Source: Escherichia coli
GTDB lineage: Bacteria > Pseudomonadota > Gammaproteobacteria > Enterobacterales > Enterobacteriaceae
Length of the DNA: 64,000 nucleotides
Reading direction: 5' to 3' (one strand)
Assembly (NCBI RefSeq): GCF_003991155.1
Contig: NZ_CP031293.1
In this document: piece by piece, positions 1 through 64,000 of the stretch
Layout of the letters: the number at the start of each line of letters is the position of its first letter
Numbering within the stretch: position 1 is the stretch's first letter
Notes under the pieces: model-generated
What the model was told of the DNA's origin: nothing
Database searches by the model: none
Seen by the model: the letters and a program-made list of their open reading frames with translations, nothing else
Position numbers and translations under genes: made by a program

Positions 1-224
1 GCGCCCGCTTTGCCGTTGATGACAATCATCAGGTCGCCGTTTTTCGCCTGCTCCAGTTCCGGCGTCAGCAGCCCTAAATTCTTCAGCACGCCTTTGTTCA
101 TTTCGGTCGCCATCGCCACAAATGCCTGCTCGACGCCGTCGAGTTTATTTGCACGCGTGGAGATAGACATCAGCGAGACAGAATCAAAATAGGTATTCGG
201 TTTAATGACTATTTTAACTGACAT
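1..224 (-). CDS. yahF: FdrA-like protein YahF, N-terminal part; gene continues beyond window start
   Basis: Reverse complement of 1-224 translates MSVKIVIKPNTYFDSVSLMSISTRANKLDGVEQAFVAMATEMNKGVL...; GGAGG SD upstream of ATG at 222-224; expected neighbour of yahE. Confidence 0.7.
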   Translation of the reverse strand, partial: MSVKIVIKPNTYFDSVSLMSISTRANKLDGVEQAFVAMATEMNKGVLKNLGLLTPELEQAKNGDLMIVINGKAG

Positions 225-1077
225 AATTCCCTCCGTAGGTTTGGCTCAGCGCACAACCATCGGCCATGCCATACAGCATGTCGCAGCCGGAACTGGAGCC
301 AATATGTTTAATTTTTTCTATTGCCTGAGTTGCGTTCCCAGGGATGTCATAAATAATGTTATGAATAAAACGATGAATATTTTCCCGGCAGCGTTGTTGT
401 AATGCGGCTTCCAGCGTTATGGCACTTAATAACGTGGTATTATTTCTGCCGCGTTGCAGACCGAGATAAAATTCCTCTTTGTATTTTTCCGCCGGATGTC
501 CGGAAATAAATAAAATAAGCGCCAGACCTGTTAAATAATCGTCGGCTGATGGCGTAAGGCCAATCCCTAAGCCCATCATACTGGCGACTGCTGAGGCGAT
601 ATTTTGTTTATCGTTTACGGCCTGAATAACTGCCCGTCGTTTAATATGTAATTCTTTATTTAACGCCTGATAAAACGGATTATCGCCGCAATAATTAAAC
701 AGGGTTTCATTTTCCCCCAGGTGCTGATGAATAATGTCATGCCACTGTTGCCAGACGATAAGGTGAAAATTCACAGCGGTCATTTGCAAGGTTGGGGACA
801 GCCAACGCTGGCAATGACTCATCTCTATATGAAGATGTTGACCAACCGTAATGCCTTGATCGTCAAACTGAACCTTATCACCATGATGGAACAGACCATT
901 AAAGTGAGTGAGTGCCAACCGACAACTGTTTGGCGCATTGTCGTACTCTTCACAAAGCAGCGTCAGCAACTGCTGGCGGGCCGGAAGTGCGATATTTACC
1001 GCTCTGGCAAAGACCTGTTCAACCTGTCCTTGCCCCCGCTGCGCCAGAAAATCCGCATCCGCAGTTAGCGCCCACAC
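214..1077 (-). CDS. yahE: YahE, conserved protein of unknown function
   Basis: 287-aa ORF; sequence and length match my recollection of E. coli YahE; synteny with yahD/yahF. Confidence 0.8.
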   Translation of the reverse strand: MWALTADADFLAQRGQGQVEQVFARAVNIALPARQQLLTLLCEEYDNAPNSCRLALTHFNGLFHHGDKVQFDDQGITVGQHLHIEMSHCQRWLSPTLQMTAVNFHLIVWQQWHDIIHQHLGENETLFNYCGDNPFYQALNKELHIKRRAVIQAVNDKQNIASAVASMMGLGIGLTPSADDYLTGLALILFISGHPAEKYKEEFYLGLQRGRNNTTLLSAITLEAALQQRCRENIHRFIHNIIYDIPGNATQAIEKIKHIGSSSGCDMLYGMADGCALSQTYGGNYVS

Positions 1078-1116
1078 ACACCGTCTTTCTGGTGTGTTGA
1101 TAGCAAGCCTCCCGGT

Positions 1117-1722
1117 TTATGCGCCTGCGGCAATCAGTAACTGCGCAATCTCTTCAAAGCCTCGTTCCCGCGCCAGTTCCAGCGGTGTTTTGCCATATTT
1201 ATCCGTCAGATGCGGGCTGGCACCGTGTTCCAGCAATAACTGGACAATCGCCTGCTGTTTAATCCCGCCATCATTAAGCACAATCGCTTCCAGTAGCGGC
1301 GTCCAGCCTACATGGTTGGTCTGGTTAACGTTAATCTCCGTATGCGCCAAAAGCTCTTTTACAATACTTAAATGGCCTTTTTCACAGGCAGGCGTCAGGC
1401 CGACACCGCCAAAACGGGTTACGCAATTAAGATCGGGTTTAGCCGGTAAAATAATTCGTAGTAGCGTTAAATCATCGTTCAGACAGCTAATTAAAAAAGG
1501 ATTTAAACAGGTATGATCTTGCTTATTAATATCCGCTCCAGCGTCAATTAATGCCTGAACGCAAGCATATTGCTGATATAAACTTGCCAGCGTAATTGCC
1601 GTTTTCCCCTGACGATCGCAGGTATTAATATCGACACCCAGCGCAAGGCAGGTTTTTACTTTATCGATATCACCCTGTTGCGCAGCCAATAAATAGTCGG
1701 CAGGTAGATTTTTTATAGTCAT
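1117..1722 (-). CDS. yahD: ankyrin-repeat protein YahD
   Basis: 201-aa ORF with repeated ankyrin-like motifs (TPL..A...GH...V..LL..GA); synteny. Confidence 0.85.
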   Translation of the reverse strand: MTIKNLPADYLLAAQQGDIDKVKTCLALGVDINTCDRQGKTAITLASLYQQYACVQALIDAGADINKQDHTCLNPFLISCLNDDLTLLRIILPAKPDLNCVTRFGGVGLTPACEKGHLSIVKELLAHTEINVNQTNHVGWTPLLEAIVLNDGGIKQQAIVQLLLEHGASPHLTDKYGKTPLELARERGFEEIAQLLIAAGA

Positions 1723-1979
1723 TCACATTCCCCTGGTTTTTGTGGCTGTTTTCGATGAATTGAGAATAGCAACGATAATCTGATAAAAGAACCCGCTTAA
1801 ATTTAATTCGCCGTATTTCGCCTTTTTGTTGAATGATGTTCAACAATCTTTTCGCAGTGTGCGGTAGTGCAATATTTGTTTCTTTGACCCGATACCCTTT
1901 CACTCAATCAGGTTTTATTTCTCTATAGTCTGCACATGTAAGAGTAGCTTTCGTCCATGTCTAACCAGAGGGGAACAAG

Positions 1980-2477
1980 ATGAACGGACTCACGGCAACG
2001 GGTGTCACCGTCGGTATTTGTGCAGGGCTTTGGCAGTTAGTGTCTTCACATGTCGGGCTCTCTCAGGGATGGGAATTATTAGGAACCATTGGCTTCGTCG
2101 CCTTTTGCAGTTTTTATGCCGCAGGCGGCGGTAAATCGGGGTTTATCAGAAGCCTGGCGGTTAATTATTCCGGGATGGTGTGGGCGTTTTTCGCCGCGCT
2201 GGCTGCCGGTTGGCTGGCCTCGGTGAGTGGATTGTCCACGTTCTGGGCGAGCGTGATTATGACTGTACCCTTCTCGGCGATGGTGGTCTGGCAAGGGCGT
2301 TTCTGGTTACTGTCTTTTATTCCTGGAGGCTTTCTCGGCATGACGCTATTTTTTGCCAGCGGGATGAACTGGACGGTGACATTACTGGGTTTTCTGGCGG
2401 GTAACTGCGTGGGGATAATTTCAGAATATGGCGGACAAAAATTAAGCGAAGCGACGACTAAACGCGACGGGTATTAA
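1980..2477 (+). CDS. yahC: inner-membrane protein YahC
   Basis: 165-aa highly hydrophobic ORF with multiple predicted TM segments; synteny between yahD and yahB. Confidence 0.8.
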   Translation: MNGLTATGVTVGICAGLWQLVSSHVGLSQGWELLGTIGFVAFCSFYAAGGGKSGFIRSLAVNYSGMVWAFFAALAAGWLASVSGLSTFWASVIMTVPFSAMVVWQGRFWLLSFIPGGFLGMTLFFASGMNWTVTLLGFLAGNCVGIISEYGGQKLSEATTKRDGY

Positions 2478-2568
2478 AAGTTATTCAAAAATGATTATCT
2501 ATCTTTAACCGATACCTCTACAGTCATGGCTGGAGAAATTCATATTCGATAATGGCGGGAATGGTTTA

Positions 2569-3501
2569 ATGAACTCAATTTTTACCGAAGAGAATCTGTT
2601 GGCATTTACTACCGCTGCGCGTTTTGGCAGTTTCAGTAAAGCCGCAGAAGAGTTGGGTTTAACCACTTCCGCCATTAGCTACACCATCAAGCGAATGGAA
2701 ACAGGGCTGGATGTGGTGCTGTTCACTCGCAGTACCCGAAGCATTGAGTTAACGGAGTCCGGGCGTTATTTTTTCCGCAAAGCTACCGACCTGCTGAATG
2801 ATTTTCACGCCATCAAACGCAGCATCGATACTATTTCGCAGGGTATAGAAGCACGGGTGCGCATTTGTATTAACCAACTGCTTTATACGCCCAAACACAC
2901 CGCACGCTTATTACAGGTACTGAAAAAGCAGTTTCCAACCTGCCAGATTACCGTGACGACCGAAGTGTATAACGGCGTCTGGGATGCGATTATTAATAAT
3001 CAGGCGAATATTGCTATCGGCGCGCCCGACACACTGCTGGACGGCGGCGGCATTGATTACACGGAGATTGGCGCGATTCGCTGGGCTTTTGCTATCGCCC
3101 CGGATCACCCGTTAGCCTTTGTGCCGGAACCCATCGCCGAAAGCCAGCTGCGTCTCTATCCTAATATCATGGTGGAAGACACCGCGCATACGATTAATAA
3201 AAAAGTGGGCTGGTTGCTGCATGGGCAGGAGTCGATTCTGGTGCCAGATTTCAACACCAAATGTCAGTGCCAGATTTTAGGCGAAGGAATTGGTTTTTTG
3301 CCGGATTACATGGTCCGTGAGGCGATGGCGCAATCCCTGCTGGTTACCCGACAAATCCATAATCCGCGCCAGGATTCACGCATGTTACTGGCGACCCAGC
3401 ACTCTGCCACCGGTCAGGTGACGCAGTGGATTAAAAAACAATTTGCGCCAAATGGCATATTAACGGGGATCTATCAGGATTTACTGCATCGGGAGAATTA
3501 A
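2569..3501 (+). CDS. yahB: LysR-family transcriptional regulator YahB
   Basis: 310-aa ORF; N-terminal LysR HTH signature (FSKAAEELGLTTSAISYTIKRME) plus substrate-binding domain. Confidence 0.85.
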   Translation: MNSIFTEENLLAFTTAARFGSFSKAAEELGLTTSAISYTIKRMETGLDVVLFTRSTRSIELTESGRYFFRKATDLLNDFHAIKRSIDTISQGIEARVRICINQLLYTPKHTARLLQVLKKQFPTCQITVTTEVYNGVWDAIINNQANIAIGAPDTLLDGGGIDYTEIGAIRWAFAIAPDHPLAFVPEPIAESQLRLYPNIMVEDTAHTINKKVGWLLHGQESILVPDFNTKCQCQILGEGIGFLPDYMVREAMAQSLLVTRQIHNPRQDSRMLLATQHSATGQVTQWIKKQFAPNGILTGIYQDLLHREN

Positions 3502-3542
3502 TCGCTGCCAACCTCCCGATGCGCTGTGAATAGCGGTTTACA

Positions 3543-4631
3543 TCAACCACCGGCTTTCATTACCCATTCAGAGATAAATTTATTACCCGGTACTGGCGGA
3601 GAGTACAAATAGCCCTGCAAAAAGTGAACGCCTTTGCCGATCATTAAATCCGCCTGCTCCTGGGTTTCTACCCCTTCCGCCACGATACTCAGACCAGGCT
3701 TACGCGCCAGTTCGACAATATTGTCCACAATATGACCGGATATTTCGTCCACGCTCGCCATTTGCACAAATGACTTATCGATCTTAATAAAATCGACCGG
3801 GAACGCCTGCAAGTAACGATAGGTTGCATAACCCGTACCAAAGTCATCCAGCGCAAAGGTAATGTTGTGCTGATGAAGGCTGTCAAATATCGCTCTGGCT
3901 TCTGGCGTTACCGGAATAGGGTTACGTTCCGTTAACTCGAGAACCAGTTTGATTTTATCGTTACCTAATTTCTTAACCAGGTTCAGACACTCTTTTTCAA
4001 ATCCTGCGGCCAAAAAACATCCTGCCGAGACGTTGATGCCAATATGGAAATTATCCGGCAGCAAATGTTTTACTGGCATCAGAATATCCGCAGTCTGTTT
4101 CATCAGCTGGCGAGTCATTATGACGATAAGACCAGATGACTCCGCCAGAGGAATAAACTGATCCGGTGGGATAATTCCCGTTTGCGGATGTTCCCAGCGA
4201 ACAAGCACCTCACAGCCCGTCAGTACCCCAGTCTGCGCGCAGAAAACCGGTTGGATCCACGGTTTAAATTCATGGTTTTCCAACGCCAGACTGATGGCTT
4301 CAGGCGTGACGATATGGTGATAGTGATTATCATTAATATATTTGTGACTATTATTACCCGTGGCGGATATGATCTCCGGATTGTACTGAAAGAAAATATC
4401 CCGCCAGAAAGTAATATCGCTCTGAATCCCCAGTTTCTCAAAGAGCTGTTTCTTTTGATGTGAAATGGTCTTTGCACTGCGATTTCTGTACTGTGATATT
4501 TCTGTTACAGACATTCCCTGCATCAGCAGCTTGAGTAGCAGTCGTTCTTTCTCGGATACGCTACCAGGCAATGACAAATGAACCGTTGTACCGAACTCTT
4601 GCAGAAAAACACGAAAATCACATGAATTCAT
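3543..4631 (-). CDS. pdeL: c-di-GMP phosphodiesterase PdeL (LuxR-type HTH + EAL domain)
   Basis: ORF 3543-4637; N-terminal LuxR-type HTH, C-terminal EAL-domain motifs (ELTE, DDFGTGY, KIDKSF); start placed at MNSCDF to give 362 aa. Confidence 0.85.
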   Translation of the reverse strand: MNSCDFRVFLQEFGTTVHLSLPGSVSEKERLLLKLLMQGMSVTEISQYRNRSAKTISHQKKQLFEKLGIQSDITFWRDIFFQYNPEIISATGNNSHKYINDNHYHHIVTPEAISLALENHEFKPWIQPVFCAQTGVLTGCEVLVRWEHPQTGIIPPDQFIPLAESSGLIVIMTRQLMKQTADILMPVKHLLPDNFHIGINVSAGCFLAAGFEKECLNLVKKLGNDKIKLVLELTERNPIPVTPEARAIFDSLHQHNITFALDDFGTGYATYRYLQAFPVDFIKIDKSFVQMASVDEISGHIVDNIVELARKPGLSIVAEGVETQEQADLMIGKGVHFLQGYLYSPPVPGNKFISEWVMKAGG

Positions 4632-5506
4632 GAACACACCTTTTATCTTTTATCGCTGTTCAGTATGAGTGATTACCTGTGGATTCCTGAGCACACATAA
4701 GGGGTAACCATAAACATTAGCGATGCCATACGTATAACATCCCACATCACTATCAAGAAGATTATCTTTACCTCTGATGCTCGCTCAAAAACAGTTACGC
4801 TAAATACCTTAAAAAGGTAATCACAAGTCAAACTCAGGAGATAATCACGCAAGAATGCAATATTAAAATTCAGATACTCATTTTTGGTAATAAAGAAGTA
4901 GTTGGACTATTTCGATATTTATAATTTCCCACTACGTATTGACGCCCATTCATGAGTAAAGGCGCATTATATGAATTTAACAATCCAGATCAACTGAAAA
5001 TACCTCAACCTCATAAACACATAGCGTCAACATTCAATGACATAATGAGTAAAGATGTTGGTTATGCATACACGTCATTACTCTATGCCTATCCCTTAAC
5101 AACCTGCTTTTTAAGACTGAATCCATTCAGCAATAGATAGCCAACATTATAACAATGACAATAAAAACAATATTTAAAACAATCAATAAAATATCAGGCA
5201 CAGACAATTAAACCTTAAACAACAAACGGTTACATTGATTTTAGTTGATTTGCGCTACGCGTTCCCCATGAATAAAGCGTCATTTCAAATTAGCACCAAT
5301 ATTTACATTAAATAAGACTAAGCTTATTGAACATTCACAACAGTCCAAACGTAGGTTTTGGGCTTCAATAGTTCTTTTCTTTTTTATTATCTGTTGCCTG
5401 GCAATCATCAATCGATACTAAGGGCTTAACTGTACAGATATAACGTATCAAGAGGTAAGAGAAACCGCGCCATATGCAGACATGGCGCGGTTTTATGCAA
5501 AAACAA

Positions 5507-7540
5507 TCACGCGTCCGGGAACATCACGCTATGGCCCGGCGCTTCACGATGGAGATGGATAAAGTTAAGATGCCGCTCGTACTGGTCAAGAATATCGGTG
5601 ATCACCTGCTCTTTGCTGTAGTCCATCAGGTCGTTGCCCTGGCTGCCTTCTAACAGGAAGGTTTCCAGCCGGTAGTAGGTCGATTTACCGCTACGTGCGC
5701 GGTAGGTAAAGCCCGGCACCGAATATTGCTGCGGCCAAATCTGATAGACAAAGTTTTGCTCTTCGCCCATATGCACCAACAAATCCAGATGCCCCAACTG
5801 TTGTCCCTCTTCCGGCGGCAGGCTTTTTAGCTCCACGTACGCGCCGCGCAACCGCAACTCCTGCGCCACTTCTTCCATTGCCGGGTAACAGACCGTCTCC
5901 ATCATCTGTTTAGTGTAACGCGTGCCCGGATAATTCATCAGGCGCGAGAGACGTTTTTTCCAGCTCAGGCGATCCTGAAGCCCCAGCGGTCGCGGTGCGG
6001 TATCGCGGTTGGCACTTTCACGGCGGTAATCTTCTACCTTCAGAGATTTATACAACCCCGCCATCACGAAGAAGATCACAAAGCTGAACGGCAGGCCCAT
6101 AATCACCGTGGTGTTTTGCAGCGCGGATATCCCGTTGGTCATCAGCATGCCGAGCGTCAGCAGGCCAATCGCCACCGACCAGAAGACGCGCAGCCAGCCG
6201 GGGGCGTCGCTGTTGATATCTTTAAGCTGCGAGGTGAAATTCCCCAGCACCAGCGCCCCGGAGTCCGCCGAGGTCACATAAAACAGCAGGCCAGTAATGG
6301 TGGCGACGGAGGCGCTAAAGGTAAACGCCGGATACTGCGCCAGCAGGCTGTAGAAGCCGCGCTCCGGATGGACCATCGCTTCCTCGGCAAATGCCGCGCC
6401 GCCGTGGATGATTTCATACAGCGCGCTATTGCCGAACACCGAGAGCCATAACAGCGTGAAGGTAAACGGAATAATCAACGTGCCCAGCACGAACTGGCGA
6501 ATGGTACGCCCACGCGAGATACGCGCCAGGAACAAGCCGACAAACGGCGACCATGCCACCCACCATGCCCAGAAGAAGAGCGTCCAGTTATTCATCCACT
6601 CAACCGGACGGTCGAAGGCAAAACTGTTGAGCGTCATGCCCATAAAGCGATTCACATAGTCGCCAACATTCAGCACCAGTGCATTAAGCAGGAACGAAGT
6701 GTCGCCCATAAACAACACGAAAAGGATCAATCCCAGCGCCAGCGCAACGTTAAGTTCCGATAACACGCGAATGCCCTTATCGACACCGGAGGTGACAGAG
6801 ATCGTTGCGATGATCACCGACAAGGCGATCAGTGCCGCTTTCGCCGCCATTGAATCGGGAATATCAAACAGTACGCTCAAGCCATAGTTAAGCTGCACCA
6901 CACCAATACCGAGCGTAGTGGCAATACCGAAGATGGTGCCGATCACCGCTGCAATATCCACTGAGTGACCTATCGGCCCGTTAATCCGTTTACCGAAGAT
7001 CGGGTACAGCGCTGAGCGGATGGTGAGCGGCAAATTATAACGATAGCTAAAGTATCCGAGCGCCATGCCCATCAGCGCATACATCGACCAGCCGGTTAAG
7101 CCGTAGTGAAACAGCGTCCAGACCATCGCCTGACGCGCGGCCTCAATCGTCTGACCCGCGCCTTCCGGCGGCTGCATATACTGCGTTACCGGTTCGGCTA
7201 CGGAAAAGAACATCAGGTCGATACCGATCCCGGCAGCAAACAGCATCGCCGCCCAACTCAGCAGACTGAATTCCGGTTTTGATTGTTCTGGCCCGAGCTT
7301 CACCGAACCAAAACGCGAACAAGCGATACAGACCACAAAGACAATATAGAGCGTTGCCGCCAGCAGATAGTACCAACCGAAGGTTTTAGAAACCCAGTCC
7401 AGCGTGCGGTCAATCCACAGGGCCGAGAAGTCGCGAAACAGGATCGTTGTCAGGGAAAACAACAAAATCAGTCCGGCGGAAGTGTAAAACACCACCGGAT
7501 TGATTTTGTCCTTTTCCCTGCTGTGTGAAAGGTCTGTCAT
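5507..7540 (-). CDS. betT: high-affinity choline transporter BetT (BCCT family)
   Basis: 677-aa polytopic membrane protein with BCCT-family signature region; divergent from betIBA. Confidence 0.95.
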   Translation of the reverse strand: MTDLSHSREKDKINPVVFYTSAGLILLFSLTTILFRDFSALWIDRTLDWVSKTFGWYYLLAATLYIVFVVCIACSRFGSVKLGPEQSKPEFSLLSWAAMLFAAGIGIDLMFFSVAEPVTQYMQPPEGAGQTIEAARQAMVWTLFHYGLTGWSMYALMGMALGYFSYRYNLPLTIRSALYPIFGKRINGPIGHSVDIAAVIGTIFGIATTLGIGVVQLNYGLSVLFDIPDSMAAKAALIALSVIIATISVTSGVDKGIRVLSELNVALALGLILFVLFMGDTSFLLNALVLNVGDYVNRFMGMTLNSFAFDRPVEWMNNWTLFFWAWWVAWSPFVGLFLARISRGRTIRQFVLGTLIIPFTFTLLWLSVFGNSALYEIIHGGAAFAEEAMVHPERGFYSLLAQYPAFTFSASVATITGLLFYVTSADSGALVLGNFTSQLKDINSDAPGWLRVFWSVAIGLLTLGMLMTNGISALQNTTVIMGLPFSFVIFFVMAGLYKSLKVEDYRRESANRDTAPRPLGLQDRLSWKKRLSRLMNYPGTRYTKQMMETVCYPAMEEVAQELRLRGAYVELKSLPPEEGQQLGHLDLLVHMGEEQNFVYQIWPQQYSVPGFTYRARSGKSTYYRLETFLLEGSQGNDLMDYSKEQVITDILDQYERHLNFIHLHREAPGHSVMFPDA

Positions 7541-7668
7541 CCAGTATCCCCACTGTTATTGTTACCATTTAAAATCAAATTAGTAACAATTAAGACACAT
7601 TTTATATTGAACGTCCAATCAATAACCGCTTTAATAGATAAACAACGCTGATGAATGGAGTGGCGAAA
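7541..7668. promoter_or_regulatory. betT/betI divergent promoter-operator region
   Basis: Short AT-rich intergenic region between divergent betT and betI; position inferred from known bet regulon organisation. Confidence 0.5.
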
Positions 7669-8256
7669 ATGCCCAAATTGGGGATGCAGTCGATCCGGCG
7701 CAGACAACTGATCGACGCCACGCTGGAAGCAATAAATGAAGTGGGCATGCACGATGCAACGATCGCGCAGATCGCCCGCCGTGCAGGCGTTTCTACGGGG
7801 ATCATCAGCCACTATTTCAGGGACAAAAATGGTCTGCTGGAAGCAACCATGCGCGATATCACCAGTCAGCTGCGTGACGCGGTTTTGAATCGATTACATG
7901 CACTTCCGCAGGGCAGTGCAGAGCAGCGATTACAGGCGATTGTTGGCGGAAACTTCGATGAAACGCAGGTGAGCAGTGCGGCGATGAAAGCCTGGCTGGC
8001 GTTCTGGGCCAGCAGTATGCATCAGCCGATGCTCTATCGTTTACAGCAGGTCAGCAGCCGTCGCTTGCTGTCGAACCTGGTGAGCGAGTTTCGCCGCGAA
8101 TTGCCGCGCCACCAGGCACAGGAAGCGGGCTACGGACTTGCCGCGCTGATTGACGGATTATGGCTGCGCGCGGCACTGAGCGACAAACCGCTGGATAAAC
8201 CTCTCGCACACTCGCTGACCCGTCACTTTATTACTCAGCATTTACCCACCGATTAA
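7669..8256 (+). CDS. betI: TetR-family repressor BetI
   Basis: ORF 7651-8256; start placed at [14 protein letters not shown] (195 aa); TetR HTH motif [20 protein letters not shown]. Confidence 0.9.
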
Positions 8257-8269
8257 CCGAGGAGACGTG

Positions 8270-9742
8270 ATGTCCCGAATGGCAGAACAGCAGCTTTATA
8301 TACATGGTGGTTATACCTCCGCCACCAGCGGTCGCACCTTCGAGACCATTAACCCGGCCAACGGTAACGTGCTGGCGACCGTGCAGGCCGCCGGGCGTGA
8401 GGATGTCGATCGCGCCGTGAAGAGTGCCCAACAGGGGCAAAAAATCTGGGCGGCGATGACCGCTATGGAACGCTCGCGTATTCTGCGTCGGGCCGTTGAT
8501 ATTCTACGTGAACGCAATGACGAACTCGCAAAACTGGAAACCCTCGACACCGGAAAAGCATATTCGGAAACCTCAACCGTCGATATCGTTACCGGTGCGG
8601 ACGTGCTGGAGTACTACGCCGGGCTGATCCCGGCGCTGGAAGGCAGCCAGATCCCGTTGCGTGAGACGTCATTTGTTTATACCCGCCGCGAACCGCTGGG
8701 CGTAGTGGCAGGGATTGGCGCATGGAACTACCCGATTCAGATTGCCCTGTGGAAATCCGCCCCCGCGCTGGCGGCAGGCAATGCAATGATTTTCAAACCG
8801 AGCGAAGTCACCCCGCTTACCGCGTTAAAGCTGGCCGAAATTTACAGCGAAGCGGGCCTGCCGGACGGCGTATTTAACGTGTTGCCGGGCGTGGGCGCGG
8901 AGACCGGGCAGTATCTGACCGAGCATCCGGGCATTGCCAAAGTGTCATTTACCGGCGGTGTCGCCAGCGGCAAAAAAGTGATGGCTAACTCGGCGGCCTC
9001 TTCCCTGAAAGAAGTGACCATGGAGCTGGGCGGTAAATCACCGCTGATCGTTTTTGACGATGCGGATCTCGATCTCGCCGCCGATATCGCCATGATGGCG
9101 AATTTCTTCAGCTCCGGTCAGGTGTGTACCAACGGCACTCGCGTCTTCGTTCCGACGAAATGCAAAGCCGCATTTGAACAAAAGATTCTGGCGCGCGTTG
9201 AGCGCATTCGCGCGGGCGACGTTTTCGATCCGCAAACTAACTTCGGCCCGCTGGTCAGCTTCCCGCATCGCGATAACGTGCTGCGCTATATCGCCAAAGG
9301 CAAAGAGGAAGGCGCGCGCGTACTGTGCGGCGGCGATGTACTGAAAGGCGATGGCTTCGATAACGGCGCATGGGTTGCACCGACCGTGTTCACCGATTGC
9401 CGCGACGAAATGACCATCGTGCGCGAAGAGATCTTCGGTCCGGTGATGTCGCTTCTCACTTATGAATCTGAGGACGAAGTGATTCGCCGCGCCAATGATA
9501 CCGACTACGGCCTGGCGGCGGGCATCGTGACGGCGGACCTGAACCGCGCGCATCGCGTCATTCATCAGCTGGAAGCGGGTATTTGCTGGCTCAACACCTG
9601 GGGCGAATCCCCTGCTGAGATGCCCGTTGGCGGCTACAAACACTCCGGCATTGGTCGCGAGAACGGCGTGATGACGCTCCAGAGTTACACCCAGGTGAAG
9701 TCCATCCAGGTTGAGATGGCTAAATTCCAGTCCATATTCTAA
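8270..9742 (+). CDS. betB: betaine aldehyde dehydrogenase BetB
   Basis: 490 aa from ATG at 8270 (ORF track begins at GTG 8267); aldehyde dehydrogenase motifs (ELGGKSP, catalytic-Cys region [13 protein letters not shown]). Confidence 0.95.
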
Positions 9743-9755
9743 CCAGGAGGTTTAT

Positions 9756-11444
9756 TTGCAATTTGACTACATCATTATTGGTGCCGGCTCAGCCGGCAAC
9801 GTTCTCGCTACCCGTCTGACTGAAGATCCGAACACAACCGTGCTGCTGCTTGAAGCAGGCGGCCCGGACTATCGCTTTGACTTCCGCACCCAGATGCCCG
9901 CTGCGCTGGCATTCCCGCTACAGGGTAAACGCTACAACTGGGCCTATGAAACGGAACCGGAACCGTTTATGAACAACCGTCGCATGGAGTGCGGACGCGG
10001 TAAGGGGCTTGGCGGGTCATCACTGATCAACGGCATGTGTTACATCCGTGGTAACGCGCTGGATCTCGATAACTGGGCGCAAGAACCCGGTCTGGAGAAC
10101 TGGAGCTACCTCGACTGTCTGCCCTACTATCGCAAGGCCGAGACTCGCGATGTGGGCGAGAACGATTACCACGGTGGCGATGGCCCGGTGAGCGTCACCA
10201 CCTCCAAACCCGGCGTCAATCCGCTGTTTGAAGCGATGATTGAAGCGGGCGTGCAGGCGGGCTACCCACGCACGGACGATCTCAACGGCTATCAGCAGGA
10301 AGGTTTTGGCCCGATGGATCGCACCGTCACGCCGCATGGCCGTCGCGCCAGCACCGCGCGTGGCTATCTCGCTCAGGCCAAATCGCGCCCTAACCTGACT
10401 ATTCGTACTCACGCCATGACCGATCACATCATTTTTGACAGCAAACGCGCGGTGGGCGTCGAGTGGCTGGAAGGCGACAGCACCATTCCGACCCGCGCGG
10501 CGGCGAATAAAGAAGTGCTGTTATGTGCAGGCGCGATTGCTTCACCGCAGATCCTGCAACGCTCCGGCGTCGGCAACGCTGAACTGCTGGCGGAGTTTGA
10601 TATTCCGCTGGTGCATGAATTACCTGGCGTCGGCGAAAATCTTCAGGATCACCTGGAGATGTATCTGCAATATGAGTGCAAAGAACCGGTTTCCCTCTAC
10701 CCTGCCCTGCAGTGGTGGAATCAGCCGAAAATCGGTGCGGAGTGGCTGTTTGGCGGCACCGGCGTTGGTGCCAGCAACCACTTTGAAGCAGGCGGATTTA
10801 TTCGCAGCCGTGAGGAATTTGCGTGGCCGAATATTCAGTACCATTTCCTGCCAGTGGCGATTAACTATAACGGCTCGAACGCAGTGAAAGAGCACGGCTT
10901 CCAGTGCCACGTCGGATCGATGCGCTCGCCAAGCCGTGGGCATGTGCGGATTAAATCCCGCGACCCGCACCAGCATCCAGCGATTCTGTTTAACTACATG
11001 TCGCACGAGCAGGACTGGCAGGAGTTCCGCGACGCAATTCGCATCACCCGGGAGATCATGCATCAACCGGCGCTGGATCAGTATCGTGGCCGCGAAATCA
11101 GCCCCGGTGTCGAATGCCAGACGGATGAGCAGCTCGATGAGTTTGTGCGTAATCACGCCGAAACCGCCTTCCACCCATGCGGTACGTGCAAAATGGGGTA
11201 CGACGAGATGTCCGTTGTGGATGGCGAAGGCCGCGTGCACGGGCTGGAAGGATTACGCGTAGTCGATGCGTCAATTATGCCGCAGATTATCACCGGCAAT
11301 CTGAACGCCACGACGATTATGATTGGCGAGAAAATGGCGGATATGATTCGCGGGAAGGATGCGTTGCCGAGGAGCACGGCGGGATATTATGTGGCAAATG
11401 GGATGCCGGTGAGAGCGAAAAAAATGAGTCGTGATGTGAACTGA
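9756..11444 (+). CDS. betA: choline dehydrogenase BetA (GMC oxidoreductase), apparent TTG start
   Basis: Product begins at [20 protein letters not shown] (FAD-binding GxGxxG); the codon at that position is TTG preceded by GGAGG; ORF track extends upstream to 9711. Confidence 0.9.
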
Positions 11445-11975
11445 CTCAGGAACCTATCAGATTGAGAGTTACCGTTCTACTATGAGGACCGAATCCTTAT
11501 ATAAAACACTGAGGTAACTCTCATGCTTCATATCCAGTATTCATGATGCTGGCTTTTTGCTGATATTTAACCCGAACATTCCTGATACAGACTATTAATT
11601 CATTTATCTGCGGCAGATTTTATTTTCTGGATATATTATGAGTGAACAAATCAAACAGGATATCGATCTGATTGAGATTTTATTTTATCTGAAGAAAAAG
11701 GTAGATGAATACCAACAAAACTCTGGGCAGTAATAAACAGCATTCTGATAGAGAGTGCCTGTATAAAGCTGAAGTGACAATGACCGGGAAGGGAACCCGT
11801 TTTCAGGAATGGATGCCTGTCTTTTTCAATTTAAATATCCTGGCATTAGTAATGCCAGGATATTTACAGAAGAGCAGCATAACCATGACGGAACGGGGTT
11901 AAGTCAGGTTGTCCTAAACGCTATTTTCAACCTCGTATGCCTTCTTCAGGTTTATGTCCAGACTTCATATCTCTC

Positions 11976-12671
11976 TCAACAATCCTCAATAATCAGATAC
12001 ACCGCTTTCACCGGGCCATGAACTCCGACGACTTTGATAAGCTCAATATCCGCCGTTGAACTGGGGCCGCTAATGATGTTAATGCAGGAAGGCATTCGTT
12101 CACCGGCCTGCGCTTTCTGATGCAATTTTTCTGCGAGTTGCGCTACACGCGGCAGGATAGTGCTTTTACGCAGGATAAAAAGAGAAGATTCCGGGAGCAG
12201 GCTCAATGAACGCCCGCGCCCGGCGGCGGAAAAAAGAACCACGCCTCCCGATTCGGTTAAACCATATTCAGCATACACTACGCCAACTTTAGCCTGCTCT
12301 GCTTGTGATATGTTCTCAATACCTTTCGCCGGATCCCAAACAACGGCATTGCATTCCTGCTGCAAACGTTCGCTAATCCCCAATTCCTCCAGCCTCGTGT
12401 CACCGCTAATCACGATCGACTGATCTCCCAGCTCTTTACACAGACGTATTGCAGCTTCTGCCGCCTTCGCCTCGCTGGTCAGTTCACAGCGCGTCAACAT
12501 AACATCGCTGGCAAACTGGATAAACGCGTCACAGCGCTGCTGTTGGGTAAGTTGGGTAAGCCGCTCGTTAGCATAGTTGTTTAGCGGCGCATCTTCTGCT
12601 TGCGGTTCAAGTCGCAGCGGGCGACCCAGTGCCTGAGCAACGTTATTCAAAAATTCGCTCCGATTATCCAT
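11976..12671 (-). CDS. ykgG: LutC-like protein YkgG
   Basis: ORF 11976-12824; start placed at MDNRSEFLNN to give 231 aa; 8-bp overlap with ykgF stop. Confidence 0.85.
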   Translation of the reverse strand: MDNRSEFLNNVAQALGRPLRLEPQAEDAPLNNYANERLTQLTQQQRCDAFIQFASDVMLTRCELTSEAKAAEAAIRLCKELGDQSIVISGDTRLEELGISERLQQECNAVVWDPAKGIENISQAEQAKVGVVYAEYGLTESGGVVLFSAAGRGRSLSLLPESSLFILRKSTILPRVAQLAEKLHQKAQAGERMPSCINIISGPSSTADIELIKVVGVHGPVKAVYLIIEDC

Positions 12672-14091
12672 TCTTTTTCTCCTGCGCCTGATGTTTCTTA
12701 AACCAACTACGGAAACTCTCTCCGTCAGCTTCAGGAAGATCGCGTGCTTCCATCCAGTCGCTAATCGCGCCAAATTTGAGTGGTGTTTTGCCGCCATTGA
12801 TAAACCAGCTTGCCGCATGAGCACCAGCCATCATCCCAACTTTCCACAATCCTGGATGACTATTGGCATAAGCGAACATTTTTATCGCCCGTTGCTCTGC
12901 TTTTGCGGTGATCCCTTTTTCAGCCATCACCCGACGATGACGCAAAATCAGTTTTGACAGCGGAATACGCACCGGACACACGCTGTCACAAGCGGTGCAT
13001 AAAGAGCAGGCGTAGGGTAAATCTTTAAAATCTTTATAGCCGCCAAGTAGCGGAGAAATCACCGCACCAATTGGCCCTGGATAAATAGAGCCATATCCAT
13101 GACCGCCAATATGGCGATATGCCGGACAAGTATTCATACAAGCCCCGCAGCGAATACAGCGCAGCACATCCCGAAATTCAGAGGCCAGCACCTCAGAACG
13201 CCCGTTATCGACAATAACCAGATGAAACTCTTCAGGACCATCAACGTGCCCCGCTTCGCGCGGTCCTGTCAGCCAGGTGTTGTATCCCGTCAAACGTGCA
13301 CCAACGGCACTGCGCGCCAGCATGGTGATCAATACATCTACCTCGGCAAACGTGGGGGCAATACGCTCCATTCCCATCACTGCAATATGCGTTTTAGGCA
13401 GCGTGGTACACATTCGCGCATTACCTTCATTGGTCACCAGGCATACCGAACCGGTCTCTGCCACCGCGAAATTACAGCCGGTAATACCTATTTCAGCACT
13501 GAGGAAATCTTCGCGGATTTTTTGCCGGATGAATAAGGTCATTGCTTCAGGCGTTTCCGACCCCTCATAGCCCAGACGTTCGTGTAGCACCCGACGGATC
13601 TGATGGCGATCTTTATGAATTGCCGGGACCACAACATGAGAGGGCGGATCTTGATCCAGCTGGAGAATGTATTCACCCAGATCGGTTTCAATCACCTGAA
13701 TGCCAGCATCCTGCAACACATGATTGACACCAATCTCTTCGGTCACCATCGATTTAGATTTCACCACCTTCCGGGCATTTTTGCGTTGGGCAACCTGTAA
13801 AATGTAGCGGGTAGCGTCTTCTTTGGTTTTTGCAAAATAGACGTGACCGCCGTTTTGCGTCACTTTTTCTGAGAGCTGGTACAGATAAGCGTCGAGATTA
13901 CTCAGAACATGATCACGTATCTGGGCGGCCCGATCGCGCCATTCCTCCCAGTGCCCCAATTCATCGACCATTTTTTGCCGATTTGCCCCGATACGCTGCT
14001 GCGCGTTTGCCACCGCTTTGCGCATGATCGGATCTTCAATTTGCTGACGGATGCGTGTCTTAAAATCTGTATTACTGGTTTTGATCGACAT
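12664..14091 (-). CDS. ykgF: LutB-like iron-sulfur protein YkgF (two 4Fe-4S ferredoxin-type motifs)
   Basis: 475 aa; cysteine motifs CIRCGACMNTCP and CSLCTACDSVCP. Confidence 0.9.
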   Translation of the reverse strand: MSIKTSNTDFKTRIRQQIEDPIMRKAVANAQQRIGANRQKMVDELGHWEEWRDRAAQIRDHVLSNLDAYLYQLSEKVTQNGGHVYFAKTKEDATRYILQVAQRKNARKVVKSKSMVTEEIGVNHVLQDAGIQVIETDLGEYILQLDQDPPSHVVVPAIHKDRHQIRRVLHERLGYEGSETPEAMTLFIRQKIREDFLSAEIGITGCNFAVAETGSVCLVTNEGNARMCTTLPKTHIAVMGMERIAPTFAEVDVLITMLARSAVGARLTGYNTWLTGPREAGHVDGPEEFHLVIVDNGRSEVLASEFRDVLRCIRCGACMNTCPAYRHIGGHGYGSIYPGPIGAVISPLLGGYKDFKDLPYACSLCTACDSVCPVRIPLSKLILRHRRVMAEKGITAKAEQRAIKMFAYANSHPGLWKVGMMAGAHAASWFINGGKTPLKFGAISDWMEARDLPEADGESFRSWFKKHQAQEKKNG

Positions 14092-14101
14092 CTTTATATC
14101 C

Positions 14102-14821
14102 TCAGCGACTCATCAGCACTTCAGCAATATGCATCACTTTGACTTTCTGCCCTTCCCGTTGTAATCGTCCACTGATGTTCAGCAGGCAACTCACGTCAGC
14201 ACCAATTAAATACTCAGGGCGGGCTTCCATCAGGTGCACAACCTTTTCTTTCACCATCTCGCCGGATATTTCGGCCATTTTGACCGAGAACGTGCCGCCA
14301 AATCCGCAGCAGGTATCCTGTTCAGCAAAGGTCAACAGCTCCAGTCCACGCACATTTTTCAGCAGCGTAAGTGGTTCGTCCTTCACCCCCAGCTTACGGG
14401 CCAGGCTACAAGATGGGTGATACACCGCTCTCCCTTGCAAACTGGCACCTACATCGACTACCCCTAATGTATTAACAATAAAAGAGGTGAGATCCTGCAT
14501 ACGCGCGGCAACCTTTTCGGCACGTGATGCCCATTCAGGTTCATCCGCCAGATACGTCGGGTAACTTTTTACGGCATAGGTGCAAGAGCCAGCCGGTGAA
14601 ATAATGGGATCGTCGTTATCCTCCAGTGCGGCGATCAGATTTTTCATCCCTGGAATCGCTTCTTTGATATAACCACTATTGATCGCAGGCTGACCGCAGC
14701 ATCCCTGTTTCTCCGGGAAATTTACGCGACAGCCGAGTTTTTCCAGTAGCAGCACGGAGTCTCGTGCCATTCTTGATTTCAGGGCGTCACCAATACAGGT
14801 GACAAAGAAATTGACATTCAC
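14102..14821 (-). CDS. ykgE: LutA-like cysteine-rich Fe-S oxidoreductase subunit YkgE
   Basis: 239 aa with repeated cysteine-rich CCG-type motifs (CCGQP, CCGFGG). Confidence 0.85.
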   Translation of the reverse strand: MNVNFFVTCIGDALKSRMARDSVLLLEKLGCRVNFPEKQGCCGQPAINSGYIKEAIPGMKNLIAALEDNDDPIISPAGSCTYAVKSYPTYLADEPEWASRAEKVAARMQDLTSFIVNTLGVVDVGASLQGRAVYHPSCSLARKLGVKDEPLTLLKNVRGLELLTFAEQDTCCGFGGTFSVKMAEISGEMVKEKVVHLMEARPEYLIGADVSCLLNISGRLQREGQKVKVMHIAEVLMSR

Positions 14822-15346
14822 AACTAATACTCCATTACTTCATGCCCATTTATGCCCGATGGTTCCCCCCTTCCGGGGGATCAATCATCAATAAATATGG
14901 CGTTCTTTTTTAATTGGCTAGCAACATACCACCCCTCATTTGTATGACAAATGATAATCTTTCATCTAAACTTCAAATGCAATAACTAATTTTATTTCTT
15001 TCGGCATCGCTCACATTTTATAGGGAAATCGACGATCATTTTTGGCATAAGAAATCCATTTAAAAAGGCTACACCCCTTATACCTATTCAGAGCTACTTA
15101 TTCAGGGGTTATTGAGATATACACTGATGGTGCACAAAAAAATCACCGACAATAATCACGCATCAAGTAATAGTCGGGATTTTATTTAATTGAAGCAATT
15201 TAGTTTGCATTTTTATTTAAAAACTGAGCTAGAGTCCATCAAAAAAATATATAAAGCCCAAAACCACCGTTGGAAATAGAAATAGTTGAAAGGCTCACAA
15301 CTCCCGGAATGCGGATTATCTTTGCCCTGATTTCTGGCGGTTTTAT

Positions 15347-16201
15347 TCAGGGTGCAAGCTGTCTGACCCTTTCCCGATATTCTCCCGGGGTACAACCAAA
15401 CTCGCGAACAAACGCCTTGTGAAAAGATGATTCACTGGCATAGCCTACTGACTCAGCGATCACCACAACAGGGAGCGTTTCCCGGGAAAACATCTGGGCC
15501 GCTATTTGTAGACGCAACTTTGTTAATACAGCCAGCGGCGTGGTTCCGGAAACATCACGGAAAAGCTGGGCAAAACTTGCCCGGGACATGTGGGCGATGC
15601 TGGCCAGCGATTCGACGGTCCAGGCGTGTCCTGGCATTTCCAGCATTTGCTGTATTACCGCACCAAGACGTGGATGTAGAAGCAAACTGAGAATGTTTTT
15701 CTCTGTATTAACCTGTGCAATCCACTCACGCACCGCGAGGGTAAAGAATGTAGCGCAGATCTGGCTACACAGAGCATCCACTCCCGGCATTGCCGATCTG
15801 GATTCCTGTTGTAAAAACGGGATCGCCTCCCTCAGCCAGTTATATTCCACGCTATGGTTCACTGGTGCTACAAACAGCGTTTCCGGCAAAGACGTTAAAA
15901 AATAACGCGCCGAATGTTGCAGCCGAAGAGTGCCACAGACAATACAGGTCGATTCATTATCGACATGACTCAGGCGATGAGCTGAATTTTGTGGTAGCAG
16001 GACCACATTTCCCGGGCGTAATGTAAAAATCTCTCCCGTCGGCATTTCCAGCTTCGCCGCTCCTTGCGTTAACGCATGCCAACGAATAACCGACAATTCC
16101 CCGGCACCATGTGGAAGTTGCCAGTCACTTCCTAACACGCAATTCTTATCGATCGTTCCTTGTGGAGCGTTAAGCATCAACAAACGGCTAAGAGCATCCA
16201 T
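15347..16201 (-). CDS. rclR: AraC-family reactive-chlorine-responsive regulator RclR
   Basis: ORF 15347-16252; start placed at MDALSRLLML (284 aa); C-terminal AraC HTH; divergent from rclABC. Confidence 0.85.
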   Translation of the reverse strand: MDALSRLLMLNAPQGTIDKNCVLGSDWQLPHGAGELSVIRWHALTQGAAKLEMPTGEIFTLRPGNVVLLPQNSAHRLSHVDNESTCIVCGTLRLQHSARYFLTSLPETLFVAPVNHSVEYNWLREAIPFLQQESRSAMPGVDALCSQICATFFTLAVREWIAQVNTEKNILSLLLHPRLGAVIQQMLEMPGHAWTVESLASIAHMSRASFAQLFRDVSGTTPLAVLTKLRLQIAAQMFSRETLPVVVIAESVGYASESSFHKAFVREFGCTPGEYRERVRQLAP

Positions 16202-16427
16202 ATCAGACTCCTGAGTGGTTTTTTGATTACAAACACCAACAATCTTAGTCAATAATTAATCTAATACCATCAAATAGTTAATCATGATTTTTGTTTTGTG
16301 ATTCTGATTAAGAAAAAGAAAATACCAGACGATAAGACAAAATATCAAGCGTTGTGAAGAAATGTTATTTGCTCTTTTGCGTCTATAGTCATGATGTCAA
16401 ATGAACGCGTTTCGACAGGAAATCATC

Positions 16428-17753
16428 ATGAATAAATATCAGGCAGTTATTATTGGTTTTGGCAAGGCTGGAAAAACATTAGCCGTCACGCTGGCAAAAG
16501 CAGGTTGGCGTGTGGCTCTCATCGAACAATCAAATGCAATGTATGGCGGGACCTGTATTAATATCGGCTGTATCCCAACCAAAACATTGGTTCATGACGC
16601 ACAGCAGCACACAGATTTTGTCCGTGCCATACAGCGTAAAAATGAAGTGGTTAATTTTTTACGTAATAAGAATTTTCATAATCTTGCGGATATGCCCAAT
16701 ATCGACGTGATCGACGGCCAGGCGGAGTTTATCAATAATCATAGCCTGCGTGTTCATCGGCCTGAGGGAAATCTGGAAATTCATGGCGAGAAAATTTTTA
16801 TTAATACCGGTGCAAAAACCGTGGTTCCGCCAATTCCTGGAATTACCACCACGCCTGGTGTATATGACAGCACCGGATTACTTCATCTAAAAGAATTGCC
16901 TGGGCATTTAGGTATTTTGGGCGGCGGATATATTGGCGTTGAGTTCGCCTCTATGTTCGCTAATTTTGGCAGCAAGGTAACCATTTTAGAAGCAGCTTCG
17001 CTGTTTTTGCCTCGGGAAGATCGGGATATTGCTGATAACATCGCGACGATTTTACGCGATCAGGGCGTCGATATTATCCTCAATGCCCATGTGGAGCGAA
17101 TCAGTCACCATGAAAATCAAGTGCAAGTGCATAGCGAGCACGCCCAACTGGCGGTGGATGCACTGTTAATAGCTTCCGGTCGTCAACCGGCTACCGCTTC
17201 TTTACATCCAGAAAATGCCGGTATCGCAGTAAACGAGCGCGGGGCAATTGTCGTTGACAAGCGATTACATACCACCGCAGACAATATTTGGGCGATGGGA
17301 GATGTTACCGGCGGGCTGCAATTTACTTACATATCACTAGATGATTACCGCATTGTACGTGATGAGTTACTGGGTGAAGGCAAACGTAGTACTGATGATC
17401 GGAAAAATGTGCCTTATTCCGTATTTATGACACCGCCACTGTCCAGGGTTGGTATGACAGAAGAACAAGCCAGAGAGAGTGGTGCTGATATTCAGGTGGT
17501 GACATTGCCTGTAGCTGCAATTCCGCGCGCCAGAGTGATGAACGATACCCGTGGGGTATTAAAAGCGATTGTTGATAATAAAACCCAACGTATATTAGGG
17601 GCATCACTGCTGTGTGTTGACTCCCACGAGATGATCAATATAGTGAAAATGGTGATGGATGCCGGGCTGCCTTATAGCATATTACGCGATCAGATATTTA
17701 CTCATCCGTCGATGAGCGAATCACTCAATGATCTATTTTCATTAGTCAAATAA
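16428..17753 (+). CDS. rclA: pyridine nucleotide-disulfide oxidoreductase RclA
   Basis: Start placed at MNKYQAVIIGFGKAGK (441 aa); FAD-binding GxGxxG and redox-active CINIGC motif. Confidence 0.9.
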   Translation: MNKYQAVIIGFGKAGKTLAVTLAKAGWRVALIEQSNAMYGGTCINIGCIPTKTLVHDAQQHTDFVRAIQRKNEVVNFLRNKNFHNLADMPNIDVIDGQAEFINNHSLRVHRPEGNLEIHGEKIFINTGAKTVVPPIPGITTTPGVYDSTGLLHLKELPGHLGILGGGYIGVEFASMFANFGSKVTILEAASLFLPREDRDIADNIATILRDQGVDIILNAHVERISHHENQVQVHSEHAQLAVDALLIASGRQPATASLHPENAGIAVNERGAIVVDKRLHTTADNIWAMGDVTGGLQFTYISLDDYRIVRDELLGEGKRSTDDRKNVPYSVFMTPPLSRVGMTEEQARESGADIQVVTLPVAAIPRARVMNDTRGVLKAIVDNKTQRILGASLLCVDSHEMINIVKMVMDAGLPYSILRDQIFTHPSMSESLNDLFSLVK

Positions 17754-17861
17754 ACTCAAAATCAGACGCCAGAACAAATATTCTGGCGTCTCAGAGAAAA
17801 TAATCTTATTAATTCCCTGTTATTATATAACTTCTTAATCACTTCATTGATGGTATTTTAT

Positions 17862-18098
17862 ATGTTTAAAAAACCTGTTTTATTTGCAACACTATTATCT
17901 GGCGTTATGGCATTTTCCACCAATGCAGATGATAAAATAATTCTGAAACATATCAGCGTCTCGTCAGTATCAGCATCACCGACAGTTCTGGAGGATGCCA
18001 TTGCTGATATGGCCAGAAAATATAATGCTTCATCCTGGAAAGTCACATCGATGCGAATTGATAATAATTCAACCGCAACAGCAGTATTGTATAAATAA
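17862..18098 (+). CDS. rclB: small periplasmic protein RclB
   Basis: 78 aa from MFKKPVLFATLLSGVMAFSTNA (signal peptide); synteny. Confidence 0.8.
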   Translation: MFKKPVLFATLLSGVMAFSTNADDKIILKHISVSSVSASPTVLEDAIADMARKYNASSWKVTSMRIDNNSTATAVLYK

Positions 18099-18109
18099 GG
18101 ATGTTTACA

Positions 18110-18703
18110 ATGGAGAAATACCTGCACCTGTTAAGTCGGGGAGATAAAATTGGCCTGACATTGATTCGTCTGAGTATTGCGATTGTTTTTATGTGGATTG
18201 GGTTATTAAAGTTTGTCCCTTACGAGGCAGACAGCATTACACCATTCGTCGCAAACAGTCCACTAATGTCGTTCTTTTATGAACACCCGGAAGACTATAA
18301 ACAGTATCTGACTCACGAAGGCGAATACAAACCAGAAGCAAGAGCATGGCAAACGGCTAATAATACCTATGGTTTTTCCAACGGTCTTGGCGTCGTGGAG
18401 GTGATTATTGCTCTGCTGGTTTTGGCTAATCCTGTCAATCGCTGGTTAGGTTTATTGGGTGGGCTGATGGCATTTACCACGCCGCTGGTAACACTCTCAT
18501 TTTTAATCACCACCCCGGAGGCATGGGTACCCGCATTGGGTGACGCTCATCATGGTTTCCCTTATTTATCCGGTGCTGGTCGCCTGGTATTGAAAGATAC
18601 TCTGATGCTGGCAGGTGCTGTCATGATAATGGCAGATTCGGCGCGGGACATTCTTAAACAACGCAGTAATGAATCCAGTTCAACGTTAAAAACTGAATAT
18701 TGA
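18110..18703 (+). CDS. rclC: DoxX-like inner-membrane protein RclC
   Basis: 197 aa from MEKYLHLL; multiple TM helices; synteny. Confidence 0.85.
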   Translation: MEKYLHLLSRGDKIGLTLIRLSIAIVFMWIGLLKFVPYEADSITPFVANSPLMSFFYEHPEDYKQYLTHEGEYKPEARAWQTANNTYGFSNGLGVVEVIIALLVLANPVNRWLGLLGGLMAFTTPLVTLSFLITTPEAWVPALGDAHHGFPYLSGAGRLVLKDTLMLAGAVMIMADSARDILKQRSNESSSTLKTEY

Positions 18704-18864
18704 TAATCCGAACACTGTCTGTTGTTCACTTTTTCAGGCGTCAGGCTTTCCTTGCTAATGGGTGAAGCCTGACGCCATATTACCTGAAACAGGACAATGT
18801 AAGGTTCAATATAACTCCCTTATTAAAACATTTATGTCGTCTCAGGTAAAATAAGTGATTAATA

Positions 18865-19749
18865 TCAATCATGTATTTTTACAGCAAGACAACCACGAAC
18901 AAACTCAGGATTAAAATGTTTTACCGATTCCCCAACATAACCCAAATCTAGCGAACTAATTTGCGCCATTTCTTTCTCTGTCAGTGAGAAATCCCAGATA
19001 GCAAAATTTTCTTCGATACGCTGTTGATGTGTTGATTTCGGAATAACGACCACTCCCCGTTGAATATTCCAACGCAGAATGACCTGAGAAATCGATTTTT
19101 GATGGGCATCTGCAATACTCTGAAGCAGATTATTTTCAAAGGGTTTATGTCGTCCACCACCTAACGGAGCCCATGCTTCAGGCTGCACGTTATAATACTT
19201 CATGATTGCCAGCGCCTCTGGTTGGGCAAAATAGGGATGCAACTCGACCTGATTGACCATCGGTTTAACTCTTACCGTTTCACAAAAGTTCGCCAGAACA
19301 TGAGGGTAGAAATTGGAAACCCCAATCGCTTTTAATTTGCCCTCCTCATAGGCATCTTCGAGTGCACGCCACGCACTAAAATAATCGCGCATGGCCTGGT
19401 GCAATAAATAGAGATCGAAGTATTCTAGCCCCGATTTTTTTAATGATGCTTCAATACCTGCTGCTGCAATATCCTGATTCAACATATCCTGCACCCACAA
19501 TTTAGACGTTATAAATAACTCTTCTCGGGTACATAAACCTTCAGATATGGCTTCACGAACGGCTTCACCGACGGCATCTTCATTACCGTATACCGCTGCA
19601 GTGTCGATGAGTCGATAACCCGTGCGGATAGCATTCAACACTGACTGTTTGCACACGTCTTTATCGGTAACCTGAAAAACACCAAATCCCATCATCGGCA
19701 TTTTCAGATTGTTACTTAATACGGAAAATTCCACTGTCAGTCCCTCCAT
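18865..19749 (-). CDS. aldo-keto reductase
   Basis: 294 aa; AKR signature (GFGVFQ, IDTAAVYGNE, LHQ, IPKS). Confidence 0.85.
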   Translation of the reverse strand: MEGLTVEFSVLSNNLKMPMMGFGVFQVTDKDVCKQSVLNAIRTGYRLIDTAAVYGNEDAVGEAVREAISEGLCTREELFITSKLWVQDMLNQDIAAAGIEASLKKSGLEYFDLYLLHQAMRDYFSAWRALEDAYEEGKLKAIGVSNFYPHVLANFCETVRVKPMVNQVELHPYFAQPEALAIMKYYNVQPEAWAPLGGGRHKPFENNLLQSIADAHQKSISQVILRWNIQRGVVVIPKSTHQQRIEENFAIWDFSLTEKEMAQISSLDLGYVGESVKHFNPEFVRGCLAVKIHD

Positions 19750-19981
19750 TAGGTATGAACAATGAGTCTACGTTAAAACGTAACCTCAAATTAGTATGTG
19801 GATTTTGATATCACTTATGCAAAAAATTCATTAATAATGTAGGACTGAAACCTCTCTATTTTTGGGGCAATGAAGCAGACGCTATCAGTGCTTTTGCCTT
19901 GGGACTTGCTGTTTTTGATACACTTAGGGCCCAGGACATAACGAAAATGTGCGATATGACAAAGAATTAACGGAGTATGTG

Positions 19982-20839
19982 ATGATCAGGCAGAAGATTC
20001 TACAGCAGCTCCTGGAGTGGATTGAGTGTAATCTTGAGCACCCTATTTCAATCGAAGATATCGCACAGAAATCTGGCTACAGCAGACGCAACATCCAGCT
20101 TCTGTTCCGAAATTTCATGCATGTGCCTTTGGGAGAATACATTCGCAAACGAAGGCTTTGTCGTGCCGCCATTCTTGTCCGGCTCTCCGCGAAATCTATG
20201 CTTGATATTGCACTCTCTTTGCATTTTGATTCACAGCAATCATTCAGCCGCGAATTTAAAAAGTTATTCGGCTGCTCTCCCCGTGAATACCGCCACCGTG
20301 ATTATTGGGATCTCGCAAATATCTTCCCTTCTTTTTTAATACGTCAACAGCAAAAGACGGAGTGTAGATTAGTCAACTTTCCTGAGACACCTATTTTTGG
20401 CAATTCATTTAAATATGATATTGAAGTGTCGAATAAATCACCGGATGAAGAAGTCAAACTGCGACGTCATCATTTAGCCAGATGTATGAAGAATTTTAAG
20501 ACGGATATCTATTTCGTCTCCACGTTCGAACCGTCAACAAAATCGGTCGATTTGCTCACAGTTGAAACTTTTGCCGGTACGGTATGCAAACAAACCGATT
20601 CAGAGATGTCGAAAGAGTGGACAATTAACCGAGGACTGTATGCCTCTTTCCGCTATGAAGGTGAGTGGGAGCACTACCCTGAATGGGCGCGAAACCTCTA
20701 TCTGATGGAATTACCCGCCAGGAGGTTAGCCAGAATGAACGGCAGTGATATTGAGCGGTTTTATTACAATGAAGATTTCGTAGAAAAGGATAGCAATGAT
20801 GTTGTTTGCGAAATATTTATCCCTGTTCGTCCGGTTTAG
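19982..20839 (+). CDS. ykgA: AraC-family regulator with GyrI-like C-terminal domain (YkgA/Rob-like)
   Basis: ORF 19949-20839; start placed at MIRQKILQQLLEWIE (GGAG SD 5-6 nt upstream); N-terminal AraC double HTH, Rob-like layout. Confidence 0.75.
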   Translation: MIRQKILQQLLEWIECNLEHPISIEDIAQKSGYSRRNIQLLFRNFMHVPLGEYIRKRRLCRAAILVRLSAKSMLDIALSLHFDSQQSFSREFKKLFGCSPREYRHRDYWDLANIFPSFLIRQQQKTECRLVNFPETPIFGNSFKYDIEVSNKSPDEEVKLRRHHLARCMKNFKTDIYFVSTFEPSTKSVDLLTVETFAGTVCKQTDSEMSKEWTINRGLYASFRYEGEWEHYPEWARNLYLMELPARRLARMNGSDIERFYYNEDFVEKDSNDVVCEIFIPVRPV

Positions 20840-20963
20840 CCTGTAAATCCATCACATAAGATTTACCCTACCCTGCCACCGTCTAATCGGTACCAGGGTA
20901 GGTATTCAGTAAATAATGGCGCTGCGCATGTCAACGCCATTATTATTTATTACATCATCGCTT

Positions 20964-23900
20964 TTATTTCTCCTCAGCGCCTTCAGTATCTGCAGGAACG
21001 GCGTTAATTGTCACAGTCACTGGTTTCATTTCATACCCTCCATATGTCAAAGAGTTGAATGTGAATGTGTATGTACCTGGCTTGTTGGTACTAAATGTAC
21101 GCGTGATTTTCCCGTTCGCGAAATGGTCATTTTTCGACGGCAGGAACTGATAATCCGCCTCTGTCACCCCTTCCGGAGCCTCAATGTCGACCCACATGGT
21201 TCCTCCTACGGGGTTGACACCCGACATCAGAGTAACCGTCAGTGTTGCAGTTGTCTTCCCGTCCGCCACCAGAAAATCTACACGCTCTGGAGATGCAGCG
21301 AGCTCCGCGTTTTTATCATCCGCGACGAATTTAGATTCGGCAGTTTTCGTCGATTCCTGACCATCGGCCTGTTCCACTTTCGCCGTGAGTGTATATGTCG
21401 CTGCGACAGTGGTCGTGGCGGTGAAAATAGCCTGCCCTTGCTCATTCGTTGTCGCCGTCCCATTGGGAGTCAGAACTAAATTTTCCGGGCTGGCAGTCAG
21501 CGTCACTTCGCTATCTTTCAGCAGGTTGTTATTGGCATCAGTCACCGTAACTTTATACGTCTGTTTGGTTTTGCCATCCGCCACTGCACGGTTGCCAATC
21601 ACCTCAATACTGGAGATGGTCGCCGTAGTGTTATCGGCCACAAACGTTACAGACTGCGCATTCGAAGGCTGGTCATTTCCTGCTGACGCCGTGATCTCAT
21701 AGGTTCCGGCAGTCACGGAAACCACTTTCAGTTCCGCTTTACCCTCCTTGTCGGCGTTCACCATGATATTACCGTCTGCAAGCGGTTTGACGCCCCGAGG
21801 CAGATTAAAGACGACCACAGCGCCAGGAAGAAGGTTGCCGTATTGATCCTTAACCGTTGCCGTCAGCGTAAAGGCATCTTTGCCGTTTGCCACTTTTTGA
21901 GCAGCGGCGTCTACCTCCAGGCTCGCCTGACCGGTACTGAAATCCGCCTTGAATTTCACCTTGACCGTCTTCTGAGAGTTTTTCACCGAGGCCTCGATCT
22001 CAAGTTCCCCGGCAACCGTTGACATCAGCTCAATGTCAGCTTTACCTGCCGTATTGGTTGTTACCGTATTCCCCGTCTTGCTGGTCACGCCCTGCGGTAA
22101 AGTCAGCGTAACTTCTTGCCCCTGCAACGGGTTACCATAGCTGTCCACGACGGTCAGGGTTATCTGGTTAGCAGACTGTCCATTAGCCAGTTGGTTATTA
22201 ACCTTCACTGTCATATCACGAATCTCAGCCTTAGATGCGTCACCTGCAACGTTCAGCACCAGTGGCTGAGCAACGGCATTTTGGCCATTCACTCGCGGCA
22301 TCACAGACAACTGACCCGCGGCAGATCCCAGCGTTAAGGTCGCCACGTAGACCCCATTACTTTGCTCTGTCCAGCTTCCTGCTGAAGGTCGCTCACTCCC
22401 CGTGCTGGCGGCACCGCTAAACACTGGTGCATCGAGCTTCAGGCCACTAACAGGGTTCCCATACGCATCCTTCGCGGTGAAGGTAAGTTCCGTCGTCGCT
22501 TTGACGGTCGGAGCCTTATTGTCAGCAACAAGCGTAGAGTTCGCTGATGACATCTCCCCCGCAACGACAGTCAACCGCGCAGCATCGGTGGCTGCTGGCT
22601 GACCGTTGAATAGCGGCATAACGAGAAGCTCACCCGTCTTTCCCCCTGTGGTCAGCGTAGCGACATAGGAACCATCGCCCTGCTCGGTCCAGTTGGATAC
22701 CGTCGCCCCTTCAGACGCAGCACCCGTCAGGCTTGCCGACAGGGAAAGGCCACTGATAGCGTTGCCATGCGCATCTTTTGCAATAAGCGTCACGGTTGTG
22801 CTTTCGCCTGCTTTTACGCGGTCTGCGGCTACAGAGACTGTCGACTGGCCTGAAGATAACGCATCAGCCACCACGGTCACTTTAGCCGCATTCGCTGCCG
22901 CGTCCTGCCCATTGAGCTTCGGCATAACCTCTAATTCCCCCGCCGTAGTGCCGAGAGTAATCTGCGCAGTCCAGGTCCCGTCGCCATTATCCGTCCAGCC
23001 TGATGCCATAGACCCCGCAGCGGCTGCGCCAGATAATGACGGTGCATCTGGATTGAGGCCAATTACAGGGTTGCCATTGGCATCTTTTGCCGTCCAGATT
23101 GCCGTAAGCGTACCACCAACCACCGGTTTATCCGGATTCAGGGCGATGGTCGAATGTGCTGCATCAAGCGGCCCGGCGACAAACTTCAGCGTTTGTTGTA
23201 ATGAGCCCAACTGATACTGCTCGCTAAAGGCACGCACAACAACGTTTCCGGCACGGGTCGAAGAAACCGTGGCGCTGTAAACCCCTGGTTTTATTTCCGA
23301 AATGGCACCAATGGTTACACCATTAGTGTCTTGCGGAACAAGTCGCAGGCGGCTGGCTTCTCCCGTCACCGGATTACCCTCGGAGTCCACCGCTGTCAGT
23401 GTCAGCGTGTAGACTTGCTGACCATCAGCAACCACATCACCTGACGGCTCGTTAGCGCTCAGGGTGGAGTTTGCCACATCCATCATCGTGGCCCGCAGTT
23501 CTGCAGTGACAGTTTTGCTCATGTCATCAACGCTAACAGTAATCGTTGCCTCTCCTGACTGCGTTCCGGTAGTAAAGACAGACTGATACACCCCTGCTTC
23601 AGTTTCGGTGAACTCACCCAGTGTTGGCTTTGCCTGTGATTTAGTGGCCTTCAGGGTACGAGTCACAATATTTCCAGCCGGTTTGAACGTCAGCTCAGTC
23701 TTGATCTGATCTTTCATGCCCGTGACTGGCTGCCCCTCGGCGTCGCGCAGAGAAAGCACCAGTGGCTTTTGCTCACTACCGTTAGCAAGCATTTGAATAC
23801 GGCTCTGACCGTCAAGCGTTAACGCCGTGCGCTCGGCACTCATACCTGCTCCGGTAATGACCACCTCTGTCTGCACGTGTTTTGAGGCATTGCCTTTGTT

Positions 23901-25214
23901 ATCGTAGGCAACCGCAGAAATCGCATAATAATTGTCTTTGCCTGCCTGGTAAGCCGGGAGCGTCACTTGCCACTGATTGCCCTGCCCCGTAATTTTTCCG
24001 CCTGCGGCCAGCAAAGACGGCGCTTCCCATTGCACATTTTTCAGACCGTGAGTTGCTTTGCTGACCACAAGCCCCAGGGAAACCGTCTGGCCGCCCTTGC
24101 CTTCAATACGCTCAGGCAGAGCAATACGGATCACTTCAGATTTGCGATACTCAAGAACGATATTGTTATTACGCTCAACCAGGTCATAGCGGCTGCCTGC
24201 CAGCATTCGACGCTCGCGAATACTGTCTGTATCGAGTTGTTTTTCCAGAGGTTCGCCAATCCGATAATTAACTTCCAGGCCAAAGCGAGTGTCATTCTCA
24301 CCACTCTTGCCCTGCTTATGCCCGGCACTCAGGGTCAGAAGAGGCACTGGCGTGTAATTCACTTCAGCGGTAATCGCATGTGGATCTTTCTGGCGTTTAT
24401 CTTTACCAAACAGCCCGACTTCATCGCCATAATACTGTTCATACATCAGGCTTGCGCCAAGCTGCGGCCAGGCAGGTAAATAGCCCTCAGCACGAATATC
24501 CCAGCCATTCGCCGGGCGTTCCTGATAATCCTCAACATCCGGCGATTTTTTCCAGCCAGAAGCCCGGATATAACCATTGGCGCTCAGTTTCAAATAATCA
24601 CGCCAGTATTCCGCACCAACACCAATGCGGGTATGACTACGGGATAAATCATGATCGATAAAAGTATTCACCCCCGCCATCCAGTCATTTCCTGAAAAAT
24701 GACGCCAGCCAAAACCAATATTTGACTGAGTACGATCGTCGGTACGATGTATTGTCCCCTGAGTGAACAACATATTTGTCGGTGTATCATAAATCGGATA
24801 AAGCATTTCCAGCGAAGAATCCTTCAGCGAGAAATCTTTATCGACATTCAGTTTGACGCGCGCAGTACCGTATTTCCCGAGCCACTCCTGTATTTCCTGG
24901 TTAGCTTTAGCGGTGGCCATTCCGGTAATAAAATTACGTGTCGCATCGCTATCTGGCTGACTGCTTAAAAATGTCCCGGCATTTGCGGCAAACGACGCGA
25001 CATTTTTCTCCACGTTATTATCAGCAGTTACCGTAGTATTTCCCATGCTCAACCGTGGCTGAACCGCATGCTGCGCACGTGCCGCCATTACTGGGGTAAA
25101 GGTGACAGCGAGTGGAAAAAGAACCTGAACAGAGATATTTGCCCACGCCACGCAGCGGGCCAGAACTGAATAACGAAATTGTGGTTGTTTATGACCTATT
25201 TTATAACGTGACAT
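20964..25214 (-). CDS. eaeH: intimin/invasin-family inverse-autotransporter adhesin EaeH/FdeC, full length
   Basis: 1416-aa ORF; N-terminal beta-barrel region with intimin-like motifs (NIGFGWR, YDLVERNNNIVLEYRK) followed by many Big-like repeats. Confidence 0.9.
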   Translation of the reverse strand: MSRYKIGHKQPQFRYSVLARCVAWANISVQVLFPLAVTFTPVMAARAQHAVQPRLSMGNTTVTADNNVEKNVASFAANAGTFLSSQPDSDATRNFITGMATAKANQEIQEWLGKYGTARVKLNVDKDFSLKDSSLEMLYPIYDTPTNMLFTQGTIHRTDDRTQSNIGFGWRHFSGNDWMAGVNTFIDHDLSRSHTRIGVGAEYWRDYLKLSANGYIRASGWKKSPDVEDYQERPANGWDIRAEGYLPAWPQLGASLMYEQYYGDEVGLFGKDKRQKDPHAITAEVNYTPVPLLTLSAGHKQGKSGENDTRFGLEVNYRIGEPLEKQLDTDSIRERRMLAGSRYDLVERNNNIVLEYRKSEVIRIALPERIEGKGGQTVSLGLVVSKATHGLKNVQWEAPSLLAAGGKITGQGNQWQVTLPAYQAGKDNYYAISAVAYDNKGNASKHVQTEVVITGAGMSAERTALTLDGQSRIQMLANGSEQKPLVLSLRDAEGQPVTGMKDQIKTELTFKPAGNIVTRTLKATKSQAKPTLGEFTETEAGVYQSVFTTGTQSGEATITVSVDDMSKTVTAELRATMMDVANSTLSANEPSGDVVADGQQVYTLTLTAVDSEGNPVTGEASRLRLVPQDTNGVTIGAISEIKPGVYSATVSSTRAGNVVVRAFSEQYQLGSLQQTLKFVAGPLDAAHSTIALNPDKPVVGGTLTAIWTAKDANGNPVIGLNPDAPSLSGAAAAGSMASGWTDNGDGTWTAQITLGTTAGELEVMPKLNGQDAAANAAKVTVVADALSSGQSTVSVAADRVKAGESTTVTLIAKDAHGNAISGLSLSASLTGAASEGATVSNWTEQGDGSYVATLTTGGKTGELLVMPLFNGQPAATDAARLTVVAGEMSSANSTLVADNKAPTVKATTELTFTAKDAYGNPVSGLKLDAPVFSGAASTGSERPSAGSWTEQSNGVYVATLTLGSAAGQLSVMPRVNGQNAVAQPLVLNVAGDASKAEIRDMTVKVNNQLANGQSANQITLTVVDSYGNPLQGQEVTLTLPQGVTSKTGNTVTTNTAGKADIELMSTVAGELEIEASVKNSQKTVKVKFKADFSTGQASLEVDAAAQKVANGKDAFTLTATVKDQYGNLLPGAVVVFNLPRGVKPLADGNIMVNADKEGKAELKVVSVTAGTYEITASAGNDQPSNAQSVTFVADNTTATISSIEVIGNRAVADGKTKQTYKVTVTDANNNLLKDSEVTLTASPENLVLTPNGTATTNEQGQAIFTATTTVAATYTLTAKVEQADGQESTKTAESKFVADDKNAELAASPERVDFLVADGKTTATLTVTLMSGVNPVGGTMWVDIEAPEGVTEADYQFLPSKNDHFANGKITRTFSTNKPGTYTFTFNSLTYGGYEMKPVTVTINAVPADTEGAEEK

Positions 25215-25764
25215 TGAGATAATTTCCTGATGAACGAATTAACGAACATAGGCAGACACAAATAATGGCGTCTGCTTGTCAGAAAAACCGGGGATTTCCC
25301 GGTTTCCTTTTCCGCAGAAAAGGAAATACCTTTATGTAAGAAAGTACACCGCCACCTAATATATCCAGTGCCTGTAGCCTCTCATCAGGTGGTTGGGCGC
25401 GGGATTATATTTTTATTTATGGGTGAAAATTTAGCTTTTTGTGCAAGTCATTAAATAGATACCTAAGTTATATTTCTTACTCTGCGGACAGTGAATAATT
25501 CATTATTCAGAGTGAATAATAATGACCTGCCTTTAATTAGCAACTATTGGAAATACGTCGAAGTAGGTATATACGCCAGGATAAACCGATATATTTTTTA
25601 TGGATATTCATTTTCCTTCATCAGACTGTGAATTGCAGGGATATCGAACTTGCACGACTCATCGCAACACTCAAACAGATTTATGAATTTCGTTCATAAC
25701 CCCTGACAAATCCTGCCGTCTAATCGAGCTTTTCCCTTTACGTTATGCTTCTCATGAACGATAA

Positions 25765-28688
<2,924 letters not shown>

Positions 28689-28770
28689 CTAAACTTTCAG
28701 GAGATTTATTATGAATAAACGTATCCTCACGATTGCGCCATTCTTCTTACCGATATTCTGACACACATCA

Positions 28771-29697
28771 TTAACTTTCTATTTTTACTCTTTTCTCCAC
28801 CATAAAATCAATAAAAGCACGAACTTTAGAGGGCATTCTCACCCGTGATGAAACATATATATAAAATCCAGGAAATGAAACGGCCCAATCCTCAAGAATC
28901 GGCTGTAACTTGCCCGCATTGATATGCTCAGCGATTGCAAAATCCAGATGTTGAATGATACCCGTTCCATTCAGCGCCATTCGTATCATGCTTTCGTCAT
29001 CATTAGAAATATACTTACCTGACACCTCTATTTCGAACTCTTCATTACCCCCCACAACATTCGAAAACTCCCATGCTGAGAGTGCACCGCTACTTTTATG
29101 CCGCAACCGAAGACAATTATGGTTACTCAATTCCTGAGGAGTTTCAGGAATACCGTGTTCTTTTAAATAATCTGGCGATGCCACAGTAACCAGTTTAATA
29201 AGCGGAGAAACAGGAACGGCAGTCATATGCTCATCCAGTCCTTGCTCAAGACGTATGCCCACATCACAGCCGTCCGCAATAATGTTAGATAAACCGTCAT
29301 CCATAATGAGTTCTATCTTTGTTTTGGGGTAACGAGTAAGAAACTCGCCAATATGAGGCTCAACAAGCATCCGTGCTGCAACACGGGAGGAATTTATTCT
29401 CAACAGGCCTGTAGGTTCAAGTTGGGTATCACCAACATCTTTCAAAGCATCATCAATTTGCCCCAAAGCCGACACCAGCACTTCATACAGACGCTGTCCT
29501 TCCTCAGTAAGCGACATATTGCGGGTCGTACGGTATATCAGCTTGGTGTTAAGACGTTCCTCAAGAGATTTTAAATTCTGGGACAATGCGGCCCGCGTAA
29601 TACCCATTTCAGAAGCGGCTCTGGAAAAACTGCCGGCACGAACAATAAGCGCAAACCAGGCAAGAGAAGGCAAAATTGAAGGCTCTATTTTCATCAT
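28771..29697 (-). CDS. LysR-family transcriptional regulator
   Basis: ORF 28771-29760; start placed at MMKIEPS; LysR HTH (FSRAASEMGITRAALSQNLKSLE); divergent from hydrolase gene. Confidence 0.8.
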   Translation of the reverse strand: MMKIEPSILPSLAWFALIVRAGSFSRAASEMGITRAALSQNLKSLEERLNTKLIYRTTRNMSLTEEGQRLYEVLVSALGQIDDALKDVGDTQLEPTGLLRINSSRVAARMLVEPHIGEFLTRYPKTKIELIMDDGLSNIIADGCDVGIRLEQGLDEHMTAVPVSPLIKLVTVASPDYLKEHGIPETPQELSNHNCLRLRHKSSGALSAWEFSNVVGGNEEFEIEVSGKYISNDDESMIRMALNGTGIIQHLDFAIAEHINAGKLQPILEDWAVSFPGFYIYVSSRVRMPSKVRAFIDFMVEKRVKIES

Positions 29698-29853
29698 TGT
29701 AAACCTTAACTTAACACTGTGATAGATATTAGACCATTGATGATAACCAATACAAGTCATACTATTACGCCGTTCTCGATATGAACACGAATGCCAGTTG
29801 CGGATAATAGAAATGATATTTAAATCTGTTTAGGCAAATCCCCGGAGCTTGAA

Positions 29854-30774
29854 ATGAAAACTGTTTCGATAAAACATACTTACTGGGATATAGCTGCTGA
29901 TATCTATTTCCCTGACGATTTTAATAGTGAAAAAAAGTATCCTGCCATTATCAGCGCCCATCCAATTGGAAGCTGCAAAGAACAGACATCGGGTAGTGTG
30001 TATGGTGCCGCCCTGGCAAAAGCTGGCTTTATCGTCATTGCTTTTGATGCCAGTTTTCAGGGAAGCAGCGGTGGAGAACCGCGTTATCTGGAAGATCCAA
30101 CAATGCGAGTAAAAGACTTCAGCATTGTCGTTGATTATCTTACCAGCTTACCTTACGTTGATGCCGGGCGTATTGGTGTACTGGGTATTTGTGGTGGAGG
30201 TGGATATGCCATTAATGCCGCAATGACAGAACGTCGAATTAAAGCTATTGGTACTGTCACGGGTGCAAACTACGGGCGTCTTATGCGTGAGGGATTTACA
30301 GCGTTTAATCCTATCGGAGCACTCGAAGCAATGGCGCAACAAAGAACAGACGAAGCTAACGGCGCAAAACTTCGCGTAGATGATTTGCTCCCTTCTTCTC
30401 CGGAAGCAGCTCTTGAAGCGGGATTAACAGAAATAGACCTTTTTGAAGCAACAGAATATTATCGTTCGCCACGAGGCTGTGCACCTAATGGGGTAAATCG
30501 TTCGCTATTCTCACATCAGACTGTTGCCGTGGGTTGGGATGCATTTCATCTTGCAGAAGTCCTGTTAACTCAACCAATAATGGTTGTGGTGGGCGATAGA
30601 GTGGGCGCATTTGGTGCCTACCGTGACGGCTGCGAAATTATTGGCCGCGCTGCCTCAAAACATAAAGAGCTGGTCGTGGTTGAAGGTTATTCACATTACG
30701 ACCTGTATGATAAGCCAGAACCTGTGAAACAGGCACTCGACAAATTAATTCCTTTTTATAAAACACATTTGTAA
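29854..30774 (+). CDS. alpha/beta hydrolase (dienelactone-hydrolase-like)
   Basis: 306 aa; nucleophile-elbow-like GICGGG motif and alpha/beta hydrolase-like layout. Confidence 0.7.
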   Translation: MKTVSIKHTYWDIAADIYFPDDFNSEKKYPAIISAHPIGSCKEQTSGSVYGAALAKAGFIVIAFDASFQGSSGGEPRYLEDPTMRVKDFSIVVDYLTSLPYVDAGRIGVLGICGGGGYAINAAMTERRIKAIGTVTGANYGRLMREGFTAFNPIGALEAMAQQRTDEANGAKLRVDDLLPSSPEAALEAGLTEIDLFEATEYYRSPRGCAPNGVNRSLFSHQTVAVGWDAFHLAEVLLTQPIMVVVGDRVGAFGAYRDGCEIIGRAASKHKELVVVEGYSHYDLYDKPEPVKQALDKLIPFYKTHL

Positions 30775-31018
30775 TAATCTTACAGGGAGATTCCTTATCT
30801 CCCTGACATTTATCCTTTATTGACTACACAACAATAATAAAATTACTCAAAAAGAAATTTCATTAAAGAAACAGAAAAGCAGCAACTCAATTATTAAGAT
30901 TATTAGAAACCCTTTGAAGGAATTATAAATAAAGCCATAATTCTTGGTTCCAAAGCTGGCAACAACTAACCAGTTAAAACATACGCATCAAAATCAGATA
31001 AACATTTGAGGTATTGTT

Positions 31019-32161
31019 ATGACAAATAAACACCCATCATTGTTTTCTCCTTTTATGCTGACAGAAAAAATAAAGCTACGTAATCGTATCGTTATGGCTC
31101 CTATGACGACCTGGTCAGCGAATCCTGATGGAACCATCTCTGAGCAAGAACTCGAATTTTATAAACGTCGCTCACAAAATGTTGGTTTAGTAATAACAGG
31201 ATGCACCTATGTCACGCCAAGCGGCATTGGGTTTACTCATGAATTTGCCGCGTATGACGACCGTTTCATTAACAGCCTTGAAAAGTTAGCAGCTGCAGCC
31301 AAAAGTGGCGGTGCTCCGGCTATTTTGCAGATTTTCCACGCCGGTAATAAAGCCATCCCGGAGCTTGTGCCAAATAACGATGTTATTAGTGCCAGCGCAT
31401 CAAGCGTAAAATCTGGTGACTTTATGAAGAGAGTGGTACAAAGCAGGGAAATGACTGAAAACGAAATTCAGGAAACCATTAGAGCATTCGGAGATGTCAC
31501 AAAAAGGGCGATTAAAGCAGGTTTTGATGGCGTTGAACTTCATGGTGCGCACGGATTCCTTCTGCAGAATTTCTTCTCCCCTCTATTTAACCAGCGTAAT
31601 GACCGATGGGGAGGAGATCTCGAAGGACGTATGCGCTTCCCGCTGGCCGTATTACAGGAAGTAAAAAATGTAGTCTATGAATATGCGACAAAGCCCTTTG
31701 CCATCGGTTACAGAATATCTCCTGAAGAATCTGCAACAGGGGGGCTGCGGATAGAGGATACTTATAAACTCCTTGATCGGCTCATTTCATCCGGTATTTC
31801 GTATATACATACCTCACTGGTCAGTATTAACGATAGCTACCCTGTTGAGTCGCCAAATGGCCCCCGAACTATTGAATTGATTTTAAATCATATTGCAGGC
31901 AGAGTGCCGGTAATCGCTGCAGGTAAAATACGCACACCGTCTCAGGCTCAAGAAGCAATTTCCACTGGCCTGCCACTTGTTGCGATCGGTAAAGGGCTGG
32001 TGATAAATCCAGAATGGGTGACTTTAGCTGAATCAGGTAGAGACCATGAAATTCAAACAACCCTTAATCCACAACTTGTTCATGAATTAACCATTCCGGA
32101 TAAACTATGGGATCAAATTCAGACATCGAAAGGAACTGGCTGGTTTCCGTTAATGGATTAA
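31019..32161 (+). CDS. NADH:flavin oxidoreductase, Old Yellow Enzyme family
   Basis: 380 aa; OYE-type TIM-barrel motifs (RIVMAPMTT, HGAHGFLLQNFFSP). Confidence 0.85.
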   Translation: MTNKHPSLFSPFMLTEKIKLRNRIVMAPMTTWSANPDGTISEQELEFYKRRSQNVGLVITGCTYVTPSGIGFTHEFAAYDDRFINSLEKLAAAAKSGGAPAILQIFHAGNKAIPELVPNNDVISASASSVKSGDFMKRVVQSREMTENEIQETIRAFGDVTKRAIKAGFDGVELHGAHGFLLQNFFSPLFNQRNDRWGGDLEGRMRFPLAVLQEVKNVVYEYATKPFAIGYRISPEESATGGLRIEDTYKLLDRLISSGISYIHTSLVSINDSYPVESPNGPRTIELILNHIAGRVPVIAAGKIRTPSQAQEAISTGLPLVAIGKGLVINPEWVTLAESGRDHEIQTTLNPQLVHELTIPDKLWDQIQTSKGTGWFPLMD

Positions 32162-32634
32162 ATATCTATTACTCTCCCGAGAGTAAAACTATCAAACCAA
32201 TGAGTAACCGATACAGCCTCACAAATTCTTTCAGATAATTAACCCGTCACTGCGGCACGTTCTCTCGTAAGGCGTGCCTGCAGTGTAATCCAGTATGTAT
32301 CCGGCATAGTTGACGGTTTAATAGAACTCAATTCCTCTCCCTGGTTACCTACAACGATATCTTGTATAACACCCCAGGAGATACGACATTACGATGAGAT
32401 GCGATATGCTCCTCAGCGCCAATCAACGCCAGGGCTGGGCCAATCTTGAGATCAGACTCATTCCCGGAACTGACTTCAGGCGACATATATCAATGACGTT
32501 GGTGCAATAAAAGATAGCCGATGTAATACATCTATTCAAATTTGTGATACATGTCAAAAAATTGGTTGACCAAACTCGTTATTTATATAAGGGCACTTAC
32601 GAAGTGCACTCTTTTTTAAAGCGAGGAAGTACCA

Positions 32635-32736
32635 ATGAAAGAGAATAAAGTACAGCAAATCAGTCATAAACTGATTAATATCGTTGTTTTTGTCGCAATT
32701 GTAGAATACGCCTATTTATTTCTCCATTTCTATTAA
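32635..32736 (+). CDS. ykgR: small hydrophobic protein, YkgR-like (33 aa)
   Basis: ATG preceded by GAGGAA; translates MKENKVQQISHKLINIVVFVAIVEYAYLFLHFY; identity to YkgR is from memory. Confidence 0.45.
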   Translation: MKENKVQQISHKLINIVVFVAIVEYAYLFLHFY

Positions 32737-33072
32737 TAACGGCAATAAACTGTTCACTTCAGTGATATTTAAAATATGCATCCTCTCCCTTTTTTGTAAG
32801 TAATTATTATATCCGTGGGAGAGGAATATACGCTGTCAGGTAATCAATCAAACTGCGATAAATCATCGGCCAGTAAAGTGGAGATAGCCTCCATTCTCGA
32901 AAAATCCATACTCTCAGCGAAACCATCATCAATCACTCATCCAGGCGTTTATGGGAGCGTAGCCAATGGCTGCTAACAATGCCAGACTTCCCCGTTGCGG
33001 AAATTCCACATCCCACAAATAGTCACAGGGATTGGGTGTTGAAATGATCCGGATGAGCATGTATCTTTATGG

Positions 33073-33088
33073 TTATGTTATAACATAA
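33073..33088. promoter_or_regulatory. Zur box (perfect 16-bp palindrome TTATGTTATAACATAA) upstream of ykgM
   Basis: Perfect palindrome about 12 bp upstream of ykgM start; resembles the Zur operator; ykgMO are known Zur targets. Confidence 0.7.
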
Positions 33089-33100
33089 CAGGTAAAAATG

Positions 33101-33364
33101 ATGAAACCCAATATCCATCCTGAGTATCGTACTGTGGTGTTCCACGACACCATTGTTGATGAGTACTTTAAAATCGGCTCGACTATCAAAACAGACCGTG
33201 AGATTGAGCTGGATGGCGTAACGTATCCGTACGTAACAATTGATGTCTCTTCGAAATCGCACCCGTTCTATACAGGGAAGCTGAGAACAGTGGCATCAGA
33301 AGGAAATGTTGCACGGTTCACCCAACGTTTTGGTCGTTTTGTTAGCACGAAAAAGGGGGCATGA
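33101..33364 (+). CDS. ykgM: ribosomal protein L31 paralog (type B, zinc-independent) YkgM
   Basis: 87 aa [17 protein letters not shown]...; L31 family without the zinc-ribbon cysteines. Confidence 0.9.
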
Positions 33365-33504
33365 TGAAAGTCCTTAACTCTCTGCGTACCGCAAAAGAAC
33401 GCCATCCAGACTGTCAGATTGTGAAGCGAAAAGGACGGCTGTATGTGATTTGTAAATCTAATCCACGTTTTAAGGCCGTTCAGGGTCGTAAGAAAAAACG
33501 TTGA
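33364..33504 (+). CDS. ykgO: ribosomal protein L36 paralog YkgO
   Basis: 46 aa [46 protein letters not shown]; start overlaps ykgM stop (ATGATG). Confidence 0.9.
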
Positions 33505-34519
33505 TTTAAAATTCGACGAATTAACGATATTTGTCTGATTAATAATCAGACCGGATTAATGTTGGTGTATTTATTACACCAGCATTAATTTTCCTGGGGA
33601 TGTATCTTCCTGTTCATTTAAGGTCAACTGCCTGACGTTTCTCTCCGAATATTCCATTATATTAATGTTGACTTGTTGACCAGCTTCGCCCTGTATGCTG
33701 GCATCAACTCTATTTTAGACTGAACACGTCACTCAGTTTCCTCCCTTTGCGACGCAGCCTGCATTTACACTCAAACTGTTAAGATGATAAATGTGGTAAA
33801 TCTGTTGGTACTGACATAAAAACGTTTACGCCACAGGAACGGCCAGATCCATCGGTAACCCCATCGCCGACGTTCGAGTGCCAGTTAGAGTAACGCGCAC
33901 AGATGACTGAATGCAGTGCCCTGGCAAAGAGGCCATCGTTCCTGTGACAACTGGCAGTCTTCGTTTAACTTCACTTAATTTGGCTCTTAGGGGGCTTACC
34001 GGACATGATGACGCACTTACACCTGTTTAATTTTTCATCACTTATTGGAGTGAACACCCATAACCATTTTGTGCGGCATGTTAACCCATTAAAACACCTT
34101 ACTGATTGGCAAATCATCTTTAATTATGACTCATGATAGTTTTATATTCTATTTCTTATCATTTAAACTTGTTTTTTTACTAGTCCATTACACAACACAT
34201 TAAGACTATTCCTAACACCTCAGGGCAAAGTTCCTGGCTAATATAAAATGCAAGTAAGAATTGAACGTTATATTGCCAATAACCTTATGAAACTGAATGT
34301 CTTTTTCTTCTTATCAAAAAAGCAATATTTTCATTTTTTGTAAATATTGACTTAACCATGGAATTCATTTTCTGTTCACATATTGACACTCATCAGGAAA
34401 AAAACATAAATTTAAACCTAATCGAAATAATTAAAACTTAATCTCGTTTAACCTATATTGATATGTGCTACGTATCTTATTTACTTCCGATTTACTAAAG
34501 AAACTGAATGTACCTGTAA

Positions 34520-35131
<612 letters not shown>

Positions 35132-35205
35132 ACTCCAGGCAAGTTAGTTTTAAAAAATGACTCACCGGGACTTCATGTCCTCAATTCAACTCGGGAAGAA
35201 AAGCA

Positions 35206-35793
35206 ATGAAAAAAAAGGTTCTGGCAATAGCTCTGGTAACGGTGTTTACCGGTACAGGTGTGGCGCAGGCTGCTGACGTAACAGCTCAGGCTGTAGCGAC
35301 CTGGTCAGCAACAGCCAAAAAAGACACCACCAGTAAGCTGGTTGTGACGCCACTCGGTAGCCTGGCGTTCCAGTATGCCGAAGGCATTAAAGGTTTTAAC
35401 TCACAGAAAGGTCTATTTGACGTGGCTATCGAGGGTGACTCAACGGCTACCGCCTTTAAACTGACCTCACGTCTTATCACCAACACCTTAACCCAGTTGG
35501 ATACCTCAGGTTCCACACTGAATGTGGGCGTGGATTATAACGGCGCGGCAGTCGAAAAAACTGGCGATACCGTGATGATCGATACCGCCAACGGCGTACT
35601 GGGCGGCAACCTTAGCCCGCTGGCTAACGGTTACAATGCCAGCAATCGTACCACCGCACAGGATGGTTTCACTTTCTCCATCATCAGCGGCACCACCAAT
35701 GGTACCACCGCAGTAACCGATTACAGCACTCTACCGGAAGGCATCTGGAGCGGCGACGTTAGCGTACAGTTCGACGCGACCTGGACCAGTTAA
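35206..35793 (+). CDS. ecpA: E. coli common pilus major subunit EcpA (MatB)
   Basis: 195 aa with signal peptide [22 protein letters not shown]; Thr/Gly-rich pilin. Confidence 0.95.
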
Positions 35794-35808
35794 TCTCTCT
35801 GATGTACC

Positions 35809-35834
35809 AGCAGGGGTAGCCCCCCTGCTTTATT
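35809..35834 (+). terminator. intrinsic terminator/attenuator after ecpA
   Basis: GC-rich hairpin AGCAGGGG-TAGC-CCCCTGCT followed by TTTATT. Confidence 0.55.
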
Positions 35835-35850
35835 CCTGGACGGAATTGTT

Positions 35851-36519
35851 ATGAAAAAGCACCTTCTGCCTCTCGCTTTGCTGTTATCCGGAATATCTCC
35901 GGCCCAGGCGCTGGATGTCGGCGATATATCATCGTTTATGAACAGTGACAGCAGCACGCTGAGCAAAACGATCAAAAACAGTACCGACAGTGGTCGCCTC
36001 ATCAATATCCGTCTCGAACGGCTCTCTTCACCGCTTGACGACGGGCAGGTTATCTCAATGGACAAGCCGGATGAGTTGCTACTCACTCCCGCTAGCTTGC
36101 TGCTACCCGCCCAAGCCAGCGAAGTGATCCGCTTCTTCTATAAGGGACCCGCAGATGAAAAAGAGCGCTACTACCGCATTGTCTGGTTTGATCAGGCCCT
36201 CAGTGATGCGCAGCGCGATAATGCCAACCGCAGCGCTGTGGCCACTGCTTCCGCCCGCATCGGCACCATTCTGGTCGTCGCACCCCGCCAGGCAAACTAC
36301 CACTTTCAGTACGCCAACGGCTCCCTGACAAATACAGGAAATGCGACGCTGCGGATCCTCGCCTACGGCCCCTGCCTGAAAGCCGCCAATGGTAAAGAGT
36401 GTAAAGAGAATTACTACCTGATGCCGGGCAAGTCGCGTCGTTTTACCCGCGTGGACACGGCGGATAACAAAGGACGGGTTGCACTTTGGCAGGGTGATAA
36501 GTTCATTCCCGTGAAATAG
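35851..36519 (+). CDS. ecpB: EcpB periplasmic pilus chaperone
   Basis: 222 aa with signal peptide; operon position. Confidence 0.9.
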
Positions 36520-36544
36520 ATAGCTGTGCAGATGGATAACGACA

Positions 36545-39070
36545 ATGCCTTTACGACGGTTCTCCCCAGGACTGAAAGCCCAGTTTGCCTTCGGCATGGT
36601 CTTTTTGTTCGTTCAGCCCGATGCCAGCGCTGCTGACATAAGTGCGCAGCAAATAGGTGGGGTGATTATTCCGCAGGCCTTCAGTCAGGCGCTCCAGGAC
36701 GGCATGAGCGTCCCGCTCTATATTCATCTCGCCGGTAGCCAGGGTCGCCAGGACGATCAGCGAATCGGCAGCGCTTTTATCTGGTTGGATGATGGACAGC
36801 TACGCATCCGGAAAATACAGCTGGAAGAGAGTGAAGATAACGCCAGTGTCAGCGAACAAACTCGACAGCAGCTGATGGCTCTGGCGAACGCCCCGTTCAA
36901 TGAGGCCCTTACCATCCCCCTGACTGACAACGCGCAGCTGGATCTCAGCTTGCGCCAACTGCTGCTGCAGCTGGTGGTCAAGCGCGAAGCGCTGGGCACT
37001 GTACTACGCTCACGTAGCGAAGACATCGGGCAGTCCAGTGTTAACACCCTCAGCAGTAATCTGAGCTATAACTTCGGCGTCTATAACAACCAGTTGCGTA
37101 ACGGCGGGAGCAACACATCCAGCTATCTGTCGCTGAATAACGTTACTGCACTGCGCGAACATCATGTGGTGCTCGACGGCTCACTGTACGGGATTGGTAG
37201 CGGTCAACAGGACAGTGAATTATATAAAGCGATGTATGAACGCGATTTTGCTGGTCACCGATTTGCCGGTGGAATGCTCGACACCTGGAACTTGCAGTCC
37301 TTAGGGCCGATGACCGCCATTTCAGCAGGGAAGATTTACGGCCTTTCCTGGGGAAACCAGGCCAGCTCCACCATCTTCGACAGCAGCCAATCGGCCACGC
37401 CAGTGATCGCCTTTTTACCGGCGGCGGGCGAAGTACATCTCACCCGTGATGGGCGACTACTAAGCGTTCAGAACTTCACCATGGGCAATCATGAAGTGGA
37501 TACCCGGGGTCTACCGTACGGTATTTACGATGTGGAAGTTGAGGTAATCGTTAACGGTCGCGTGATCAGCAAACGCACCCAGCGGGTCAATAAGCTGTTT
37601 AGCCGGGGGCGTGGTGTCGGTGCACCGCTGGCGTGGCAGATATGGGGCGGTAGCTTTCATATGGATCGCTGGTCGGAAAACGGGAAAAAGACGCGACCAG
37701 CCAAAGAGAGTTGGCTGGCAGGTGCCTCGACCTCCGGCTCACTGAGTACGTTTAGCTGGGCGGCAACGGGATATGGATACGATAATCAGGCGGTGGGTGA
37801 AACCCGTCTGACGCTGCCGCTTGGGGGGGCGATCAACGTTAACCTGCAAAACATGCTGGCCAGTGACAGCTCATGGAGCAACATCGCCAGCATCAGCGCC
37901 ACTCTACCTGGAGGCTTCAGTTCGCTGTGGGTTAACCAGGAAAAAACCCGCATTGGCAATCAATTGCGACGTAGCGATGCCGACAACCGTGCAATCGGCG
38001 GCACACTCAACCTGAACTCACTGTGGTCGAAGCTGGGTACGTTCAGCATCAGCTACAATGATGACCGCCGCTACAACAGCCATTATTACACGGCAGATTA
38101 CTATCAAAGTGTCTACAGCGGTACCTTTGGTTCGCTTGGCCTGCGGGCCGGTATTCAGCGCTATAACAACGGCGACAGCAGCGCCAATACAGGGAAATAT
38201 ATCGCTCTCGATCTCTCGCTACCACTGGGCAACTGGTTTAGCGCAGGGATGACCCATCAAAACGGCTACACCATGGCAAACCTGTCAGCACGCAAACAGT
38301 TTGATGAAGGAACCATTCGCACTGTTGGTGCCAATCTGTCACGAGCCATCTCCGGCGATACCGGTGATGACAAAACCCTCAGCGGTGGGGCGTATGCACA
38401 GTTCGACGCTCGTTACGCCAGCGGAACGCTGAACGTCAATAGCGCGGCGGACGGCTACATCAATACTAATTTGACCGCCAACGGCAGCGTCGGCTGGCAG
38501 GGTAAAAACATCGCTGCCAGCGGGCGGACCGATGGCAACGCTGGGGTGATATTCGACACTGGCCTGGAGAACGATGGTCAGATCAGCGCCAAAATCAACG
38601 GGCGGATTTTCCCGCTTAACGGCAAGCGTAACTATCTCCCGCTCTCTCCCTATGGAAGATATGAGGTGGAGTTGCAGAACAGCAAAAACTCACTCGACAG
38701 TTACGATATCGTCAGCGGTCGCAAAAGTCATCTGACTCTCTATCCAGGCAATGTCGCTGTCATTGAGCCAGAGGTGAAGCAGATGGTTACCGTCTCCGGT
38801 CGTATCCGTGCGGAAGACGGCACACTGCTGGCTAACGCACGGATTAACAACCATATCGGCCGAACCCGAACCGATGAAAACGGCGAGTTTGTCATGGACG
38901 TGGATAAGAAATACCCCACTATCGATTTTCGCTACAGTGGCAATAAAACCTGCGAAGTGGCACTGGAACTCAACCAGGCGCGCGGTGCCGTCTGGGTCGG
39001 TGATGTGGTCTGCAGCGGCCTCTCATCGTGGGCGGCGGTGACGCAGACAGGAGAAGAGAATGAGAGTTAA
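36545..39070 (+). CDS. ecpC: EcpC outer-membrane usher
   Basis: 841 aa; size and position typical of an usher. Confidence 0.9.
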
Positions 39071-40703
39071 CCTACTGATAGCGATGATAATCTTTGCGCT
39101 AATCTGGCCTGCAACCGCGCTCAGAGCGGCAGTGAGCAAAACAACCTGGGCGGATGCTCCGGCACGCGAGTTTGTGTTTGTCGAAAACAACTCAGACGAC
39201 AACTTTTTCGTCACTCCTGGCGGGGCGCTGGATCCGCGCCTGACCGGTGCCAACCGCTGGACCGGTTTAAAATACAATGGTTCAGGAACCATCTATCAGC
39301 AAAGCCTCGGCTACATTGATAACGGTTACAACACCGGCCTTTATACCAACTGGAAGTTTGATATGTGGCTGGAAAATTCACCAGTTTCATCTCCTTTAAC
39401 TGGCTTGCGCTGCATCAACTGGTACGCAGGGTGTAATATGACCACCAGTCTTATCCTGCCGCAAACCACCGACGCCAGTGGATTTTATGGCGCGACGGTG
39501 ACCAGCGGCGGCGCGAAATGGATGCACGGCATGTTGTCAGACGCGTTTTACCAGTATCTGCAACAAATGCCCGTCGGCAGCAGCTTTACAATGACCATCA
39601 ATGCCTGCCAGACCTCTGTGAACTATGACGCCAGCAGCGGCGCACGCTGTAAGGATCAGGCCTCCGGCAACTGGTATGTTCGCAACGTCACCCATACGAA
39701 AGCAGCAAATCTACGGTTGATAAATACCCACTCGCTGGCGGAAGTATTTATCAACAGCGACGGAGTACCGACTCTGGGCGAAGGGAACGCCGACTGCCGG
39801 ACGCAAACCATCGGCAGCCGTTCAGGATTAAGTTGTAAGATGGTTAACTATACCCTGCAAACAAACGGACTCAGCAACACCTCAATCCATATATTCCCTG
39901 CGATCGCCAACTCGTCGTTAGCCTCGGCCGTCGGGGCGTACGATATGCAGTTCAGTCTGAATGGCAGTTCATGGAAACCGGTGAGCAATACCGCCTATTA
40001 CTACACCTTCAACGAGATGAAGAGCGCAGACTCGATCTATGTTTTCTTCTCGAGCAATTTCTTTAAGCAGATGGTGAACCTCGGGATCAGCGATATCAAT
40101 ACCAAAGATCTGTTCAACTTTCGCTTTCAGAACACCACATCACCGGAGTCTGGCTGGTATGAATTTTCTACCTCCAACACGCTGATTATCAAACCCCGTG
40201 ATTTCAGCATCAGTATTATCTCCGATGAATATACTCAGACACCGTCGCGGGAGGGATATGTTGGCAGCGGCGAGTCGGCACTCGATTTCGGCTATATCGT
40301 AACCACCAGCGGTAAAACAGCTGCTGACGAAGTGCTGATCAAGGTGACCGGACCCGCGCAGGTGATTGGCGGGCGCTCCTATTGTGTCTTCAGCTCCGAT
40401 GACGGTAAGGCGAAAGTACCGTTCCCGGCGACGCTTTCCTTTATTACCCGCAACGGAGCTACAAAAACCTACGATGCCGGGTGCGATGATAGCTGGCGGG
40501 ATATGACCGATGCGCTGTGGCTGACTACACCGTGGACTGATATCTCTGGCGAAGTGGGGCAGATGGATAAGACCACAGTCAAATTTTCGATTCCAATGGA
40601 TAACGCCATTTCGCTGCGTACGGTAGATGATAACGGCTGGTTTGGCGAAGTCAGCGCTTCAGGAGAGATTCATGTTCAGGCGACGTGGCGTAACATTAAC
40701 TAA
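39060..40703 (+). CDS. ecpD: EcpD pilus tip adhesin
   Basis: 547 aa with signal peptide; start overlaps ecpC end. Confidence 0.9.
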
Positions 40704-41382
40704 GGCCCTGCTGACAGTGGTCTGTATGCTGGCGGCACCTTTGACACAGGCGATTTCGGTCGGCAATCTGACATTTTCGCTGCCGTCCGAGACTGACTTT
40801 GTCAGCAAACGTGTAGTGAATAACAACAAAAGCGCGCGGATATACCGTATTGCCATCAGTGCTATCGATAGCCCGGGCAGCAGTGAATTGCGCACTCGAC
40901 CGGTGGATGGTGAACTGCTTTTCGCCCCCCGCCAGCTGGCGTTGCAGGCTGGTGAGAGCGAGTATTTTAAATTTTACTATCATGGTCCACAGGATAACCG
41001 CGAGCGCTACTACCGGGTCTCATTTCGCGAGGTCCCCACTCGCAACCAGACAAGACGTAGCCCAACCGGCGGCGAGGTCAGCACAGAGCCGGTGGTGGTG
41101 ATGGATACCATTCTGGTAGTACGACCACGTCAGGTTCAGTTTAAATGGTCCTTCGACCAGGTGACAGGAACGGTAAGTAACACCGGCAACACGTGGTTTA
41201 AGCTACTGATTAAACCAGGATGTGATTCGACCGAAGAGGAAGGCGACGCCTGGTATCTACGTCCGGGAGACGTGGTTCATCAGCCTGAGTTACGTCAGCC
41301 GGGGAATCACTATCTGGTCTATAACGACAAATTCATTAAGATTAGCGATTCCTGTCCGGCTAAGCCCCCTTCGGCGGACTAA
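40672..41382 (+). CDS. ecpE: EcpE chaperone
   Basis: ORF 40627-41382; start placed at [15 protein letters not shown] (236 aa); overlaps ecpD 3' end. Confidence 0.85.
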
Positions 41383-41694
41383 GACTTATCCATCAGACGA
41401 GGGAAGAATTCCACCTCAGAGACTCAAAAATCGTTTAAATGATGTGGAAGCGATCGTCAATGTCACCTGTAACGATGAGCTTTCTCATATGCACACCACA
41501 GTGTTCAGGAGACACGGAAAGGTACCAGGCGGCCTGCTAACGAGTGGTTTCTTCACGAATTAGGACGTAAAATCGGTAACGGCTGGAAATCATTCAATAC
41601 TCACACTATCGAAAGTACACCAGCCAACCGCGATACGTCCCTGCATACGACGTACCGCAGTTCTCTTTACGATTTATAGCTGTACTGGTGAATT

Positions 41695-42024
41695 ATGAGC
41701 AATCTGAATCCATGCATGACGTGTGGTGCCTGTTGTGCATTTTTCCGCGTCTCTTTTTACTGGGCCGAAGCCGACGATGCTGGCGGTACCATTCCCGCCA
41801 GGCTCACTGAACAAATATCCCCTTTTCACCGATGCATGAGCGGTACCAATCAGAAAAACCCCCGATGTATTGCCCTTGCAGGAACACCGGGCAAAAATGC
41901 CTGCTGCACGATATATAAAAATCGATCTTCCACGTGCAGAGAATTCGCCATGTCTGGTGAGAACGGAGTCGTCAATGAGGCTTGCAATCGTGCAAGAGCT
42001 AAATACGGGCTGACACCGTTATAA
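41695..42024 (+). CDS. ykgJ: YkgJ, cysteine-rich zinc/iron-chelating domain protein
   Basis: 109 aa with CxxCxxCC and further Cys motifs; synteny between ecpE and yagU. Confidence 0.8.
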
Positions 42025-42231
42025 ATATGCAATAATTAATTGCACTGCCCCGCCAGCTATAATCGCGGGGCTTCGTTTTTCAGGGATAACAAAACCCGAA
42101 ACTTCTTCCATCTGCCAGCAACAATGCCTCTTCCTCTATAGTGTTCTCCGGATCTACAGCATCCTGAAGTAGCGCGATGTACTCACTGGCTATCTGCCAT
42201 CAGAAAGTTAAAAACAATGTTTTTAACCTAT

Positions 42232-42260
42232 AAAAATGGCGCTGTATTTGCGCCATTTTT
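42232..42260. terminator. bidirectional intrinsic terminator between convergent ykgJ and yagU
   Basis: AAAAATGGCGC-TGTATTT-GCGCCATTTTT: hairpin flanked by A-run and T-run, so it works on both strands. Confidence 0.6.
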
Positions 42261-42273
42261 ATCATTCAATGCA

Positions 42274-42888
42274 TTATCTGTTTGAGCCTAAAGGGATCTC
42301 AGGGTCTGGCTCATGAGTAATTCTGTTTCGTAAATCTCTGCGAATAATTTCAATGGACCAGAACCAGACTAAATGTCCAAAAATTTCAGAAACATTCTCA
42401 TACCACGGGAGATCAAACAGAGGTGGCGTCAGTCCCATGAGAGGGAATGAAATCATATGAACAAAAAGTTGGGCTAAAGCACCTGCCAGTAAGCCCTGCC
42501 AGAGTTTAATTTTTGGAAATACTTCAGCGACCACACAATAACCGACAGCAAACACTATCGAAAAGATAATGTGCGTAACACCAACCCAGTTAAAGACATG
42601 CCCGGCAAAGGTATAAACAGCCGCATTGGGATCTGTCAGCCCCAGCCAGTCTCGAAGAAAAATATACGGAGGATTGAGAAAATTACGGGAGCAATCAATT
42701 TGCCCAGCAGCCCTGATTAATGATTCCGGACCACACGCTGCATTAAACATATCCACCGGGCTACGTGGCGGCAATGGAACTTCAGCCCCCCACTTCACAA
42801 ATGCGGAAACAACGCCAGCAATCAGCCCAATGAATGCAGCAAGACCATAACGTCTGCGGTTCGGTGGAGTTTGTTCAAATATATTCAT
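42274..42888 (-). CDS. yagU: inner-membrane protein YagU (DUF1440)
   Basis: 204 aa with several TM helices; synteny. Confidence 0.85.
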
Positions 42889-43095
42889 ATTTACCCTGTT
42901 TGTTTAATTATGTTGTACACCTCTTCAGGAGTATTCATAAAACAAGACAAATGTAAAGAACTGTATTGTTTTGTATAACCACATGGTTACCTAATCGCCA
43001 ATTAATATAAGCTCCATTATTTCTCCATATTTTTATGTTAGAAGTGACAAGGAGAAATGTAATGTTTCTCTCAGAGAATATAAATCATTCCTTTT

Positions 43096-43121
43096 GCCCA
43101 CCTTAATGGTGGGCTTTTTTA
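43096..43121 (+). terminator. orphan terminator-like hairpin (GCCCACC-TTAAT-GGTGGGC + TTTTTT)
   Basis: Perfect 7-bp GC-rich stem followed by T6; no obvious upstream + strand gene, so possibly left over from lost DNA. Confidence 0.4.
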
Positions 43122-43276
43122 TGCAAAACCTGAACGTCCTGTGGTATTCCTCTGGCATAATGATTTTCGCGATTAACCAACAACCAGACCAGCAAAGACG
43201 CCACCACAAGCACAGCAACATCCTTCAGGCTTGCCACACCCCATACGTGCGGCTCAAAGCCGCCATGGCATATTAA

Positions 43277-43474
43277 TCCGCTTGCCATTTTCGAACAGCT
43301 GATTGGTTTAGTCCGGTGTTTCCCTGCTTGCACTTAAAAATGAGCGGATGGGAAACTCTCGAAATGGTTCGTCGATATGCTCACCTTTCAGTCAGGCATT
43401 TCACCGCGCACGCGAGCAAAATCAAAGGCACAAGAGGAGAACGTAGTTTACTGAAATGTGAGGTAACTTATTGA
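43277..43474 (+). pseudogene. possible C-terminal fragment of a tyrosine recombinase (integrase remnant)
   Basis: Frame translates ...GWETLEMVRRYAHLSVRHF..., resembling the catalytic-Tyr C-terminal motif (ERYAHL) of phage integrases; no N-terminal part present; ends 6 bp before the attR-like repeat. Confidence 0.3.
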
Positions 43475-43480
43475 TTTAAA

Positions 43481-43496
43481 TGGTGCGATAATAGGA
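43481..43496. repeat. attR-like imperfect direct repeat of the thrW 3' end (TGGTGCGATAATAGGA)
   Basis: Matches the tRNA 3' end at 63061-63077 (TGGTGCCGATAATAGGA) except for a 1-nt deletion; same orientation. Confidence 0.55.
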
Positions 43497-43557
43497 ACAA
43501 TACACATAGGCGATAAGCTTTGTTTTTGTTGCCTTTTTTATTGTTCATTTTTTATAG

Positions 43558-43580
43558 ATACCCCCAAAAGTACCCCCATA
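43558..43580. repeat. island-terminal 23-mer ATACCCCCAAAAGTACCCCCATA (putative arm-type integrase site)
   Basis: 22 of 23 identical to 62927-62949 at the other island end, same orientation. Confidence 0.5.
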
Positions 43581-43697
43581 TCTTTTTCCGCCCCTGAAAT
43601 TTGGTTGTTATTCATACAGCATATCAGGCGGTAACGCTCTCCCTTTAACCCACTTATTGTATGATAGTGCTATCCCACAATAAGGAATCAGCCAGCC

Positions 43698-44057
43698 ATG
43701 AGAATGACCAGTCGCAAAAAAGAGATACTTAGCTACTTTGAACCGGATAACCTCGAATGGGTGACTGGTGAGATTGGTGCGCCGCCGTTCGATGTGTCGG
43801 GTGTGGCCTACCTGCTTCATGGCATGGTGTCGTTCGATAAGCGTCACCAGCTCGAATCAACCCGGCGAACACTGGAAAGCATGGTTGCTGGTGGACTGCT
43901 TGAGCGGGTGACAGTGTATGAATCGCGCCAGATACGGCGCGGCGGTGATACTAACGCAACGGTCGTGCGCTACGGTTTACCCGGTCAGTGCGCTGTTATG
44001 CGCGATACTGGCGGCGCTGACAACGCAATATCAGGTGAATACATGCGGGTCAGTTAA
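43698..44057 (+). CDS. hypothetical protein (119 aa), first island gene at the attR side
   Basis: ORF with AAGGA SD; upstream inverted repeat CTTATTGT..ACAATAAG; 3' end overlaps the convergent gene by 8 bp. Confidence 0.5.
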   Translation: MRMTSRKKEILSYFEPDNLEWVTGEIGAPPFDVSGVAYLLHGMVSFDKRHQLESTRRTLESMVAGGLLERVTVYESRQIRRGGDTNATVVRYGLPGQCAVMRDTGGADNAISGEYMRVS

Positions 44058-44592
44058 TAGCCTGCAATCTGTCGTTGATGCGGCTCAGGTCGTAAACCCG
44101 GCGTTCAATATCCAGCATCAGGAAATTGTGGATCTCGGCCTGCTCAGGATTATCAGACTCTCTGGCCTGTAATAGCAATTCATTGTAACCATGCAAGCCG
44201 CCTGAGTTTTCCGCCGGGGTGGTGCCTTTCCCACGCAGGCAGCTAATGGGCTGATTACTCGTATCGTGTGTTTGCTTCTCCAGCACAATGACGCAATCCC
44301 ACCAGTCGCCAAAGTCATACGTGTAAACCAGCTTGTCACCCTCATTCTGGAGCGCCGCCCATAGTGGCGTGATTGCCGCGTTACCCATGCTTTCATCCTC
44401 ACCCCATACGCGATACTCGCTACCTGGATCACCTTTACGCCCTTTCTCGAACATATACAGGTGTTCGTCATTCCAGCCAAAAGCTAACTGGATCACGGCA
44501 TGAAGTTTACTAAAGGGGATTTGCTCTGGAACCAGCACACGCCGCCATATAGGTGGTTTGCTGTCTCGGATGGTTATCTTTAGCTGGTACAT
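44050..44592 (-). CDS. pRiA4b ORF-3-like family protein (180 aa)
   Basis: N-terminal motif YQLKITIRDSKPPIWRRVLVP as I recall for the PRiA4_ORF3 domain family; function unknown. Confidence 0.6.
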   Translation of the reverse strand: MYQLKITIRDSKPPIWRRVLVPEQIPFSKLHAVIQLAFGWNDEHLYMFEKGRKGDPGSEYRVWGEDESMGNAAITPLWAALQNEGDKLVYTYDFGDWWDCVIVLEKQTHDTSNQPISCLRGKGTTPAENSGGLHGYNELLLQARESDNPEQAEIHNFLMLDIERRVYDLSRINDRLQAIN

Positions 44593-44712
44593 GCAAATCC
44601 TGAATAAATGCGAATCGGAAGGATAACGATACTGACGTACTCACAATTCTGTAAAGGTGAATAAAGGAAATTTGCTTAATACGCATAAGTTACATGTGGA
44701 ATAATCCCATAT

Positions 44713-44898
44713 CTACCTGCGCGGCGCTGGCTTCTTCCACTGGTAGGCAGGTGCTCGCATCATTTCGCGGAACCTGTCGCGCCGGGCTATATCGGCATTA
44801 ACTGATCGTTCTATCTCCCGTTGATCTGCCTGTGTAAGCTGGTGGCCTCCGTGCTCAAGTTTGGCGATGGTCAATAAGGCTATTTCGCGTGGTGTCAT
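44713..44898 (-). CDS. hypothetical small protein (61 aa)
   Basis: ORF with AGAGGG SD-like sequence; no recognisable domain. Confidence 0.35.
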   Translation of the reverse strand: MTPREIALLTIAKLEHGGHQLTQADQREIERSVNADIARRDRFREMMRAPAYQWKKPAPRR

Positions 44899-45123
44899 AC
44901 GTCATACCCTCTGGAAGGATGAAACACGCCCGGATTAAATTTCATTTTTCGCGGGTATAAAAAAACGATGGGGCGGGCAGTCCCGGATAGTCAGGGCTGT
45001 AGAGATTTGACTACCCCCTCCCCACTGGATTCAGGTTACTGCTATTCCGTTAAGCGCTGCTTACGGGGATAGCTGCGTTGTGATTTTGACCATTCAGGTC
45101 GCCGCTATTTCCTCACCGATTGG

Positions 45124-45156
45124 GTGCTACGCGCGCGCGTACTTGTCCCGAAATAC
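45124..45156. repeat. copy 1 of repeat TGCTACGCGCGCGTACTTGTC..AAATA.CAG (contains palindrome ACGCGCGCGT)
   Basis: Near-identical to 46518-46550; related partial copies at 46755-46770 and 46807-46835. Confidence 0.6.
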
Positions 45157-45195
45157 CAGAAACCGCCAGCCAGAGGATGATTTCCCTCTGGTGGT

Positions 45196-45477
45196 CTACC
45201 TTTGCCTCTTGCCGCCATTTAACCGGAAGGCGTTACCGTTCGGTTGCGCTATCCCCATGCGGTGTTGCGTTTCGGTAACAGCTTTATGCAGGTCGCCAAA
45301 TTCCTCAACCTTCACGGGCGGGCGCTTCACGTTCTCCAGACACGTTTCACGGCGGCGCTTTATCCATTCCCGATCATCGTCCTCGGTGCATAACAGCATG
45401 ACTTCCATCCATCGTGCGGCAGCTCTCCGGTATAGCCCTTTTGACTCCAGCTCTTCAGCTTTCCTGTCCCTTATCAT
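45196..45477 (-). CDS. PerC-family transcriptional activator-like protein (93 aa)
   Basis: N-terminal motif MIRDRKAEELESKGLYRRAAARWMEVM resembles PerC/Pch family as I recall it; GAGG SD and TATAAT -10 upstream. Confidence 0.5.
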   Translation of the reverse strand: MIRDRKAEELESKGLYRRAAARWMEVMLLCTEDDDREWIKRRRETCLENVKRPPVKVEEFGDLHKAVTETQHRMGIAQPNGNAFRLNGGKRQR

Positions 45478-45513
45478 TTCTGCCTCTCAGATTATATAGA
45501 TAAGCAAAAAGGT

Positions 45514-45634
45514 GTTGGTTCAGTTGGTTCAGTTGGTTCAATTTGTAAAGATCGTTGTTTTTATTGTGTTTTTTCTGAAATGTTGAACCAACATCAACTC
45601 ATTTTGAACCAACACAGCCCAGCTCTGAACCAAC
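45514..45634. repeat. iteron module A: 3 tandem GTTGGTTCA, AT-rich spacer, 3 copies of the complementary TGAACCAAC
   Basis: Copies at 45514-22, 45523-31, 45532-40 and complementary copies at 45584-92, 45605-13, 45626-34. Confidence 0.7.
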
Positions 45635-45736
45635 AACACAGCGATAGCTTTGTGATTGGTCCGTTATTTTCTGGCTGATATTTGAGCGTATAACAGTGTT
45701 ATACAGTGGTATACTGTATGGATATTACTCACTGAT

Positions 45737-46192
45737 ATGGTCTTTGCAATGAGCAAATCTAATCTGATCGCGTTCCGCATCCCATCTGAATTGCAGGATG
45801 AGTTTAATCGGTCTGTTCTCGCTTCTGGAGGGGATAAAACCTCCTGGCTTGTTGATGCGATTCGCATGAAGCTGGGACAGCCGGAAAAGTCTATTGATTC
45901 ACGAATGCTTGGGCTGGTGGAGCGCATGGAAAAAGCCGCTGCGTCGCTTATTGCCGGAAAGCCGAACATCCCACCAAAGCCATATAACGAAACGGCAGTT
46001 ATAAAGATCATTGCCGATACCATCCAACAGGGATTTGATAATGGGCGTGTGATAGCTGAACGGATCAATGAAGCAGGCTATCAAACAAAAGCTGGTAAAG
46101 CGTGGGATAAAGATATTTACAGCGCGTGGAAGCGTCAGGGAAGCAATGCTGAAAAGTTAAAAGCGGTGATTGATTGTAAGGTCAGCGTATAA
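45737..46192 (+). CDS. putative ribbon-helix-helix (CopG/Arc-like) DNA-binding protein with extended C-terminus (151 aa)
   Basis: N-terminal IAFRIPSELQDEFNRSV...KTSWLVDAIRMKL resembles an RHH beta-strand plus helix; start may be the Met at 45749. Confidence 0.45.
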   Translation: MVFAMSKSNLIAFRIPSELQDEFNRSVLASGGDKTSWLVDAIRMKLGQPEKSIDSRMLGLVERMEKAAASLIAGKPNIPPKPYNETAVIKIIADTIQQGFDNGRVIAERINEAGYQTKAGKAWDKDIYSAWKRQGSNAEKLKAVIDCKVSV

Positions 46193-46271
46193 ACATGAGT
46201 GCCCATTGGAAAGCTGCTTGGGCCAATACCTTTATACACCAGCAGGTGGTGACGATAGGTGAGGATTAGGC

Positions 46272-46493
46272 ATGAAAGGCAGAACGCCACACATTGAACA
46301 TCAAGCCAACCACTTCTCGGATGTTCGCAATGAGATGATTGCCATTCGCGGTGATATGCACGGCTTGGAGCGTCGAATTATTGATAAGATTGATGAAAAT
46401 AGAGATAAGGCCAGTGAAAATCAAAAGTGGATCATCGGCCTGTTGATTTTATCAATTCTTATCCCGCTACTTATCGCATTGGTCACAAAATGA
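46272..46493 (+). CDS. small tail-anchored membrane protein (73 aa)
   Basis: GAGGA SD; charged coiled-coil-like N-terminus and single C-terminal TM helix (WIIGLLILSILIPLLIALV). Confidence 0.5.
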   Translation: MKGRTPHIEHQANHFSDVRNEMIAIRGDMHGLERRIIDKIDENRDKASENQKWIIGLLILSILIPLLIALVTK

Positions 46494-46517
46494 ATATCCA
46501 ATGTGTATGCTGTCGAT

Positions 46518-46550
46518 GCTACGCGCGCGTACTTGTCGCAAAATATCAGG
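46518..46550. repeat. copy 2 of the ACGCGCGCGT-ACTTGTC repeat
   Basis: TGCTACGCGCGCGTACTTGTCGCAAAATATCAG, near-identical to copy 1. Confidence 0.6.
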
Positions 46551-46754
46551 CAAAGGCCAGATTCAGAAATTCGTGATAACCACCAGCACAACATGAGAGG
46601 TCATGTAACGCGATTTATCACACCAGATACATGTGATTGGTGTACCCGCATAAAACATCGTCATAGCGCGTCCTGTGCGCATATACGCCGATAATCAACA
46701 CATCACCACCACTCTGTCTCATGTAGAGAACAGTTTTATGGTACTCCCCTCCAT

Positions 46755-46835
46755 CGTGCGCGTACTGGTCGGACGTAGTTGCAAAATTTTTTGCAACTGA
46801 TACCCCTCGCGCGCGTACTGGTCACGAAATTGGTG
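46755..46835. repeat. copies 3 and 4 (partial) of the GCGCGCGTACTGGTC repeat flanking palindrome GTTGCAAAATTTTTTGCAAC
   Basis: CGTGCGCGTACTGGTC at 46755-46770; CGCGCGCGTACTGGTCACGAAATTGGTG at 46807-46835; 20-bp perfect palindrome at 46777-46796. Confidence 0.5.
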
Positions 46836-47036
46836 TTTTGCTGTGGCAGTGATATCAGAAAAATCTTCCTGTTTCACATAAAGCGGATATGCGCGTAATG
46901 TAACGGCCCCATCAACTGGGAGCGGATTTGAGCCCGAATGTGTAGGCAATGTCACTTAACGTTTGTCGCATACCTTCCAGAAAAAGCGATTCATGAATAA
47001 TAGGGGCATGAATGCCCGGCGTACCGGGCTTATTAG

Positions 47037-47735
47037 TTAATTTGGTGCTTTAGGGTCAACATTAAAAGTTATATCACCTTCTGTATTTTTCCCGGCATAG
47101 CTAGCGGCTATTCTCGCCAACCCTTTGTAATCAGCAATTCCATCAGACTGTTGCGAGACGACTGAGCTACCAACTTTCCATAACATATTAATCTGCCGAT
47201 TATTGAGATAAGCCTTGGCATCAAACGACTGGAGTATCACCCCTGCGCCGTAGAACGTGTCCGTCACAGTTGTGTTATACGCGCCAGTAATTCCATAAGT
47301 AGGCGTATAAACTGTTGTTGCCGTTCCAGTGGTATTAGCTGTACCGTAGCCACCACCATAACTATTGAACGTGGTGTTCGAGTTTCCGTACGTTGTTGCT
47401 GAGCTCACACCAGTTTGCCCGTATATTGGGATGGTTACATTACGAGTATTTGAAATGGCCCCGCTTCTCAAAAAGTTCAAGAGAATTACCTGGTCAGCCA
47501 ATTTTTCATCTTTAACTTGTGTATATCCTTGGCTTGATAAACTGGCGGCTACTACCGTAGCTATTTGAGTGTATTCAATCTGTTTGGTGTTCCAAAGTTC
47601 TTGGCTTGCGGGGATGATCAAGAACTTCTTACCGACAGATTGCCCGGAAGATAAAGCATTGACCGTTACTAACGGTTTTTGTACGCATCCAGCCAATAAT
47701 GACAGGGATAATATTAAAAGAAGATTTTTAATCAT
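47037..47735 (-). CDS. lipoprotein (232 aa) with Gly/Thr/Tyr-rich central region
   Basis: Lipobox LLAGC in signal peptide MIKNLLLILSLSLLAGCVQ; low-complexity middle; tandem hairpins downstream of the stop. Confidence 0.7.
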   Translation of the reverse strand: MIKNLLLILSLSLLAGCVQKPLVTVNALSSGQSVGKKFLIIPASQELWNTKQIEYTQIATVVAASLSSQGYTQVKDEKLADQVILLNFLRSGAISNTRNVTIPIYGQTGVSSATTYGNSNTTFNSYGGGYGTANTTGTATTVYTPTYGITGAYNTTVTDTFYGAGVILQSFDAKAYLNNRQINMLWKVGSSVVSQQSDGIADYKGLARIAASYAGKNTEGDITFNVDPKAPN

Positions 47736-47885
47736 GATAATCTCACCTAAGAATTGCGTGGTTATAAATTATCATCACTGTAAGCGAATGTAAGCCACAG
47801 GCTCGTAATGTGATATGGAATTTTGATAGTTGGCTCAATATCAGTATGCCGTCCTTGGCTATTATGGTTTTGTTAGTTAGAGCGT

Positions 47886-50612
47886 CTATTCCCATTCGCT
47901 AACATCTTTCATGCCACTGAGGGTAGCTACAATCCCGGCCCTTGTCAGTTTCACGAATTCTTCAGCCCCAACGGCATCACGAATTGCTTTCATGGCAATT
48001 TTATTGGCCGAAAATCGTTTCTCTGCTGCGGCGATCGCTGCTGGTGATGCCCCTGCGCGCACTGCTTTTGTAGCTTCCTGAACGGCTTTCTCTATCGCAT
48101 ATCGACCACTTCTTGTCGCCCCAATCTTAGCCACAGCATTTCTTAGCGCGCCACCAGCAACCAAACCACTAATCGAACCAATTACACCACCGCCAAAGCC
48201 TCCAGCGATCGCACCTGACTGTTGAACTCCGTTCATAATCACGCCGACGATCTTTGGAAGGCCTGAATCGAGCGTTTTGAGAGCCTCAGTTGTTCTTCCC
48301 GTGCGCTCTACGTATCGCTGCGGTCTGGTACTGGCTTTAGCGAGTACACCGAACTCTTTCATCATTCTACCGAGATCTGGCGCATGACGACTGATGGCGT
48401 TTACATTCTGCTGGGTCATGAGCTTGGCAAAATACTGGATACCTGACTCTTCACCGATTCCTCCCTTCTCTCCCTGCGCCACAGCATGCTGAAGAATAGA
48501 TGCTATTGCAGGTTGGCGTTCTGCTTCCGGCAGCGCGGAGATAAGACGGTGAAAAGCTCCCGTTCCAGTGTTTGCGGATGCCTTAAGCGTATCGGCACCT
48601 TTTCTTACCATAGCGTCTGATGCGAGATCTCGACCAAAAACAGATTCGGCATTTTGTTTGGCGATAATGTAACTTTTAGAGAGATCGTTAGCTTTCTGCC
48701 ATTCTGTGAGGAAGTTTCCTTTTTCAGCCATGATGCGCATGTCATCAGTGATAGCTCTGCGCATTTCTCCGGCAATCCGGGCGGCATTGGCCTTACCTGC
48801 CCGGGTGTTTGCTTGTTCAGCATCAGCAAACTTAGCACGCCATGCCTTCATCCCGTCGAAGGTTATGCCGCCACCTTGGTTGTTGGCAGCCTGAAACTGT
48901 TTCATCTCCGGGCTGAGTGGAACATTGGCTGCTTTTTCTGCTTGGACGACAGCCATCCCATTACTCATTTTCATCCTTTCGCGTGGCATCGTGCTTCGCA
49001 GTTCTGCCCATGCCATATTCTCTGCTGTTTTCATATCACTGAGGCTCGCGATGATGCGCTCTTTAATTGCTGCGCTTTTTTCTGATGCGCTTCCAGACTC
49101 AGCACCGAAATCAGACAACTGCTTATTCAACTTTGAGGATATTTCATTGAAGGCCGTAAGGTGAGCATCCTGAACATTCCCAGGAGTTGATGCCAGAACA
49201 CCTTCTGCTTGGGCAATTCCACGACTACCTGAGCGCATTCCAGGCGTCAGGGTGTTGATATTAATACCAGTGATTTTCGCCGCCTTAGCGACATCATCTC
49301 TGACGTTTGATGCCTGCGATGCGATATGCTCTCGGCCTACGGCAGAACGCGCTGCTTTCGATACATCATTGGCGGTTTCCAGAGTATTTGCTGCCCCTAA
49401 CACATGGCCTGATTGATTTGTATTACTCCGCAATACATCTCGCATTACGTCACTGGCTGTCTGTCCGCTCTTTATTAAAGCGCGTGCTCCTAGCGATCCT
49501 GCTAGGCCAATACCTGTCTCTTTTGCTAGGTCTTCTGGGCTGATCTGCCCGTTCTTTTGGGCGTTCACCAATGTACCTGGCAGGTTTTCTGCCAACATAC
49601 TAGCCACCTTTGTGGCCGCACGTTCAGCACGTGGAGCGTTGGCAACTGAAGAAGCTGCGGTAGCTGCCTTTCCTGCACCTAATCCTGTAATAAGGTAAGG
49701 TGCTAGCTGCTCACCAGCCTGCGCGTATGGATCTGTAGGTTGGTCTACTGGGCGAAAGACAGGTGATATGGGCGTGTATGTGCCATCACCCACACCAAGC
49801 TTCTGAGCTGCCCATGCTCCGGCTGATTGCGCCGCATTGACTACCCCCACGCCTGCGTCCATTACATCAAACGGTATATTAGCAATCCCTCTGGCCATCT
49901 GCTCTGGCGCAGCTTTCAGTCCTGGCGAAAGATATTCCATCTCAGGATTAAGGTTAGACTTGGCTACTTGCTGCTGCGGTTCCCCGGCATTTTCATCGGC
50001 GAGAAACTGAGCTCTTTTCTGCTCCCATGAACTGGCTGTTGGTAGTCCTGCTTCTATGTTCTTAAATTGCTGACGTTTTGCTTCCCATGCAGAAATATCT
50101 CCCACCTGAGAGATTTCTTTATCAAGCTCTGAGTAGTCAGGCTGCTGAAGATTGCGATGTTGACTGGTTTGTGCAAACTGCAAGATTTCACTGTCATCAG
50201 GGATTATTCCGGCATCTGCAAATTTACTTACGTAATTAGCCGTTTCATCTGGCAGTGTAGATTTACCGTTTCTGACGGCATTAATACGAGCATAGCCAGA
50301 ATTATACCCAGCCAATGCCATACCTATATCACCAAATCGCTTCATTCCTTTATTGAGATGGTTTGCTGCGATATCCATTTGCTTTTCAAATGGCAGTGAG
50401 CGCGGATCTGTTCCACGATAACCAGCATCACTCATTACTGAGGGCATCAGTTGAGCAAATCCTCTAGCTCCTTTCGGTGACTCGGCACTTCCGTTACCAC
50501 TAGATTCATTGCCAACTAATGTTTCCATCGTCCCTGATGGGAAACCATATTTTTCATCGAGATGACGGGAATAGGCTTTCTGTTTTTCTGTCAGTTGTGC
50601 CATCATTGCCAT
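47886..50612 (-). CDS. large protein (908 aa) with N-terminal lytic transglycosylase (SLT) domain and long alpha-helical Ala/Lys-rich body
   Basis: SLT motifs near N-terminus (GNESSGN...ESPKGARGFAQLMP...ALAGYNSGYARI); start overlaps upstream gene stop. Confidence 0.8.
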   Translation of the reverse strand: MAMMAQLTEKQKAYSRHLDEKYGFPSGTMETLVGNESSGNGSAESPKGARGFAQLMPSVMSDAGYRGTDPRSLPFEKQMDIAANHLNKGMKRFGDIGMALAGYNSGYARINAVRNGKSTLPDETANYVSKFADAGIIPDDSEILQFAQTSQHRNLQQPDYSELDKEISQVGDISAWEAKRQQFKNIEAGLPTASSWEQKRAQFLADENAGEPQQQVAKSNLNPEMEYLSPGLKAAPEQMARGIANIPFDVMDAGVGVVNAAQSAGAWAAQKLGVGDGTYTPISPVFRPVDQPTDPYAQAGEQLAPYLITGLGAGKAATAASSVANAPRAERAATKVASMLAENLPGTLVNAQKNGQISPEDLAKETGIGLAGSLGARALIKSGQTASDVMRDVLRSNTNQSGHVLGAANTLETANDVSKAARSAVGREHIASQASNVRDDVAKAAKITGININTLTPGMRSGSRGIAQAEGVLASTPGNVQDAHLTAFNEISSKLNKQLSDFGAESGSASEKSAAIKERIIASLSDMKTAENMAWAELRSTMPRERMKMSNGMAVVQAEKAANVPLSPEMKQFQAANNQGGGITFDGMKAWRAKFADAEQANTRAGKANAARIAGEMRRAITDDMRIMAEKGNFLTEWQKANDLSKSYIIAKQNAESVFGRDLASDAMVRKGADTLKASANTGTGAFHRLISALPEAERQPAIASILQHAVAQGEKGGIGEESGIQYFAKLMTQQNVNAISRHAPDLGRMMKEFGVLAKASTRPQRYVERTGRTTEALKTLDSGLPKIVGVIMNGVQQSGAIAGGFGGGVIGSISGLVAGGALRNAVAKIGATRSGRYAIEKAVQEATKAVRAGASPAAIAAAEKRFSANKIAMKAIRDAVGAEEFVKLTRAGIVATLSGMKDVSEWE

Positions 50613-51922
50613 CCCTTAAGTTTTGCCTGATAGTAACTTTCCGGCAGATAGCCATGTGCGGTCACATAATCCTTAACCAGTGAAGGATCCTGCAACAGCA
50701 TTTTGGTATCAGTTTCTTCGTCCTTAGATTTGGTTACAGGAATACCGAGCCCGGCAATCTGTCGTTTCTGCATTCGAATAATTACGTCCTGCGCTTTATT
50801 CAACTCTCGCAAAAATGCCTCATTGCTGGTTGCTGACTTAATGCCATTTTGAGATTGCATAAGGGCAGCCCTTTCCCCTTCGGTTGGGTTAGAGCCAAAA
50901 GTCCCTTTGAGGCTAGGCAGAATAACCTTTAGGTTGTATTCATCAGCTTTGGCGCGTAGGCTTCGTGTGTCTTCTGCTACATCAGGAAGGAATCCAAACC
51001 CCAGCGTCAGGGGGTTATAGTTCTGCGAGCGGGTAACGGCCGAAGGATGTTTCCCTACAATTCCCGCCAGTTCATGACCCACTTCAAGCGCAGAGTTCAA
51101 GGAGTCGATGTTACCTACAACAGTATTAATTTTATCGTTCATCTTCTCCACTTTCGCCTGCTGTACCTTGCTCAGTTCAGCATTGAGCTTGTCTCTCTCG
51201 ATGTCATTTTGAGCACGTCCAAGTCGTGCTTTCAGAACCATTTCTCTCGTGCGTAGTTGGTTATCGGATAGGACTTTGAACTGCTCCATATCGAGACGTC
51301 GATTACCCTGTTCCGCATTAACCTGAGCATTATATGCGGATGTATCTGCGTTCTGCTGTGCAATGCTCTGCCCTTGCTGCTTCTCTTGAACACTAAAGTA
51401 ACTATTTGGATCAGCATGGAGGTGGATGAGGTCAGTGATTCTGTTGAATTCCTGTGGGTCATTCTGCCAAGACTGATAAACCTCTTCAGCAGGAAGACCA
51501 AATCGCTGTAATACTGGATTTGCCTGCTGAATGGCCTTCTGCATGGTCAGTGGATCTCCAGTTTGTGACGCAAGACGCAGATTCATGGCAGCGTCAGCGG
51601 TCTGTCGATTTTGCTCAGCATCAATGAATCCCATCTGTTTTTGAGAATCAGCCATAAACTGGGGATACTGGGCCATTAACTTCTGCACGCCAACACGATC
51701 ATTATTAGCTACCGCACTACCCAACCGTGCCTGATATTCTTTTAACTGCTGGGAAATTTGCGCCTGCTGATTAATCTCAGCAACGCCTCTTAGCCCCTGT
51801 AGCGCCATTAAACCTACGTTTGGCTGCTGCTGATACTGCACAGGCTGAGGAACGGAAGAACGAGGAGCATTATCATTTTGCGGTGCCATGCTAGGCAGCC
51901 CGCCAAGTTGCCATGTCGCCAT
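50603..51922 (-). CDS. Gln-rich coiled-coil protein (439 aa), co-transcribed with the SLT protein
   Basis: Long ORF, translationally coupled on both sides; Q/A/N-rich helical composition. Confidence 0.7.
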   Translation of the reverse strand: MATWQLGGLPSMAPQNDNAPRSSVPQPVQYQQQPNVGLMALQGLRGVAEINQQAQISQQLKEYQARLGSAVANNDRVGVQKLMAQYPQFMADSQKQMGFIDAEQNRQTADAAMNLRLASQTGDPLTMQKAIQQANPVLQRFGLPAEEVYQSWQNDPQEFNRITDLIHLHADPNSYFSVQEKQQGQSIAQQNADTSAYNAQVNAEQGNRRLDMEQFKVLSDNQLRTREMVLKARLGRAQNDIERDKLNAELSKVQQAKVEKMNDKINTVVGNIDSLNSALEVGHELAGIVGKHPSAVTRSQNYNPLTLGFGFLPDVAEDTRSLRAKADEYNLKVILPSLKGTFGSNPTEGERAALMQSQNGIKSATSNEAFLRELNKAQDVIIRMQKRQIAGLGIPVTKSKDEETDTKMLLQDPSLVKDYVTAHGYLPESYYQAKLKGWQ

Positions 51923-52599
51923 TAGAATCCAAGCCCCCCAACAAGACCAATAAGCCCACCACCAATAGCGCCGGCCGCAGTTCCTATTCCAGGAACAACG
52001 GAACCAAGTTGCGCACCCGCTAAAGCGCCTGATGCTGCCCCACCAATACCACGCGCAAGACTGGATGGCTGCTGCGCCTGACCTGCACGAATAGCGCCAA
52101 GCCCCTGCAAGAGTTGTCCGGTATTATTGGCGTAGTTTTGCCCTGCCGTTGCCTGCCCTGATGCCGCATTCATCCCGACATTTAGCAGGTTTCCATAATT
52201 TTGCATTTGCCCACTAAGCCAATTGTTATAAAGCATGGGCGCAATGGAAGATAACTGGTTACTGGTAGCTGTTGAGCCAAGCCCCCCGGTAGCTTCTGCT
52301 GAGACAAGGTTCTGATAACGGGCCTGATCTGCCTGTGTTTTATATAAACCAGAACCAAAGAAATCATTCGCGGCTTTATTCTGCCCTTCCAGAGTCATCA
52401 GTCCTTGCAGTTGTTGTAAAGCAGGCAATCCGACTTCTGCATACGGCTTGAGATTATTCATCACCGTATTCCACTGCTCGCGCTGCAAATCAATTGCCTG
52501 CTGCTGGGCCTTCGCCTGAGCTTTAGAGGCACCACCATCACCGCCTTTTTCGTATACGGCACGATTGAGATGTTTATGAGCTATATGGGTAATTAACAT
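51922..52599 (-). CDS. Gly-rich protein (225 aa) with C-terminal Gly/Ala hydrophobic tail
   Basis: C-terminus GIGGAASGALAGAQLGSVVPGIGTAAGAIGGGLIGLVGGLGF; coupled to neighbours. Confidence 0.65.
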   Translation of the reverse strand: MLITHIAHKHLNRAVYEKGGDGGASKAQAKAQQQAIDLQREQWNTVMNNLKPYAEVGLPALQQLQGLMTLEGQNKAANDFFGSGLYKTQADQARYQNLVSAEATGGLGSTATSNQLSSIAPMLYNNWLSGQMQNYGNLLNVGMNAASGQATAGQNYANNTGQLLQGLGAIRAGQAQQPSSLARGIGGAASGALAGAQLGSVVPGIGTAAGAIGGGLIGLVGGLGF

Positions 52600-53054
52600 T
52601 CGCTGAATTCCTTATATTGTTGCCGAGTTAACTGATAAAGCGTTACGCCGACGGGTTTACCACATCTGATATAAGCATCATCAAGGTGACCAACACGGGT
52701 AGCGCCAAGCAAACGGATAATTGCCCGTCCATATTTTGTGGTGTCAGGAACCATAGTGATGCTGTTAAGGAATGGTGAGTTTTCGAGAAGCCATTTGCAG
52801 AATAATCGATGCCCTTGCAGTGCATATTCACCACGGAATCCGGGGTCGTACACCGCATGGCATTCAACAACGCTATGCCAGAAGTTACGCACTTCATGAA
52901 CGCCAGCCAGCACTAATCCTTCGTAGATGCCGAGATATACCGCATCAGGCTTGATGTAGTACGTGTGCCCCGGCTCAACAATATTTTCGGTATTGCCTGG
53001 CTCGTTAAGAAAGGCCTGTAATCGCACAGGGTTATCAATAAATTTTAGTTCCAT
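52593..53054 (-). CDS. hypothetical protein (153 aa), first large gene of the SLT operon
   Basis: ORF overlapping the downstream gene start; no recognised motif. Confidence 0.6.
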   Translation of the reverse strand: MELKFIDNPVRLQAFLNEPGNTENIVEPGHTYYIKPDAVYLGIYEGLVLAGVHEVRNFWHSVVECHAVYDPGFRGEYALQGHRLFCKWLLENSPFLNSITMVPDTTKYGRAIIRLLGATRVGHLDDAYIRCGKPVGVTLYQLTRQQYKEFSEC

Positions 53055-53070
53055 GCGATGCCATCCATTT

Positions 53071-53232
53071 TCACATACAGCCTGCCAGCGCCTTATCTAT
53101 TAACCCTCGTGCAATTTCATGCAGAGTTGGCGCTACTCCAATTCCTGATTTTTTACGCTGCTCTTCCTGAATTTTCTTTATCGCTTCCATTTGCTTCTCA
53201 CTTATCAATACCGGCTTTACTGAAATAGCCAT
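53071..53232 (-). CDS. small putative DNA-binding protein (53 aa, possibly ribbon-helix-helix)
   Basis: ORF 53071-53361; start placed at MAISVKPVL with GGGGG SD 4-5 nt upstream; LexA-like box just upstream. Confidence 0.45.
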   Translation of the reverse strand: MAISVKPVLISEKQMEAIKKIQEEQRKKSGIGVAPTLHEIARGLIDKALAGCM

Positions 53233-53248
53233 AACGCCCCCCTTAGAA

Positions 53249-53264
53249 CTGTATAAAACAACAG
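53249..53264. promoter_or_regulatory. candidate LexA (SOS) box CTGTATAAAACAACAG
   Basis: CTGT-N8-ACAG with AT-rich centre; about 17 bp upstream of the 53-aa gene start; nearby TATAAT-like hexamer on the minus strand. Confidence 0.5.
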
Positions 53265-53681
53265 TTATTATAGTTTCACAAATCGCAATATTCATCATCG
53301 TAATTGCAAAATATGAAACAAATAGCACAAAAAAATGCCACCGCTCAGTAGCTGGTGGCATCGTTCTGTGTGTCAGGTTTTGACAGGTTTTTTATGGACT
53401 CTAAAAACTATATTTATGGTATCGCATTACTCTTCACGGCAGGTGCTTTTCAGTTCTGCCCTTGCTTCTGGCTCCATTGGTAATTTGATTCGCGATCAGC
53501 TATGCGGATGGTTTGCTGAACAGGCATAACAACTTCTCAGAGGCTGTTTTTTGAACTACGAAAATTTCGTAGTGCTCACTTTCAAAAACGTCACGCCCTT
53601 GTACACAGGATTTTACGAAAGTCTCGTAAAACACTCTCTGATGCCAGCCAGGTGTTGTGCGCATCAATTCAGTCACATTGT

Positions 53682-53792
53682 GTCGGTTCAAAATACCGTG
53701 TTGTTGGTTCAGTGTTGGTTCAATAAAAAGAATAAAATCCTTATAAAACAATACACTTTACAAATTGAACCAACTGAACCAACTGAACCAAC
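53682..53792. repeat. iteron module B: inverted, diverged copy of module A
   Basis: GTCGGTTCA 53682-90, GTTGGTTCA 53704-12 and 53714-22, then tandem TGAACCAAC at 53766-74, 53775-83, 53784-92; spacer begins with reverse complement of the module A spacer (ATTTGTAAAG). Confidence 0.7.
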
Positions 53793-53817
53793 ACCTTTTC
53801 TACGCACATGAAGAAGC

Positions 53818-56577
53818 TCATTCTTCAGATGAGTTATAATCTCCTGGCTGGTAATTGAGTACATAAACGTTTATTTGTCGTCCCTGAATACGTGGTGATT
53901 TTCTTTGGTATCCACGACCGCTGTTTGGTGGGGTTAGCATCCCGGCTTTTTTCAACACTTCAGCAAACTGTTTTGCGTTGAAACCACATGCGATCTCCTT
54001 TTCAAATGTGGCCGGGAATGTGTAGAAAATCATTGGGCTTTCGTCATGTTCTCCACGCTGACGGTATCCGGCTAAATCTTTGATGGGCAAATCTGCCGGG
54101 CTGTATGGAAATGGTGCAAAACGGCTAAGCCCATAGGCATTAAGAAATGCCTCCGTTTGTTCAATAATCTGCTGATGCTCTTTGTTACCTGTGCCGAACT
54201 CGCGCAACCATGCGTTATAGCTGTGCTGTATCGCATCACGGCATGTCTGAGCATCCCAGCCTGTTACAACCTCGCCTAACAACAATGCGGCCTCCAGAAT
54301 GGCAAATCGCGCGGCTACACGGTGAACCTGCTCACCATAATCGGATGGGATCAGGCTTCTCCATCTGCTTTCGCAATCACGAACGGTTTTAATAGCCTGT
54401 TGCTGGTGGTGTGCCAGCCATTTAATCCACTCACGCCCGGACGCGCCGTGGTGATGCTGGTAAGCGTCTTTCAGTGCGTCTGCGTGCTGTTTTCCGTTCT
54501 GGTAATCGTGAAAGCGTACTGCTTTACTCAACGGAATATTCAGCAGTCGCACCAGTTGCCCGGCTTTGGTTTTTCGCCCGGAAGTAGCGATAAATGTTTC
54601 TAAATCCATTTCTCCGGTGCTGATTGCCACTGTACGCCAGCGTTTTAGATCCCGGTTTCCACCATCTTTAGCGCCTTGCAGTTTCCCTACACCGTTAAAT
54701 AACGCATAGGCAGACTGTGAAACGCTGACAGGATCAGCGCCCTGACCAACTTCATCAAGCGGCATTAGTCCGTCATTGTGGGCGGCGGCCTCATTTGCCA
54801 GCCCCAGCGCGGTTCCGTACCACGTCAGCCGCAGTAAATCAGGGTTGCCGTATAAGCTGCTCGCCACGTTTGCCGTGGTGGTCTTACCTGCGCTCGACTG
54901 CTCATAGAAATGAATGCCGAACCCGTCAGCGCCCACCAGCCCAATCAATGGCGCTGCCAGTGCTGCGCCGATCCCGGTCATCATTGAATAGTTACCAAAG
55001 GCCAGACGCGCCACGTTATCACGCCAGCTTTTCGCGCTCCCTGAGACGGTATATCCGGCTGCGGCTGAGCTTCTCCCGCTGAACAGCACAGGATTTTCAG
55101 GTGTTCCGATGATTTCCCCATCAGGCATGATGTACGCTCCGCATTGCCAGCCAGTGGCATGAGCAACACGCCACAATTCACGAGAGCCACTGCGTTGTAG
55201 CCAGTCTGCCAGTATTGCTCTGAGGCTGCTTTTGGTCGTGACATTTACCCCACCAGCTTTAAGTGTGCGCCATCCTTCACGTTCACCAATATCAGCCAGT
55301 GGAATGGCAGCGGTTGTCGGCGTTTCAGAACCAAACGACAGCCAGCGAAGAATGAGATACTGGTCTTTATCGTCTCTGCCAGTACCGATAACGCTTAACG
55401 GAGAACATAACCAGCTTTCGTTATTGATGATTTCTCCACTCTGGCTGTCAGCTCTCGGAGATACCCAATAAATACCATCCTCGCGGCTTTCTATTCTTGG
55501 TTTCAGTGGGTCGGTATCCATAACCTTAAAATCGCTTCCCTCAATGGTCTGTGGCTCCTGTTTCACGCCATTACCCTGTGGTTGGTACATTGACTTATTG
55601 AACGCTTCTGTGGCGCATTTAATGCCGTGTTTTTGGTGGTAATCATTCCAGTCTGCTTTGTGATCTGTCGGGGGTAATGCCACCCATCCAGAAACAGATA
55701 AAGCTGCTTTTTCTGCTGCTATTCTCCCCGTGTTTTGTCTTCCTTCGCTGTGGTCGTTATCCGCAGCAATGATGATTTGTGCTGAAGGAAATTTATCCCG
55801 CAGTACCTGGGCGACATATAACAGGTTCCCGGCATCAATCGCCGCCACTGTCAGCGCCTCTGGACGAATTAAATGGGCAGATAATGCCGTTGCCAGACCT
55901 TCTGCGATTAAGATGCTCTGTGTTGTTTCTGGTGCGTTTATGGCGTGATATGCCCCCCGCTTTGCTGAACCTGTCAGGAGTCTTTTTTCACCATGTGAGG
56001 TAATAGTCTGTGCTGCTGTGACTGCGCCGGATTTATCCACCAGCGCCAGCAACAGAGATCCATCGGGCAACACGGGGAATGTAAAATCACCTACCCCTTT
56101 CGCAACCAGATAATCAGATTTGCCGTTTACAGCCTTTCTGCGCATGTCATCAAACTGACGGGAAAACGTATCCCGTCTTTGTTGTTCGTCCTTCTCTGCC
56201 CTTTTCAGGCGCTCCTGTTCGCGTCGCTGGCGCTCGGTTTCCAGTTGTTCCCGTTTCTGGCTGGTGGCTTCTGGTGTTTCCGTTGTCCGGTAATCAATAC
56301 CCAGAACATCAGCGGCAAGAAGCGCCGCCTCTGTTGTGTCGCAGTTATTTACGCGTTTAATTAAATCCAGCCCATCACCAGCGCCGCACTGATTACAGAT
56401 GAAGCTACCGCGCCCGTTGTCATCGAACCGGAATCGATCTTTGCCCCCACATGCAGGGCAGGGAGCATGACGGCGCGGAGAGTCAGGGACATTTATGTTC
56501 AGGCAGCCCAGCACATGAGGCCAGTTGTTTTCAGACGCACTGATAACCTGACGGATAAGATCAATGTTTCGCATCAC
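53818..56577 (-). CDS. primase-helicase (P4 alpha-like): N-terminal zinc-ribbon primase plus C-terminal P-loop helicase/NTPase
   Basis: 919 aa; zinc ribbon CPACGGKDRFRFDD...CNQCGAGDG; Walker A YEQSSAGKTTT. Confidence 0.85.
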   Translation of the reverse strand: MMRNIDLIRQVISASENNWPHVLGCLNINVPDSPRRHAPCPACGGKDRFRFDDNGRGSFICNQCGAGDGLDLIKRVNNCDTTEAALLAADVLGIDYRTTETPEATSQKREQLETERQRREQERLKRAEKDEQQRRDTFSRQFDDMRRKAVNGKSDYLVAKGVGDFTFPVLPDGSLLLALVDKSGAVTAAQTITSHGEKRLLTGSAKRGAYHAINAPETTQSILIAEGLATALSAHLIRPEALTVAAIDAGNLLYVAQVLRDKFPSAQIIIAADNDHSEGRQNTGRIAAEKAALSVSGWVALPPTDHKADWNDYHQKHGIKCATEAFNKSMYQPQGNGVKQEPQTIEGSDFKVMDTDPLKPRIESREDGIYWVSPRADSQSGEIINNESWLCSPLSVIGTGRDDKDQYLILRWLSFGSETPTTAAIPLADIGEREGWRTLKAGGVNVTTKSSLRAILADWLQRSGSRELWRVAHATGWQCGAYIMPDGEIIGTPENPVLFSGRSSAAAGYTVSGSAKSWRDNVARLAFGNYSMMTGIGAALAAPLIGLVGADGFGIHFYEQSSAGKTTTANVASSLYGNPDLLRLTWYGTALGLANEAAAHNDGLMPLDEVGQGADPVSVSQSAYALFNGVGKLQGAKDGGNRDLKRWRTVAISTGEMDLETFIATSGRKTKAGQLVRLLNIPLSKAVRFHDYQNGKQHADALKDAYQHHHGASGREWIKWLAHHQQQAIKTVRDCESRWRSLIPSDYGEQVHRVAARFAILEAALLLGEVVTGWDAQTCRDAIQHSYNAWLREFGTGNKEHQQIIEQTEAFLNAYGLSRFAPFPYSPADLPIKDLAGYRQRGEHDESPMIFYTFPATFEKEIACGFNAKQFAEVLKKAGMLTPPNSGRGYQRKSPRIQGRQINVYVLNYQPGDYNSSEE

Positions 56578-56932
56578 CGTACCCCACGTGGTCTATAGCG
56601 TTTGCGATATGGCTAACCAGCATCTGCCACTTGGTTATTCCGTAATCAGTCAGCATGCCATCATTGTTTAGCCACATATCAAATTCAGCGGTTGTCGCAA
56701 GTTTCCACTTATCGCCGTGGACAGTCCTCATTGCTGGGTACATGAATGCGCAAATCAGATCACAAACATCTGACGGCTTCAGAGATGTAGTAATGGTGCG
56801 TCCCTCTGGCGTCTGAATTGCCATTTTCTCTTCACCAGTAGAATGAAGGTTATGAATCCACACAGCACCAGCAATCTTTGCCACCTGCTCTCCGATTGCG
56901 GAGCTAAGCGCCATTTCTGCATTTTCACGCAT
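56561..56932 (-). CDS. hypothetical protein (123 aa), overlaps primase start
   Basis: ORF in coupled chain; 3' end overlaps primase start by 17 nt. Confidence 0.55.
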   Translation of the reverse strand: MRENAEMALSSAIGEQVAKIAGAVWIHNLHSTGEEKMAIQTPEGRTITTSLKPSDVCDLICAFMYPAMRTVHGDKWKLATTAEFDMWLNNDGMLTDYGITKWQMLVSHIANAIDHVGYGDAKH

Positions 56933-57266
56933 GAGAACCTCCCGCTACAGTTGCGCCCATGTCATTAACCATGCTTTGCCATATCTCACGCCCGACGTCA
57001 GTCAATCCGTCCTTAGTGACGCAACGTTCAAGAAGCTCGATCCCCACGGTTTCCCACTGCGGGTAGAACACTTTCATGGCTGCCAGTGTGTAGCTATCGA
57101 TCAGGCTGCGAACGCCTTTTACTCCATTGACGATTTCCACACGGACGGCCTCGCCGTCCGCATCAACCATGAAATAGTCCCCGCCGCTGGTGGAGGTAAT
57201 GTGGTTATACAGTGCCGACGCATACTTATTTGCCAGCGCATTCAGTCGGAAATTTTTAGTAATCAT
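56925..57266 (-). CDS. hypothetical protein (113 aa)
   Basis: ORF in coupled chain; 8-nt overlap with downstream gene. Confidence 0.55.
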   Translation of the reverse strand: MITKNFRLNALANKYASALYNHITSTSGGDYFMVDADGEAVRVEIVNGVKGVRSLIDSYTLAAMKVFYPQWETVGIELLERCVTKDGLTDVGREIWQSMVNDMGATVAGGSHA

Positions 57267-57276
57267 GGCTCCATCC

Positions 57277-57879
57277 TCAGTGCGTCACTGGTTCCGCTGG
57301 CATGCCGTTTTCATTCAGTTCAGCTATAAAGCTGTTGTGAAGTTCAGCAAGCGTTTCACGCCCAAATGGAGTCAGTGCTCCTTGTTCCACATCCATCATG
57401 GCTCTGTAGAAAATAATGGCGCGTTCTGTGCCAGACTCGATGCCAAAACGTTCTATCATCGCGCCCTCAATGTTGTTTGCCATAGCGAGGCGCTCTGCTA
57501 CTGGATACAGCGGCATGGCGACGATGCCGTTGGAATAAACAGCCACTTCGGAAGGATTGCCAGTATCATCAATGATGCTGACAGTGCCGTTTTCCTCTCT
57601 CATTTCCAGCATGAATACTGTTGCGATCAGCCATCTCCACATAATGACGTTATGCTGTGATGTGTAATCGAAATATCCCTGGTTACCGCCATCGGCAATA
57701 GCGAGATGTATTGACATACCTTCATCTGGTTTATCGTCATAATCCCCGGCATCCAGACGATTTACGGCATCAATATATGAGATGGCCTCAACGCGTTCTG
57801 TCATGCCATCGTTGCTGCGGTACATGATGTTTACGCCGTCAGGCGTTGCTTCTGCATGGAAAGTTAAGAAATTATTCAT
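57277..57879 (-). CDS. hypothetical protein (200 aa)
   Basis: ORF 57277-57984; start placed at MNNFLTFHAEA where ATG overlaps upstream stop (CATGAATAA). Confidence 0.55.
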   Translation of the reverse strand: MNNFLTFHAEATPDGVNIMYRSNDGMTERVEAISYIDAVNRLDAGDYDDKPDEGMSIHLAIADGGNQGYFDYTSQHNVIMWRWLIATVFMLEMREENGTVSIIDDTGNPSEVAVYSNGIVAMPLYPVAERLAMANNIEGAMIERFGIESGTERAIIFYRAMMDVEQGALTPFGRETLAELHNSFIAELNENGMPAEPVTH

Positions 57880-58093
57880 GTTTCGCCTCGCCTGAATGAT
57901 TCTGTAACTCATATTTGCCCAACAATTCGTCCGCTTCCTGAATAGCTTCTGGTACGCCATTGAGCAGTGACATAACCGCGCCAATCATTAACTTGTCTCT
58001 GTTGCTGGGGCTGGCCCCTTCAAGCCAGAACCCTAAAACAGTCTGAACCTGTTCGATGCGACATTGCGCTTCAATGAGCTGGATGTTGGTCAT
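57872..58093 (-). CDS. hypothetical small protein (73 aa)
   Basis: Start overlaps upstream stop (ATGA). Confidence 0.5.
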   Translation of the reverse strand: MTNIQLIEAQCRIEQVQTVLGFWLEGASPSNRDKLMIGAVMSLLNGVPEAIQEADELLGKYELQNHSGEAKHE

Positions 58094-58353
58094 TTCGCAC
58101 TCTCCACATCGATTAAACCGATATCTATCAGGGAGGTAACTTTTTGTAGCCAGCTATTGATTACTGTCGCCTGTTCCCCTCCCACCGAGGGAACAATCTC
58201 ATTCATCACATGAACCAGACCTGTGCGCGCTCTGGTAAGCCGTTCAGTCGCGCAATCTGCGGGAGTGAATGTGTCTGGATATGGCTCTTCACGCCCCAGC
58301 AATGATTCAATTTCCAGCTCACACGGATGACGATAAATTAAGTTGATATTCAT
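58090..58353 (-). CDS. hypothetical small protein (87 aa)
   Basis: Start overlaps upstream stop (ATGA). Confidence 0.5.
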   Translation of the reverse strand: MNINLIYRHPCELEIESLLGREEPYPDTFTPADCATERLTRARTGLVHVMNEIVPSVGGEQATVINSWLQKVTSLIDIGLIDVESAK

Positions 58354-58544
58354 TTTTCACCCCCAAGAATTACCAGCTCGGCACGGGCATCGTTAACCAA
58401 AGATGAGCACGCTTTAATCGCATCCACGACATCAGCAGCGTCCATTTCTTCAGCCGAAAGACTGACAGCAACCAGGACAGCCGCTGCTTGCTCGATTAAT
58501 TGAAGTGCGGACGTAAGTCGAGGGGCATTAATTGAGTTATTCAT
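58350..58544 (-). CDS. hypothetical small acidic protein (64 aa)
   Basis: ORF 58350-58601; start placed at [10 protein letters not shown] with G-rich SD; overlaps upstream stop by 8 nt. Confidence 0.5.
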   Translation of the reverse strand: MNNSINAPRLTSALQLIEQAAAVLVAVSLSAEEMDAADVVDAIKACSSLVNDARAELVILGGEK

Positions 58545-58755
58545 TGGTTGCCCCCGTTTTTCCTGGCATTTCGCCACCTTCCAGCAGGAAATGAACGTCA
58601 CGAACGGCGAGATCCAATATCGCGAGTAACGCCTTCAGTCTTTCGTCTCGTGAGGGAGAGTTGCTCACCAGAATGTCGTTAATCACTTCTGTCAGTGTGA
58701 TGATCTGGCTTGTGCGTTCGAGGGGATCCATATGCACATCGTAGGTTTTAATCAT
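58537..58755 (-). CDS. hypothetical small protein (72 aa)
   Basis: Start MIKTYDV preceded by GGAGG (6-nt spacer); ATG overlaps stop of the 58748-58942 ORF; in frame with the long 58537-59604 ORF. Confidence 0.5.
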   Translation of the reverse strand: MIKTYDVHMDPLERTSQIITLTEVINDILVSNSPSRDERLKALLAILDLAVRDVHFLLEGGEMPGKTGATNE

Positions 58756-59604
58756 GAGCCACCTCCATGCGGATACGACCAGCAAAAAAGCAGACGTGAT
58801 CGCGCACCAGAGAACGGCGAGCATCGCGTTCAGACTCGGCAGCAATATGATGAATTTTGGCGGTAATTGTCGAGCAATCGCGGCGAACTGCGGCGATAAT
58901 CCAGATAAATTGCGGTTTTTGGGTAGGGGTAGTAGCCAGCATGTGGCAGCCTCCATTCGATAGCATGTAACGCTACCACCGGAAACGCCAATTTCGCTGG
59001 TGGTAGCCCAGACAGGGTTGGCGTAACCGGCTCGAATGGATACCGGCGCTTCCGAAGAAGCCCCTGCCTGAGCCACCATTGATTGACAAAGGCGCTGGAT
59101 TATACACCAACGCCCAAAAAATGGGTGAGTCAGACCTACGACATAAAAAAAGACGCTCGGCGCGTCATATGTCGCCATTCGATTTACTAGGACGCCAATC
59201 CCGGCACCCGTTTTATGAGGTGCCTTATAACCATAAACCGTGTTGCCGCATAACGGCAAGCTCTTTTTTATGGACTCCGAAAACTCGCTATTGGAAGCAC
59301 CAGATGCACAGTACATCGCGCTCATTTCGTTAACGTCACGCGCGTGGACGAATGTTTTTGTGGAGTCACTACACGAGCGGAAGACATCATCTACGACCAG
59401 AAATTTTCTGGCGCAGCCGCTGACCTTCTCAATGCTAATATCATCGCCCGAGATTTCTGATATGGTTAAGGCATCCGTTCCGACCACCAGCAAATGATAA
59501 ACTTTGCTTGTATCTGCTGTATTAATGCCTGACTTTGCCGTCATATTGCTGGATTTTGGCGACATACCAGCCAGTGAAAATGTCTTCTTCTGGACGGTTA
59601 GCAT
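58537..59604 (-). CDS. long open frame (355 aa) from a GGAGG-preceded ATG at 59604; likely real only in its N-terminal about 210 aa, possibly frameshifted
   Basis: No in-frame stop until 58537 although two SD-preceded small genes lie inside or overlapping it; the middle of the translation is low-complexity. Confidence 0.3.
58748..58942 (-). CDS. hypothetical small protein (64 aa)
   Basis: Start MLATTPTQ preceded by GGAGG (7-nt spacer); alternative frame relative to the long ORF. Confidence 0.45.
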   Translation of the reverse strand: MLATTPTQKPQFIWIIAAVRRDCSTITAKIHHIAAESERDARRSLVRDHVCFFAGRIRMEVAHD

Positions 59605-59780
59605 TTGTTAACCTCCGCGAACTCCTTCATGAAACGCGCCAGCGGTTGTACGCATGGCGATTGATACCCGTCGCGATAAAACGTCACTCGGTTGTGAGAC
59701 ACGCTTTCGACAGTAACGAGTGCTCCGTGGGCATCTTTGTAGCGTTTTTGTGGTTGTGGTGTTCCTGTTGGCTTAGACAT
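59598..59780 (-). CDS. hypothetical small protein (60 aa)
   Basis: ORF 59598-59867; start placed at MSKPTGTPQ with GGAGG SD; overlaps antirepressor-like gene end and next gene start. Confidence 0.5.
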   Translation of the reverse strand: MSKPTGTPQPQKRYKDAHGALVTVESVSHNRVTFYRDGYQSPCVQPLARFMKEFAEVNKC

Positions 59781-60606
59781 TGACCACCTCCAGACGCTTG
59801 GCGAGCCAGCGTTGCGACAGGCGGGTGAGTTCTCCTTTGCGCTGCTCATATTCCATGCCCATATCAATTAACGTGATATTGGTGCTTTCGAGATATGAGA
59901 GGTGCTCAAGCTGTTCTGCGTTCATATGGTCGCGAGGTTCGCCAGAATAGCCATTTATCCGCGCCCACTGCTTAGCAGTTAGCCCACCAAGAACGATACG
60001 AGAAATCATATTGCTCTCGTTTGTGTAGTGGTGTTGCTGCGTCGTTTTACCCATCTCGGCACGGGCCATATTCAGCGCATCGCACATTGGCTTAAAGTTG
60101 TTTGCGGCACTGAGACGGGCTTTTAGCTGGCGACGATAGCGGGCGGCGATTTCAGGCACGCTACGCTGTAATTCTTCCTCGCACTGGATGAAATAACGGC
60201 GGATAGCGCGACCCTGATCATTGCGTTCGATCATTGCCAGTTCTTTCGCCATTCCGACACTTAACAGATAGTCTTTGCCGGGTCTGCCAGAGTGCTTTAT
60301 CTTGCTGTAAGCCGCGCCATTCGGGCTTTTCCCCAAATTTGGGGAAATTGTTTTATGGACTGAGTAATCGTGCCCAATGGTGAAGTCATATTCAGAGATG
60401 CGATCAGTGATCCATGTAGAGAAGTCTTTTCCCACGCCCAACGCTTTGTGTAACGCTTTTGCGCTAACAATATTGGTTTCACGCCCACCGATATGACCAG
60501 GAATAACCGGGACAATTGCGGCAAATTCATTACCGTTAATTGTGCTCAGAGAGGCGTTCAGATGAGGGGCGGCCTCAGAAATTAATCTGCTTTTTTCGAT
60601 GTTCAT
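59773..60606 (-). CDS. phage antirepressor-like protein (Rha/Ant-type N-terminus with KilA-C-like domain)
   Basis: 277 aa; KilAC-like motif DYLLSVGMAKELAMIERNDQGRAIRRYFIQCEEEL; GGAGA SD. Confidence 0.65.
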   Translation of the reverse strand: MNIEKSRLISEAAPHLNASLSTINGNEFAAIVPVIPGHIGGRETNIVSAKALHKALGVGKDFSTWITDRISEYDFTIGHDYSVHKTISPNLGKSPNGAAYSKIKHSGRPGKDYLLSVGMAKELAMIERNDQGRAIRRYFIQCEEELQRSVPEIAARYRRQLKARLSAANNFKPMCDALNMARAEMGKTTQQHHYTNESNMISRIVLGGLTAKQWARINGYSGEPRDHMNAEQLEHLSYLESTNITLIDMGMEYEQRKGELTRLSQRWLAKRLEVVNV

Positions 60607-60618
60607 TTTCAGTCTCCG

Positions 60619-61050
60619 TTAGGCGGCGTTAAACGCGTCCGGGTAGAGTTTCAGAATGTCGGCAATTTCCTGCTGAGAAAGTCCGTTGTGATCATTTATG
60701 TTCGCAAGATGGTTAATATGAGTGATCACTTTCAGAACATCACCACGGCAGGAGAAACGGTAGCGAAGGTGTGTTCCGATACCATCAGGATTCTTTTCGT
60801 CGATACGCTCCAGAGTGATTCCAAGCTGGCGTTCTAACTCTGTTGCATAGTTACGACCAGAAGACAGACGGCAGTAGCGAAGAATGTCATTTTCTGTCCA
60901 TCCCTCTATACCAGTACGCAGCATATAGACTCTGGCACGATGCTTTTTCGGTGTGCGCTTTGGTGCTTGAAGGGATTTTGTAAGGGGCGTAACATCAGAT
61001 ACACGAATATCTGAATTAGCCGCCTGTAATGGGCGGTTTTTCTTTTCCAT
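60619..61050 (-). CDS. hypothetical protein (143 aa) translationally coupled to alpA
   Basis: ATG overlaps alpA stop (TGATG); GAGGT SD. Confidence 0.55.
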   Translation of the reverse strand: MEKKNRPLQAANSDIRVSDVTPLTKSLQAPKRTPKKHRARVYMLRTGIEGWTENDILRYCRLSSGRNYATELERQLGITLERIDEKNPDGIGTHLRYRFSCRGDVLKVITHINHLANINDHNGLSQQEIADILKLYPDAFNAA

Positions 61051-61253
61051 CAGGCCACCTCGTCTCTAGATTCTAATATACACTTCTCAATCCATTCATC
61101 TATTTCAGACTCAACAAAAGCAATTGCCCGACTTCCAATTTTTACCTGTTTAGGGAACCTCCCCTGACTAATAAGACGATAAATCCATGCTTTGCTATAA
61201 CCAGTTCGCCTTTGAACTTCAGAGAGACGAATTAATGAATTGTAATTAGCCAT
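61050..61253 (-). CDS. alpA: AlpA-family phage regulatory protein / excisionase-like (67 aa)
   Basis: MANYNSLIRLSEVQRRTGYSKAWIYRLISQGRFPKQVKIGSRAIAFVESEIDEWI: typical AlpA/MerR-like HTH. Confidence 0.8.
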   Translation of the reverse strand: MANYNSLIRLSEVQRRTGYSKAWIYRLISQGRFPKQVKIGSRAIAFVESEIDEWIEKCILESRDEVA

Positions 61254-61680
61254 TTATTAATATCCTGTACTAATGACGCAATAACCCCCTCCTGCAACGA
61301 ATGGCGAGAGTTTTATTTGCGTCAAATGTCGAATACGCCAAAGACCACAATATGAAAAACATATTGCGGTCTTTTATAAAAGATAGTCAGATTGTTTTGG
61401 TTTGTTTGCTCCACAAGGGTAGAGCTACCCTGCATTTCGGCAGGATCACGCTATTAGGCGTGACATCCAGTAGTTTTAAAGAACAATTGCGCTTTGTCAG
61501 CGCCAAAGCCTGTTAAAGAACATTCCGCTTTTCAGCAGCGTAGAAGGCTCAATACACCTTCGTTTATAAAAGAGCGATTGCCCTTCTCCAGGGCTAACTG
61601 TTAAATAGCAATCCTCTGTGAGTTTTTATCAATCTACTCCCCTATACTTTAGTAAACCTCTGTATACTTGTCCAGTTGTT

Positions 61681-62895
61681 TCATGCGTGTTTTTCAAACA
61701 CCATATGCACCACATTTCCGCCATGCTCGAGAGAATCCATATAGTCGGCATACCATTGAAGCATCTCCCGCCGTCCATCCAGATATTGCGCATGGTTGTA
61801 TGTGCCACGAATTGAGTTCTTATCAACGTGAGCGAGCTGCGTTTCTATCCACGCGGTGTTATAGCCCTGCTCATGCAAAATCGTGCTCATAGTGTGTCGG
61901 AACCCATGACCAGTTACACGTCCAGCGTAGCCAATGCGCTTAAACACTTGGTTTATGCTGGCCTCACTCATTGTTTTCCTTGGATCATTGCGCCCGGGAA
62001 ACATAAGAGGGTAATTGCCTGTTATTTCTCTAATCTTCCCAATAAGCGAAAGAGCCTGCTCAGACAATGGCACAATATGAGGCCGCCGCATTTTCATACG
62101 TGAAGCGGGTATCTCCCATATAGCCTTGTTGAAATCAATTTCATCCCATAATGCGCCACGTAGTTCGCCAGTTCGCAAGCCGGTGATAATCAGTAGACGA
62201 GCCGCCATAACAACCAATGCGCTTCCTGAGTAACTGGACAATGCCTTGAAAAAATCAGGTAATTCTTTGGTCGTAAGGAAAGGGTAATGATTAGATTCAT
62301 GGCCTTGCATCGCGCTAGTAAGGTCTGGTGCAGGGTTATACTCTGCGCGACCAGTGACTATTGCATAGCGGAAAACTTCCCCGCACCGCTGCCTCACTTT
62401 TTTGGCTTTTTCTGTCGCACCGCGCCCCTCGATGCGCCGCAGCACATTCAGAAGTTCAAGTGGTTTGATTTCGGCGATTGGTTTTTTGCCAATGTAAGGG
62501 AACACATCTTTGTTGAAGGCTTCGAGGATGTCTGAAGCATAACCAGCAGACCATTTTTTTAATTTGCTGCTGTGCCACTCAAGGGCAATATCTTTGAAGG
62601 TGTTGTTTAACTGCGTTTCCCGGGCAATCTTTTCCTCTCGTTTCGCTTCCATCGGATCGATACCACCAGCGATACCTCTTTTCGCATCTTCACGTTTTGC
62701 CCGAGCATCGGCTAGAGTAACCTCAGGATACACACCTAGTGCCAATAGCTTCTCTTTACCAGCTACACGATATTTAAGTCGCCAGTATTTACCTCCATTA
62801 GGTTTTACCAAGAGATACAAACCGCCACCATCGGCCAGCTTGTAAGCCTTCTCTTTTGGCTTGGCTGTGTCTATTTGACGGGCATTGAGTTTCAC
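61681..62895 (-). CDS. int: P4-type tyrosine integrase
   Basis: 404 aa; N-terminal P4-integrase arm-binding signature (GLYLLVKPNGGKYWRLKYR) and C-terminal catalytic region (HGFRHTMST...RGTYNHAQY); 165 bp from tRNA 3' end. Confidence 0.95.
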   Translation of the reverse strand: MKLNARQIDTAKPKEKAYKLADGGGLYLLVKPNGGKYWRLKYRVAGKEKLLALGVYPEVTLADARAKREDAKRGIAGGIDPMEAKREEKIARETQLNNTFKDIALEWHSSKLKKWSAGYASDILEAFNKDVFPYIGKKPIAEIKPLELLNVLRRIEGRGATEKAKKVRQRCGEVFRYAIVTGRAEYNPAPDLTSAMQGHESNHYPFLTTKELPDFFKALSSYSGSALVVMAARLLIITGLRTGELRGALWDEIDFNKAIWEIPASRMKMRRPHIVPLSEQALSLIGKIREITGNYPLMFPGRNDPRKTMSEASINQVFKRIGYAGRVTGHGFRHTMSTILHEQGYNTAWIETQLAHVDKNSIRGTYNHAQYLDGRREMLQWYADYMDSLEHGGNVVHMVFEKHA

Positions 62896-62926
62896 TTGGG
62901 GGTACCTCCACTAAACCGAACAGCAA

Positions 62927-62949
62927 ATACCCCCATAAGTACCCCCATC
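62927..62949. repeat. island-terminal 23-mer ATACCCCCATAAGTACCCCCATC (putative arm-type site), partner of 43558-43580
   Basis: 22 of 23 identity with the distal copy, same orientation. Confidence 0.5.
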
Positions 62950-62967
62950 TGACCGTAGATTTTGAGG

Positions 62968-63043
62968 GACTTTAGTAGACGTCAAAAGACGAACGGGGCT
63001 TTAATACGCGGATTATAAGGGGTTTTGAAAGACTTTAGTAGAC
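62968..63043. repeat. two direct copies of GACTTTAGTAGAC between int and thrW
   Basis: Copies at 62968-62980 and 63031-63043, each preceded by TTTGAR. Confidence 0.45.
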
Positions 63044-63060
63044 TTGGGGAGATGTTTGAA

Positions 63061-63136
63061 TGGTGCCGATAATAGGAGTCGAACCTACGACCTTCGCATT
63101 ACGAATGCGCTGCTCTACCAACTGAGCTATATCGGC
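63061..63136 (-). tRNA. thrW: tRNA-Thr (anticodon CGU)
   Basis: Reverse complement is GCCGATATAGCTCAGTTGGTAGAGCAGCGCATTCGTAATGCGAAGGTCGTAGGTTCGACTCCTATTATCGGCACCA: 7-bp acceptor stem, D, anticodon and T arms fold; anticodon CGT; encoded CCA. Confidence 0.95.
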
Positions 63137-63250
63137 CCTGAAAGGACATATTCACGAACGTGAATCACGGTGGACAAGGTTAAAACTAACCGGGCGATGC
63201 GTCAATGGCCTTGTGAATCAAATGGCTACTTTTGCATCACCCGGTTTTAT

Positions 63251-64000
63251 TTACGCACGAATGGTGTAATCACCGATGCCGATCCACTTGTAAGTGGTCA
63301 GTGCTTCCAGGCCCATCGGGCCACGCGCGTGGAGTTTTTGTGTGCTTACCGCCACTTCCGCTCCCAGACCAAACTGGCCGCCGTCGGTAAAACGCGTAGA
63401 GGCGTTAACGTAAACAGCGGACGAATCCACTTCGTTAACAAAACGCTGGGCGTTGCGCATATCGCGGGTCAGGATCGCATCGGAGTGTTGCGTGCCGTGT
63501 TCACGAATATGGGCGATGGCATCGTCAAGATCGCTGACGATTTTGACGTTCAAATCTAATGACAGAAACTCATCGTCATACTCTTCGGCTTTAACCGCCA
63601 CCACCTTCGCGGGGCCTGTCTGCAACTGCGCCAGCGCAGCAGCATCTGCGTGTAACGTCACGCCGCTTTCCGCCATTTGCTTGCTTAATGCGGGCAGGAA
63701 GCTATCGGCGATGTTTTTATTTACCAGCAAGGTTTCTACCGTATTACATGTGCTCGGTCGCTGAGTTTTCGCGTTGACGATCACTTTTAATGCTTCAGCG
63801 ATCTCTGCGCTTTCATCAACGTAAATATGGCATACGCCTATACCACCAGTGATCACCGGGATTGTCGACTGTTCGCGGCACAGTTTATGCAAACCAGCCC
63901 CGCCGCGCGGGATCAGCATGTCGATGTATTTATCCATACGCAGCATTTCACTGACCAGCGCACGGTCAGGATTATCAATCGCCTGCACGGCACCCGCCGG
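63251..64000 (-). CDS. proA: gamma-glutamyl phosphate reductase ProA, C-terminal part; gene continues beyond window end
   Basis: Translation ends ...[23 protein letters not shown], the ProA C-terminus; proA-thrW adjacency is the known E. coli arrangement. Confidence 0.9.

Follow-up and report, generated by a model that had tools for sequence, protein, structure and literature searches.

The closest described counterpart of the gene considered here is betA of Escherichia coli K-12 (b0311, 556 amino acids [aa]), which is the same gene in the same operon, with the same TTG start and the same Shine-Dalgarno (SD) sequence as in the E. coli DNA that we analyzed. The two sequences are identical over 52 nt, from the betB stop to betA codon 12, and carry the same annotated N terminus. 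Their products differ by a few amino acid substitutions and in length, 562 aa here versus 556 aa in K-12, as a result of an A7 versus an A6 run. The E. coli BetA entry in UniProt and GenBank is the 556-aa protein beginning MQFDY, a length that fits this TTG, and the assignment is decades old. The TTG is thus the start already annotated in reference genomes, and as such it is known and ordinary.

Like betA, the annotated UUG-initiated genes of E. coli combine a canonical near-cognate start codon, read by fMet-tRNA, with a good SD sequence. betA differs from infC, whose AUU start has an autoregulatory, IF3-linked role; to our knowledge, no autoregulatory or IF3-linked role has been described for betA. 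BetA orthologs of Pantoea, Cedecea, Kosakonia, Tatumella, Rosenbergiella, Mangrovibacter, and Trabulsiella start with ATG at the homologous codon, downstream of betB and two to three residues before the conserved DYI(I/V)IGAG motif. Compared with E. coli, these ATG orthologs mostly have weaker SD sequences (GAGGAA or GAGGAG, −6 to −8.4 kcal/mol) and longer betB-betA spacers. UUG makes up ∼3 to 4% of annotated E. coli starts and is one of three strong start codons in this organism, supporting initiation at 10 to 100% of the AUG level in reporters (bioRxiv 10.1101/063800).

The window, a 64,000-nt stretch of E. coli contig NZ_CP031293.1 (RefSeq assembly GCF_003991155.1), contains the classical betT/betI-betB-betA arrangement with betT divergent, as read from the open reading frames (ORFs) of the window and the RefSeq annotation of identical loci (Table 1). 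Mechanically listed ORFs begin upstream of the RefSeq starts of two of these genes: that of betB begins at GTG 8267, next to the RefSeq ATG at 8270, and that of betI begins at ATG 7651, with the RefSeq start at ATG 7669. The betI-betB spacer (8257 to 8269) and the betB-betA spacer (9743 to 9755) are both exactly 13 nt long, and in both, the SD sequence begins 1 to 3 nt after the upstream stop. The equal spacers suggest a uniformly coupled operon design. betB and betA have the short gap and the SD sequence beside the upstream stop that are expected of a coupled pair, and the two genes may be translationally coupled.

Table 1. Features of the bet locus and of the betA initiation region (window coordinates)
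Feature	Position	Strand	Description	Source
betT CDS, choline transporter	5507..7540	−	Divergent from betIBA	ORF list; RefSeq of homologous loci
betI CDS, repressor	7669..8256	+	ATG start	RefSeq mapped; sequence
betB CDS, betaine-aldehyde dehydrogenase	8270..9742	+	ATG start, SD GAGGAG	RefSeq mapped; sequence
TGA closing the betA frame upstream	9696..9698	+	In frame with betA	Translation; upstream scan
Rejected alternative TTG inside betB	9711..9713	+	In frame; would add 15 aa to BetA	
TAA stop of betB	9740..9742	+		Sequence; RefSeq betB end 13 nt before betA
SD of betA	9745..9751	+	AGGAGGT	Sequence; duplex energy with 16S 3' end
TTG initiation codon of betA	9756..9758	+		Sequence; RefSeq CDS start in three strains; conservation
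betA CDS, choline dehydrogenase	9756..11444	+	562-codon ORF, stop included (TGA 11442..11444)	Translation; profile match

We are confident that betA initiates from the UUG at 9756, with the ribosome recruited by AGGAGGU, and that this strong-SD UUG start is a character of a whole clade and not a feature of one strain. An upstream scan found TTG 9711 to be the only other in-frame canonical start between the TGA that closes the frame and position 9756, and no in-frame ATG or GTG lies between that stop and the FAD-binding motif, after which comes the first internal Met of BetA. With two TTG codons as the only canonical starts in this interval, a non-ATG start is unavoidable. A first-pass annotation of the window, made from the sequence alone, had also placed the start at TTG 9756, a call now borne out by RefSeq, by conservation within E. 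coli, by the starts of orthologs, and by species in which this TTG is the sole available start. It had supposed that an in-frame ATG existed 45 nt upstream, which was mistaken: the codon at 9711 to 9713 is TTG, and the nearby ATG at 9716 to 9718 is a Met codon in the C-terminal tail of betB, out of frame with betA. Since no ATG or GTG competes, the case for the TTG start is stronger than was first thought.

The flanks of the codon are those of a genuine UUG start, with an SD sequence at functional spacing. AGGAGGT begins 3 nt after the betB TAA, within an intercistronic gap of 13 nt, and ends 4 nt (TTAT) before the TTG. Both the GGAGG upstream of the TTG and the conserved BetA N terminus after it, as described in the first-pass annotation, can be read directly in the sequence. 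The 8-nt spacing given there holds only when counted from the center of the SD sequence; from the last G of the GGAGG core (9746 to 9750), the distance is 5 nt.

Translated from TTG 9756, the protein scored 1026.5 bits against the NCBIfam betA equivalog TIGR01810 (cutoff, 732.1), with profile position 1 falling on residue 4, and 999.9 against NF002550 (PRK02106; cutoff, 605). The FAD-binding GxGxxG motif is GAGSAG at residues 9 to 14 counted from the TTG; profile score, N-terminal FAD motif, and operon context all identify the protein as a GMC oxidoreductase of the BetA type. At the other end of the gene, positions 11418 to 11424 hold an A7 run in the window and in strain 06-00048, where K-12 and SK1144 have A6. 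The A6 form reads AAA AAA TGA and encodes 556 aa, while the A7 form reads AAA AAA ATG AGT CGT GAT GTG AAC TGA and encodes 562 aa, adding 6 codons and a C-terminal MSRDVN. This difference could be natural variation or a homopolymer sequencing artifact.

The start codon was compared across genera by scanning species-representative genomes with the BetA protein and taking the best 80 of ∼395 loci (81 to 97% identity). These 80 include no Escherichia genome, and the comparison within E. coli rests on a separate collection of E. coli genomes. In 77 of these 80 other species, betA starts at the codon homologous to 9756, with TTG in 33 and ATG in 44; in the remaining three, all Pseudomonas, an ATG lies two codons upstream of that codon. 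TTG is found in Pseudocitrobacter, many Enterobacter, Huaxiibacter, Lelliottia, Leclercia, the Klebsiella oxytoca group, Raoultella, Citrobacter amalonaticus, and Citrobacter sedlakii. The ATG loci come from Trabulsiella, Pluralibacter, Cedecea, Pantoea, Kosakonia, Tatumella, Rosenbergiella, Mangrovibacter, Erwinia, one Pseudomonas, and one uncultured Enterobacteriaceae genome. An in-frame stop lies no more than 6 nt upstream of the start in 16 of the ATG species and occupies the preceding codon in 11, which pins the BetA N terminus to the homologous position. From the other side, in 10 TTG loci (seven of the Klebsiella/Raoultella group and three Citrobacter), the stretch from the upstream in-frame stop to the conserved domain contains no canonical start but the TTG.

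On a rough neighbor-joining tree of BetA, rooted on Pseudomonas, ATG is ancestral and TTG is derived in a core-Enterobacteriaceae clade, with ∼4 changes by parsimony. The TTG start is an old trait that has become fixed in a clade of Enterobacteriaceae and is not strain specific. The ATG starts of Trabulsiella and Pluralibacter, which lie within or next to the TTG clade, show that TTG is not obligatory. Two other placements were observed in the course of this comparison. BetA of Pseudocitrobacter vendiensis (locus L004, 1960 to 3656) is 97% identical to the E. coli protein, and the 40 nt upstream of its start match E. coli base for base, a nearer match than in any Enterobacter or Citrobacter; the similarity suggests that the bet locus was recently transferred horizontally or that the two are very closely related. 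Enterobacter sp. strain BIGb0383 (locus L045) combines a TTG start with an upstream sequence of the Enterobacter type, yet in the rough tree its BetA groups with Mangrovibacter and not with the other Enterobacter, which could be a tree artifact or the mark of a recombinant gene.

SD strength was assessed from the duplex that the 20 nt preceding each start form on folding with the 16S 3' end, ACCUCCUUA. In every one of the 34 TTG-start sequences (the window plus 33 loci), [A/G]GGAGGU pairs in a 7-bp duplex at −11.0 kcal/mol. The 47 ATG-start sequences, mostly with GAGGAA or GAGGAG, have a mean of −7.9 kcal/mol (range, −3.8 to −12.1). The betB-betA gap is 13 to 14 nt in 33 of the 34 TTG-start loci, that is, in all measurable ones, and 19 to 27 nt in those ATG-start loci where it was measured, many ATG loci having no measurable gap. 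The bases between SD and start vary among TTG species (TTTAT, TTTTT, CATTT, CATGT, TTTCA, CTCA), while the T of the TTG does not. The association of TTG with a strong SD is real as a description of these sequences, although it is phylogenetically clustered and reflects few independent events (∼4 switches on the rough tree). Within the operon of the window, betA has the strongest SD (−11.0 kcal/mol), followed by betB (−8.9 kcal/mol) and betI (−6.0 kcal/mol). RNA folding from −40 to +45 around the betA start found no significant structure (z = −1.0), and regulation of this start by structure was dropped as a candidate, since the site is not occluded.

Given the observed start position, SD sequence, and 13-nt distance, initiation would be expected to proceed by recruitment of a 30S subunit to AGGAGGU, the subunit being a fresh one, one from a ribosome that has finished translating betB, 13 nt upstream, or both. 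fMet-tRNA would then pair with the UUG at 9756. The likely net result is moderate translation of betA, somewhat below that of betB. It is plausible that the TTG lowers BetA translation relative to BetB, as the first-pass annotation had proposed; any change in the BetA:BetB ratio, in extent and in direction, is a prediction, and the very strong SD of betA probably compensates for the TTG in part.

A label-free proteome gives mean values of 90.7 for BetA (two peptides) and 143.1 for BetB (seven peptides) (PMC6544118, supplementary file 6). From these values BetA stands at ∼0.63 times BetB in one data set, a ratio that is compatible with a modest reduction of BetA and says nothing about its cause. 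We found no betA entry in the accessible portions of the supplement text of a TetRP start-site study (PMC4909307) or of an N-terminomics study (PMC13245402). A literature search, in which the gene name betA is confounded with "beta," found no direct evidence on the BetA N terminus and none from initiation profiling. Without osmotic or choline induction, expression of betA is low.

A real TTG start may still be a neutral one, its T fixed by drift in the core-Enterobacteriaceae ancestor and tolerated because the strong SD, possibly together with coupling to betB, would already supply sufficient BetA; we rate this account just short of an even chance. It agrees with ATG being both ancestral and the majority state outside the clade, with the modest BetA:BetB difference (∼0.63 in one proteome), and with the 10 to 100% of AUG-level initiation that UUG gives in reporters (bioRxiv 10.1101/063800), while the return of ATG in two genera inside or adjacent to the TTG clade, Trabulsiella and Pluralibacter, implies that both states are viable. 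Drift fits less well with the first base of the codon, which is the same in all 34 sequences and in no fewer than 5,180 E. coli records, although spacer bases vary. ATG is only a single T-to-A change away, yet the T has been kept, and the perfect co-occurrence of TTG with a 7-bp SD looks like compensation. The invariant T suggests purifying selection. One form that such selection might take is a set point, in which the UUG and the 7-bp SD, placed 13 nt after betB, would hold BetA below BetB such that toxic betaine aldehyde does not accumulate. We consider this selected set point unlikely; under it, BetA synthesis might be specifically sensitive to IF3 or to ribosome availability during osmotic stress.

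A start at TTG 9711, within the 3' end of betB, would give a 577-aa protein with a 15-residue leader and is very improbable. Downstream of the in-frame stop no canonical start comes earlier than this codon, the mechanically listed ORF begins at it, and 24 of the 34 TTG-start sequences (the window plus 23 loci) share it. However, betB coding accounts for its conservation, as the codon overlaps the betB codons Q-V-E-M, and at this position Klebsiella and Raoultella have a stop codon and three Citrobacter loci a non-start codon. RefSeq does not place the betA start there. The statement in the first-pass annotation that the upstream codon has no SD is right in that no good one is present, but a weak, badly spaced AGGUG-like match (−3.8 kcal/mol) does lie 13 nt upstream. 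Its description of the extension as nonconserved agrees with the profiles, since the 15 aa gain no matched position in any choline dehydrogenase profile. Together, the ATG loci pinned by stops and the TTG loci with a sole start exclude the 577-aa reading. Raw ORF callers that extend to 9711 overcall betA by 15 codons.

Comparison with other E. coli genomes, which the first-pass annotation had named as the check on its call, left the start at 9756 in place. The RefSeq betA coding sequence starts at locus position 2607, equivalent to window position 9756, in SK1144, K-12 C3026, and 06-00048; all three have TTG with identical flanks, 06-00048 having been the most divergent match. In a collection of 5,426 complete E. 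coli genomes, a 251-nt query around the site matched 5,183 records from 5,179 genomes, and a 57-nt query centered on the start codon was 100% identical in 5,143 of the 5,183 records. Versions of the 57-mer carrying ATG or GTG had no perfect match among these records; every record fell in the 95 to 99% identity band, with exactly one mismatch in the best matches listed. The other 40 records depart from the 57-mer at one point or more, and in none of them is a T-to-A or T-to-G change at the start the sole difference. A 30-mer query (9742 to 9771) showed the exact SD-TTG core to be kept in 5,180 of 5,183 records. Since a match to this query was reported only with an exact 28-nt word, no more than three records can depart from the core at 9744 to 9769, a segment that covers the SD, the spacer, the TTG, and the opening betA codons. 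A strain-specific single-nucleotide polymorphism or a sequencing error in an ATG start, the outcome that the first-pass annotation had said would overturn its call, can be set aside as next to impossible, given that the ATG and GTG 57-mers lack a perfect E. coli match, that the exact core is so widely kept, that K-12 itself carries the TTG, and that this codon is TTG in 33 other species. Were the three records outside the core match to carry ATG, it would still be the rare variant.

The collection also showed variation in the locus as a whole. The betB-betA junction had no match in 247 of the 5,426 complete genomes, the bet locus being absent or disrupted in ∼4.6%, and 10 junction matches were on records labeled as plasmids. 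The betT gene of strain 06-00048 is a truncated pseudogene according to its annotation.

The analysis confirms that the existing betA annotation is right. Heterologous expression of E. coli betA, for example in plant stress tolerance work, requires that ATG replace the native start. The pairing of TTG with a perfect SD, versus ATG with a weaker one, looks like an example of compensation between start codon and ribosome-binding site, and the genus-level pattern of TTG and SD is a possible small test case for studies of operon stoichiometry. If the set point that holds BetA below BetB were true, it would account for the retention of the T throughout Escherichia, Enterobacter, Klebsiella, and Citrobacter with ATG one mutation away.

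Follow-up and report, generated by a model that had tools for sequence, protein, structure and literature searches.

What became of ykgH in the DNA examined here? The window, a stretch of 64,000 nucleotides from Escherichia coli, carries betB, betA, ykgG, ykgF, and ykgE in that order, with a gap between betA and ykgG. A first-pass annotation noted that in K-12 a gene of about 222 codons, ykgH, lies between ykgG and betA. It found no gene of that size in the gap and pointed to a palindrome and a long stem in the gap, which was suggested to be a deletion scar or a regulatory or structured element. The genes bordering the gap are placed as follows.

9756 to 11444, plus strand: betA (choline dehydrogenase), the left flank; an open reading frame whose coordinates are also those to which the RefSeq betA of SMS-3-5 (locus stretch 596–2284) maps.
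11976 to 12671, minus strand: ykgG (LutC/YkgG family), the right flank, convergent with ykgH; its stop codon starts at 11976.

The stop codon of betA is TGA at 11442–11444, and the interval from 11445 to 11975 is therefore 531 bp long. The positions of the two stop codons and the list of open reading frames confirm a gap of this size with no reading frame above 70 amino acids. The longest frames that touch it encode 70 amino acids (11809 to 12021, extending into ykgG) and 65 amino acids (11705 to 11902). The placement of ykgH in K-12 is also correct: a 669-bp gene (222 amino acids) is present there. This is ykgH (b0310), which encodes a predicted inner-membrane protein and whose locus and neighbors are the same as those in the window.

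When the interval is aligned with K-12, 573 bp corresponding to ykgH codons 22–212 of 222 are found to be lost in frame, as seen in three-way and six-way alignments. The 531-bp interval matches 5,212 of the 5,426 complete E. coli genomes, nearly all of them as two pieces spanning 1,104 bp, and in K-12-type genomes this span is 573 bp longer than its counterpart in the window. A ykgH-sized gene is indeed missing, as the first-pass annotation had it, but the gene is not entirely gone, since an in-frame remnant of 31 codons survives. A tblastn search with YkgH matches this remnant with 90.9% identity over residues 1–22. The parts of the gene that can be recognized are listed below.

11638 to 11733, plus strand: ykgH remnant, a 31-codon in-frame open reading frame made of YkgH residues 1–21 and 213–222 plus the stop codon.
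11700/11701, unstranded: deletion junction, GAAGAAAAAG joined to GTAGATG, at which 573 bp are missing; the position is ambiguous by one G.
11734 to 11826, plus strand: ykgH 3′ UTR, intact, ending at the position that matches the K-12 Term-seq 3′ end.
11804 to 11826, plus strand: ykgH terminator, a hairpin CAGG-N8-CCTG followed by UCUUUUU, with the 3′ end mapped in K-12.

Compared with K-12 YkgH, 20 of the first 22 residues and all of the last 10 are identical. A working YkgH cannot be made from this allele, because 191 of the 222 codons are missing, among them both predicted membrane segments and the region between them. The remnant peptide, MSEQIKQDIDLIEILFYLKKKVDEYQQNSGQ, contains neither the N-terminal Wzz-like nor the C-terminal GNVR-like membrane segment and has no Pfam match. 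In SMS-3-5 and e1-39, PGAP annotates the first 66 nucleotides of the remnant as an incomplete pseudogene.

The closest undeleted relative that we found, NMBU-W10C18, shares the MSEQ start and the upstream sequence of the window and carries the full 222-amino-acid ykgH. In this strain the left edge reads GAAGAAAAAG followed by TTTCGT, and the right edge reads TCAAAAAAATG followed by GTAGATG. Both breakpoints lie within these short imperfect A-rich repeats, GAAGAAAAAG and TCAAAAAAATG, from which we infer that replication slippage or illegitimate recombination at A-rich microhomology would have removed the 573 bp. The ykgH upstream region, the 31-codon reading frame, the whole 3′ UTR, and the terminator are kept around the deletion. 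Both ends of the gene are present, they are collinear with undeleted relatives, and there is a single junction; nothing was found that contradicts a deletion.

These results indicate that the interval is very probably a deletion allele of ykgH, and that the palindrome and the stem near betA are older structures unrelated to the deletion. Because close relatives that lack the deletion exist, the 573-bp loss is specific to a lineage. Other lineage-specific pseudogenes and in-frame microhomology deletions of E. coli likewise have short imperfect repeats at their breakpoints, a clade-sized minority of carriers, and independent lesions. The ykgH allele is not unusual among them; the one point of note is that the flanking regulatory and 3′ UTR sequences are untouched.

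One could suppose instead that the short interval is the ancestral state and that K-12-type strains gained ykgH, given that neither E. whittamii nor two other Escherichia lineages were found to have the gene beside ykgG. This view has to contend with a remnant in which ykgH codons 1–21 and the final 10 codons are still in frame, and with the retained upstream region and 3′ UTR of the gene. Since these in-frame ends are shared, a late insertion of ykgH exactly between codons 21 and 213 appears implausible. Moreover, what E. whittamii lacks extends beyond the gene body to the whole module. An assembly artifact is the other way to explain the gap away, and it must be set against an identical junction in 173 independently assembled complete genomes. 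We consider it almost certain that neither an ancestral short interval nor an artifact explains the locus.

The count of carriers rests on an 80-nucleotide probe centered on the junction, which had to be covered over at least 80% of its length in one place. By this measure the same junction occurs in 173 of the 5,426 complete E. coli genomes, SMS-3-5 included, and the short interval is thus not the state of K-12 and most strains. Among the 40 matches listed, the probe is found in every case as a single piece with 100% identity, and in about 4,980 other genomes its two halves match separately. Several genomes, 2016C-3878, MRY15-117, and AR Bank #0349 among them, match the window with 100% identity over 15 kb around the locus. 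SMS-3-5, a strain of phylogroup F, differs from the window at 58 of 5,080 positions. Divergence between the two reaches 3% inside betA, whereas it is zero in the 1.2 kb around the deletion. Since none of the differences lies between 11087 and 12275, the 1.2-kb haplotype that carries the deletion may be shared or may have been moved by recombination.

Other lesions of ykgH were also observed. Strain ampC_0069 has a 168-bp in-frame deletion that leaves a 166-amino-acid product, and the O157:H7 strain F8092B has an internal stop codon. In strain e1-39, which has the 573-bp deletion as well, an IS1 element is inserted in the ykgH 3′ UTR and has duplicated 8 bp, CGTTTTCA. Neither in-frame deletion (573 bp or 168 bp) touches the upstream region, the start and stop codons, or any of the 3′ UTR. 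Because the gene has been lost in a minority lineage and disabled independently in others, ykgH appears to be dispensable and decaying.

Full-length YkgH itself matches Pfam families only below threshold (Wzz N-terminal domain, E = 0.0025; GNVR C-terminal domain, E = 0.56), and searches for an NCBIfam model or a relative of solved structure in the PDB gave no match. Homologs with about 29% identity are encoded on small mobilizable plasmids of several enterobacterial genera; an example is a 5.2-kb mobilizable plasmid of Enterobacter cloacae, with the homolog at positions 1407–2081 of the plasmid sequence. The Wzz and GNVR matches of the plasmid homologs fall just under the Pfam thresholds, hinting that these proteins could be a miniature form related to polysaccharide co-polymerases. 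An anti-phage role for YkgH was considered and set aside, as PADLOC gave no match.

If the interval is a deletion allele, do its hairpins have anything to do with the loss? The first of them lies next to betA.

11463 to 11523, plus strand: stem-loop just after betA, with perfect 11-nucleotide arms TGAGAGTTACC and GGTAACTCTCA and a 39-nucleotide interior that has a small hairpin of its own.

The long stem placed at 11464–11521 by the first-pass annotation is thus real, with slightly different limits (arms at 11463–11473 and 11513–11523). Folding of the region 11445–11562 gives a z-score of −4.3. The arm sequences do not change across eight E. coli lineages and E. whittamii, the latter with 75% identity overall, whereas the interior varies. 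This stem is single-copy, is present in 4,085 of the 5,426 genomes, and has no Rfam match. It looks like a constrained, unannotated structure or inverted-repeat site at the 3′ end of betA. Because it is present in strains with an intact ykgH, the stem can be taken to predate the deletion and to have no connection with it.

The second structure is the palindrome, which was reported as spanning 11833–11865. It exists, and it is longer than reported by one base on each side.

11832 to 11866, unstranded: perfect 17+1+17 palindrome, TAAATATCCTGGCATTA-G-TAATGCCAGGATATTTA, what remains of a 20+1+20 form.

The arms (11832–11848 and 11850–11866) are 17 nucleotides each, 100% complementary, and separated by one nucleotide; no other perfect tight inverted repeat in the 64-kb window is as long. 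A simple calculation puts the probability of a perfect 17-nucleotide arm pair with fixed spacing in 64 kb at about 4 × 10−6. Most E. coli carry a 41-bp (20+1+20) palindrome, CTGTAAATATCCTGGCATTA-N-TAATGCCAGGATATTTACAG, which would span 11829–11869, and in K-12 and B2 strains the stem is 3 bp longer at its base. Two derived substitutions in the lineage of the window, C to A at 11829 and G to T at 11831, have removed the three outer pairs. As with the stem near betA, its presence in strains with an intact ykgH makes the palindrome older than the deletion, unrelated to it, and not a deletion scar. The suggestion of a scar therefore holds for the interval, which aligns as two blocks 573 bp apart, and fails for both hairpins.

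The spacer between ykgH and ykgG was found in 5,144 E. coli genomes, always at one locus, and a search for the palindrome elsewhere in the genome likewise returned this locus only. An apparent second copy, suggested by two BLAST placements, proved to be a self-match of the palindrome to its reverse strand. Aligned across 15 lineages, the arms hardly vary, and the center base is G, C, or T. One arm change is seen in B2-type sequences, where a G-U pair is retained on the plus strand; K-12 has two changes. The palindrome is not more conserved than its flanks in this alignment, with 4 of 35 columns variable inside it versus 35 of 207 outside (p = 0.62). Covariation in the arms was not seen among the 15 sequences, where the only arm changes are one G-U pair and one mismatch. 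The loss of three outer base pairs in the lineage of the window also argues for weak constraint.

As RNA, the palindrome is predicted to form a 16-bp stem with a free energy of −21.6 kcal/mol on the plus strand and −22.5 kcal/mol on the minus strand, and with z-scores near −7. No family of Rfam 15 accounts for it (the best match, at 20 bits, is to a miRNA model with a threshold of 100). No copies were found in the phage collection searched, and the plasmid matches are only same-locus records (F-prime-type plasmids and chromosome-sized records). Like REP/BIME, ERIC/IRU, and MITE elements, the palindrome is intergenic and lies in a transcribed spacer. Unlike them, it is single-copy in each genome examined, is AT-rich, and has no match to Rfam or repeat families.

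Several other candidates at this site were rejected. A pseudogene ykgQ beneath the palindrome is not tenable, as the literature places ykgQ beside ykgA. Folding of 11734–11975 (z = −5.2) proposes an extended hairpin of about 100 nucleotides at 11796–11897; it shows no covariation, B2-type substitutions break two of its pairs in 6 of 15 sequences, and it is cut by the 3′ end placed at 11826 from the K-12 tables. The 65-amino-acid frame at 11705–11902 has no Pfam match, and the 3′ end of the K-12 transcript falls inside it. In SMS-3-5, PGAP annotates this frame, which spans the palindrome, as a “hypothetical protein” (WP_012311773.1); it is probably spurious and appears once ykgH is gone. Finally, a relative of the palindrome on plasmids turned out to be only an ordinary terminator downstream from the plasmid-borne YkgH homolog.

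Transcript ends mapped in K-12 help to place the palindrome relative to the two convergent transcripts. Supplementary file 1 of Adams et al. (2021; PMC7815308) includes, for the ykgH strand, a strong Term-seq 3′ end at MG1655 324603(−). Its context is CAGGAATGGATGCCTGTCTTTTT before the end and CACTGTAAAT after it, and it is present in at least two places of the multi-condition table (PMC7815308). Placed by sequence, this listed K-12 end corresponds to window position 11826, the last U of the U-run. The segment 11804–11826 thus has a hairpin, a U-tract, and, from these same entries, a mapped K-12 3′ end, as is expected for an intrinsic terminator; its hairpin is weak and was not called by a terminator scan. 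The palindrome starts 6 nucleotides (five intervening bases) after this 3′-end position and about 110 nucleotides past the stop codon of ykgG. On the ykgG strand, the K-12 Term-seq tables consulted (PMC7815308) list no 3′ end within MG1655 324400–324999, the interval that contains the palindrome, which may reflect poor expression of ykgEFG in the media used.

Supplementary file 2 (PMC7815308) gives Rho termination regions for both strands, at 324578 (ykgH strand) and 324913 (ykgG strand); these coordinates stem from 800-nucleotide windows and are hence coarse. At that precision, the listed coordinate 324578 falls inside the palindrome. The listed coordinate 324913 is antisense within ykgH and maps inside the segment that is deleted in the window.

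The ykgH 3′ UTR has also been scored by RIL-seq as an Hfq-associated sRNA candidate, “ykgH.EST3UTR” (Bar et al. 2021; PMC8175672). The evidence consists of RIL-seq chimeras and read accumulation, northern blots were negative, and a U-tract length of 5 is listed (PMC8175672). The probes of that study map to 11778–11816 of the window, and both this probed sequence and the terminator are fully kept in the deletion allele. The palindrome, in contrast, lies outside the candidate sRNA (PMC8175672), past the mapped 3′ end. It is conceivable, although improbable, that the 573-bp allele turns the mRNA into a transcript of about 190 nucleotides that would still deliver the Hfq-associated ykgH 3′ UTR, and perhaps a 31-residue peptide. 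If true, this would be a natural stand-alone sRNA gene born from the loss of its parent coding sequence. Separately, and just as improbably, loss of the apparent K-12 Rho-stop stretch for ykgEFG read-through could send antisense RNA into betA.

What, then, might the palindrome do? Stem-loops described by Dar and Sorek in 2018 reportedly mark or protect the 3′ ends of Rho-terminated mRNAs. The palindrome resembles them in being a stable hairpin without a U-tract downstream from ykgEFG, with a K-12 Rho-dependent signal further downstream among the listed regions; it differs in that the Term-seq entries consulted for K-12 list no ykgG-strand 3′ end at the palindrome. Because the hairpin is stable on either strand, and because ykgEFG has no obvious intrinsic terminator and its Rho signal lies further downstream, we tentatively propose that the palindrome serves as an RNA hairpin in ykgEFG and ykgH read-through transcripts, where it would act as a 3′-exonuclease barrier or roadblock and not as a classical intrinsic terminator. 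In this proposal, ykgEFG transcripts, whose Rho termination appears to lie further on, would contain a hairpin of about −22 kcal/mol, as would ykgH transcripts that read through.

The position between convergent genes, and a symmetry by which the two strands share stem and A/U-rich tail, would also suit a bidirectional intrinsic terminator for ykgH and ykgEFG, with CCUGGCAUU/AAUGCCAGG as the core stem followed by AUAUUUA on either strand. The Rho or read-through transition listed for the ykgH strand at 324578 also falls inside the palindrome. A stable stem-loop is present, as such a terminator needs. However, the sequence 3′ of the full stem (CAGAAGAG on the plus strand and AAUUGAAAAAG on the minus strand) is not a U-tract, T makes up just 4 of 8 bases in the tail, and no terminator was called there by the scan on either strand. 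The K-12 Term-seq entries consulted list only 324603(−), which is upstream of the palindrome, so that the ykgH transcript has its end at the U-run, five bases short of the palindrome; for the ykgG strand, the same entries give no 3′ end, and the best Rho coordinate among the listed regions is about 330 nucleotides further on. We therefore regard a bidirectional terminator as unlikely.

Perfect dyad symmetry with a free center base could instead mark a DNA site for a dimeric regulator. By eye, CTGGCAT-N5-ATGCC also resembles the σ54-like −24/−12 element TGGCAC-N5-TTGCA on both strands, with GG-N10-GC spacing. Either kind of site would sit at the 3′ ends of both genes, away from promoters. K-12 carries a mutated version of the σ54-like site, and the supplementary tables of a σ54 ChIP-seq study, to the extent that they were accessible, have no entry for ykgH or ykgG. 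Sites similar to the palindrome number 6 in the window versus 3.1 expected, no excess over chance, and none is a close copy. A regulator or σ54 site is accordingly very improbable.

A further possibility concerns the history of the junction between betA and ykgG, for which the following features are needed.

11526 to 11534, unstranded: left 9-bp direct repeat, CTTCATATC, which brackets the ykgH module and is the insertion point of the hyx island in ST131.
11534 to 11559, plus strand: terminator-like hairpin, CCAGTATTCATGATGCTGG followed by CTTTTTG, seen in the fold and called by the scan (8 pairs, loop of 3, T-run).
11963 to 11971, unstranded: right 9-bp direct repeat, CTTCATATC, just before the ykgG stop codon.

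E. whittamii has ykgG right up against the betA-side stem, and a single copy of the 9-bp repeat, a diverged one, is present (locus stretch 3680–3700). Two histories would fit this pattern: an insertion that duplicated a 9-bp target, or a loss from E. whittamii through the repeats. In ST131, an island of roughly 6 kb (about 5.99 kb) with ipbA(fimX), hyxR, hyxA, and hyxB is inserted inside the left 9-mer, at 11530/11531, such that CATGCTTCAT precedes the island and ATATCCAGTA follows it. Homology also ends at this point in the island-bearing loci of B2, O157, and other strains. An end of the hyx island bears another perfect palindrome, CCTGCAGGCAGCAGTATGCTGCCTGCAGG, and in island-bearing strains the terminator-like hairpin, at 11534–11552 without its T-run, follows hyxB. 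The ipbA-hyxR-hyxA-hyxB island has been described as the UpaB cluster between betA and ykgH (PMC4844996). Since E. whittamii lacks the module and the ST131 island sits inside the left repeat, the betA-ykgG junction is a recurrent site of gain and loss.

The palindrome might then be a functionless relic of the arrival of the ykgH module in this junction, for example a former terminator or a structure from the end of a mobile element. The module is AT-rich (32–42% GC versus 50–60% in the flanks) and is bracketed by the 9-bp repeat. E. whittamii lacks it between the betA-side stem and ykgG, and in two other Escherichia lineages and Citrobacter it was not found beside ykgG. The finding that the palindrome is no better conserved than the adjoining spacer, and that its base is eroding in the lineage of the window, would also be expected of a relic. 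Nevertheless, the 41-bp palindrome is nearly perfect across all sampled phylogroups, and as a single-copy sequence with no relatives in the phage and plasmid collections it can be assigned to no nameable family of mobile elements. A relic seems rather doubtful.

Sequences found at the equivalent position elsewhere were also noted. In other Escherichia lineages and in Citrobacter, ykgG is followed by unrelated sequence, each opening with a hairpin whose arms contain CTGG...CCAG; the one in Citrobacter is ACCGCTCTGGC-N7-GCCAGAGCGGT. These hairpins may be a coincidence or a faint echo of a common ykgG-distal hairpin.

Nothing in this locus points to a new type of element: the case is one of ordinary strain-to-strain loss of a dispensable gene beside pre-existing hairpins. 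The comparison has a use for annotation, in that PGAP, in genomes with the deletion, calls a spurious 65-amino-acid reading frame that spans the palindrome. Well studied as this genome is, it contains two conserved structures that lack annotation, the palindrome and the betA-proximal stem, to which the 3′-end data already available for K-12 can be applied. For E. coli itself, the allele documents that a natural lineage can do without ykgH and that the gene has repeatedly been lost or damaged, a record that should be mildly useful to studies of it.

Follow-up and report, generated by a model that had tools for sequence, protein, structure and literature searches.

In the window (the whole 64-kb stretch of Escherichia coli DNA analysed here), the gene for an AraC-type regulator, ykgA, lies divergent from a gene for an aldo-keto reductase, close to the reactive-chlorine genes rclR and rclABC, and the question raised by this locus is whether the regulator controls the enzyme beside it or serves another partner. 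The gene order in the RefSeq annotation is ykgEFG-rclR-rclABC-reductase-ykgA-fdeC, and the region matches several sequenced E. coli chromosomes at 100% identity. A first-pass annotation had described a Rob-like AraC regulator with a GyrI-like domain, divergently arranged with an aldo-keto reductase beside the rcl genes, and this description was confirmed: both reading frames exist, are divergent and adjoin rclC according to the open reading frame list and RefSeq, the regulator carries the Pfam domains HTH_18, HTH_AraC and GyrI-like, and its minus-strand partner matches Aldo_ket_red (PF00248) over nearly its full length (146.9 bits, E 8.5e-43). RefSeq and an upstream GGAGG Shine-Dalgarno sequence favour GTG 19734 over ATG 19749 as the start of the reductase, and RefSeq and an upstream GGAG favour ATG 19982 over GTG 19949 as the start of ykgA; with these corrected starts, the intergenic region therefore measures 247 bp (Table 1). 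As first framed, the finding is an ordinary one, in that both genes are annotated and their counterparts in K-12 are known to be pseudogenes. What is added here is a testable assignment for YkgA, made up of a family-specific recognition helix, a family-specific box with class II spacing and a partnership with fdeC.

Table 1. Features of the ykgA locus, with positions in the window
Feature	Position	Strand	Basis or remark
rclR and rclABC, reactive-chlorine locus	15347..18703	rclR minus, rclABC plus	RefSeq annotation
Aldo-keto reductase, 289 aa, GTG start	18865..19734	-	ORF, RefSeq, Pfam PF00248
Reductase-ykgA intergenic region, 247 bp	19735..19981	.	Sequence
Box 1, TTTGATATCACTTA	19804..19817	+	In reductase upstream block
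Box 2, TTTGATACACTTA	19914..19926	+	Overlaps ykgA core promoter
Full-length ykgA, 285 aa	19982..20839	+	RefSeq, Pfam
fdeC (eaeH), inverse-autotransporter adhesin	20964..25214	-	RefSeq annotation
Predicted fdeC leader, ~183 nt	25215..25397	-	Alignment and folding
Predicted fdeC -10 hexamer, TATAAT	25404..25409	-	19 nt downstream of marbox-like box
Marbox-like box in fdeC promoter, CTTGCACAAAAAGCTAAAT	25429..25447	-	Marbox match
Second reductase of the window	25780-26631		44% identical to the reductase at 18865-19734

The YkgA reading frame scored over the cut-offs for PF12833 (HTH_18, 69.8 bits) and PF00165 (HTH_AraC, 59.4 bits), and the GyrI-like domain PF06445 was matched at 45.3 bits against a cut-off of 26, across residues 138-294 of the 296-aa open reading frame. 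Read from ATG 19982, the protein is co-linear with Rob from residue 5. The Rob structures 7vwy and 1d5y match it at E 1e-38 over residues 5-283, with the alignment to Rob reaching residue 288, and the fold of YkgA was therefore regarded as settled by full-length alignment. As in Rob, an N-terminal double helix-turn-helix, also homologous to SoxS, MarA and RamA, is joined to a C-terminal GyrI-like domain, and the helix-6 motif SQQxFxRxF is kept. However, YkgA falls well below the NCBIfam equivalog cut-off for RobA (NF012228, 193.8 bits against 380) and likewise below that of NF011701 (172.2 against 426), its distribution is narrow and patchy, mostly in Escherichia, and Rob stands alone whereas ykgA is linked to adhesin loci. 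[quoted passage not shown] By homology, YkgA is a paralogue of Rob and not Rob itself; ykgA, which Martin, Gillette and Rosner addressed in a paper of 2000, has counted among the MarA/SoxS/Rob paralogues since that year.

The altered helix proved to be a family trait, as SGYSRR[NHY]I was found in all 12 of the YkgA-family members examined, against GYSKW[HY]L in MarA, SoxS, Rob and RamA. Two of the helix-3 residues that contact GCAC in the MarA-DNA structure are lost from YkgA. In the explanation favoured below, YkgA is taken to belong to a distinct Rob-like subfamily marked by this signature. Across species, dN/dS was 0.10-0.21 for ykgA, lineages without the reductase included, and 0.06-0.14 for the reductase; with values of 0.06-0.21 overall, both genes are therefore under purifying selection. 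A profile search of the genome contigs with the YkgA-family alignment returned only three Escherichia loci and unrelated AraC proteins, and the wider contexts of the family were taken from exact-protein look-ups and a plasmid collection.

A divergent pair should not be equated with a regulator-target pair until conservation of the pairing has been checked, and the distribution of both genes was therefore compared across genomes. The regulator occurs without the reductase in the strain E69, in Salmonella, in the contigs L004 and L029, and in about one-third of E. coli genomes (for example ATCC 8739), in which the reductase has been deleted and ykgA kept under purifying selection. Conversely, orthologues of the reductase with 80-85% identity in Klebsiella, Vibrio natriegens and Salmonella salamae have no YkgA adjacent. 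The co-occurrence of regulator and target across genomes that marks a YqhC-like divergon was thus not observed, each gene being found without the other, and in the favoured explanation their pairing would have arisen only within Escherichia. Of the regulator-reductase pair put forward in the first-pass annotation, the divergent, adjoining arrangement and the integrity of both genes stood, but the pairing itself was found in only part of Escherichia. The convergent pair ykgA-fdeC, on the other hand, was kept with otherwise different flanks in Salmonella enterica (YkgA 66% and FdeC 70% identical), L004, L029, E69 and two other Escherichia species. This pattern suggests that the conserved genetic partner of ykgA is fdeC, and not the reductase or the chlorine-stress genes.

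FdeC (EaeH), an adhesin with broad conservation in E. coli, has attracted study as a vaccine antigen and is reportedly silenced by H-NS and responsive to temperature and host contact; its regulation by H-NS and temperature is the subject of a 2014 study by Easton. The fdeC promoter was found to contain a marbox-like box, TTGCACAAAAAGCTAAAT, followed by 19 nt and then TATAAT. The box reads forward from 25447 to 25429 and the hexamer from 25409 to 25404, which places the centre of the box near -41 from the predicted start. It differs by one mismatch from the marbox AYNGCACNNWNNRYYAAAY. Being this close to the canonical marbox, it might have MarA, SoxS or Rob, in place of YkgA, as its binder. Taking the predicted start, the site fits the class II definition of PMC12052159, according to which a forward marbox is centred between -36 and -55 and overlaps the -35 position. 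In E. coli, E69, Salmonella and L004 the box is invariant or has one mismatch, and box and -10 together are kept to the same degree while the FdeC proteins are 59-80% identical to that of the window over the matched segments. A distance of 4.6 kb separates the box from ykgA, and ykgA and fdeC are convergent; a local regulator would not usually be arranged in this way. Shared 12-mers between the upstream regions of ykgA and fdeC were at chance level only, and no informative link of eaeH to MarA or to a marbox was found in the literature searched.

The same layout of box, 19 nt and TAnnnT was present beside YkgA-family genes in eight of ten different contexts, the downstream genes being fdeC, an EAL gene, a decarboxylase-permease operon and type I secretion/Ig-adhesin operons. 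When individual sites were counted, the 19-nt spacing to a TAnnnT hexamer was seen at 10 of the 12 box sites examined, and 208 kb of control DNA gave a single box match, with no match accompanied by a -10. Two YkgA-family contexts, L026 and L034, have degenerate boxes only. The loci are not phylogenetically independent, and box and regulator could be partly co-inherited. The fdeC box resembles class II mar/sox/rob promoters in matching every specified marbox position except one and in its forward orientation, its location and its spacing. The YkgA-family sites differ from those promoters, however, in that the conserved part across them is the central AAAAAGCTAA, whereas the GCAC core varies (GCAC, GCAT, GCCC, GCTC, GCCA).

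The reading that accounts best for these observations, to which a probability of about one half is given, sees YkgA as a Rob-like activator linked to an adhesin and the reductase as an independent neighbour. By analogy with Rob, YkgA would bind the fdeC box as a monomer and, from a site overlapping the -35 position in the class II manner, would activate transcription there; its GyrI-like domain possibly binds a small molecule that triggers the activation. The reductase and ykgA would then be two functional, independently evolving genes, neighbours only within Escherichia, with the reductase lying outside direct YkgA control. It was also considered that YkgA might instead be a fourth global regulator of the mar/sox/rob type, with a dispersed stress regulon to which the reductase and fdeC are incidental, the marbox of fdeC being served by MarA, SoxS or Rob. 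Such a role would agree with the homology of YkgA to Rob over its full length and of its N-terminal domain to SoxS, MarA and RamA, with the single mismatch between the fdeC box and the canonical marbox, with an adherent-invasive E. coli transcriptome in which ykgA was reported as upregulated alongside soxS, and with the grouping of YkgA among MarA/SoxS/Rob factors in the literature, where its function and targets are stated as unknown (Blanchard 2007, PMC2064960). [quoted passage not shown]

A broader form of the adhesin-linked reading is offered more tentatively, as a possibility somewhat short of even odds. Proteins with the SGYSRR[NHY]I signature may constitute an unrecognised subfamily of ligand-sensing Rob-like activators dedicated to surface-adhesin loci, with a class II box, TGCnnAAAAAGCTAAnT, as their site of action at a distance of 19 nt from the -10; the loci concerned would be those of the inverse autotransporter FdeC and of type I-secreted Ig-like adhesins on IncF plasmids. 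Rns/CfaD, AggR and PerA are AraC-type activators located beside the adhesin genes that they switch on, often countering H-NS silencing, and ykgA is likewise an AraC-type gene beside an adhesin gene. Unlike YkgA, however, these activators have no GyrI-like domain and are not Rob-like, and the link between YkgA and adhesins is purely genomic. If the assignment is true, YkgA would in E. coli be the missing specific activator of the vaccine candidate FdeC, with the reductase unrelated, and an activator of its own, responsive to a small molecule, would explain the timing with which FdeC is switched on. A structured leader masking the ribosome-binding site would possibly act together with YkgA. The predicted fdeC leader, about 183 nt long and outside the original finding, combines high sequence conservation with secondary structure (minimum free energy -66.6 kcal/mol, z -4.78), with three predicted hairpins that each show one compensatory change and a U-tract predicted to pair with the Shine-Dalgarno region. 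An Rfam search with this leader gave no family match.

The reductase itself is the intact form of the gene left in K-12 as the ykgQ pseudogene remnant, a remnant on which the literature searched gave no useful information. Its catalytic tetrad (D44, Y49, K78, H112) is intact, the tetrad motifs LIDTA, VYGNE, TSKLW and LLHQ align with 1vp5, and 148 aldo-keto reductase sequences of the PDB match it at E <= 1e-30, the best solved relatives being 1vp5 (E 1.5e-84), 4mhb, YtbE (3b3d) and YvgN (3d3f), and 1mzr also among them. Fold family and tetrad are shared with DkgA (YqhE), DkgB, Bacillus subtilis YvgN and YtbE, and Thermotoga maritima TM1009 (AKR5-type), but the scores lie below the equivalog cut-offs of both DkgA (234.2 against 425) and DkgB (164 against 327). 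YvgN, YtbE and DkgA reduce reactive carbonyls, and the enzyme is predicted to be an NAD(P)H-dependent carbonyl reductase of the DkgA/YvgN/YtbE type, with a broad distribution and strong conservation. The block upstream of the gene is partly homologous to the regions upstream of the reductase in S. salamae and Klebsiella, both without ykgA, and this block therefore travels with the reductase, which would carry its own inherited promoter region.

Proximity to the rcl genes was likewise found to be a feature of particular lineages, since in Escherichia sp. E1V33 and E. whittamii (contigs L007 and L008) the reductase directly follows ykgE with no rcl genes between them. In the window, rclC ends at 18703 and is convergent with the reductase across a 161-bp gap, so that the two are not co-transcribed. 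Conserved linkage of the reductase to rclABC, or co-transcription with these genes, was thus not observed, and a search of the literature for RclR- or HOCl-dependent induction of the intact reductase returned no expression data. The suggestion that regulator and reductase form a second stress module extending the reactive-chlorine response consequently found no comparative backing, and from genomic comparison such a module is weakly supported.

A detoxification divergon was weighed as well. Here the GyrI-like domain of YkgA would respond to a small electrophile or an aldehyde, and YkgA would activate the divergent reductase, the pair being allied to the rcl genes. The model for such an arrangement is YqhC-yqhD-dkgA, in which an AraC-family regulator is divergent from NADPH-dependent aldehyde and aldo-keto reductases; ykgA and its neighbour show the same arrangement, both genes being intact and 247 bp apart, and the enzyme belongs to a class that reduces reactive carbonyls in characterised relatives. 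The sensor domain of YqhC, however, is not GyrI-like, and the ykgA locus further differs in that pairing with the reductase is not conserved and no shared family operator was found. Within 19735-19981, neither a marbox at up to one mismatch nor the YkgA-family box at up to four mismatches was present, and a simple sigma-70 and terminator scan of 18650-21050 showed nothing intergenic and no enrichment.

The intergenic region does contain a conserved motif of 13-14 nt, with one copy near each gene. TTTGATA(N0-1)CACTTA has only two matches in the 64 kb, where none is expected, and 2 of 500 Markov simulations produced a gapped repeat as long as 14 nt; a repeat search had missed the pair owing to a 1-nt indel. 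Two other Escherichia species share two blocks of the region with E. coli without any change, and carry a 147-bp insertion between the blocks. Box 1, which includes the palindrome TGATATCA, lies inside the reductase's own upstream block. Box 2 reads as an extended -10 (TG-a-TACACT) and is kept with two mismatches in E69, which lacks the reductase. In K-12 the ykgA transcription start lies 15 nt downstream of the centre of TGTATCAAAAATAGC (S2 Table, PMC12052159), and in the window this start maps to about 19930 (coordinate offset 776, checked). The two conserved copies of TTTGATA(T)CACTTA coincide with core-promoter sequence, and the motif is absent upstream of fdeC. As Box 2 coincides with the ykgA core promoter and Box 1 belongs to an inherited block, the shared motif may be promoter sequence and not an operator, and it is treated here as a candidate and not as an established YkgA operator. 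The divergent arrangement and the shared motif would be compatible with control of the reductase by YkgA. Such control was nonetheless considered improbable, given that outside part of Escherichia neither gene keeps the other as its neighbour, that many E. coli have lost the reductase and kept a constrained ykgA, that the rcl genes are missing at the same position in E1V33 and E. whittamii, and that the family box is absent from the region.

The K-12 ykgA region, which the first-pass annotation had named for comparison, proved to be related, and K-12 carries both genes only as pseudogenes. That ykgA and the reductase are decaying accessory DNA, heading for loss as in K-12 and with no current function, is very improbable: K-12 ykgA is cut by IS3, with ykgQ and fdeC (eaeH) also pseudogenes, truncated YkgA fragments are numerous in databases, the GC content is low (38-45%) and comparison with sequenced chromosomes places IS elements within the locus in some strains, but dN/dS stays low across species, reductase-less lineages included, the reductase is strongly conserved across bacterial families, and at least 80% of the ykgA-reductase pair is present in 2933 of 5426 complete genomes.

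Pfam identifies the minus-strand ORF as an aldo-keto reductase (PF00248, E 8.5e-43), and the plus-strand ORF, ykgA, carries HTH_18, HTH_AraC and GyrI-like domains, 247 bp separating the two. As GGAGG lies immediately 5' of GTG 19734 and GGAG lies 5' of ATG 19982, both being the RefSeq starts, the start codons of the first-pass annotation were slightly corrected; its description of the ORFs, of a divergent pair beside the rcl locus and of a Rob-like AraC regulator with a GyrI-like domain was otherwise borne out by ORF calls, Pfam, RefSeq and alignment with Rob. Positions 18000-22000 are 100% identical to several sequenced E. coli strains by genome comparison, and in one identical strain RefSeq lists ykgG-ykgF-ykgE, rclR, rclA-rclB-rclC, aldo/keto reductase, helix-turn-helix protein and fdeC (the adhesin gene also called eaeH), followed by two further aldo/keto reductases and two LysR regulators. 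Existing annotation already covers this gene pair, and what is left of it in K-12 was known too.

Features of the reductase-ykgA-fdeC region and of related loci (window coordinates unless a comparison locus is named)
Feature	Position	Strand	Remarks
Inverted repeat, perfect, 12 bp	18737-18776		in 161-bp rclC-reductase gap
Aldo-keto reductase gene	18865-19734	-	289 aa; GTG start per RefSeq and GGAGG
Box 1	19804-19817		TTTGATA(T)CACTTA copy
Box 2	19914-19926		TTTGATA(T)CACTTA copy
ykgA	19982-20839	+	285 aa; ATG start per RefSeq and GGAG
Predicted fdeC 5' leader	25215-25397	-	~183 nt
Predicted fdeC -10, TATAAT	25409->25404	fdeC sense	19 nt after CTTGCACAAAAAGCTAAAT
fdeC promoter box CTTGCACAAAAAGCTAAAT	25447->25429	fdeC sense	marbox-like
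Second aldo-keto reductase gene	25780-26631		44% identical to first
Third aldo-keto reductase gene	26658-27647		
LysR regulator gene	27678-28571		
LysR regulator gene	28771-29697		
Regulator-headed operon, L030	7001-14852		
Regulator-headed operon, L033	7001-14843		
Regulator-headed operon, L034	2845-10696		
Intergenic insertion, L007 (E1V33)	9700-9860		147 bp

The ykgA gene has reportedly counted as a homologue of MarA/SoxS/Rob since the work of Martin, Gillette and Rosner in 2000. Its product aligned end to end with the Rob structures 7vwy and 1d5y (residues 5-283, E 1e-38), but scored only 194 bits against the RobA equivalog cut-off of 380 and is therefore a Rob paralogue. Unlike Rob, which shares the first recognition helix GYSKW[HY]LQR with MarA, SoxS and RamA, YkgA and 11 of 11 relatives examined carry SGYSRR[NHY]I, a difference that we infer to reflect altered DNA specificity; the family keeps the second recognition helix, SQQxFxRxF. 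Orthologues are nearly restricted to Escherichia, with sporadic 63-66% relatives in other taxa. Function and targets were described as not identified in 2007 (PMC2064960), and YkgA itself is uncharacterised, although regulators of its kind are well known.

In all relatives at least 63% identical to YkgA with a readable downstream flank, the next gene encodes a convergent FdeC-type inverse autotransporter, the one exception being a contig riddled with IS elements. Outside the ykgA-fdeC pair the flanks share no relationship: Salmonella has hipA and glycogen genes there, contig L029 a prpR-like gene and L004 others. In an alignment of E. coli, strain E69, Salmonella and L004, about 230 nt 5' of fdeC were far better conserved than the proteins. 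This region contains a box that departs from the marbox consensus AYNGCACNNWNNRYYAAAY at one position, a match that alone is unremarkable (three such in the window against 1.5 expected); the box stands in forward orientation and is centred near -41 from the predicted start, which fits the definition of class II in PMC12052159.

The same box recurs near other relatives. An EAL-domain gene that converges on a 64% relative has it upstream without mismatch (L025), and a decarboxylase-permease operon that converges on a 46% relative in Klebsiella sp. has it upstream with three mismatches (L005). On an IncFII plasmid of Siccibacter it lies, with one mismatch, beside a 44% relative whose immediate upstream neighbours are inverse-autotransporter genes (L028). 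In L030, L033 and L034 it lies about 80-95 nt upstream of regulator genes 36-42% identical to YkgA. These last genes head operons, on an Enterobacter chromosome and E. coli IncF plasmids, for a LuxR/GerE protein, type I secretion components (TolC, HlyD, ABC) and a giant Ig-like/Big_13 protein, and the regulators carry the SGYSRR helix. A TAnnnT hexamer follows the box by exactly 19 nt at 10 of 12 sites, the spacer sequence itself not being conserved; the central AAAAAGCTAA of the boxes is conserved, and the GCAC core varies (GCAC, GCAT, GCCC, GCTC, GCCA). Ten YkgA-family contexts (160 kb) yielded eight matches with at most three mismatches, in eight contexts and all with a -10, against one match, lacking a -10, in 208 kb of control sequence. 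As the contexts are phylogenetically non-independent, this amounts to strong circumstantial evidence, and not a formal test, that the box follows the YkgA regulator family and not the cargo gene. None of the top-ranked literature matches combined eaeH with MarA or a marbox, and the link between YkgA, family box and adhesin locus did not appear in the literature searched; it is a modestly interesting lead that is directly testable.

The reading we prefer, with a probability of about 0.5, is that YkgA would be a Rob-like activator acting at the fdeC box, the reductase being an independent carbonyl reductase under its own promoter. As a monomer, YkgA would bind the candidate box that overlaps the -35 region of fdeC, and would recruit RNA polymerase, possibly controlled by a ligand on its GyrI-like domain, as in Rob. 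This activator model is weakest in that ykgA and fdeC are convergent, that the fdeC start is a predicted one, and that the near-canonical marbox might be served by MarA, SoxS or Rob. The last point would also fit a role of YkgA in regulating stress responses globally, its neighbours being incidental, an explanation we consider unlikely.

That YkgA regulates the divergent reductase, as the first-pass annotation had proposed, appears improbable. Two intergenic blocks do not vary among E. coli, Escherichia sp. E1V33 and E. whittamii, and each holds one copy of TTTGATA(T)CACTTA (Boxes 1 and 2), the only matches in 64 kb, where none were expected; a gapped repeat of such length arose in 2 of 500 Markov simulations. 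The two copies could be a shared operator, which would speak for the first-pass proposal. However, the K-12 ykgA transcription start, listed 15 nt downstream of the centre of TGTATCAAAAATAGC (S2 Table, PMC12052159), maps to about 19930 (checked offset, 776 bp), which makes TG-a-TACACT in Box 2 an extended -10 and places Box 2 on the ykgA core promoter; it is kept with two changes in E69, which has no reductase. Box 1, which contains the palindrome TGATATCA, lies inside a block of about 80 nt that is recognisably homologous 5' of the reductase in E. coli, S. salamae and Klebsiella, and the reductase therefore brought its own promoter region. The shared-operator reading is weakened by both positions, and the motif is more likely promoter sequence than operator. 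A 147-bp insertion separates the blocks in E1V33 and, at the same position, in E. whittamii (L008); it falls at about 19881 and is absent from E. coli.

Comparative evidence also indicates that the reductase is probably not YkgA's partner. No YkgA-type neighbour was present in the three contexts inspected, in which the reductase ends a hydrolase-MFS-AKR operon divergent from a LysR gene (Klebsiella), stands alone (Vibrio natriegens) or follows an SBP_bac_5 gene (S. salamae), and ykgA occurs without any reductase in Salmonella enterica CP191473, L004, L029 and 'E. coli' E69. The enzyme keeps the catalytic tetrad (D44, Y49, K78, H112), scores under the DkgA and DkgB equivalog cut-offs, and has T. 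maritima TM1009 (1vp5), 4mhb and B. subtilis YtbE and YvgN as its best solved relatives. It is very widely conserved, with 80-85% identity in Klebsiella, Kluyvera, Enterobacter, S. salamae, Vibrio and Marinomonas. Identity to proteins of Vibrio, Marinomonas and Marinobacterium (P0160, P0174, P0194, P0209; 79-82%) is near that to Klebsiella or S. salamae (85%), suggesting either horizontal transfer or exceptionally strong constraint.

The proposed stress module stands as a gene description, but neither its proposed function nor an extension of the rcl locus is favoured by the comparisons. The rclC and reductase genes are convergent, so they are not co-transcribed, and in E1V33 and E. whittamii the reductase comes immediately after ykgE and precedes ykgA, fdeC and the second reductase, the rcl genes being absent, so that a position next to rclRABC is peculiar to the E. 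coli lineage. A literature search found no expression data linking the reductase or ykgA to HOCl. The inverted repeat GGCGTCAGGCTT ... AAGCCTGACGCC between rclC and the reductase has no U-run after it on either strand, so it is no canonical terminator, and it may be a REP-like element.

Comparison with K-12, which the first-pass annotation had suggested, revealed three pseudogenes at the same position in MG1655, namely ykgA (b0300), cut by IS3A, ykgQ, a 129-bp reductase remnant, and eaeH, a truncated fdeC; the window therefore represents the intact ancestral state of the K-12 ykgA region. At least 80% of 18865-20839 is present in 2933 of 5426 complete E. coli genomes. In roughly a third (10 of 30 evenly spaced rows of the genome ranking) the reductase has an internal deletion and ykgA is intact, ATCC 8739 being an example; K-12-like strains have also lost the ykgA 3' end. 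Functionless decay of the locus is nevertheless very improbable, as both genes are under purifying selection (dN/dS 0.10-0.21 for ykgA, in comparisons including lineages without the reductase, and 0.06-0.14 for the reductase). The segment is unusually polymorphic within E. coli (about 94.5% identity to the ATCC 8739 (L024)/K-12 allele, 1430 genomes in the 90-95% band, and a ykgA dS of 0.17 between two strains), which suggests old alleles or recombination around fdeC. An AtoC ChIP-positive site, ACTATACGGAAAATTCCACT, in the K-12 ykgA-ykgQ intergenic region (PMC3118216) spans the ykgQ deletion junction, its intact counterpart (about 19716-19737) being the first codons of the reductase.

Beyond fdeC, the block holding two reductase and two LysR genes (25780-29697) is reduced in K-12 to 90 bp (ykgP). 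The predicted fdeC leader is more conserved than coding sequence among E. coli, E69, Salmonella and L004, matches no Rfam family, and folds into three hairpins (z -4.78) with one compensatory change in each, the middle one (CCGGG-AAAUC-CCCGG, then U5) being terminator-like. Its U-tract UUUUUCUGA is predicted to pair with the Shine-Dalgarno region UCAGGAAA, in the manner of a fourU-type RNA thermometer, and FdeC is reportedly temperature-regulated.

Follow-up and report, generated by a model that had tools for sequence, protein, structure and literature searches.

The fdeC locus and its neighbourhood

The window, that is the whole 64,000-nt stretch of E. coli DNA that was analysed, carries the following features at and around fdeC (eaeH):

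19949..20839, plus strand: ykgA-like helix-turn-helix (HTH; AraC/GyrI-like) regulator gene, convergent with fdeC, intact in the window but a pseudogene in K-12
20867..20902, no strand: inverted repeat (arms of 15 nt, loop of 6 nt) within the 124 nt that separate the stop codons of the convergent fdeC and HTH genes
20964..25214, minus strand: fdeC (eaeH) coding sequence, 1416 aa, intact, with an ATG start and no internal stop
25215..25779, minus strand: divergent intergenic region with the fdeC promoter and leader, 565 nt, AT-rich
25780..32069, no strand: divergent neighbour cluster of two aldo/keto reductases (AKR), two LysR regulators, an alpha/beta hydrolase and an NADH flavin oxidoreductase

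The first-pass annotation had placed here an uninterrupted 1416-aa reading frame for an EaeH/FdeC adhesin, and the frame was recovered exactly as described, on the minus strand, which that annotation had left unstated. The identity of the gene is likewise borne out by its Pfam domains, by RefSeq, which annotates identical DNA as fdeC, by the match to PDB entry 4e9l and by alignment to the reference FdeC of ExPEC IHE3034 (ECOK1_0290, WP_000092542.1; partial structure PDB 4e9l; Nesta et al. 2012, PMC3324786). Intactness, domain order and orthology are direct results of the analysis: the gene is an unremarkable, full-length fdeC, a well-known and already described surface adhesin gene of E. coli. 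Its GC content is 52.5%, against 48.2% for the whole window.

The gene occupies its conserved position, flanked by regulators and by reductases/hydrolases and lying between the ecp/ykgMO and the rcl/ykgEFG genes, and the gene order (AKR genes, fdeC, HTH gene, AKR, rclCBA) is that of IHE3034. The cluster beside fdeC was described as the 'fdeC cluster' by Nesta 2012 (PMC3324786). The AKR/LysR cluster at 25780..32069 is also present in IHE3034, is absent from K-12 and survives only as remnants in O157:H7, O104:H4 and 81EVA. The sequence NZ_CP029747.1 is colinear with positions 1-43496 of the window. On the other side of the gene, the inverted repeat at 20867..20902 is a candidate bidirectional terminator, by inference only; having no T-run, it was not listed by the terminator scan. 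Attachment repeats for a thrW island were also considered and dropped, as only a single 12-mer, possibly due to chance, was found.

Architecture of the protein

24165..24989, minus strand: IAT_beta barrel region (aa 76-350), Pfam PF11924

The Pfam comparison recovers nearly the whole IAT_beta profile (PF11924, profile positions 3-279 of 279, E 1.7e-110) at aa 76-350, and, downstream of aa 350, nine Invasin_D3 and five Big_1 stretches that follow one another as tandem Ig-like domains to the C-terminus. The DNA of the gene shows a periodicity of 306-309 nt, which fits Ig-like domains of about 102 aa. The protein thus has the organisation of an inverse autotransporter, an N-terminal IAT barrel with a Big-domain passenger on its C-terminal side. 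The barrel is 98.9% identical to that of IHE3034. In the PDB comparison it also hits 4e1t and 4e1s, the barrel structures of invasin and intimin, and the crystallised FdeC fragment 4e9l matches aa 595-1008 (E 1.3e-238). By inspection only, the N-terminus resembles a signal peptide, with a basic start and the hydrophobic stretch ISVQVLFPLAVTFTPVMA; the putative signal peptide would span aa ~1-47 and end in AARA/Q, with an A-R-A motif near aa 45-47.

Lineage of the allele

22215..23114, minus strand: central passenger segment (codons 701-1000), divergent and diagnostic of the phylogroup F/ST457 allele

The locus is 100% identical in the strains MRY15-117, MRY15-131 and CREC-544, which belong to ST457 (PMC5430464, PMC5884925), a sequence type of phylogroup F (PMC9780897). 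The central passenger segment, which falls within the crystallised fragment aa 595-1008, is at least 99% identical in 33 records, 96.4-98.1% identical in 12, and at most 93% identical in about 4580. Among the 12 are the phylogroup F references IAI39 and CE10. Because of the complete identity to the ST457 strains, and because the central segment is otherwise shared only with the class of IAI39 and CE10, the allele is, judged by its sequence, of ST457/phylogroup F type. We are highly confident that the gene is the full-length chromosomal fdeC of a wild-type E. coli strain and that its allele is the one characteristic of ST457/phylogroup F; no observation speaks against this reading.

The divergence of this segment might alternatively mean that it was recently acquired from a source other than E. 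coli, in which case the protein would be a novel chimeric adhesin. Its dS is about 0.22-0.39 against the seven other alleles sampled, and about 0.33-0.39 against six of them, while the flanking segments show a dS of 0.03-0.1 against the B2 alleles, and only 45 of 4628 records reach at least 95% identity to it. However, in a comparison made within E. coli, IAI39, CE10 and ten other records carry the segment at 96.4-98.1%, which argues for an established phylogroup F allele class and not for a private import, and all alleles are colinear here, without indels. We have accordingly rejected a foreign origin as a private import, and consider the chimeric reading so improbable as to be negligible. 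As to the ST457/phylogroup F allele itself, its N-terminal 100 aa are closer to O157/K-12-type alleles than to B2 alleles, so that it is a mosaic.

Upstream region and leader

25215..25337, minus strand: leader with three consecutive hairpins, MFE -44.7 kcal/mol, z -5.9

The next gene upstream is the divergent aldo/keto reductase gene starting at 25780. About 560 bp of AT-rich DNA had been reported from the first reading of the sequence, and the intergenic region indeed measures 565 nt at 38.4% GC, within the lowest 5% of all 565-nt segments of the window. A primer used to clone the promoter, CTATTTAATGACTTGCACAAAAAG (PMC11143625), maps to 25458..25435. Regulation of fdeC by H-NS and temperature is attributed to EHEC in the work of Easton et al. 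2014, as cited in PMC6714894. The promoter and terminator scans gave counts of 7 against 5.4 in shuffled sequence and of 5 against 5.1; since neither count shows an excess, no promoter was assigned. An invertible switch or other phase variation was ruled out, as neither meaningful tandem repeats nor inverted repeats flanking a promoter turned up. The Rfam search of the upstream region returned nothing at the gathering score and one match at chance level (E 0.67).

Between phylogroups, the 270 promoter-proximal nt show 98-99% conservation. Within them, the second leader hairpin reads ACCGGG-AAAUC-CCCGGU and is followed by a U-run, and an AGGA Shine-Dalgarno sequence lies about 10 nt upstream of the ATG. 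Among 9 strains the leader hardly varies, and those substitutions that fall in its stems retain G-U pairing; it is nearly invariant across phylogroups, whereas the coding sequence diverges by 4-10%. It is conceivable, if rather doubtful, that this leader of about 130 nt (25215-25337), one of whose three hairpins is terminator-like, is a cis-acting regulatory RNA, a transcription attenuator or a thermosensor, adding to the known induction of FdeC by temperature and host contact; if so, it would be a layer of FdeC control beyond H-NS, so far undescribed.

Distribution and functional status

If the gene is counted as intact when at least 80% of the coding sequence lies in one piece (a coverage-based definition), about 85% of the complete E. 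coli genomes (4585/5426) carry an intact fdeC; in the other 15% or so it is missing or truncated. Full-length copies are also found in the commensals HS and SE11 (PMC3324786). An intact gene had been taken to imply a non-K-12, possibly pathogenic background. The first half of this claim stands, given flanking core DNA only 97-98% identical to MG1655 and an allele of phylogroup F type; the hint of pathogenicity is uninformative, because full-length fdeC is the norm and occurs in those two commensals. Intact fdeC is thus unusable as a marker of pathogenicity, and its presence says no more of the strain than that it is wild-type E. coli other than K-12. The finding has little significance beyond annotation, namely that the window comes from such a strain with an ST457/phylogroup F-type fdeC. 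ST457 itself is a globally spread, multi-host and often multidrug-resistant lineage.

It should be considered whether the frame, intact as it is, might belong to a cryptic adhesin gene that is functionally dead in this lineage, or silenced there for good, and that has simply not decayed yet. Such a gene would be consistent with the poor expression of fdeC in laboratory culture (Nesta 2012, PMC3324786), with an AT-rich upstream region of the kind expected of silencing and with the genomes in which the gene is lost or truncated. However, over the 1416 codons dN/dS is 0.15-0.24 against seven alleles, at an overall dS of up to 0.27, which indicates purifying selection acting in the long term; the conservation of the barrel and of the promoter-proximal 270 nt, and a central segment essentially identical in 33 lineage-mates, also speak against decay. 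A silent gene is consequently very unlikely. The alignment to a functional FdeC proposed in the first-pass annotation revealed no frameshift or truncation: all residues are aligned with IHE3034 FdeC (1416/1416 aa, 0 gaps, 96.3% identity) in the same domain order. From this gap-free alignment together with the dN/dS values, the product of fdeC looks functional.

Adhesion, binding of collagens I, III, V and VI and induction upon host contact were demonstrated for FdeC in IHE3034 (PMC3324786), and its TAM-assisted assembly and 10 Big domains have been described (PMC4943183). If the ST457-type product behaves like these published orthologues, it would be a type Ve (inverse autotransporter) adhesin that crosses the inner membrane by means of its N-terminal signal sequence; the beta-barrel of aa 76-350 would then insert into the outer membrane, assisted by BAM/TAM, and the C-terminal passenger, a chain of some ten Ig-like domains, would be threaded outward to the cell surface, where it may bind collagens and epithelial cells and promote biofilm. 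By analogy with the regulation published for EHEC and ExPEC, H-NS probably keeps transcription from the 565-nt AT-rich region low, with relief by temperature or host contact. For this allele, collagen and epithelial adhesion and display induced by host contact are what we infer by orthology only, and its ligand specificity is assumed to be that of IHE3034.

Comparison with known systems

24339..25214, minus strand: part of the coding sequence surviving in K-12 MG1655 (codons 1-292), eaeH pseudogene
20643..24338, no strand: segment replaced by IS3A in K-12

Intimin (Eae) and Yersinia invasin have the same type Ve architecture as FdeC, an N-terminal IAT barrel with an Ig-like passenger. FdeC differs from them in its much longer passenger and in the location of its gene outside the LEE island, and it scores 394 bits against the NCBIfam intimin model, far below the cutoff of 1400. 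In the Pfam search (E up to 0.001) it also has no LysM domain and no intimin/invasin C-terminal receptor-binding domain, the lectin-like domain that binds Tir or integrin.

In K-12 the gene is a pseudogene (PMC3324786). The first reading had described it as fragmented by an IS element; the pseudogene does abut IS3A, but it arose by truncation with deletion and there are no two surviving halves. What MG1655 retains of the orthologue (eaeH, b0297) is codons 1-292 together with 551 nt upstream of them, and the nucleotide identity over this stretch is 96.9%. IS3A takes the place of codons 293-1416 (1124 codons), of the 124-nt gap beyond them and of the 3' end of the neighbouring ykgA-like regulator gene, so that the adjacent ykgA is truncated as well. 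On the other side of fdeC, K-12 also lacks the 6.3-kb AKR/LysR cluster.

EHEC O157:H7 and ETEC H10407 carry EaeH/FdeC as a full-length orthologue at the same locus. The O157:H7 protein has 1417 aa and is 90.4% identical to ours, with one 1-aa gap, two extra C-terminal residues and a strongly divergent C-terminal third (75-79% identity in some 100-aa windows); the AKR gene beside it is a remnant. Across six other alleles, aa identity ranges from 90.4 to 96.3%, and the literature gives more than 91% for FdeC orthologues.

IHE3034 has, besides the same domain order, equal chromosomal neighbours and the conserved upstream leader. The 53 aa differences from its FdeC cluster in two stretches with 90-92% identity, aa 1-75 and aa 700-1000, and 32 of them lie inside the crystallised fragment aa 595-1008 (92.3% identity). 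FdeC has been proposed as a broad E. coli vaccine antigen, and a mildly useful point in this respect is the identity of only ~92% between the phylogroup F allele and the IHE3034 vaccine and crystal fragment.

The fdeC gene and its surroundings

The first-pass annotation described an uninterrupted adhesin gene encoding 1416 aa, preceded by about 560 bp of AT-rich DNA. Its coordinates and length match ours exactly, and the only detail omitted was the strand.

20964..25214, minus strand: fdeC (eaeH) open reading frame in the ORF listing, 1416 aa, ATG start
25215..25779: intergenic gap upstream of fdeC, 565 nt

No internal stop was found in the full 1416 codons. Upstream, the closest gene encodes an aldo/keto reductase (AKR), is transcribed divergently and starts at 25780. 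The gap before it has a GC content of 38.4%, against 52.5% in the CDS and 48.2% in the window, a value within the bottom 5% for 565-nt windows of the stretch. Gene order is that of the ExPEC strain IHE3034: ecp operon, ykgMO, flavin oxidoreductase, hydrolase, two LysR genes, two AKR genes, fdeC, HTH regulator, AKR, rclCBA-rclR and ykgEFG. The stop codons of fdeC and the convergent HTH regulator gene lie 124 nt apart, and the gap between them holds an inverted repeat with 15-nt arms (20867-20902), which may be a terminator shared by the two genes; it has no T-run and is absent from the terminator-scan calls. Tandem repeats and invertible-switch-like repeats were looked for around fdeC and none were found.

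Protein identity and predicted function

Pfam recognised the whole beta-barrel domain of inverse autotransporters at aa 76-350 (PF11924, E 1.7e-110) and, behind it, nine stretches of Invasin_D3 and five of Big_1, and reported neither a LysM domain nor an intimin/invasin C-terminal domain. In the PDB comparison aa 595-1008 matched the FdeC fragment 4e9l (E 1.3e-238), and the barrel matched 4e1t and 4e1s, the invasin and intimin barrels. Judged by its sequence, the product is a relative of the inverse autotransporters intimin, IatC, Ilp, SinH and YchO, yet none of them, since all NCBIfam matches to these proteins scored far below the curated cutoffs. Of the 5426 complete E. coli genomes compared by megablast, 5146 contain the locus, and RefSeq names it throughout 'fdeC: inverse autotransporter adhesin FdeC'.

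Architecture, orthology and intactness of the gene are established here, and the orthologue literature allows its mode of action to be predicted. FdeC would be exported by Sec, and by inspection its N-terminus resembles an extended signal peptide; the barrel would be inserted into the outer membrane with the assistance of BAM/TAM, with a passenger of ~100 kDa of Ig domains probably exposed on the surface (PMC4943183). As for the orthologue, expression would be induced on host contact, and the protein would bind collagens I, III, V and VI and epithelial cells (PMC3324786). It may also promote biofilm, as orthologue work summarised in PMC4943183 suggests.

Upstream region and leader

Regulation by H-NS and temperature would be expected from the title of Easton 2014, cited in PMC6714894 and PMC4943183, and the 565-nt region, being AT-rich, fits such predicted H-NS control. 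Consensus promoter matches in the upstream region were no more numerous than in shuffled sequence. The region is more conserved than the CDS, with a mean column identity of 97% in nine strains; over the 270 nt nearest the ATG, identity to the window is 97.8-99.3%, also in K-12. The leader (25215-25337, minus strand) hardly varies among nine strains drawn from several phylogroups, although their CDS diverges by 4-10%. For the 141 nt that end just within the CDS, the predicted fold has three hairpins and an MFE of -44.7 kcal/mol, against an average of -25.6 for shuffled controls (z = -5.9). Hairpin 2, ACCGGG-AAAUC-CCCGGU followed by UUUUCU, is terminator-like; its stem carries two C to T substitutions, one shared by K-12 and 81EVA and the other by AJ5 and O104:H4, each of which keeps a G-U pair, and the sole change in hairpin 1 lies in the loop. 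An Rfam search of the leader and upstream region returned no family match. True covariation is absent because the variation is so slight, leaving a regulatory leader as a hint, not a finding.

Comparison with K-12

In MG1655, eaeH (b0297) is annotated as an 888-nt pseudogene running into IS3A (insE1/insF1), followed by a ykgA pseudogene. BLAST of this region against the window showed that K-12 retains window 25765..24339, that is the upstream region and codons 1-292, at 96.9% identity. Homology picks up again only at 20642, so that IS3A stands in place of 3696 nt comprising codons 293-1416, the 124-nt gap between the two genes and the ykgA-like gene's 3' end. The IS element that the first-pass annotation placed in K-12 is thus involved, not as a fragmentation of the gene; it is a truncation with deletion, the distal 79% being lost rather than displaced, a loss already reported by Nesta et al. 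(PMC3324786).

K-12 also lacks a 6.3-kb cluster (25766..32069) that encodes two AKRs, two LysR regulators, an alpha/beta hydrolase and an NADH flavin oxidoreductase, as well as another AKR gene (18994..19718). Both are present in IHE3034, and O157:H7, O104:H4 and 81EVA keep just a remnant of the cluster's first gene adjoining fdeC. Two sheep isolates, SX4 and SX48 (NZ_CP142398.1 3751366-3758102), carry the identical fdeC allele and a 1336-bp IS3-family insertion; annotation suggests that it splits the ykgA-like regulator (equivalent to window ~19949-20839) into a GyrI-like and an HTH piece. An IS element would then have struck beside fdeC twice, independently, here adjoining the K-12 IS3A position.

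Strain background and allele

The 5.4-kb fdeC locus recurs at 100% identity in ~30 complete genomes, whose sources are humans, cattle, poultry, pets and wastewater. Among them, MRY15-117, MRY15-131 and CREC-544 were published as ST457 (PMC5430464, PMC5884925), an emerging phylogroup F clone (PMC9780897). Strain 2016C-3878, with an identical locus, is colinear with window 1-43496 at 99.98-99.997% identity; to MG1655, the flanking core DNA shows just 97.3-98.1% identity.

Most E. coli alleles show 90-95% nucleotide identity to this one, and at least 99% is reached in only 34 records. The alignments show a mosaic allele: aa 1-100 are 97-98% identical to O157/K-12-type alleles versus 93-94% to B2 alleles, and aa 1001-1416 are B2-like (97-100%). 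The central 900-nt segment (codons 701-1000) is unlike all seven sampled alleles (dS 0.22-0.39) and falls inside the crystallised fragment; over aa 595-1008 identity to IHE3034 is 92.3%. This segment is found at 99% or more in 33 records, at 96.4-98.1% in 12 more and at no more than 93% in ~4580. The 12 include the phylogroup F reference strains IAI39 and CE10, and on this identity among E. coli records we assign the segment to the phylogroup F allele class rather than to an exotic import.

Other features of the window

An integrative element of ~19.6 kb (43427-63062) adjoins the tRNA-Thr/proA (thrW) site and also carries Icd-like, ash and AntA/B genes.

~47885-51921: P22-like DNA-ejection and lytic-transglycosylase genes
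~53817-56573: TOPRIM/DUF927 primase
58996-59083: C4 antisense RNA
59146-59223: isrK
~61680-62894: tyrosine integrase
63064-63136, minus strand: tRNA-Thr

A 20.5-kb query holding the element is covered to at least 80% in 48 complete E. coli genomes. A search for att repeats at the element found no clear repeat. At thrW, the otherwise near-identical ST457 genome 2016C-3878 has another island instead, 13.5 kb long and encoding a major capsid protein. The yagU/ykgJ-ecpE area holds a full-length match to Rfam IS009 (42067-42268, minus strand), which scores 191.7 bits where the gathering score is 117 and looks like an unremarkable conserved E. coli RNA candidate locus.

Meaning of an intact fdeC

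Frameshifts inside the gene, or a truncation by comparison with functional FdeC, had been named beforehand as evidence against intactness; both were searched for and neither was found. The alignment to IHE3034 is full-length and gap-free, six other alleles (including O157:H7 and O104:H4) are 90.4-96.3% identical with at most 3 gap columns, and dN/dS against the seven alleles is 0.15-0.24 (Nei-Gojobori); fdeC is therefore intact, and it is under purifying selection.

By coverage, 4585 of 5426 complete genomes (~85%) have at least 80% of the CDS at a single location. In published surveys, 67% of 126 genomes had a complete gene, PCR gave a product of the right size for 83% of ECOR strains (PMC6714894), and fdeC was present in 83-100% of isolates in most categories, commensal/fecal included (Table 1 of PMC3324786); commensals such as HS and SE11 carry it full-length (PMC3324786). 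Since the gene is intact in most genomes and in commensals, its intactness rules out K-12 and is uninformative on pathogenic potential. Of the proposed non-K-12, possibly pathogenic or commensal wild-type background, the first part holds, specifically as an ST457/phylogroup F-type background; the hint of pathogenicity does not, intactness being the species norm. The gene is correctly identified, in its normal state and already well described, and its product equals the characterised FdeC of IHE3034 in length (1416 versus 1416 aa), with 0 gaps and 96.3% identity.

Follow-up and report, generated by a model that had tools for sequence, protein, structure and literature searches.

The palindrome ahead of ykgM and ykgO in an Escherichia coli strain is the known Zur operator, intact

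Replacement of a zinc-ribbon ribosomal protein by a zinc-free paralogue, which is repressed by the regulator Zur and takes over under zinc starvation, is a logic that Escherichia coli shares with the C-/C+ switching under Zur in Gram-positive bacteria (B. subtilis YtiA, S. coelicolor, mycobacteria), although the operator sequences of the Gram-positive systems differ from the E. coli-type box (PMC2706843, PMC9825181). The closest described system is the ykgM operator of E. coli K-12, termed L31p. According to Gilston et al. (2014, PMC4219657), two Zur dimers bind this operator cooperatively, the affinity is the tightest of the four operators known (Kd-app 0.025e-18 M2), repression in vivo is 560-fold and the footprint covers ~30 bp; of the other operators, that of znuA/znuC has been crystallised in complex with a pair of Zur dimers. 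A ykgM-lacZ fusion on the chromosome, otherwise silent, is induced ~1000-fold by TPEN or by zur::kan (Aseev et al. 2020, PMC7297116). The ykgM product, L31B, is incorporated into ribosomes in place of L31 (literature summarised in PMC9825181) and also represses translation of rpmE via its N-terminus, with K2, H6 and E8 as the residues involved (PMC9825181). In Yersinia pestis, the Zur box of the ykgM-rpmJ2 locus was placed over the -10 region by footprinting and primer extension (PMC2706843).

Here we describe the corresponding locus in an E. coli strain, represented by a 64-kb stretch of DNA (the window, in what follows). Several complete E. coli chromosomes contain this region with 100% identity, the genes being annotated there as ykgR, ykgM, ykgO, ecpR and ecpA. 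It shares with the K-12 ykgM locus the neighbourhood of ykgR upstream and ecpR-ecpA downstream; the window carries genes for a flavin oxidoreductase, a hydrolase and a LysR protein where K-12 has ykgP, eaeH and IS3. The stretch 33036-33105, which takes in the -35 hexamer as well as the start codon, is identical to K-12 MG1655. Differences from the K-12 system are confined to the strain background, including one substitution in YkgM (S18I). The following features are referred to below.

33039..33044, plus strand: predicted sigma-70 -35 hexamer TTGAAA of the ykgMO promoter (promoter scan)
33062..33067, plus strand: predicted -10 hexamer TATCTT, 17-nt spacer from the -35 hexamer (promoter scan)
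33071..33090, no strand: 20-bp structure-based Zur box GGTTATGTTATAACATAACA, best match in the window (motif from PMC4219657)
33072..33089, no strand: core operator for two Zur dimers, 18-bp perfect palindrome GTTATGTTATAACATAAC, containing the 16-mer 33073-33088 (skeleton match, conservation)
33090..33092, plus strand: Shine-Dalgarno-like AGG directly adjoining the operator, with 8 nt between it and the ykgM ATG (putative, from reading the sequence)
33101..33364, plus strand: ykgM, type B (zinc-free) ribosomal protein L31, 87 aa (NCBIfam NF002462; Pfam PF01197)
33364..33504, plus strand: ykgO, type B ribosomal protein L36, 46 aa (NCBIfam NF002021)
33533..33551, plus strand: smaller hairpin ahead of the terminator (RNA fold)
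33554..33594, plus strand: probable operon terminator, a 16-bp stem-loop followed by UUUU (RNA fold, putative function)

That a pair of zinc-independent L31 and L36 paralogues lies downstream, as claimed in the earlier note, is borne out by curated protein families, since both products exceed the NCBIfam type B cut-offs and both are annotated accordingly: YkgM scores 120.4 bits against NF002462 (type B L31, curated cut-off 86) and YkgO 91 bits against NF002021 (type B L36, curated cut-off 70). YkgM at the same time remains below the type A equivalog cut-offs, with 58.5 bits for NF000612 and 52.6 bits for NF001809 (vs 70). Not a single cysteine occurs among its 87 residues and both CxxC zinc-binding pairs are absent, as against the four to five Cys found in each of the Cys-containing L31 proteins of the comparison set. 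In zinc-binding L36 (RpmJ), three Cys and one His serve as ligands; YkgO contains only Cys17 and Cys30 plus one His at position 14, an incomplete zinc-ribbon ligand set. YkgO is identical to the K-12 protein, and YkgM differs from it by S18I alone (codon 18, 33152-33154), the affected residue being one that aligns with a zinc-binding cysteine of ordinary L31 (RpmE). An E. coli ribosome with both zinc-free paralogues is available as PDB 6i7v (for L31B with the K-12 protein); YkgM matches its chain D7 in 67 of 68 residues over the modelled part, and all 45 residues of its chain C5 agree with YkgO. The residues K2, H6 and E8 are all retained in the YkgM of the window. We place the start of ykgM at 33101 rather than at 33098, because orthologues begin with MKPNIHP and because one E. 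coli strain has ATA at 33098-33100. The ATG of ykgO overlaps the stop codon of ykgM (TGATG), which makes coupled translation of the two genes likely, and the span singled out in the earlier note closes exactly on the ykgO stop at 33504.

The promoter-like site TTGAAA-17 nt-TATCTT (predicted hexamers, 9 of 12 positions matching) is the sole one in 32700-33800. At the -35 position, Salmonella has TTGAAA, Klebsiella TTGATC and a second E. coli ykgM copy (described below) TTGAAT; the -10 counterparts are, in the same order, TATTTT, TACTTT and TACCTT, while the spacers have diverged. Because 4 nt separate the 18-bp palindrome from the end of the predicted -10 hexamer at 33067, transcription would be expected to start inside the operator, at about 33073-33075; in the literature on ykgM regulation we found no mapped transcription start for E. 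coli ykgM. Given this predicted geometry, a footprint of ~30 bp would span from the edge of the -10 hexamer to the ribosome-binding site. Eleven bases separate the 18-bp palindrome from the ykgM ATG at 33101, the AGG at 33090-33092 among them. Downstream of ykgO, where both hairpins are strong, the RNA of 33505-33610 folds at -32.6 kcal/mol (z = -5.3; none of 200 shuffles was as good); a simple terminator scan after ykgO gave no match, having overlooked the terminator because of its short U-run. On the opposite strand, a frameshifted remnant of ykgL is annotated in this part of the window.

In the earlier note the site was described as a Zur box, and the motif scan agrees, as both published definitions of such a box find their best match of the whole window here. 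The structure-based motif for two dimers in E. coli, TGWNAYRWTATAWYRTNWCA (taken from PMC4219657), agrees with 33071-33090 at 17 of 18 specified positions (one mismatch). The two-dimer skeleton RNNNYRNNRYNNYRNNNY, which consists of four purine-N-N-N-pyrimidine (RNNNY) elements, one per Zur monomer, fits 33072-33089 with 0/8 mismatches; it does so only in the register of the palindrome, neighbouring registers giving one to eight mismatches. The central TATA, which is contacted by Tyr45 and said to set Zur boxes apart from Fur boxes (PMC4219657), is present at 33079-33082 and sits on the dyad of the 20-bp box, between 33080 and 33081. To the older 23-bp gammaproteobacterial consensus GAAATGTTATANTATAACATTTC (Panina et al. 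2003, as quoted in PMC2706843) the fit is only 16 of 22 positions, with the outer GAAA/TTTC arms missing, and even so it is the best in the window; this consensus is a cross-genus description and not a requirement, and the site agrees with the E. coli-specific definition. In 1.01 Mb of unrelated control DNA (120 listed loci) no site with at most one mismatch to TGWNAYRWTATAWYRTNWCA occurs, which bounds the chance expectation of such a Zur box to <0.19 per 64 kb. The next-best Zur-like 20-mer of the window, TGTACAGATATAACGTATCA at 5431-5450, has two mismatches, one of them in the skeleton, and lies just beyond the betT terminator hairpin, ~800 bp upstream of pdeL; since about 0.25 sites with two mismatches are expected per 64 kb, we regard this candidate for a second Zur site as probably due to chance. 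The sequence of the L31p duplex used in gel shifts is not printed in the accessible text of PMC4219657; as the identical K-12 promoter contains one sole Zur-like site, the duplex should correspond to 33071-33090.

A perfect palindrome of 16 bp had been reported for the site, and this stands as far as it goes: the 16-mer TTATGTTATAACATAA has a single occurrence in the window (33073-33088, 12 nt before the ykgM start) and is perfectly symmetric. The full perfect palindrome, however, is longer, as G33072 pairs with C33089, giving the 18 bp of GTTATGTTATAACATAAC bounded by the non-pairing bases G33071 and A33090. Perfect symmetry about the dyad falls to 16 bp in Salmonella and Klebsiella and to 0-12 bp in more distant genera, and at the K-12 znuC, zinT and pliG operators it covers only 4-6 bp. 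Since the perfect part of orthologous sites spans no more than 0-16 bp in other genera, perfect palindromy is neither a conserved nor a diagnostic feature of the site. The znuC, zinT and pliG operators of K-12 agree with the 20-bp motif with 0-1 mismatches and with the RNNNY skeleton with none, each having 15 of 20 bases in common with the site in the window; they differ from it in symmetric pairs (9/10 with 18 bp perfect at ykgM, 6-7/10 with 4-6 bp at the other E. coli Zur operators) and in position, the ykgM box being nearer to the start codon (-30 vs -45 to -52). One could speculate that selection for the tightest possible Zur site has driven the E. coli ykgM operator to near-complete dyad symmetry, in which case the ribosomal paralogues would be the last genes released as zinc falls, as opposed to the symmetry being an accident of descent. 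We consider such selection unlikely: the pattern in the data fits selection and shared ancestry alike, and the idea is weakened by zinT, which binds nearly as tightly with a much less symmetric site.

The association of the box with zinc-free L31 can be followed across Gammaproteobacteria in a sample that was drawn blind to the operator. For this sample 100,044 species genomes were scanned with the back-translated peptide MKPNIHP[D/E]Y, a query independent of the upstream DNA, which yielded at least 120 loci; 115 of the listed loci were usable, that is, had a full-length gene and enough upstream sequence, with few Enterobacterales among the matches listed. With a box defined by at most three mismatches within 150 nt upstream, boxes were found ahead of 33 of the 36 gamma-type Cys-free L31 genes among the matches listed, from Vibrio, Pseudoalteromonas, Pseudomonas, Providencia, Erwinia and others. 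Likewise among the matches listed, the box was found at none of the 51 Cys-containing L31 genes, and the E. coli-type box at none of the 28 other (non-gamma) Cys-free ones (background 0.004 boxes per upstream region; Fisher p = 1e-25 for 33/36 vs 0/79). Zur-type boxes are therefore associated with Cys-free L31 genes across Gammaproteobacteria. All except one of these 33 boxes start 31-56 nt before the ATG, that of the window at 30, and in these other Gammaproteobacteria an L36B gene is often adjacent (again among the matches listed). Additional genera were compared by means of chromosomal records in a plasmid collection: the exact 16-mer is present amid diverged flanks in Salmonella enterica at -31 and in Klebsiella aerogenes at -33, and related boxes are found in Aeromonas and, 31-56 nt ahead of the L31B start, in Acinetobacter. 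The 23-bp consensus of other Gammaproteobacteria fits the E. coli site, as given above, only in part.

Of 5061 matching E. coli records, 2985 show no difference from the window over 33036-33103. Six sampled promoter variants differ at 33065, at 33069-33071 and at 33094-33100 (an A-run and an extra ATG); in this small sample the 18-bp palindrome is invariant in all six, and the polymorphism stops at its edges. The zur gene lies outside the 64-kb window; among 5426 complete E. coli genomes, 5425 carry it. The promoter/operator stretch of ykgM is absent from 369 of these 5426 genomes and zur from one, so the operon of ribosomal paralogues is dispensable in ~7% of strains. A second ykgM copy is found in the E. 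coli record pB39_V (NZ_OQ420472.1, 1385-1764), beside ureG; it encodes a protein 90.8% identical, has a GTG start and is not followed by ykgO. Upstream of it, hexamers homologous to the -35 and -10 of ykgM are present, an unrelated sequence replaces the Zur box after the -10, and a weaker Zur-like 20-mer (three mismatches) lies upstream of the -35; this copy may represent an L31B that has escaped from normal Zur control. Copies of rpmE, the gene for zinc-binding L31, are annotated on Citrobacter plasmids of 87-116 kb in the plasmid collection (for example, NZ_CP132285.1 and NZ_CP059428.1) and on Citrobacter/Enterobacter records of 386-607 kb, an odd place for a core ribosomal gene; by tblastn the RpmE query was confirmed to be the annotated product of E. 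coli rpmE.

Taken together, the palindrome is almost certainly the operator at which the zinc-uptake regulator Zur controls the ykgMO promoter. When zinc is sufficient, two Zn-loaded Zur dimers would occupy the 18-20 bp site (33071-33090) cooperatively, one on either face of the DNA; every monomer would read one purine-N-N-N-pyrimidine element, with TATA 33079-33082 at the centre. The resulting complex of ~30 bp would extend from the 3' edge of the predicted -10 over the transcription start and across the ribosome-binding site, so that RNA polymerase would be excluded and ykgMO kept silent. When zinc becomes scarce, Zur without zinc would leave the DNA and ykgM and ykgO would be cotranscribed, probably with coupled translation, whereupon Cys-free L31B and L36B would take the places of zinc-binding L31 and L36 in the ribosomes and L31B would additionally repress rpmE translation. 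The strain from which the window derives would be expected to behave like K-12, for which Zur binding, repression and zinc response are published (PMC4219657; PMC7297116), and to this extent the remark in the earlier note that the biology is known was justified. Induction by TPEN, the check proposed there, is likewise already in the literature for the identical K-12 promoter sequence.

Could the symmetry simply be a chance product of an AT-rich promoter region, without regulatory role? Of the Markov-1 runs simulating the window, 70% contained one or more perfect palindromes that were 16 bp or longer and 27% one or more that were 18 bp or longer; in the window itself another one of 20 bp, TTTCCCCAAATTTGGGGAAA, lies at 60328-60347 inside a phage-related island, and a search for the 16-mer with up to three mismatches in the window gave no enrichment over shuffles. 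As chance alone gives perfect palindromes of at least 16 bp in most simulated 64-kb windows, palindromy was dropped as a criterion: the symmetry of the site by itself is within chance, and it is the Zur-box base content that gives significance. This content, however, makes the site the best Zur-box match in the window, without equal in ~1 Mb of control DNA, the 16-mer is kept exactly in Salmonella and Klebsiella amid diverged flanks, similar boxes occur at 33 of 36 orthologous loci among the matches listed, and binding and repression are published for the identical K-12 sequence (PMC4219657; PMC7297116), so that an accidental palindrome has a negligible probability and is effectively already refuted. 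No greater credit is due to the suggestion that another member of the Fur family, such as the iron sensor Fur, reads the site and that it is some metal besides zinc to which the operon answers. Zur is homologous to Fur and Fur-family boxes are all AT-rich inverted repeats (PMC4219657), yet the six best matches listed for the 19-bp Fur consensus (3-5 mismatches) all lie away from the ykgM locus, the central TATA said to distinguish Zur from Fur recognition is present, and deletion of zur alone leads to full derepression in K-12 (PMC4219657; PMC7297116). The best Fur match in the window is ATTAATGATAATCACTATC at 4319-4337 on the minus strand, with three mismatches and inside the pdeL coding region.

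An operator for Zur also has to be weighed against a palindrome acting as RNA, that is, as a hairpin in the ykgM leader, for example in an autoregulation by L31B like that at rpmE. The palindrome abuts the ribosome-binding site, and autoregulation through leader hairpins is frequent for ribosomal proteins, with L31 and L31B acting in this way at rpmE (PMC9825181, PMC7297116); L31 supplied in trans, however, had no effect on ykgM-lacZ (PMC7297116). Folding of 33066-33112 gives -7.3 kcal/mol with z = -1.0, 29 of 200 shuffles being as good, and an RNA beginning at the expected start 33074 is shortened to -2.3 kcal/mol (z = +0.15). Most orthologues have poor symmetry (0-12 bp) and the outer bases conserved in other genera follow the protein-contact pattern RNNNY, not stem pairing; no Rfam family matches at the ykgM operator locus, and we hold an RNA role to be very improbable. 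Somewhat more room, although still little, must be left for a strain in which the operator is intact and the ribosome switch impaired, for example by S18I in YkgM or by a defect elsewhere such as in zur. The S18I allele is rare (34 of 5063 records identical over 33120-33187), zur lies outside the window, and the absence of the ykgM promoter stretch from ~7% of complete E. coli genomes indicates a dispensable system. Against impairment, residue 18 is outside the residues 2-8 needed for rpmE repression (PMC9825181) and K2, H6 and E8 are kept. Position 18 is moreover variable among Cys-free L31 orthologues (A, S, G, T or N among the matches listed), both reading frames are intact, YkgO equals that of K-12 and zur is nearly universal.

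Elsewhere in the window, the phage-related island mentioned above extends over 19.6 kb (43497-63062) and adjoins tRNA-Thr(CGU) (63061-63136, minus strand). It contains genes for an integrase, a TOPRIM/DUF927 primase, an antirepressor, a DNA-ejection protein and a lytic transglycosylase, together with Rfam matches to C4 antisense RNA (58996-59083) and isrK (59146-59223); it is absent from the otherwise identical NZ_CP029747.1 and present in full length in 51 of 5426 E. coli genomes. An Rfam match to IS009 RNA (42067-42268, minus strand, 191.7 bits) lies between yagU and ykgJ.

The site is the known ykgMO Zur operator in an intact state, and the biology it serves is already known. No open question becomes newly testable by this finding; its value is one of confirmation, in that the Zur operator which is best characterised and tightest is found intact in this strain, accompanied by the genes for both zinc-free paralogues. 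With the operator and both paralogue genes intact, the zinc-starvation ribosome switch of K-12, including the repression of rpmE by L31B, would be expected to operate in this strain as well.

Follow-up and report, generated by a model that had tools for sequence, protein, structure and literature searches.

The tRNA gene thrW of Escherichia coli is an integration hot spot (PMC3306764, PMC2629481, PMC2951348, PMC7545054), used by SfX-type and P22-type phages (PMC3306764, PMC2629481) and occupied by PAI III536 (PMC7545054). Integrase and tRNA genes may face each other there in the convergent "OC" arrangement, as exemplified by thrW-intH (PMC2951348). The attP annotated in phage HK446 ("similar to thrW tRNA gene and ptwF") starts at the int stop codon. 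From that codon to the thrW core the distance is 14 bp, with int convergent on the tRNA sequence, and this layout is the same in HK446, E. coli 536 and E. coli strain 142.

The window analysed here, 64,000 nucleotides of E. coli contig NZ_CP031293.1, contains thrW as its sole tRNA gene, at the far end of a 19.6-kb insertion; between yagU and this insertion sits the stub of an integrase gene (Table 1). Like the HK446-type int-attP region, the stub presents a stop codon, a 14-bp spacer and a thrW 3′ core, convergent with the tRNA. Sequence comparison with K-12 reveals that homology stops at position 43049, inside the yagU-paoA intergenic region, and that a 447-bp block therefore replaces paoABCD-yagP. 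We conclude that 43297-43496 very probably represents a fossil attL junction, no longer functional, that dates from an old lambdoid prophage at thrW, most of which had been deleted before the present island arrived.

Table 1. Features around thrW and the integrase remnant, numbered from the first base of the window
Feature	Position	Strand	Remarks
ykgJ	41695-42024	+
yagU	42274-42888	-
447-bp non-K-12 block	43050-43496		in place of K-12 paoABCD-yagP
Left part of the 447-bp block	43050-43169	.
Intrinsic-terminator-like hairpin, GCCCACC-TTAAT-GGTGGGC + T6	43096-43121	+	terminator scan
Lambdoid b-region gene fragment, C-terminal 44 codons (phrog_1443/34165)	43170-43297	-	5-bp deletion
Integrase 3′ remnant, codons 321-387	43297-43466	+	SfX/HK446-type tyrosine integrase, by alignment
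Former catalytic tyrosine codon, TAT	43376-43378	+	aligned with Tyr348 of HK446 Int
Spacer, 14 bp, int stop to tRNA 3′ end	43467-43480	.	as in HK446 attP and E. coli 536
Displaced copy of thrW 3′ end plus 6 downstream bases	43475-43496	-	distal att repeat of the present island
Island in thrW, 19.6 kb, separate from the old remnant	43497-63054	.	missing from strain 142
Island gp16-like DNA-transfer protein, 908 aa	47886-50612		N-terminal SLT transglycosylase
Island gp20	50603-51922
Island gp7	51922-52599
Island gp14-like	52593-53054
Island primase/helicase	53818-56577		Zn-ribbon, Toprim and DUF927 domains
Island P4-type integrase, complete	61681-62895	-	Arm-DNA-bind_3, Phage_int_M and Phage_integrase domains
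thrW, intact tRNA-Thr(CGT)	63061-63136	-	ARAGORN; proA comes next

The integrase remnant and its lesions

The peptide LEMVRRYAHLS is encoded at 43358-43390 (+), within an ORF at 43316-43474 (+) that translates as MFPCLHLKMSGWETLEMVRRYAHLSVRHFTAHASKIKGTRGERSLLKCEVTY and ends with TGA at 43472-43474. A preliminary description of this DNA had likened it to the catalytic-tyrosine end of a phage integrase and proposed a comparison with integrase families, and similarity searches bear out the assignment. Querying a phage collection of 50,697 records by tblastn matched 254 of them significantly, the best hits being annotated integrases (83.6% identity, E 7e-16). Shigella phage SfX and the Escherichia phages HK446, mEpX2, HK75, HK542, mEp213 and mEp043 head the list, with identities of 82-84% and E values from 7e-16 to 3e-15. 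By blastn, window positions 43297-43496 match the 3′ end of HK446 int together with the spacer and attP core (E 3e-49), and 177 of the 232 columns of the DNA alignment to HK446 are identical, gaps counted.

Full-length relatives of this integrase match PF00589 at E 9e-35. The 52-aa ORF itself gives no Pfam match, and a 71-aa conceptual repair, which aligns with profile positions 138-170 of 172, scores 16.6 bits (E 0.0068), below the gathering cut-off of 27.1 bits because the remaining piece is so short. The repaired peptide shows 84% amino acid identity both to HK446 Int and to the PAI III integrase of E. coli 536. The stub is thus a derivative of the tyrosine recombinase family and not a functional member of it.

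The preliminary description let the integrase fragment begin at 43277; its C-terminal identity holds, but the homology begins at 43297, at int codon 321. A MAFFT alignment that carried int homology further to the left was rejected, that stretch being 82% identical to a phrog_1443 gene. Judged by these alignments, 43297-43466 is the decayed remainder, about 67 codons, of the end of an SfX/HK446-type lambdoid integrase gene. Part of it is already annotated: RefSeq lists an "integrase" pseudogene in strain E50 at the equivalent of 43312-43423.

Codon-wise alignment to HK446 Int locates the lesions. Three codons have become stops, namely W322 (TGA, 43300-43302), Q325 (TAG, 43309-43311) and L383 (TGA, 43452-43454), and there are deletions of 2 bp after 43337 and of 29 bp after 43422. 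The ancestral stop codon TAA is retained at 43464-43466, 14 bp ahead of the repeat. The preliminary description placed the end of the frame 6 bp before the repeat, which is correct for the TGA of the frame-shifted ORF, 6 bp from the 16-mer TGGTGCGATAATAGGA, and not for the ancestral stop. The inactivating lesions are common to the window, strain 142 and, in the 5′ half only, the B2 strain R3.

A complete catalytic set consists of Arg, Lys, His-x-x-Arg, His/Trp and Tyr; the stub keeps just two of these positions, Trp (GGW) and Tyr (RRYAHL). The homology starts downstream of the HDLRHT box, and four of the six catalytic residues are gone. Codons 1-320 and xis are missing, a phrog_1443 fragment standing upstream in their place, and the arm-binding and core-binding domains are both lost. 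With 320 codons and four catalytic residues lost and the frame interrupted, no working integrase is left; the stub is unable to encode one.

K-12 offers another possible source, as CP4-6 occupies thrW in that strain and intF adjoins the thrW-fragment pseudogene ptwF (PMC2951348). IntF, a P4-type enzyme, resembles the stub in being a tyrosine recombinase tied to the thrW locus, and the preliminary description had named intF as an example for comparison. However, tblastn of IntF against the region gave a best E value of 2.7, on the wrong strand, and blastn returned only random short words; moreover, IntF diverges from ptwF, whereas the stub converges on its tRNA copy. In the absence of any detectable similarity by either program an IntF-type identity is refuted, and we hold it to be almost certain that the stub is no relic of a CP4-6/IntF-type integrase.

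The tRNA repeat and the present island

The sequence TGGTGCGATAATAGGA at 43481-43496 is one C short of the thrW 3′ end, TGGTGCCGATAATAGGA, at 63061-63077. The thrW 3′-end pattern has only two sites in the window, with 0.00 expected from 100 shuffles. Strain 142 (NZ_CP048337), which lacks the island, carries yagU, the integrase pseudogene, an intact thrW and proA in that order. It matches window positions 38889-43496 and 63055-64000, collinear on both flanks at 98-99% identity. On strain 142 the two flank matches overlap by 23 bp (TTTAAATGGTGCCGATAATAGGA), a stretch found at each end of the island, from which it follows that the island (43497-63054) duplicated 23 bp when it entered thrW at its 3′ end. 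The stub is older than the island, since strain 142 keeps it against an intact thrW. The preliminary description, which had proposed aligning the thrW regions of other strains, regarded the repeat as a separate scar of the older element; this view has to be given up, for the repeat is the distal att copy of the present island, that is, the displaced 3′ end of the old thrW.

The stub directly adjoins the distal repeat, and might for that reason be counted as part of the 19.6-kb island or as cargo brought in with it, the boundary then lying further to the left. We consider this highly improbable. The same stub lies beside an intact thrW in the island-free strain 142 and falls outside the 23-bp duplication; the island already has a complete integrase of another family beside thrW, just 25% identical over 130 aa to HK446 Int; and the block is present in about 1,299 genomes as against only 19, among 5,426 complete E. 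coli genomes, that possess the junction with this island. The stub is the old downstream flank of thrW and lies outside the island. The boundary of the present island is accordingly set at 43496/43497, and the stub shows where the old, outer limit of the thrW hot spot lies.

The island itself has a satellite-like gene set. It includes a block in P22 gene order (Table 1), and it also encodes an AntA-domain protein and an Ash-family protein; no capsid or tail genes were seen within 43497-63054. Close DNA matches to the ejection-protein block are nearly absent from the phage collection (7% coverage).

DNA between yagU and the integrase remnant

The minus-strand fragment immediately upstream of the stub is 82% identical at the DNA level to phage ev243 and its relatives (E 6e-34), with PHROG matches at E 4.6e-13 and 1.1e-6. 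Its junction with the int stub, at 43297/43298, displays 1-2 bp of microhomology. RefSeq records a minus-strand "hypothetical protein" at about 43103-43333 (WP_061092846.1 in strain E50, WP_000146240.1 in strain R3). This ORF is chimeric, a frame-shifted phrog_1443 C-terminus running into unrelated DNA, and probably no real gene; annotators should be warned that the entry (window equivalent 43103-43288) represents a chimeric remnant.

For the left part of the block, 43050-43169, a search of the phage collection for its source gave no match, and E. coli genomes have it at virtually no other locus. It contains the orphan terminator hairpin that the preliminary description had cited as support for lost flanking DNA. 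The structure is real (43096-43114, dG -15.2 kcal/mol, z -3.6, plus strand only), its 7-bp stem, with six GC pairs, being followed by T6 as in a G+C-rich stem-loop with a T-run, and it lies inside the non-K-12 block; it is not tied to any particular lost gene. Upstream of it on the plus strand there is no intact gene, just an ORF of 14-23 codons. As a sign of lost flanking DNA the hairpin is plausible. An Rfam scan of 42600-43800 returned only sub-threshold terminator-type matches, from the hairpin, and assigned no family, and the terminator scan found no thrW terminator on the minus strand within the stub.

A Shine-Dalgarno-like AAGGAG (43049-43054) precedes a 14-codon ORF, MFLSENINHSFCPP (43063-43107), the stop codon of which falls in the loop of the plus-strand hairpin.

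Distribution, history and described counterparts

Of the 5,426 complete E. coli genomes, 1,299 contain 43050-43172, almost always as a single copy, and about 1,297 contain 43040-43300. Carriers of the window type include the B2 strains UTI89, LF82 and O25:H4 and an ST648 strain. A second, K-12-type stub is present in about 3,875 of the 5,426 genomes, so that the two forms together would account for some 95% of genomes, provided that both sets are largely disjoint. A scan of one genome per bacterial species for exact matches to a junction-spanning 22-mer gave no convincing match outside E. coli, the lone hit being a contig assigned to a Deltaproteobacteria MAG and otherwise without similarity to the window; from this weak test we gained no evidence that the junction is older than E. 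coli.

Further remnants occur at the same site. In the B2 strain R3 (4464-4638 of its locus) the stub is a mosaic: as far as the equivalent of 43386 it agrees with the window type, and from there on it is a different int allele, which reads ...HLAPNHLTEHAR*IDSILNPSVPNLSQSKNKEGINDV*. Next come a longer fragment of thrW and an IntF-like integrase pseudogene. Another stub of the same int gene, 204 bp long, abuts the intact thrW on the island side in EcPF18 (locus 3498-3701), strain 103 (2991-3194) and strain 1162C. Its 5′ breakpoint (HK446 locus 2497) is just 4 bp from that of the window type (about 2501), the upstream DNA being unrelated, and it is seemingly independent of the window type. This closeness could be due to chance, to a recombination hot spot or to a constraint on losing the P′ arm. 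Evidently thrW has been occupied repeatedly.

HK446 has a 20-bp direct repeat, ATGGCACAAATACGGCACAA / ATGTCACAAATACGGCACAA, at 2649-2668 and 2866-2885 of its locus, flanking the attP core, with one copy inside int. These repeats are candidate arm-type Int-binding sites.

Such observations raise the possibility that the stub has been retained as working DNA, either as the P′ arm of an old attL, where integrase arm sites or homology would aid landing and stacking at thrW, or on account of an adjacent conserved block coding for a small RNA or peptide. The placement of ATGGCACAAATACGGCACAA in the int 3′ end and on the other arm is that of arm-type sites, and the K-12-type remnant starts almost exactly at this 20-bp repeat. 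Two seemingly independent remnants, of the window and EcPF18 types, have breakpoints 4 bp apart; tandem integration at an attL has been documented for SfI and SfX (PMC3306764); and 43050-43172, which holds the Shine-Dalgarno sequence, the 14-codon ORF and the terminator, is at least 99% identical in 1,194 of its 1,299 carriers. However, the 29-bp deletion of the window removes one of two tandem GGCACAA units, the core copy in the window is short of one base and no longer beside a tRNA gene, and no Rfam family matches at the stub region. Vertical inheritance by itself accounts for the conservation, and the breakpoint coincidence is statistically weak because there are just three or four remnant types. 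Retention as working DNA is in our opinion unlikely. It is likewise unlikely that int stubs beside thrW, as P′ arms of fossil attL sites, are still bound by SfX/HK446-type integrases or act as homology anchors. Were this true, the so-called "attB" at thrW in E. coli would in reality be attL-like, and would favour some phages and islands over others in landing and stacking at this site.

We therefore return to the fossil attL junction of a largely deleted prophage. An SfX/HK446-type phage would have integrated at thrW, and the 3′ end of int would have come to lie directly against the rebuilt tRNA gene, because int ends 14 bp from the attP core that copies thrW and converges on it; extant examples show this geometry after integration. 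A presumed single large internal deletion would have stripped away nearly the whole prophage and joined int codon 321 to the tail end of a b-region gene (43170-43297), and point mutations and small deletions then wore down the remainder. Much later, an element with a P4-type integrase (43497-63054) entered the thrW 3′ end, duplicating 23 bp and shifting the working thrW 19.6 kb away; the int stub and the 3′ end of the old tRNA gene stayed behind as its distal flank.

The order and orientation of the phrog_1443 fragment relative to the int stub are those expected after one internal prophage deletion, and we infer that both pieces come from one prophage. Against a single prophage, the phages of the collection that carry a phrog_1443 gene use a different integrase, for example that of ev243 at a tRNA-Arg site. 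Against the deletion model, a search for the distal attR of the old prophage at 43049/43050 and in the yagU-paoA intergenic region of K-12 gave only chance thrW matches of 10-11 bp, and 43050-43169 has no phage match. Integration probably took place more than once in the distant past, and the succession of events is uncertain, because the K-12 remnant is about 18% different and keeps bases that are deleted here. The contention of the preliminary description that an earlier, different element once occupied thrW and was mostly deleted is nevertheless upheld by the empty site of strain 142, the SfX/HK446-family int, the unrelated P4-type integrase of the island and the phage-gene fragment immediately upstream.

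The stub is an ordinary prophage relic, a textbook integrase pseudogene at a tRNA hot spot, and already annotated as such in RefSeq. By itself it matters little, its practical value lying in annotation. That a lambdoid int stub in one of two forms stands beside the outermost thrW copy in about 95% of complete genomes, if the two sets are largely disjoint, is mildly informative on the history of the locus and will not surprise the specialist.

Compared with described systems, the stub is closest to the phages SfX, HK446, mEpX2, HK75, HK542, mEp213 and mEp043, with 83-84% amino acid identity over the last 57 or so alignable residues. It differs from the SfX/HK446 int in comprising codons 321-387 only, with three stops and the 2-bp and 29-bp deletions, and from the whole module in lacking xis and the N-terminal and central domains. 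The integrase at the edge of PAI III536, which is 99% identical to HK446 Int, likewise lies 14 bp from thrW and converges on the tRNA; unlike the stub it has remained intact, at 384-385 aa (PF00589 E 9e-35), and an xis-like HTH gene lies upstream of it. The yagP/ptwF junction of K-12, at the distal end of CP4-6, is like the window in having an int 3′ stub, here directly against the thrW-fragment pseudogene ptwF: at about 297206-297290 of NC_000913.3 there is an unannotated remnant, some 65 bp long, of this int 3′ end (...NGTNTAQEE...). It differs from the window type in being shorter and about 18% diverged and in keeping the bases that the window type has deleted, and its neighbour is yagP-paoABCD, whereas that of the window stub is yagU.
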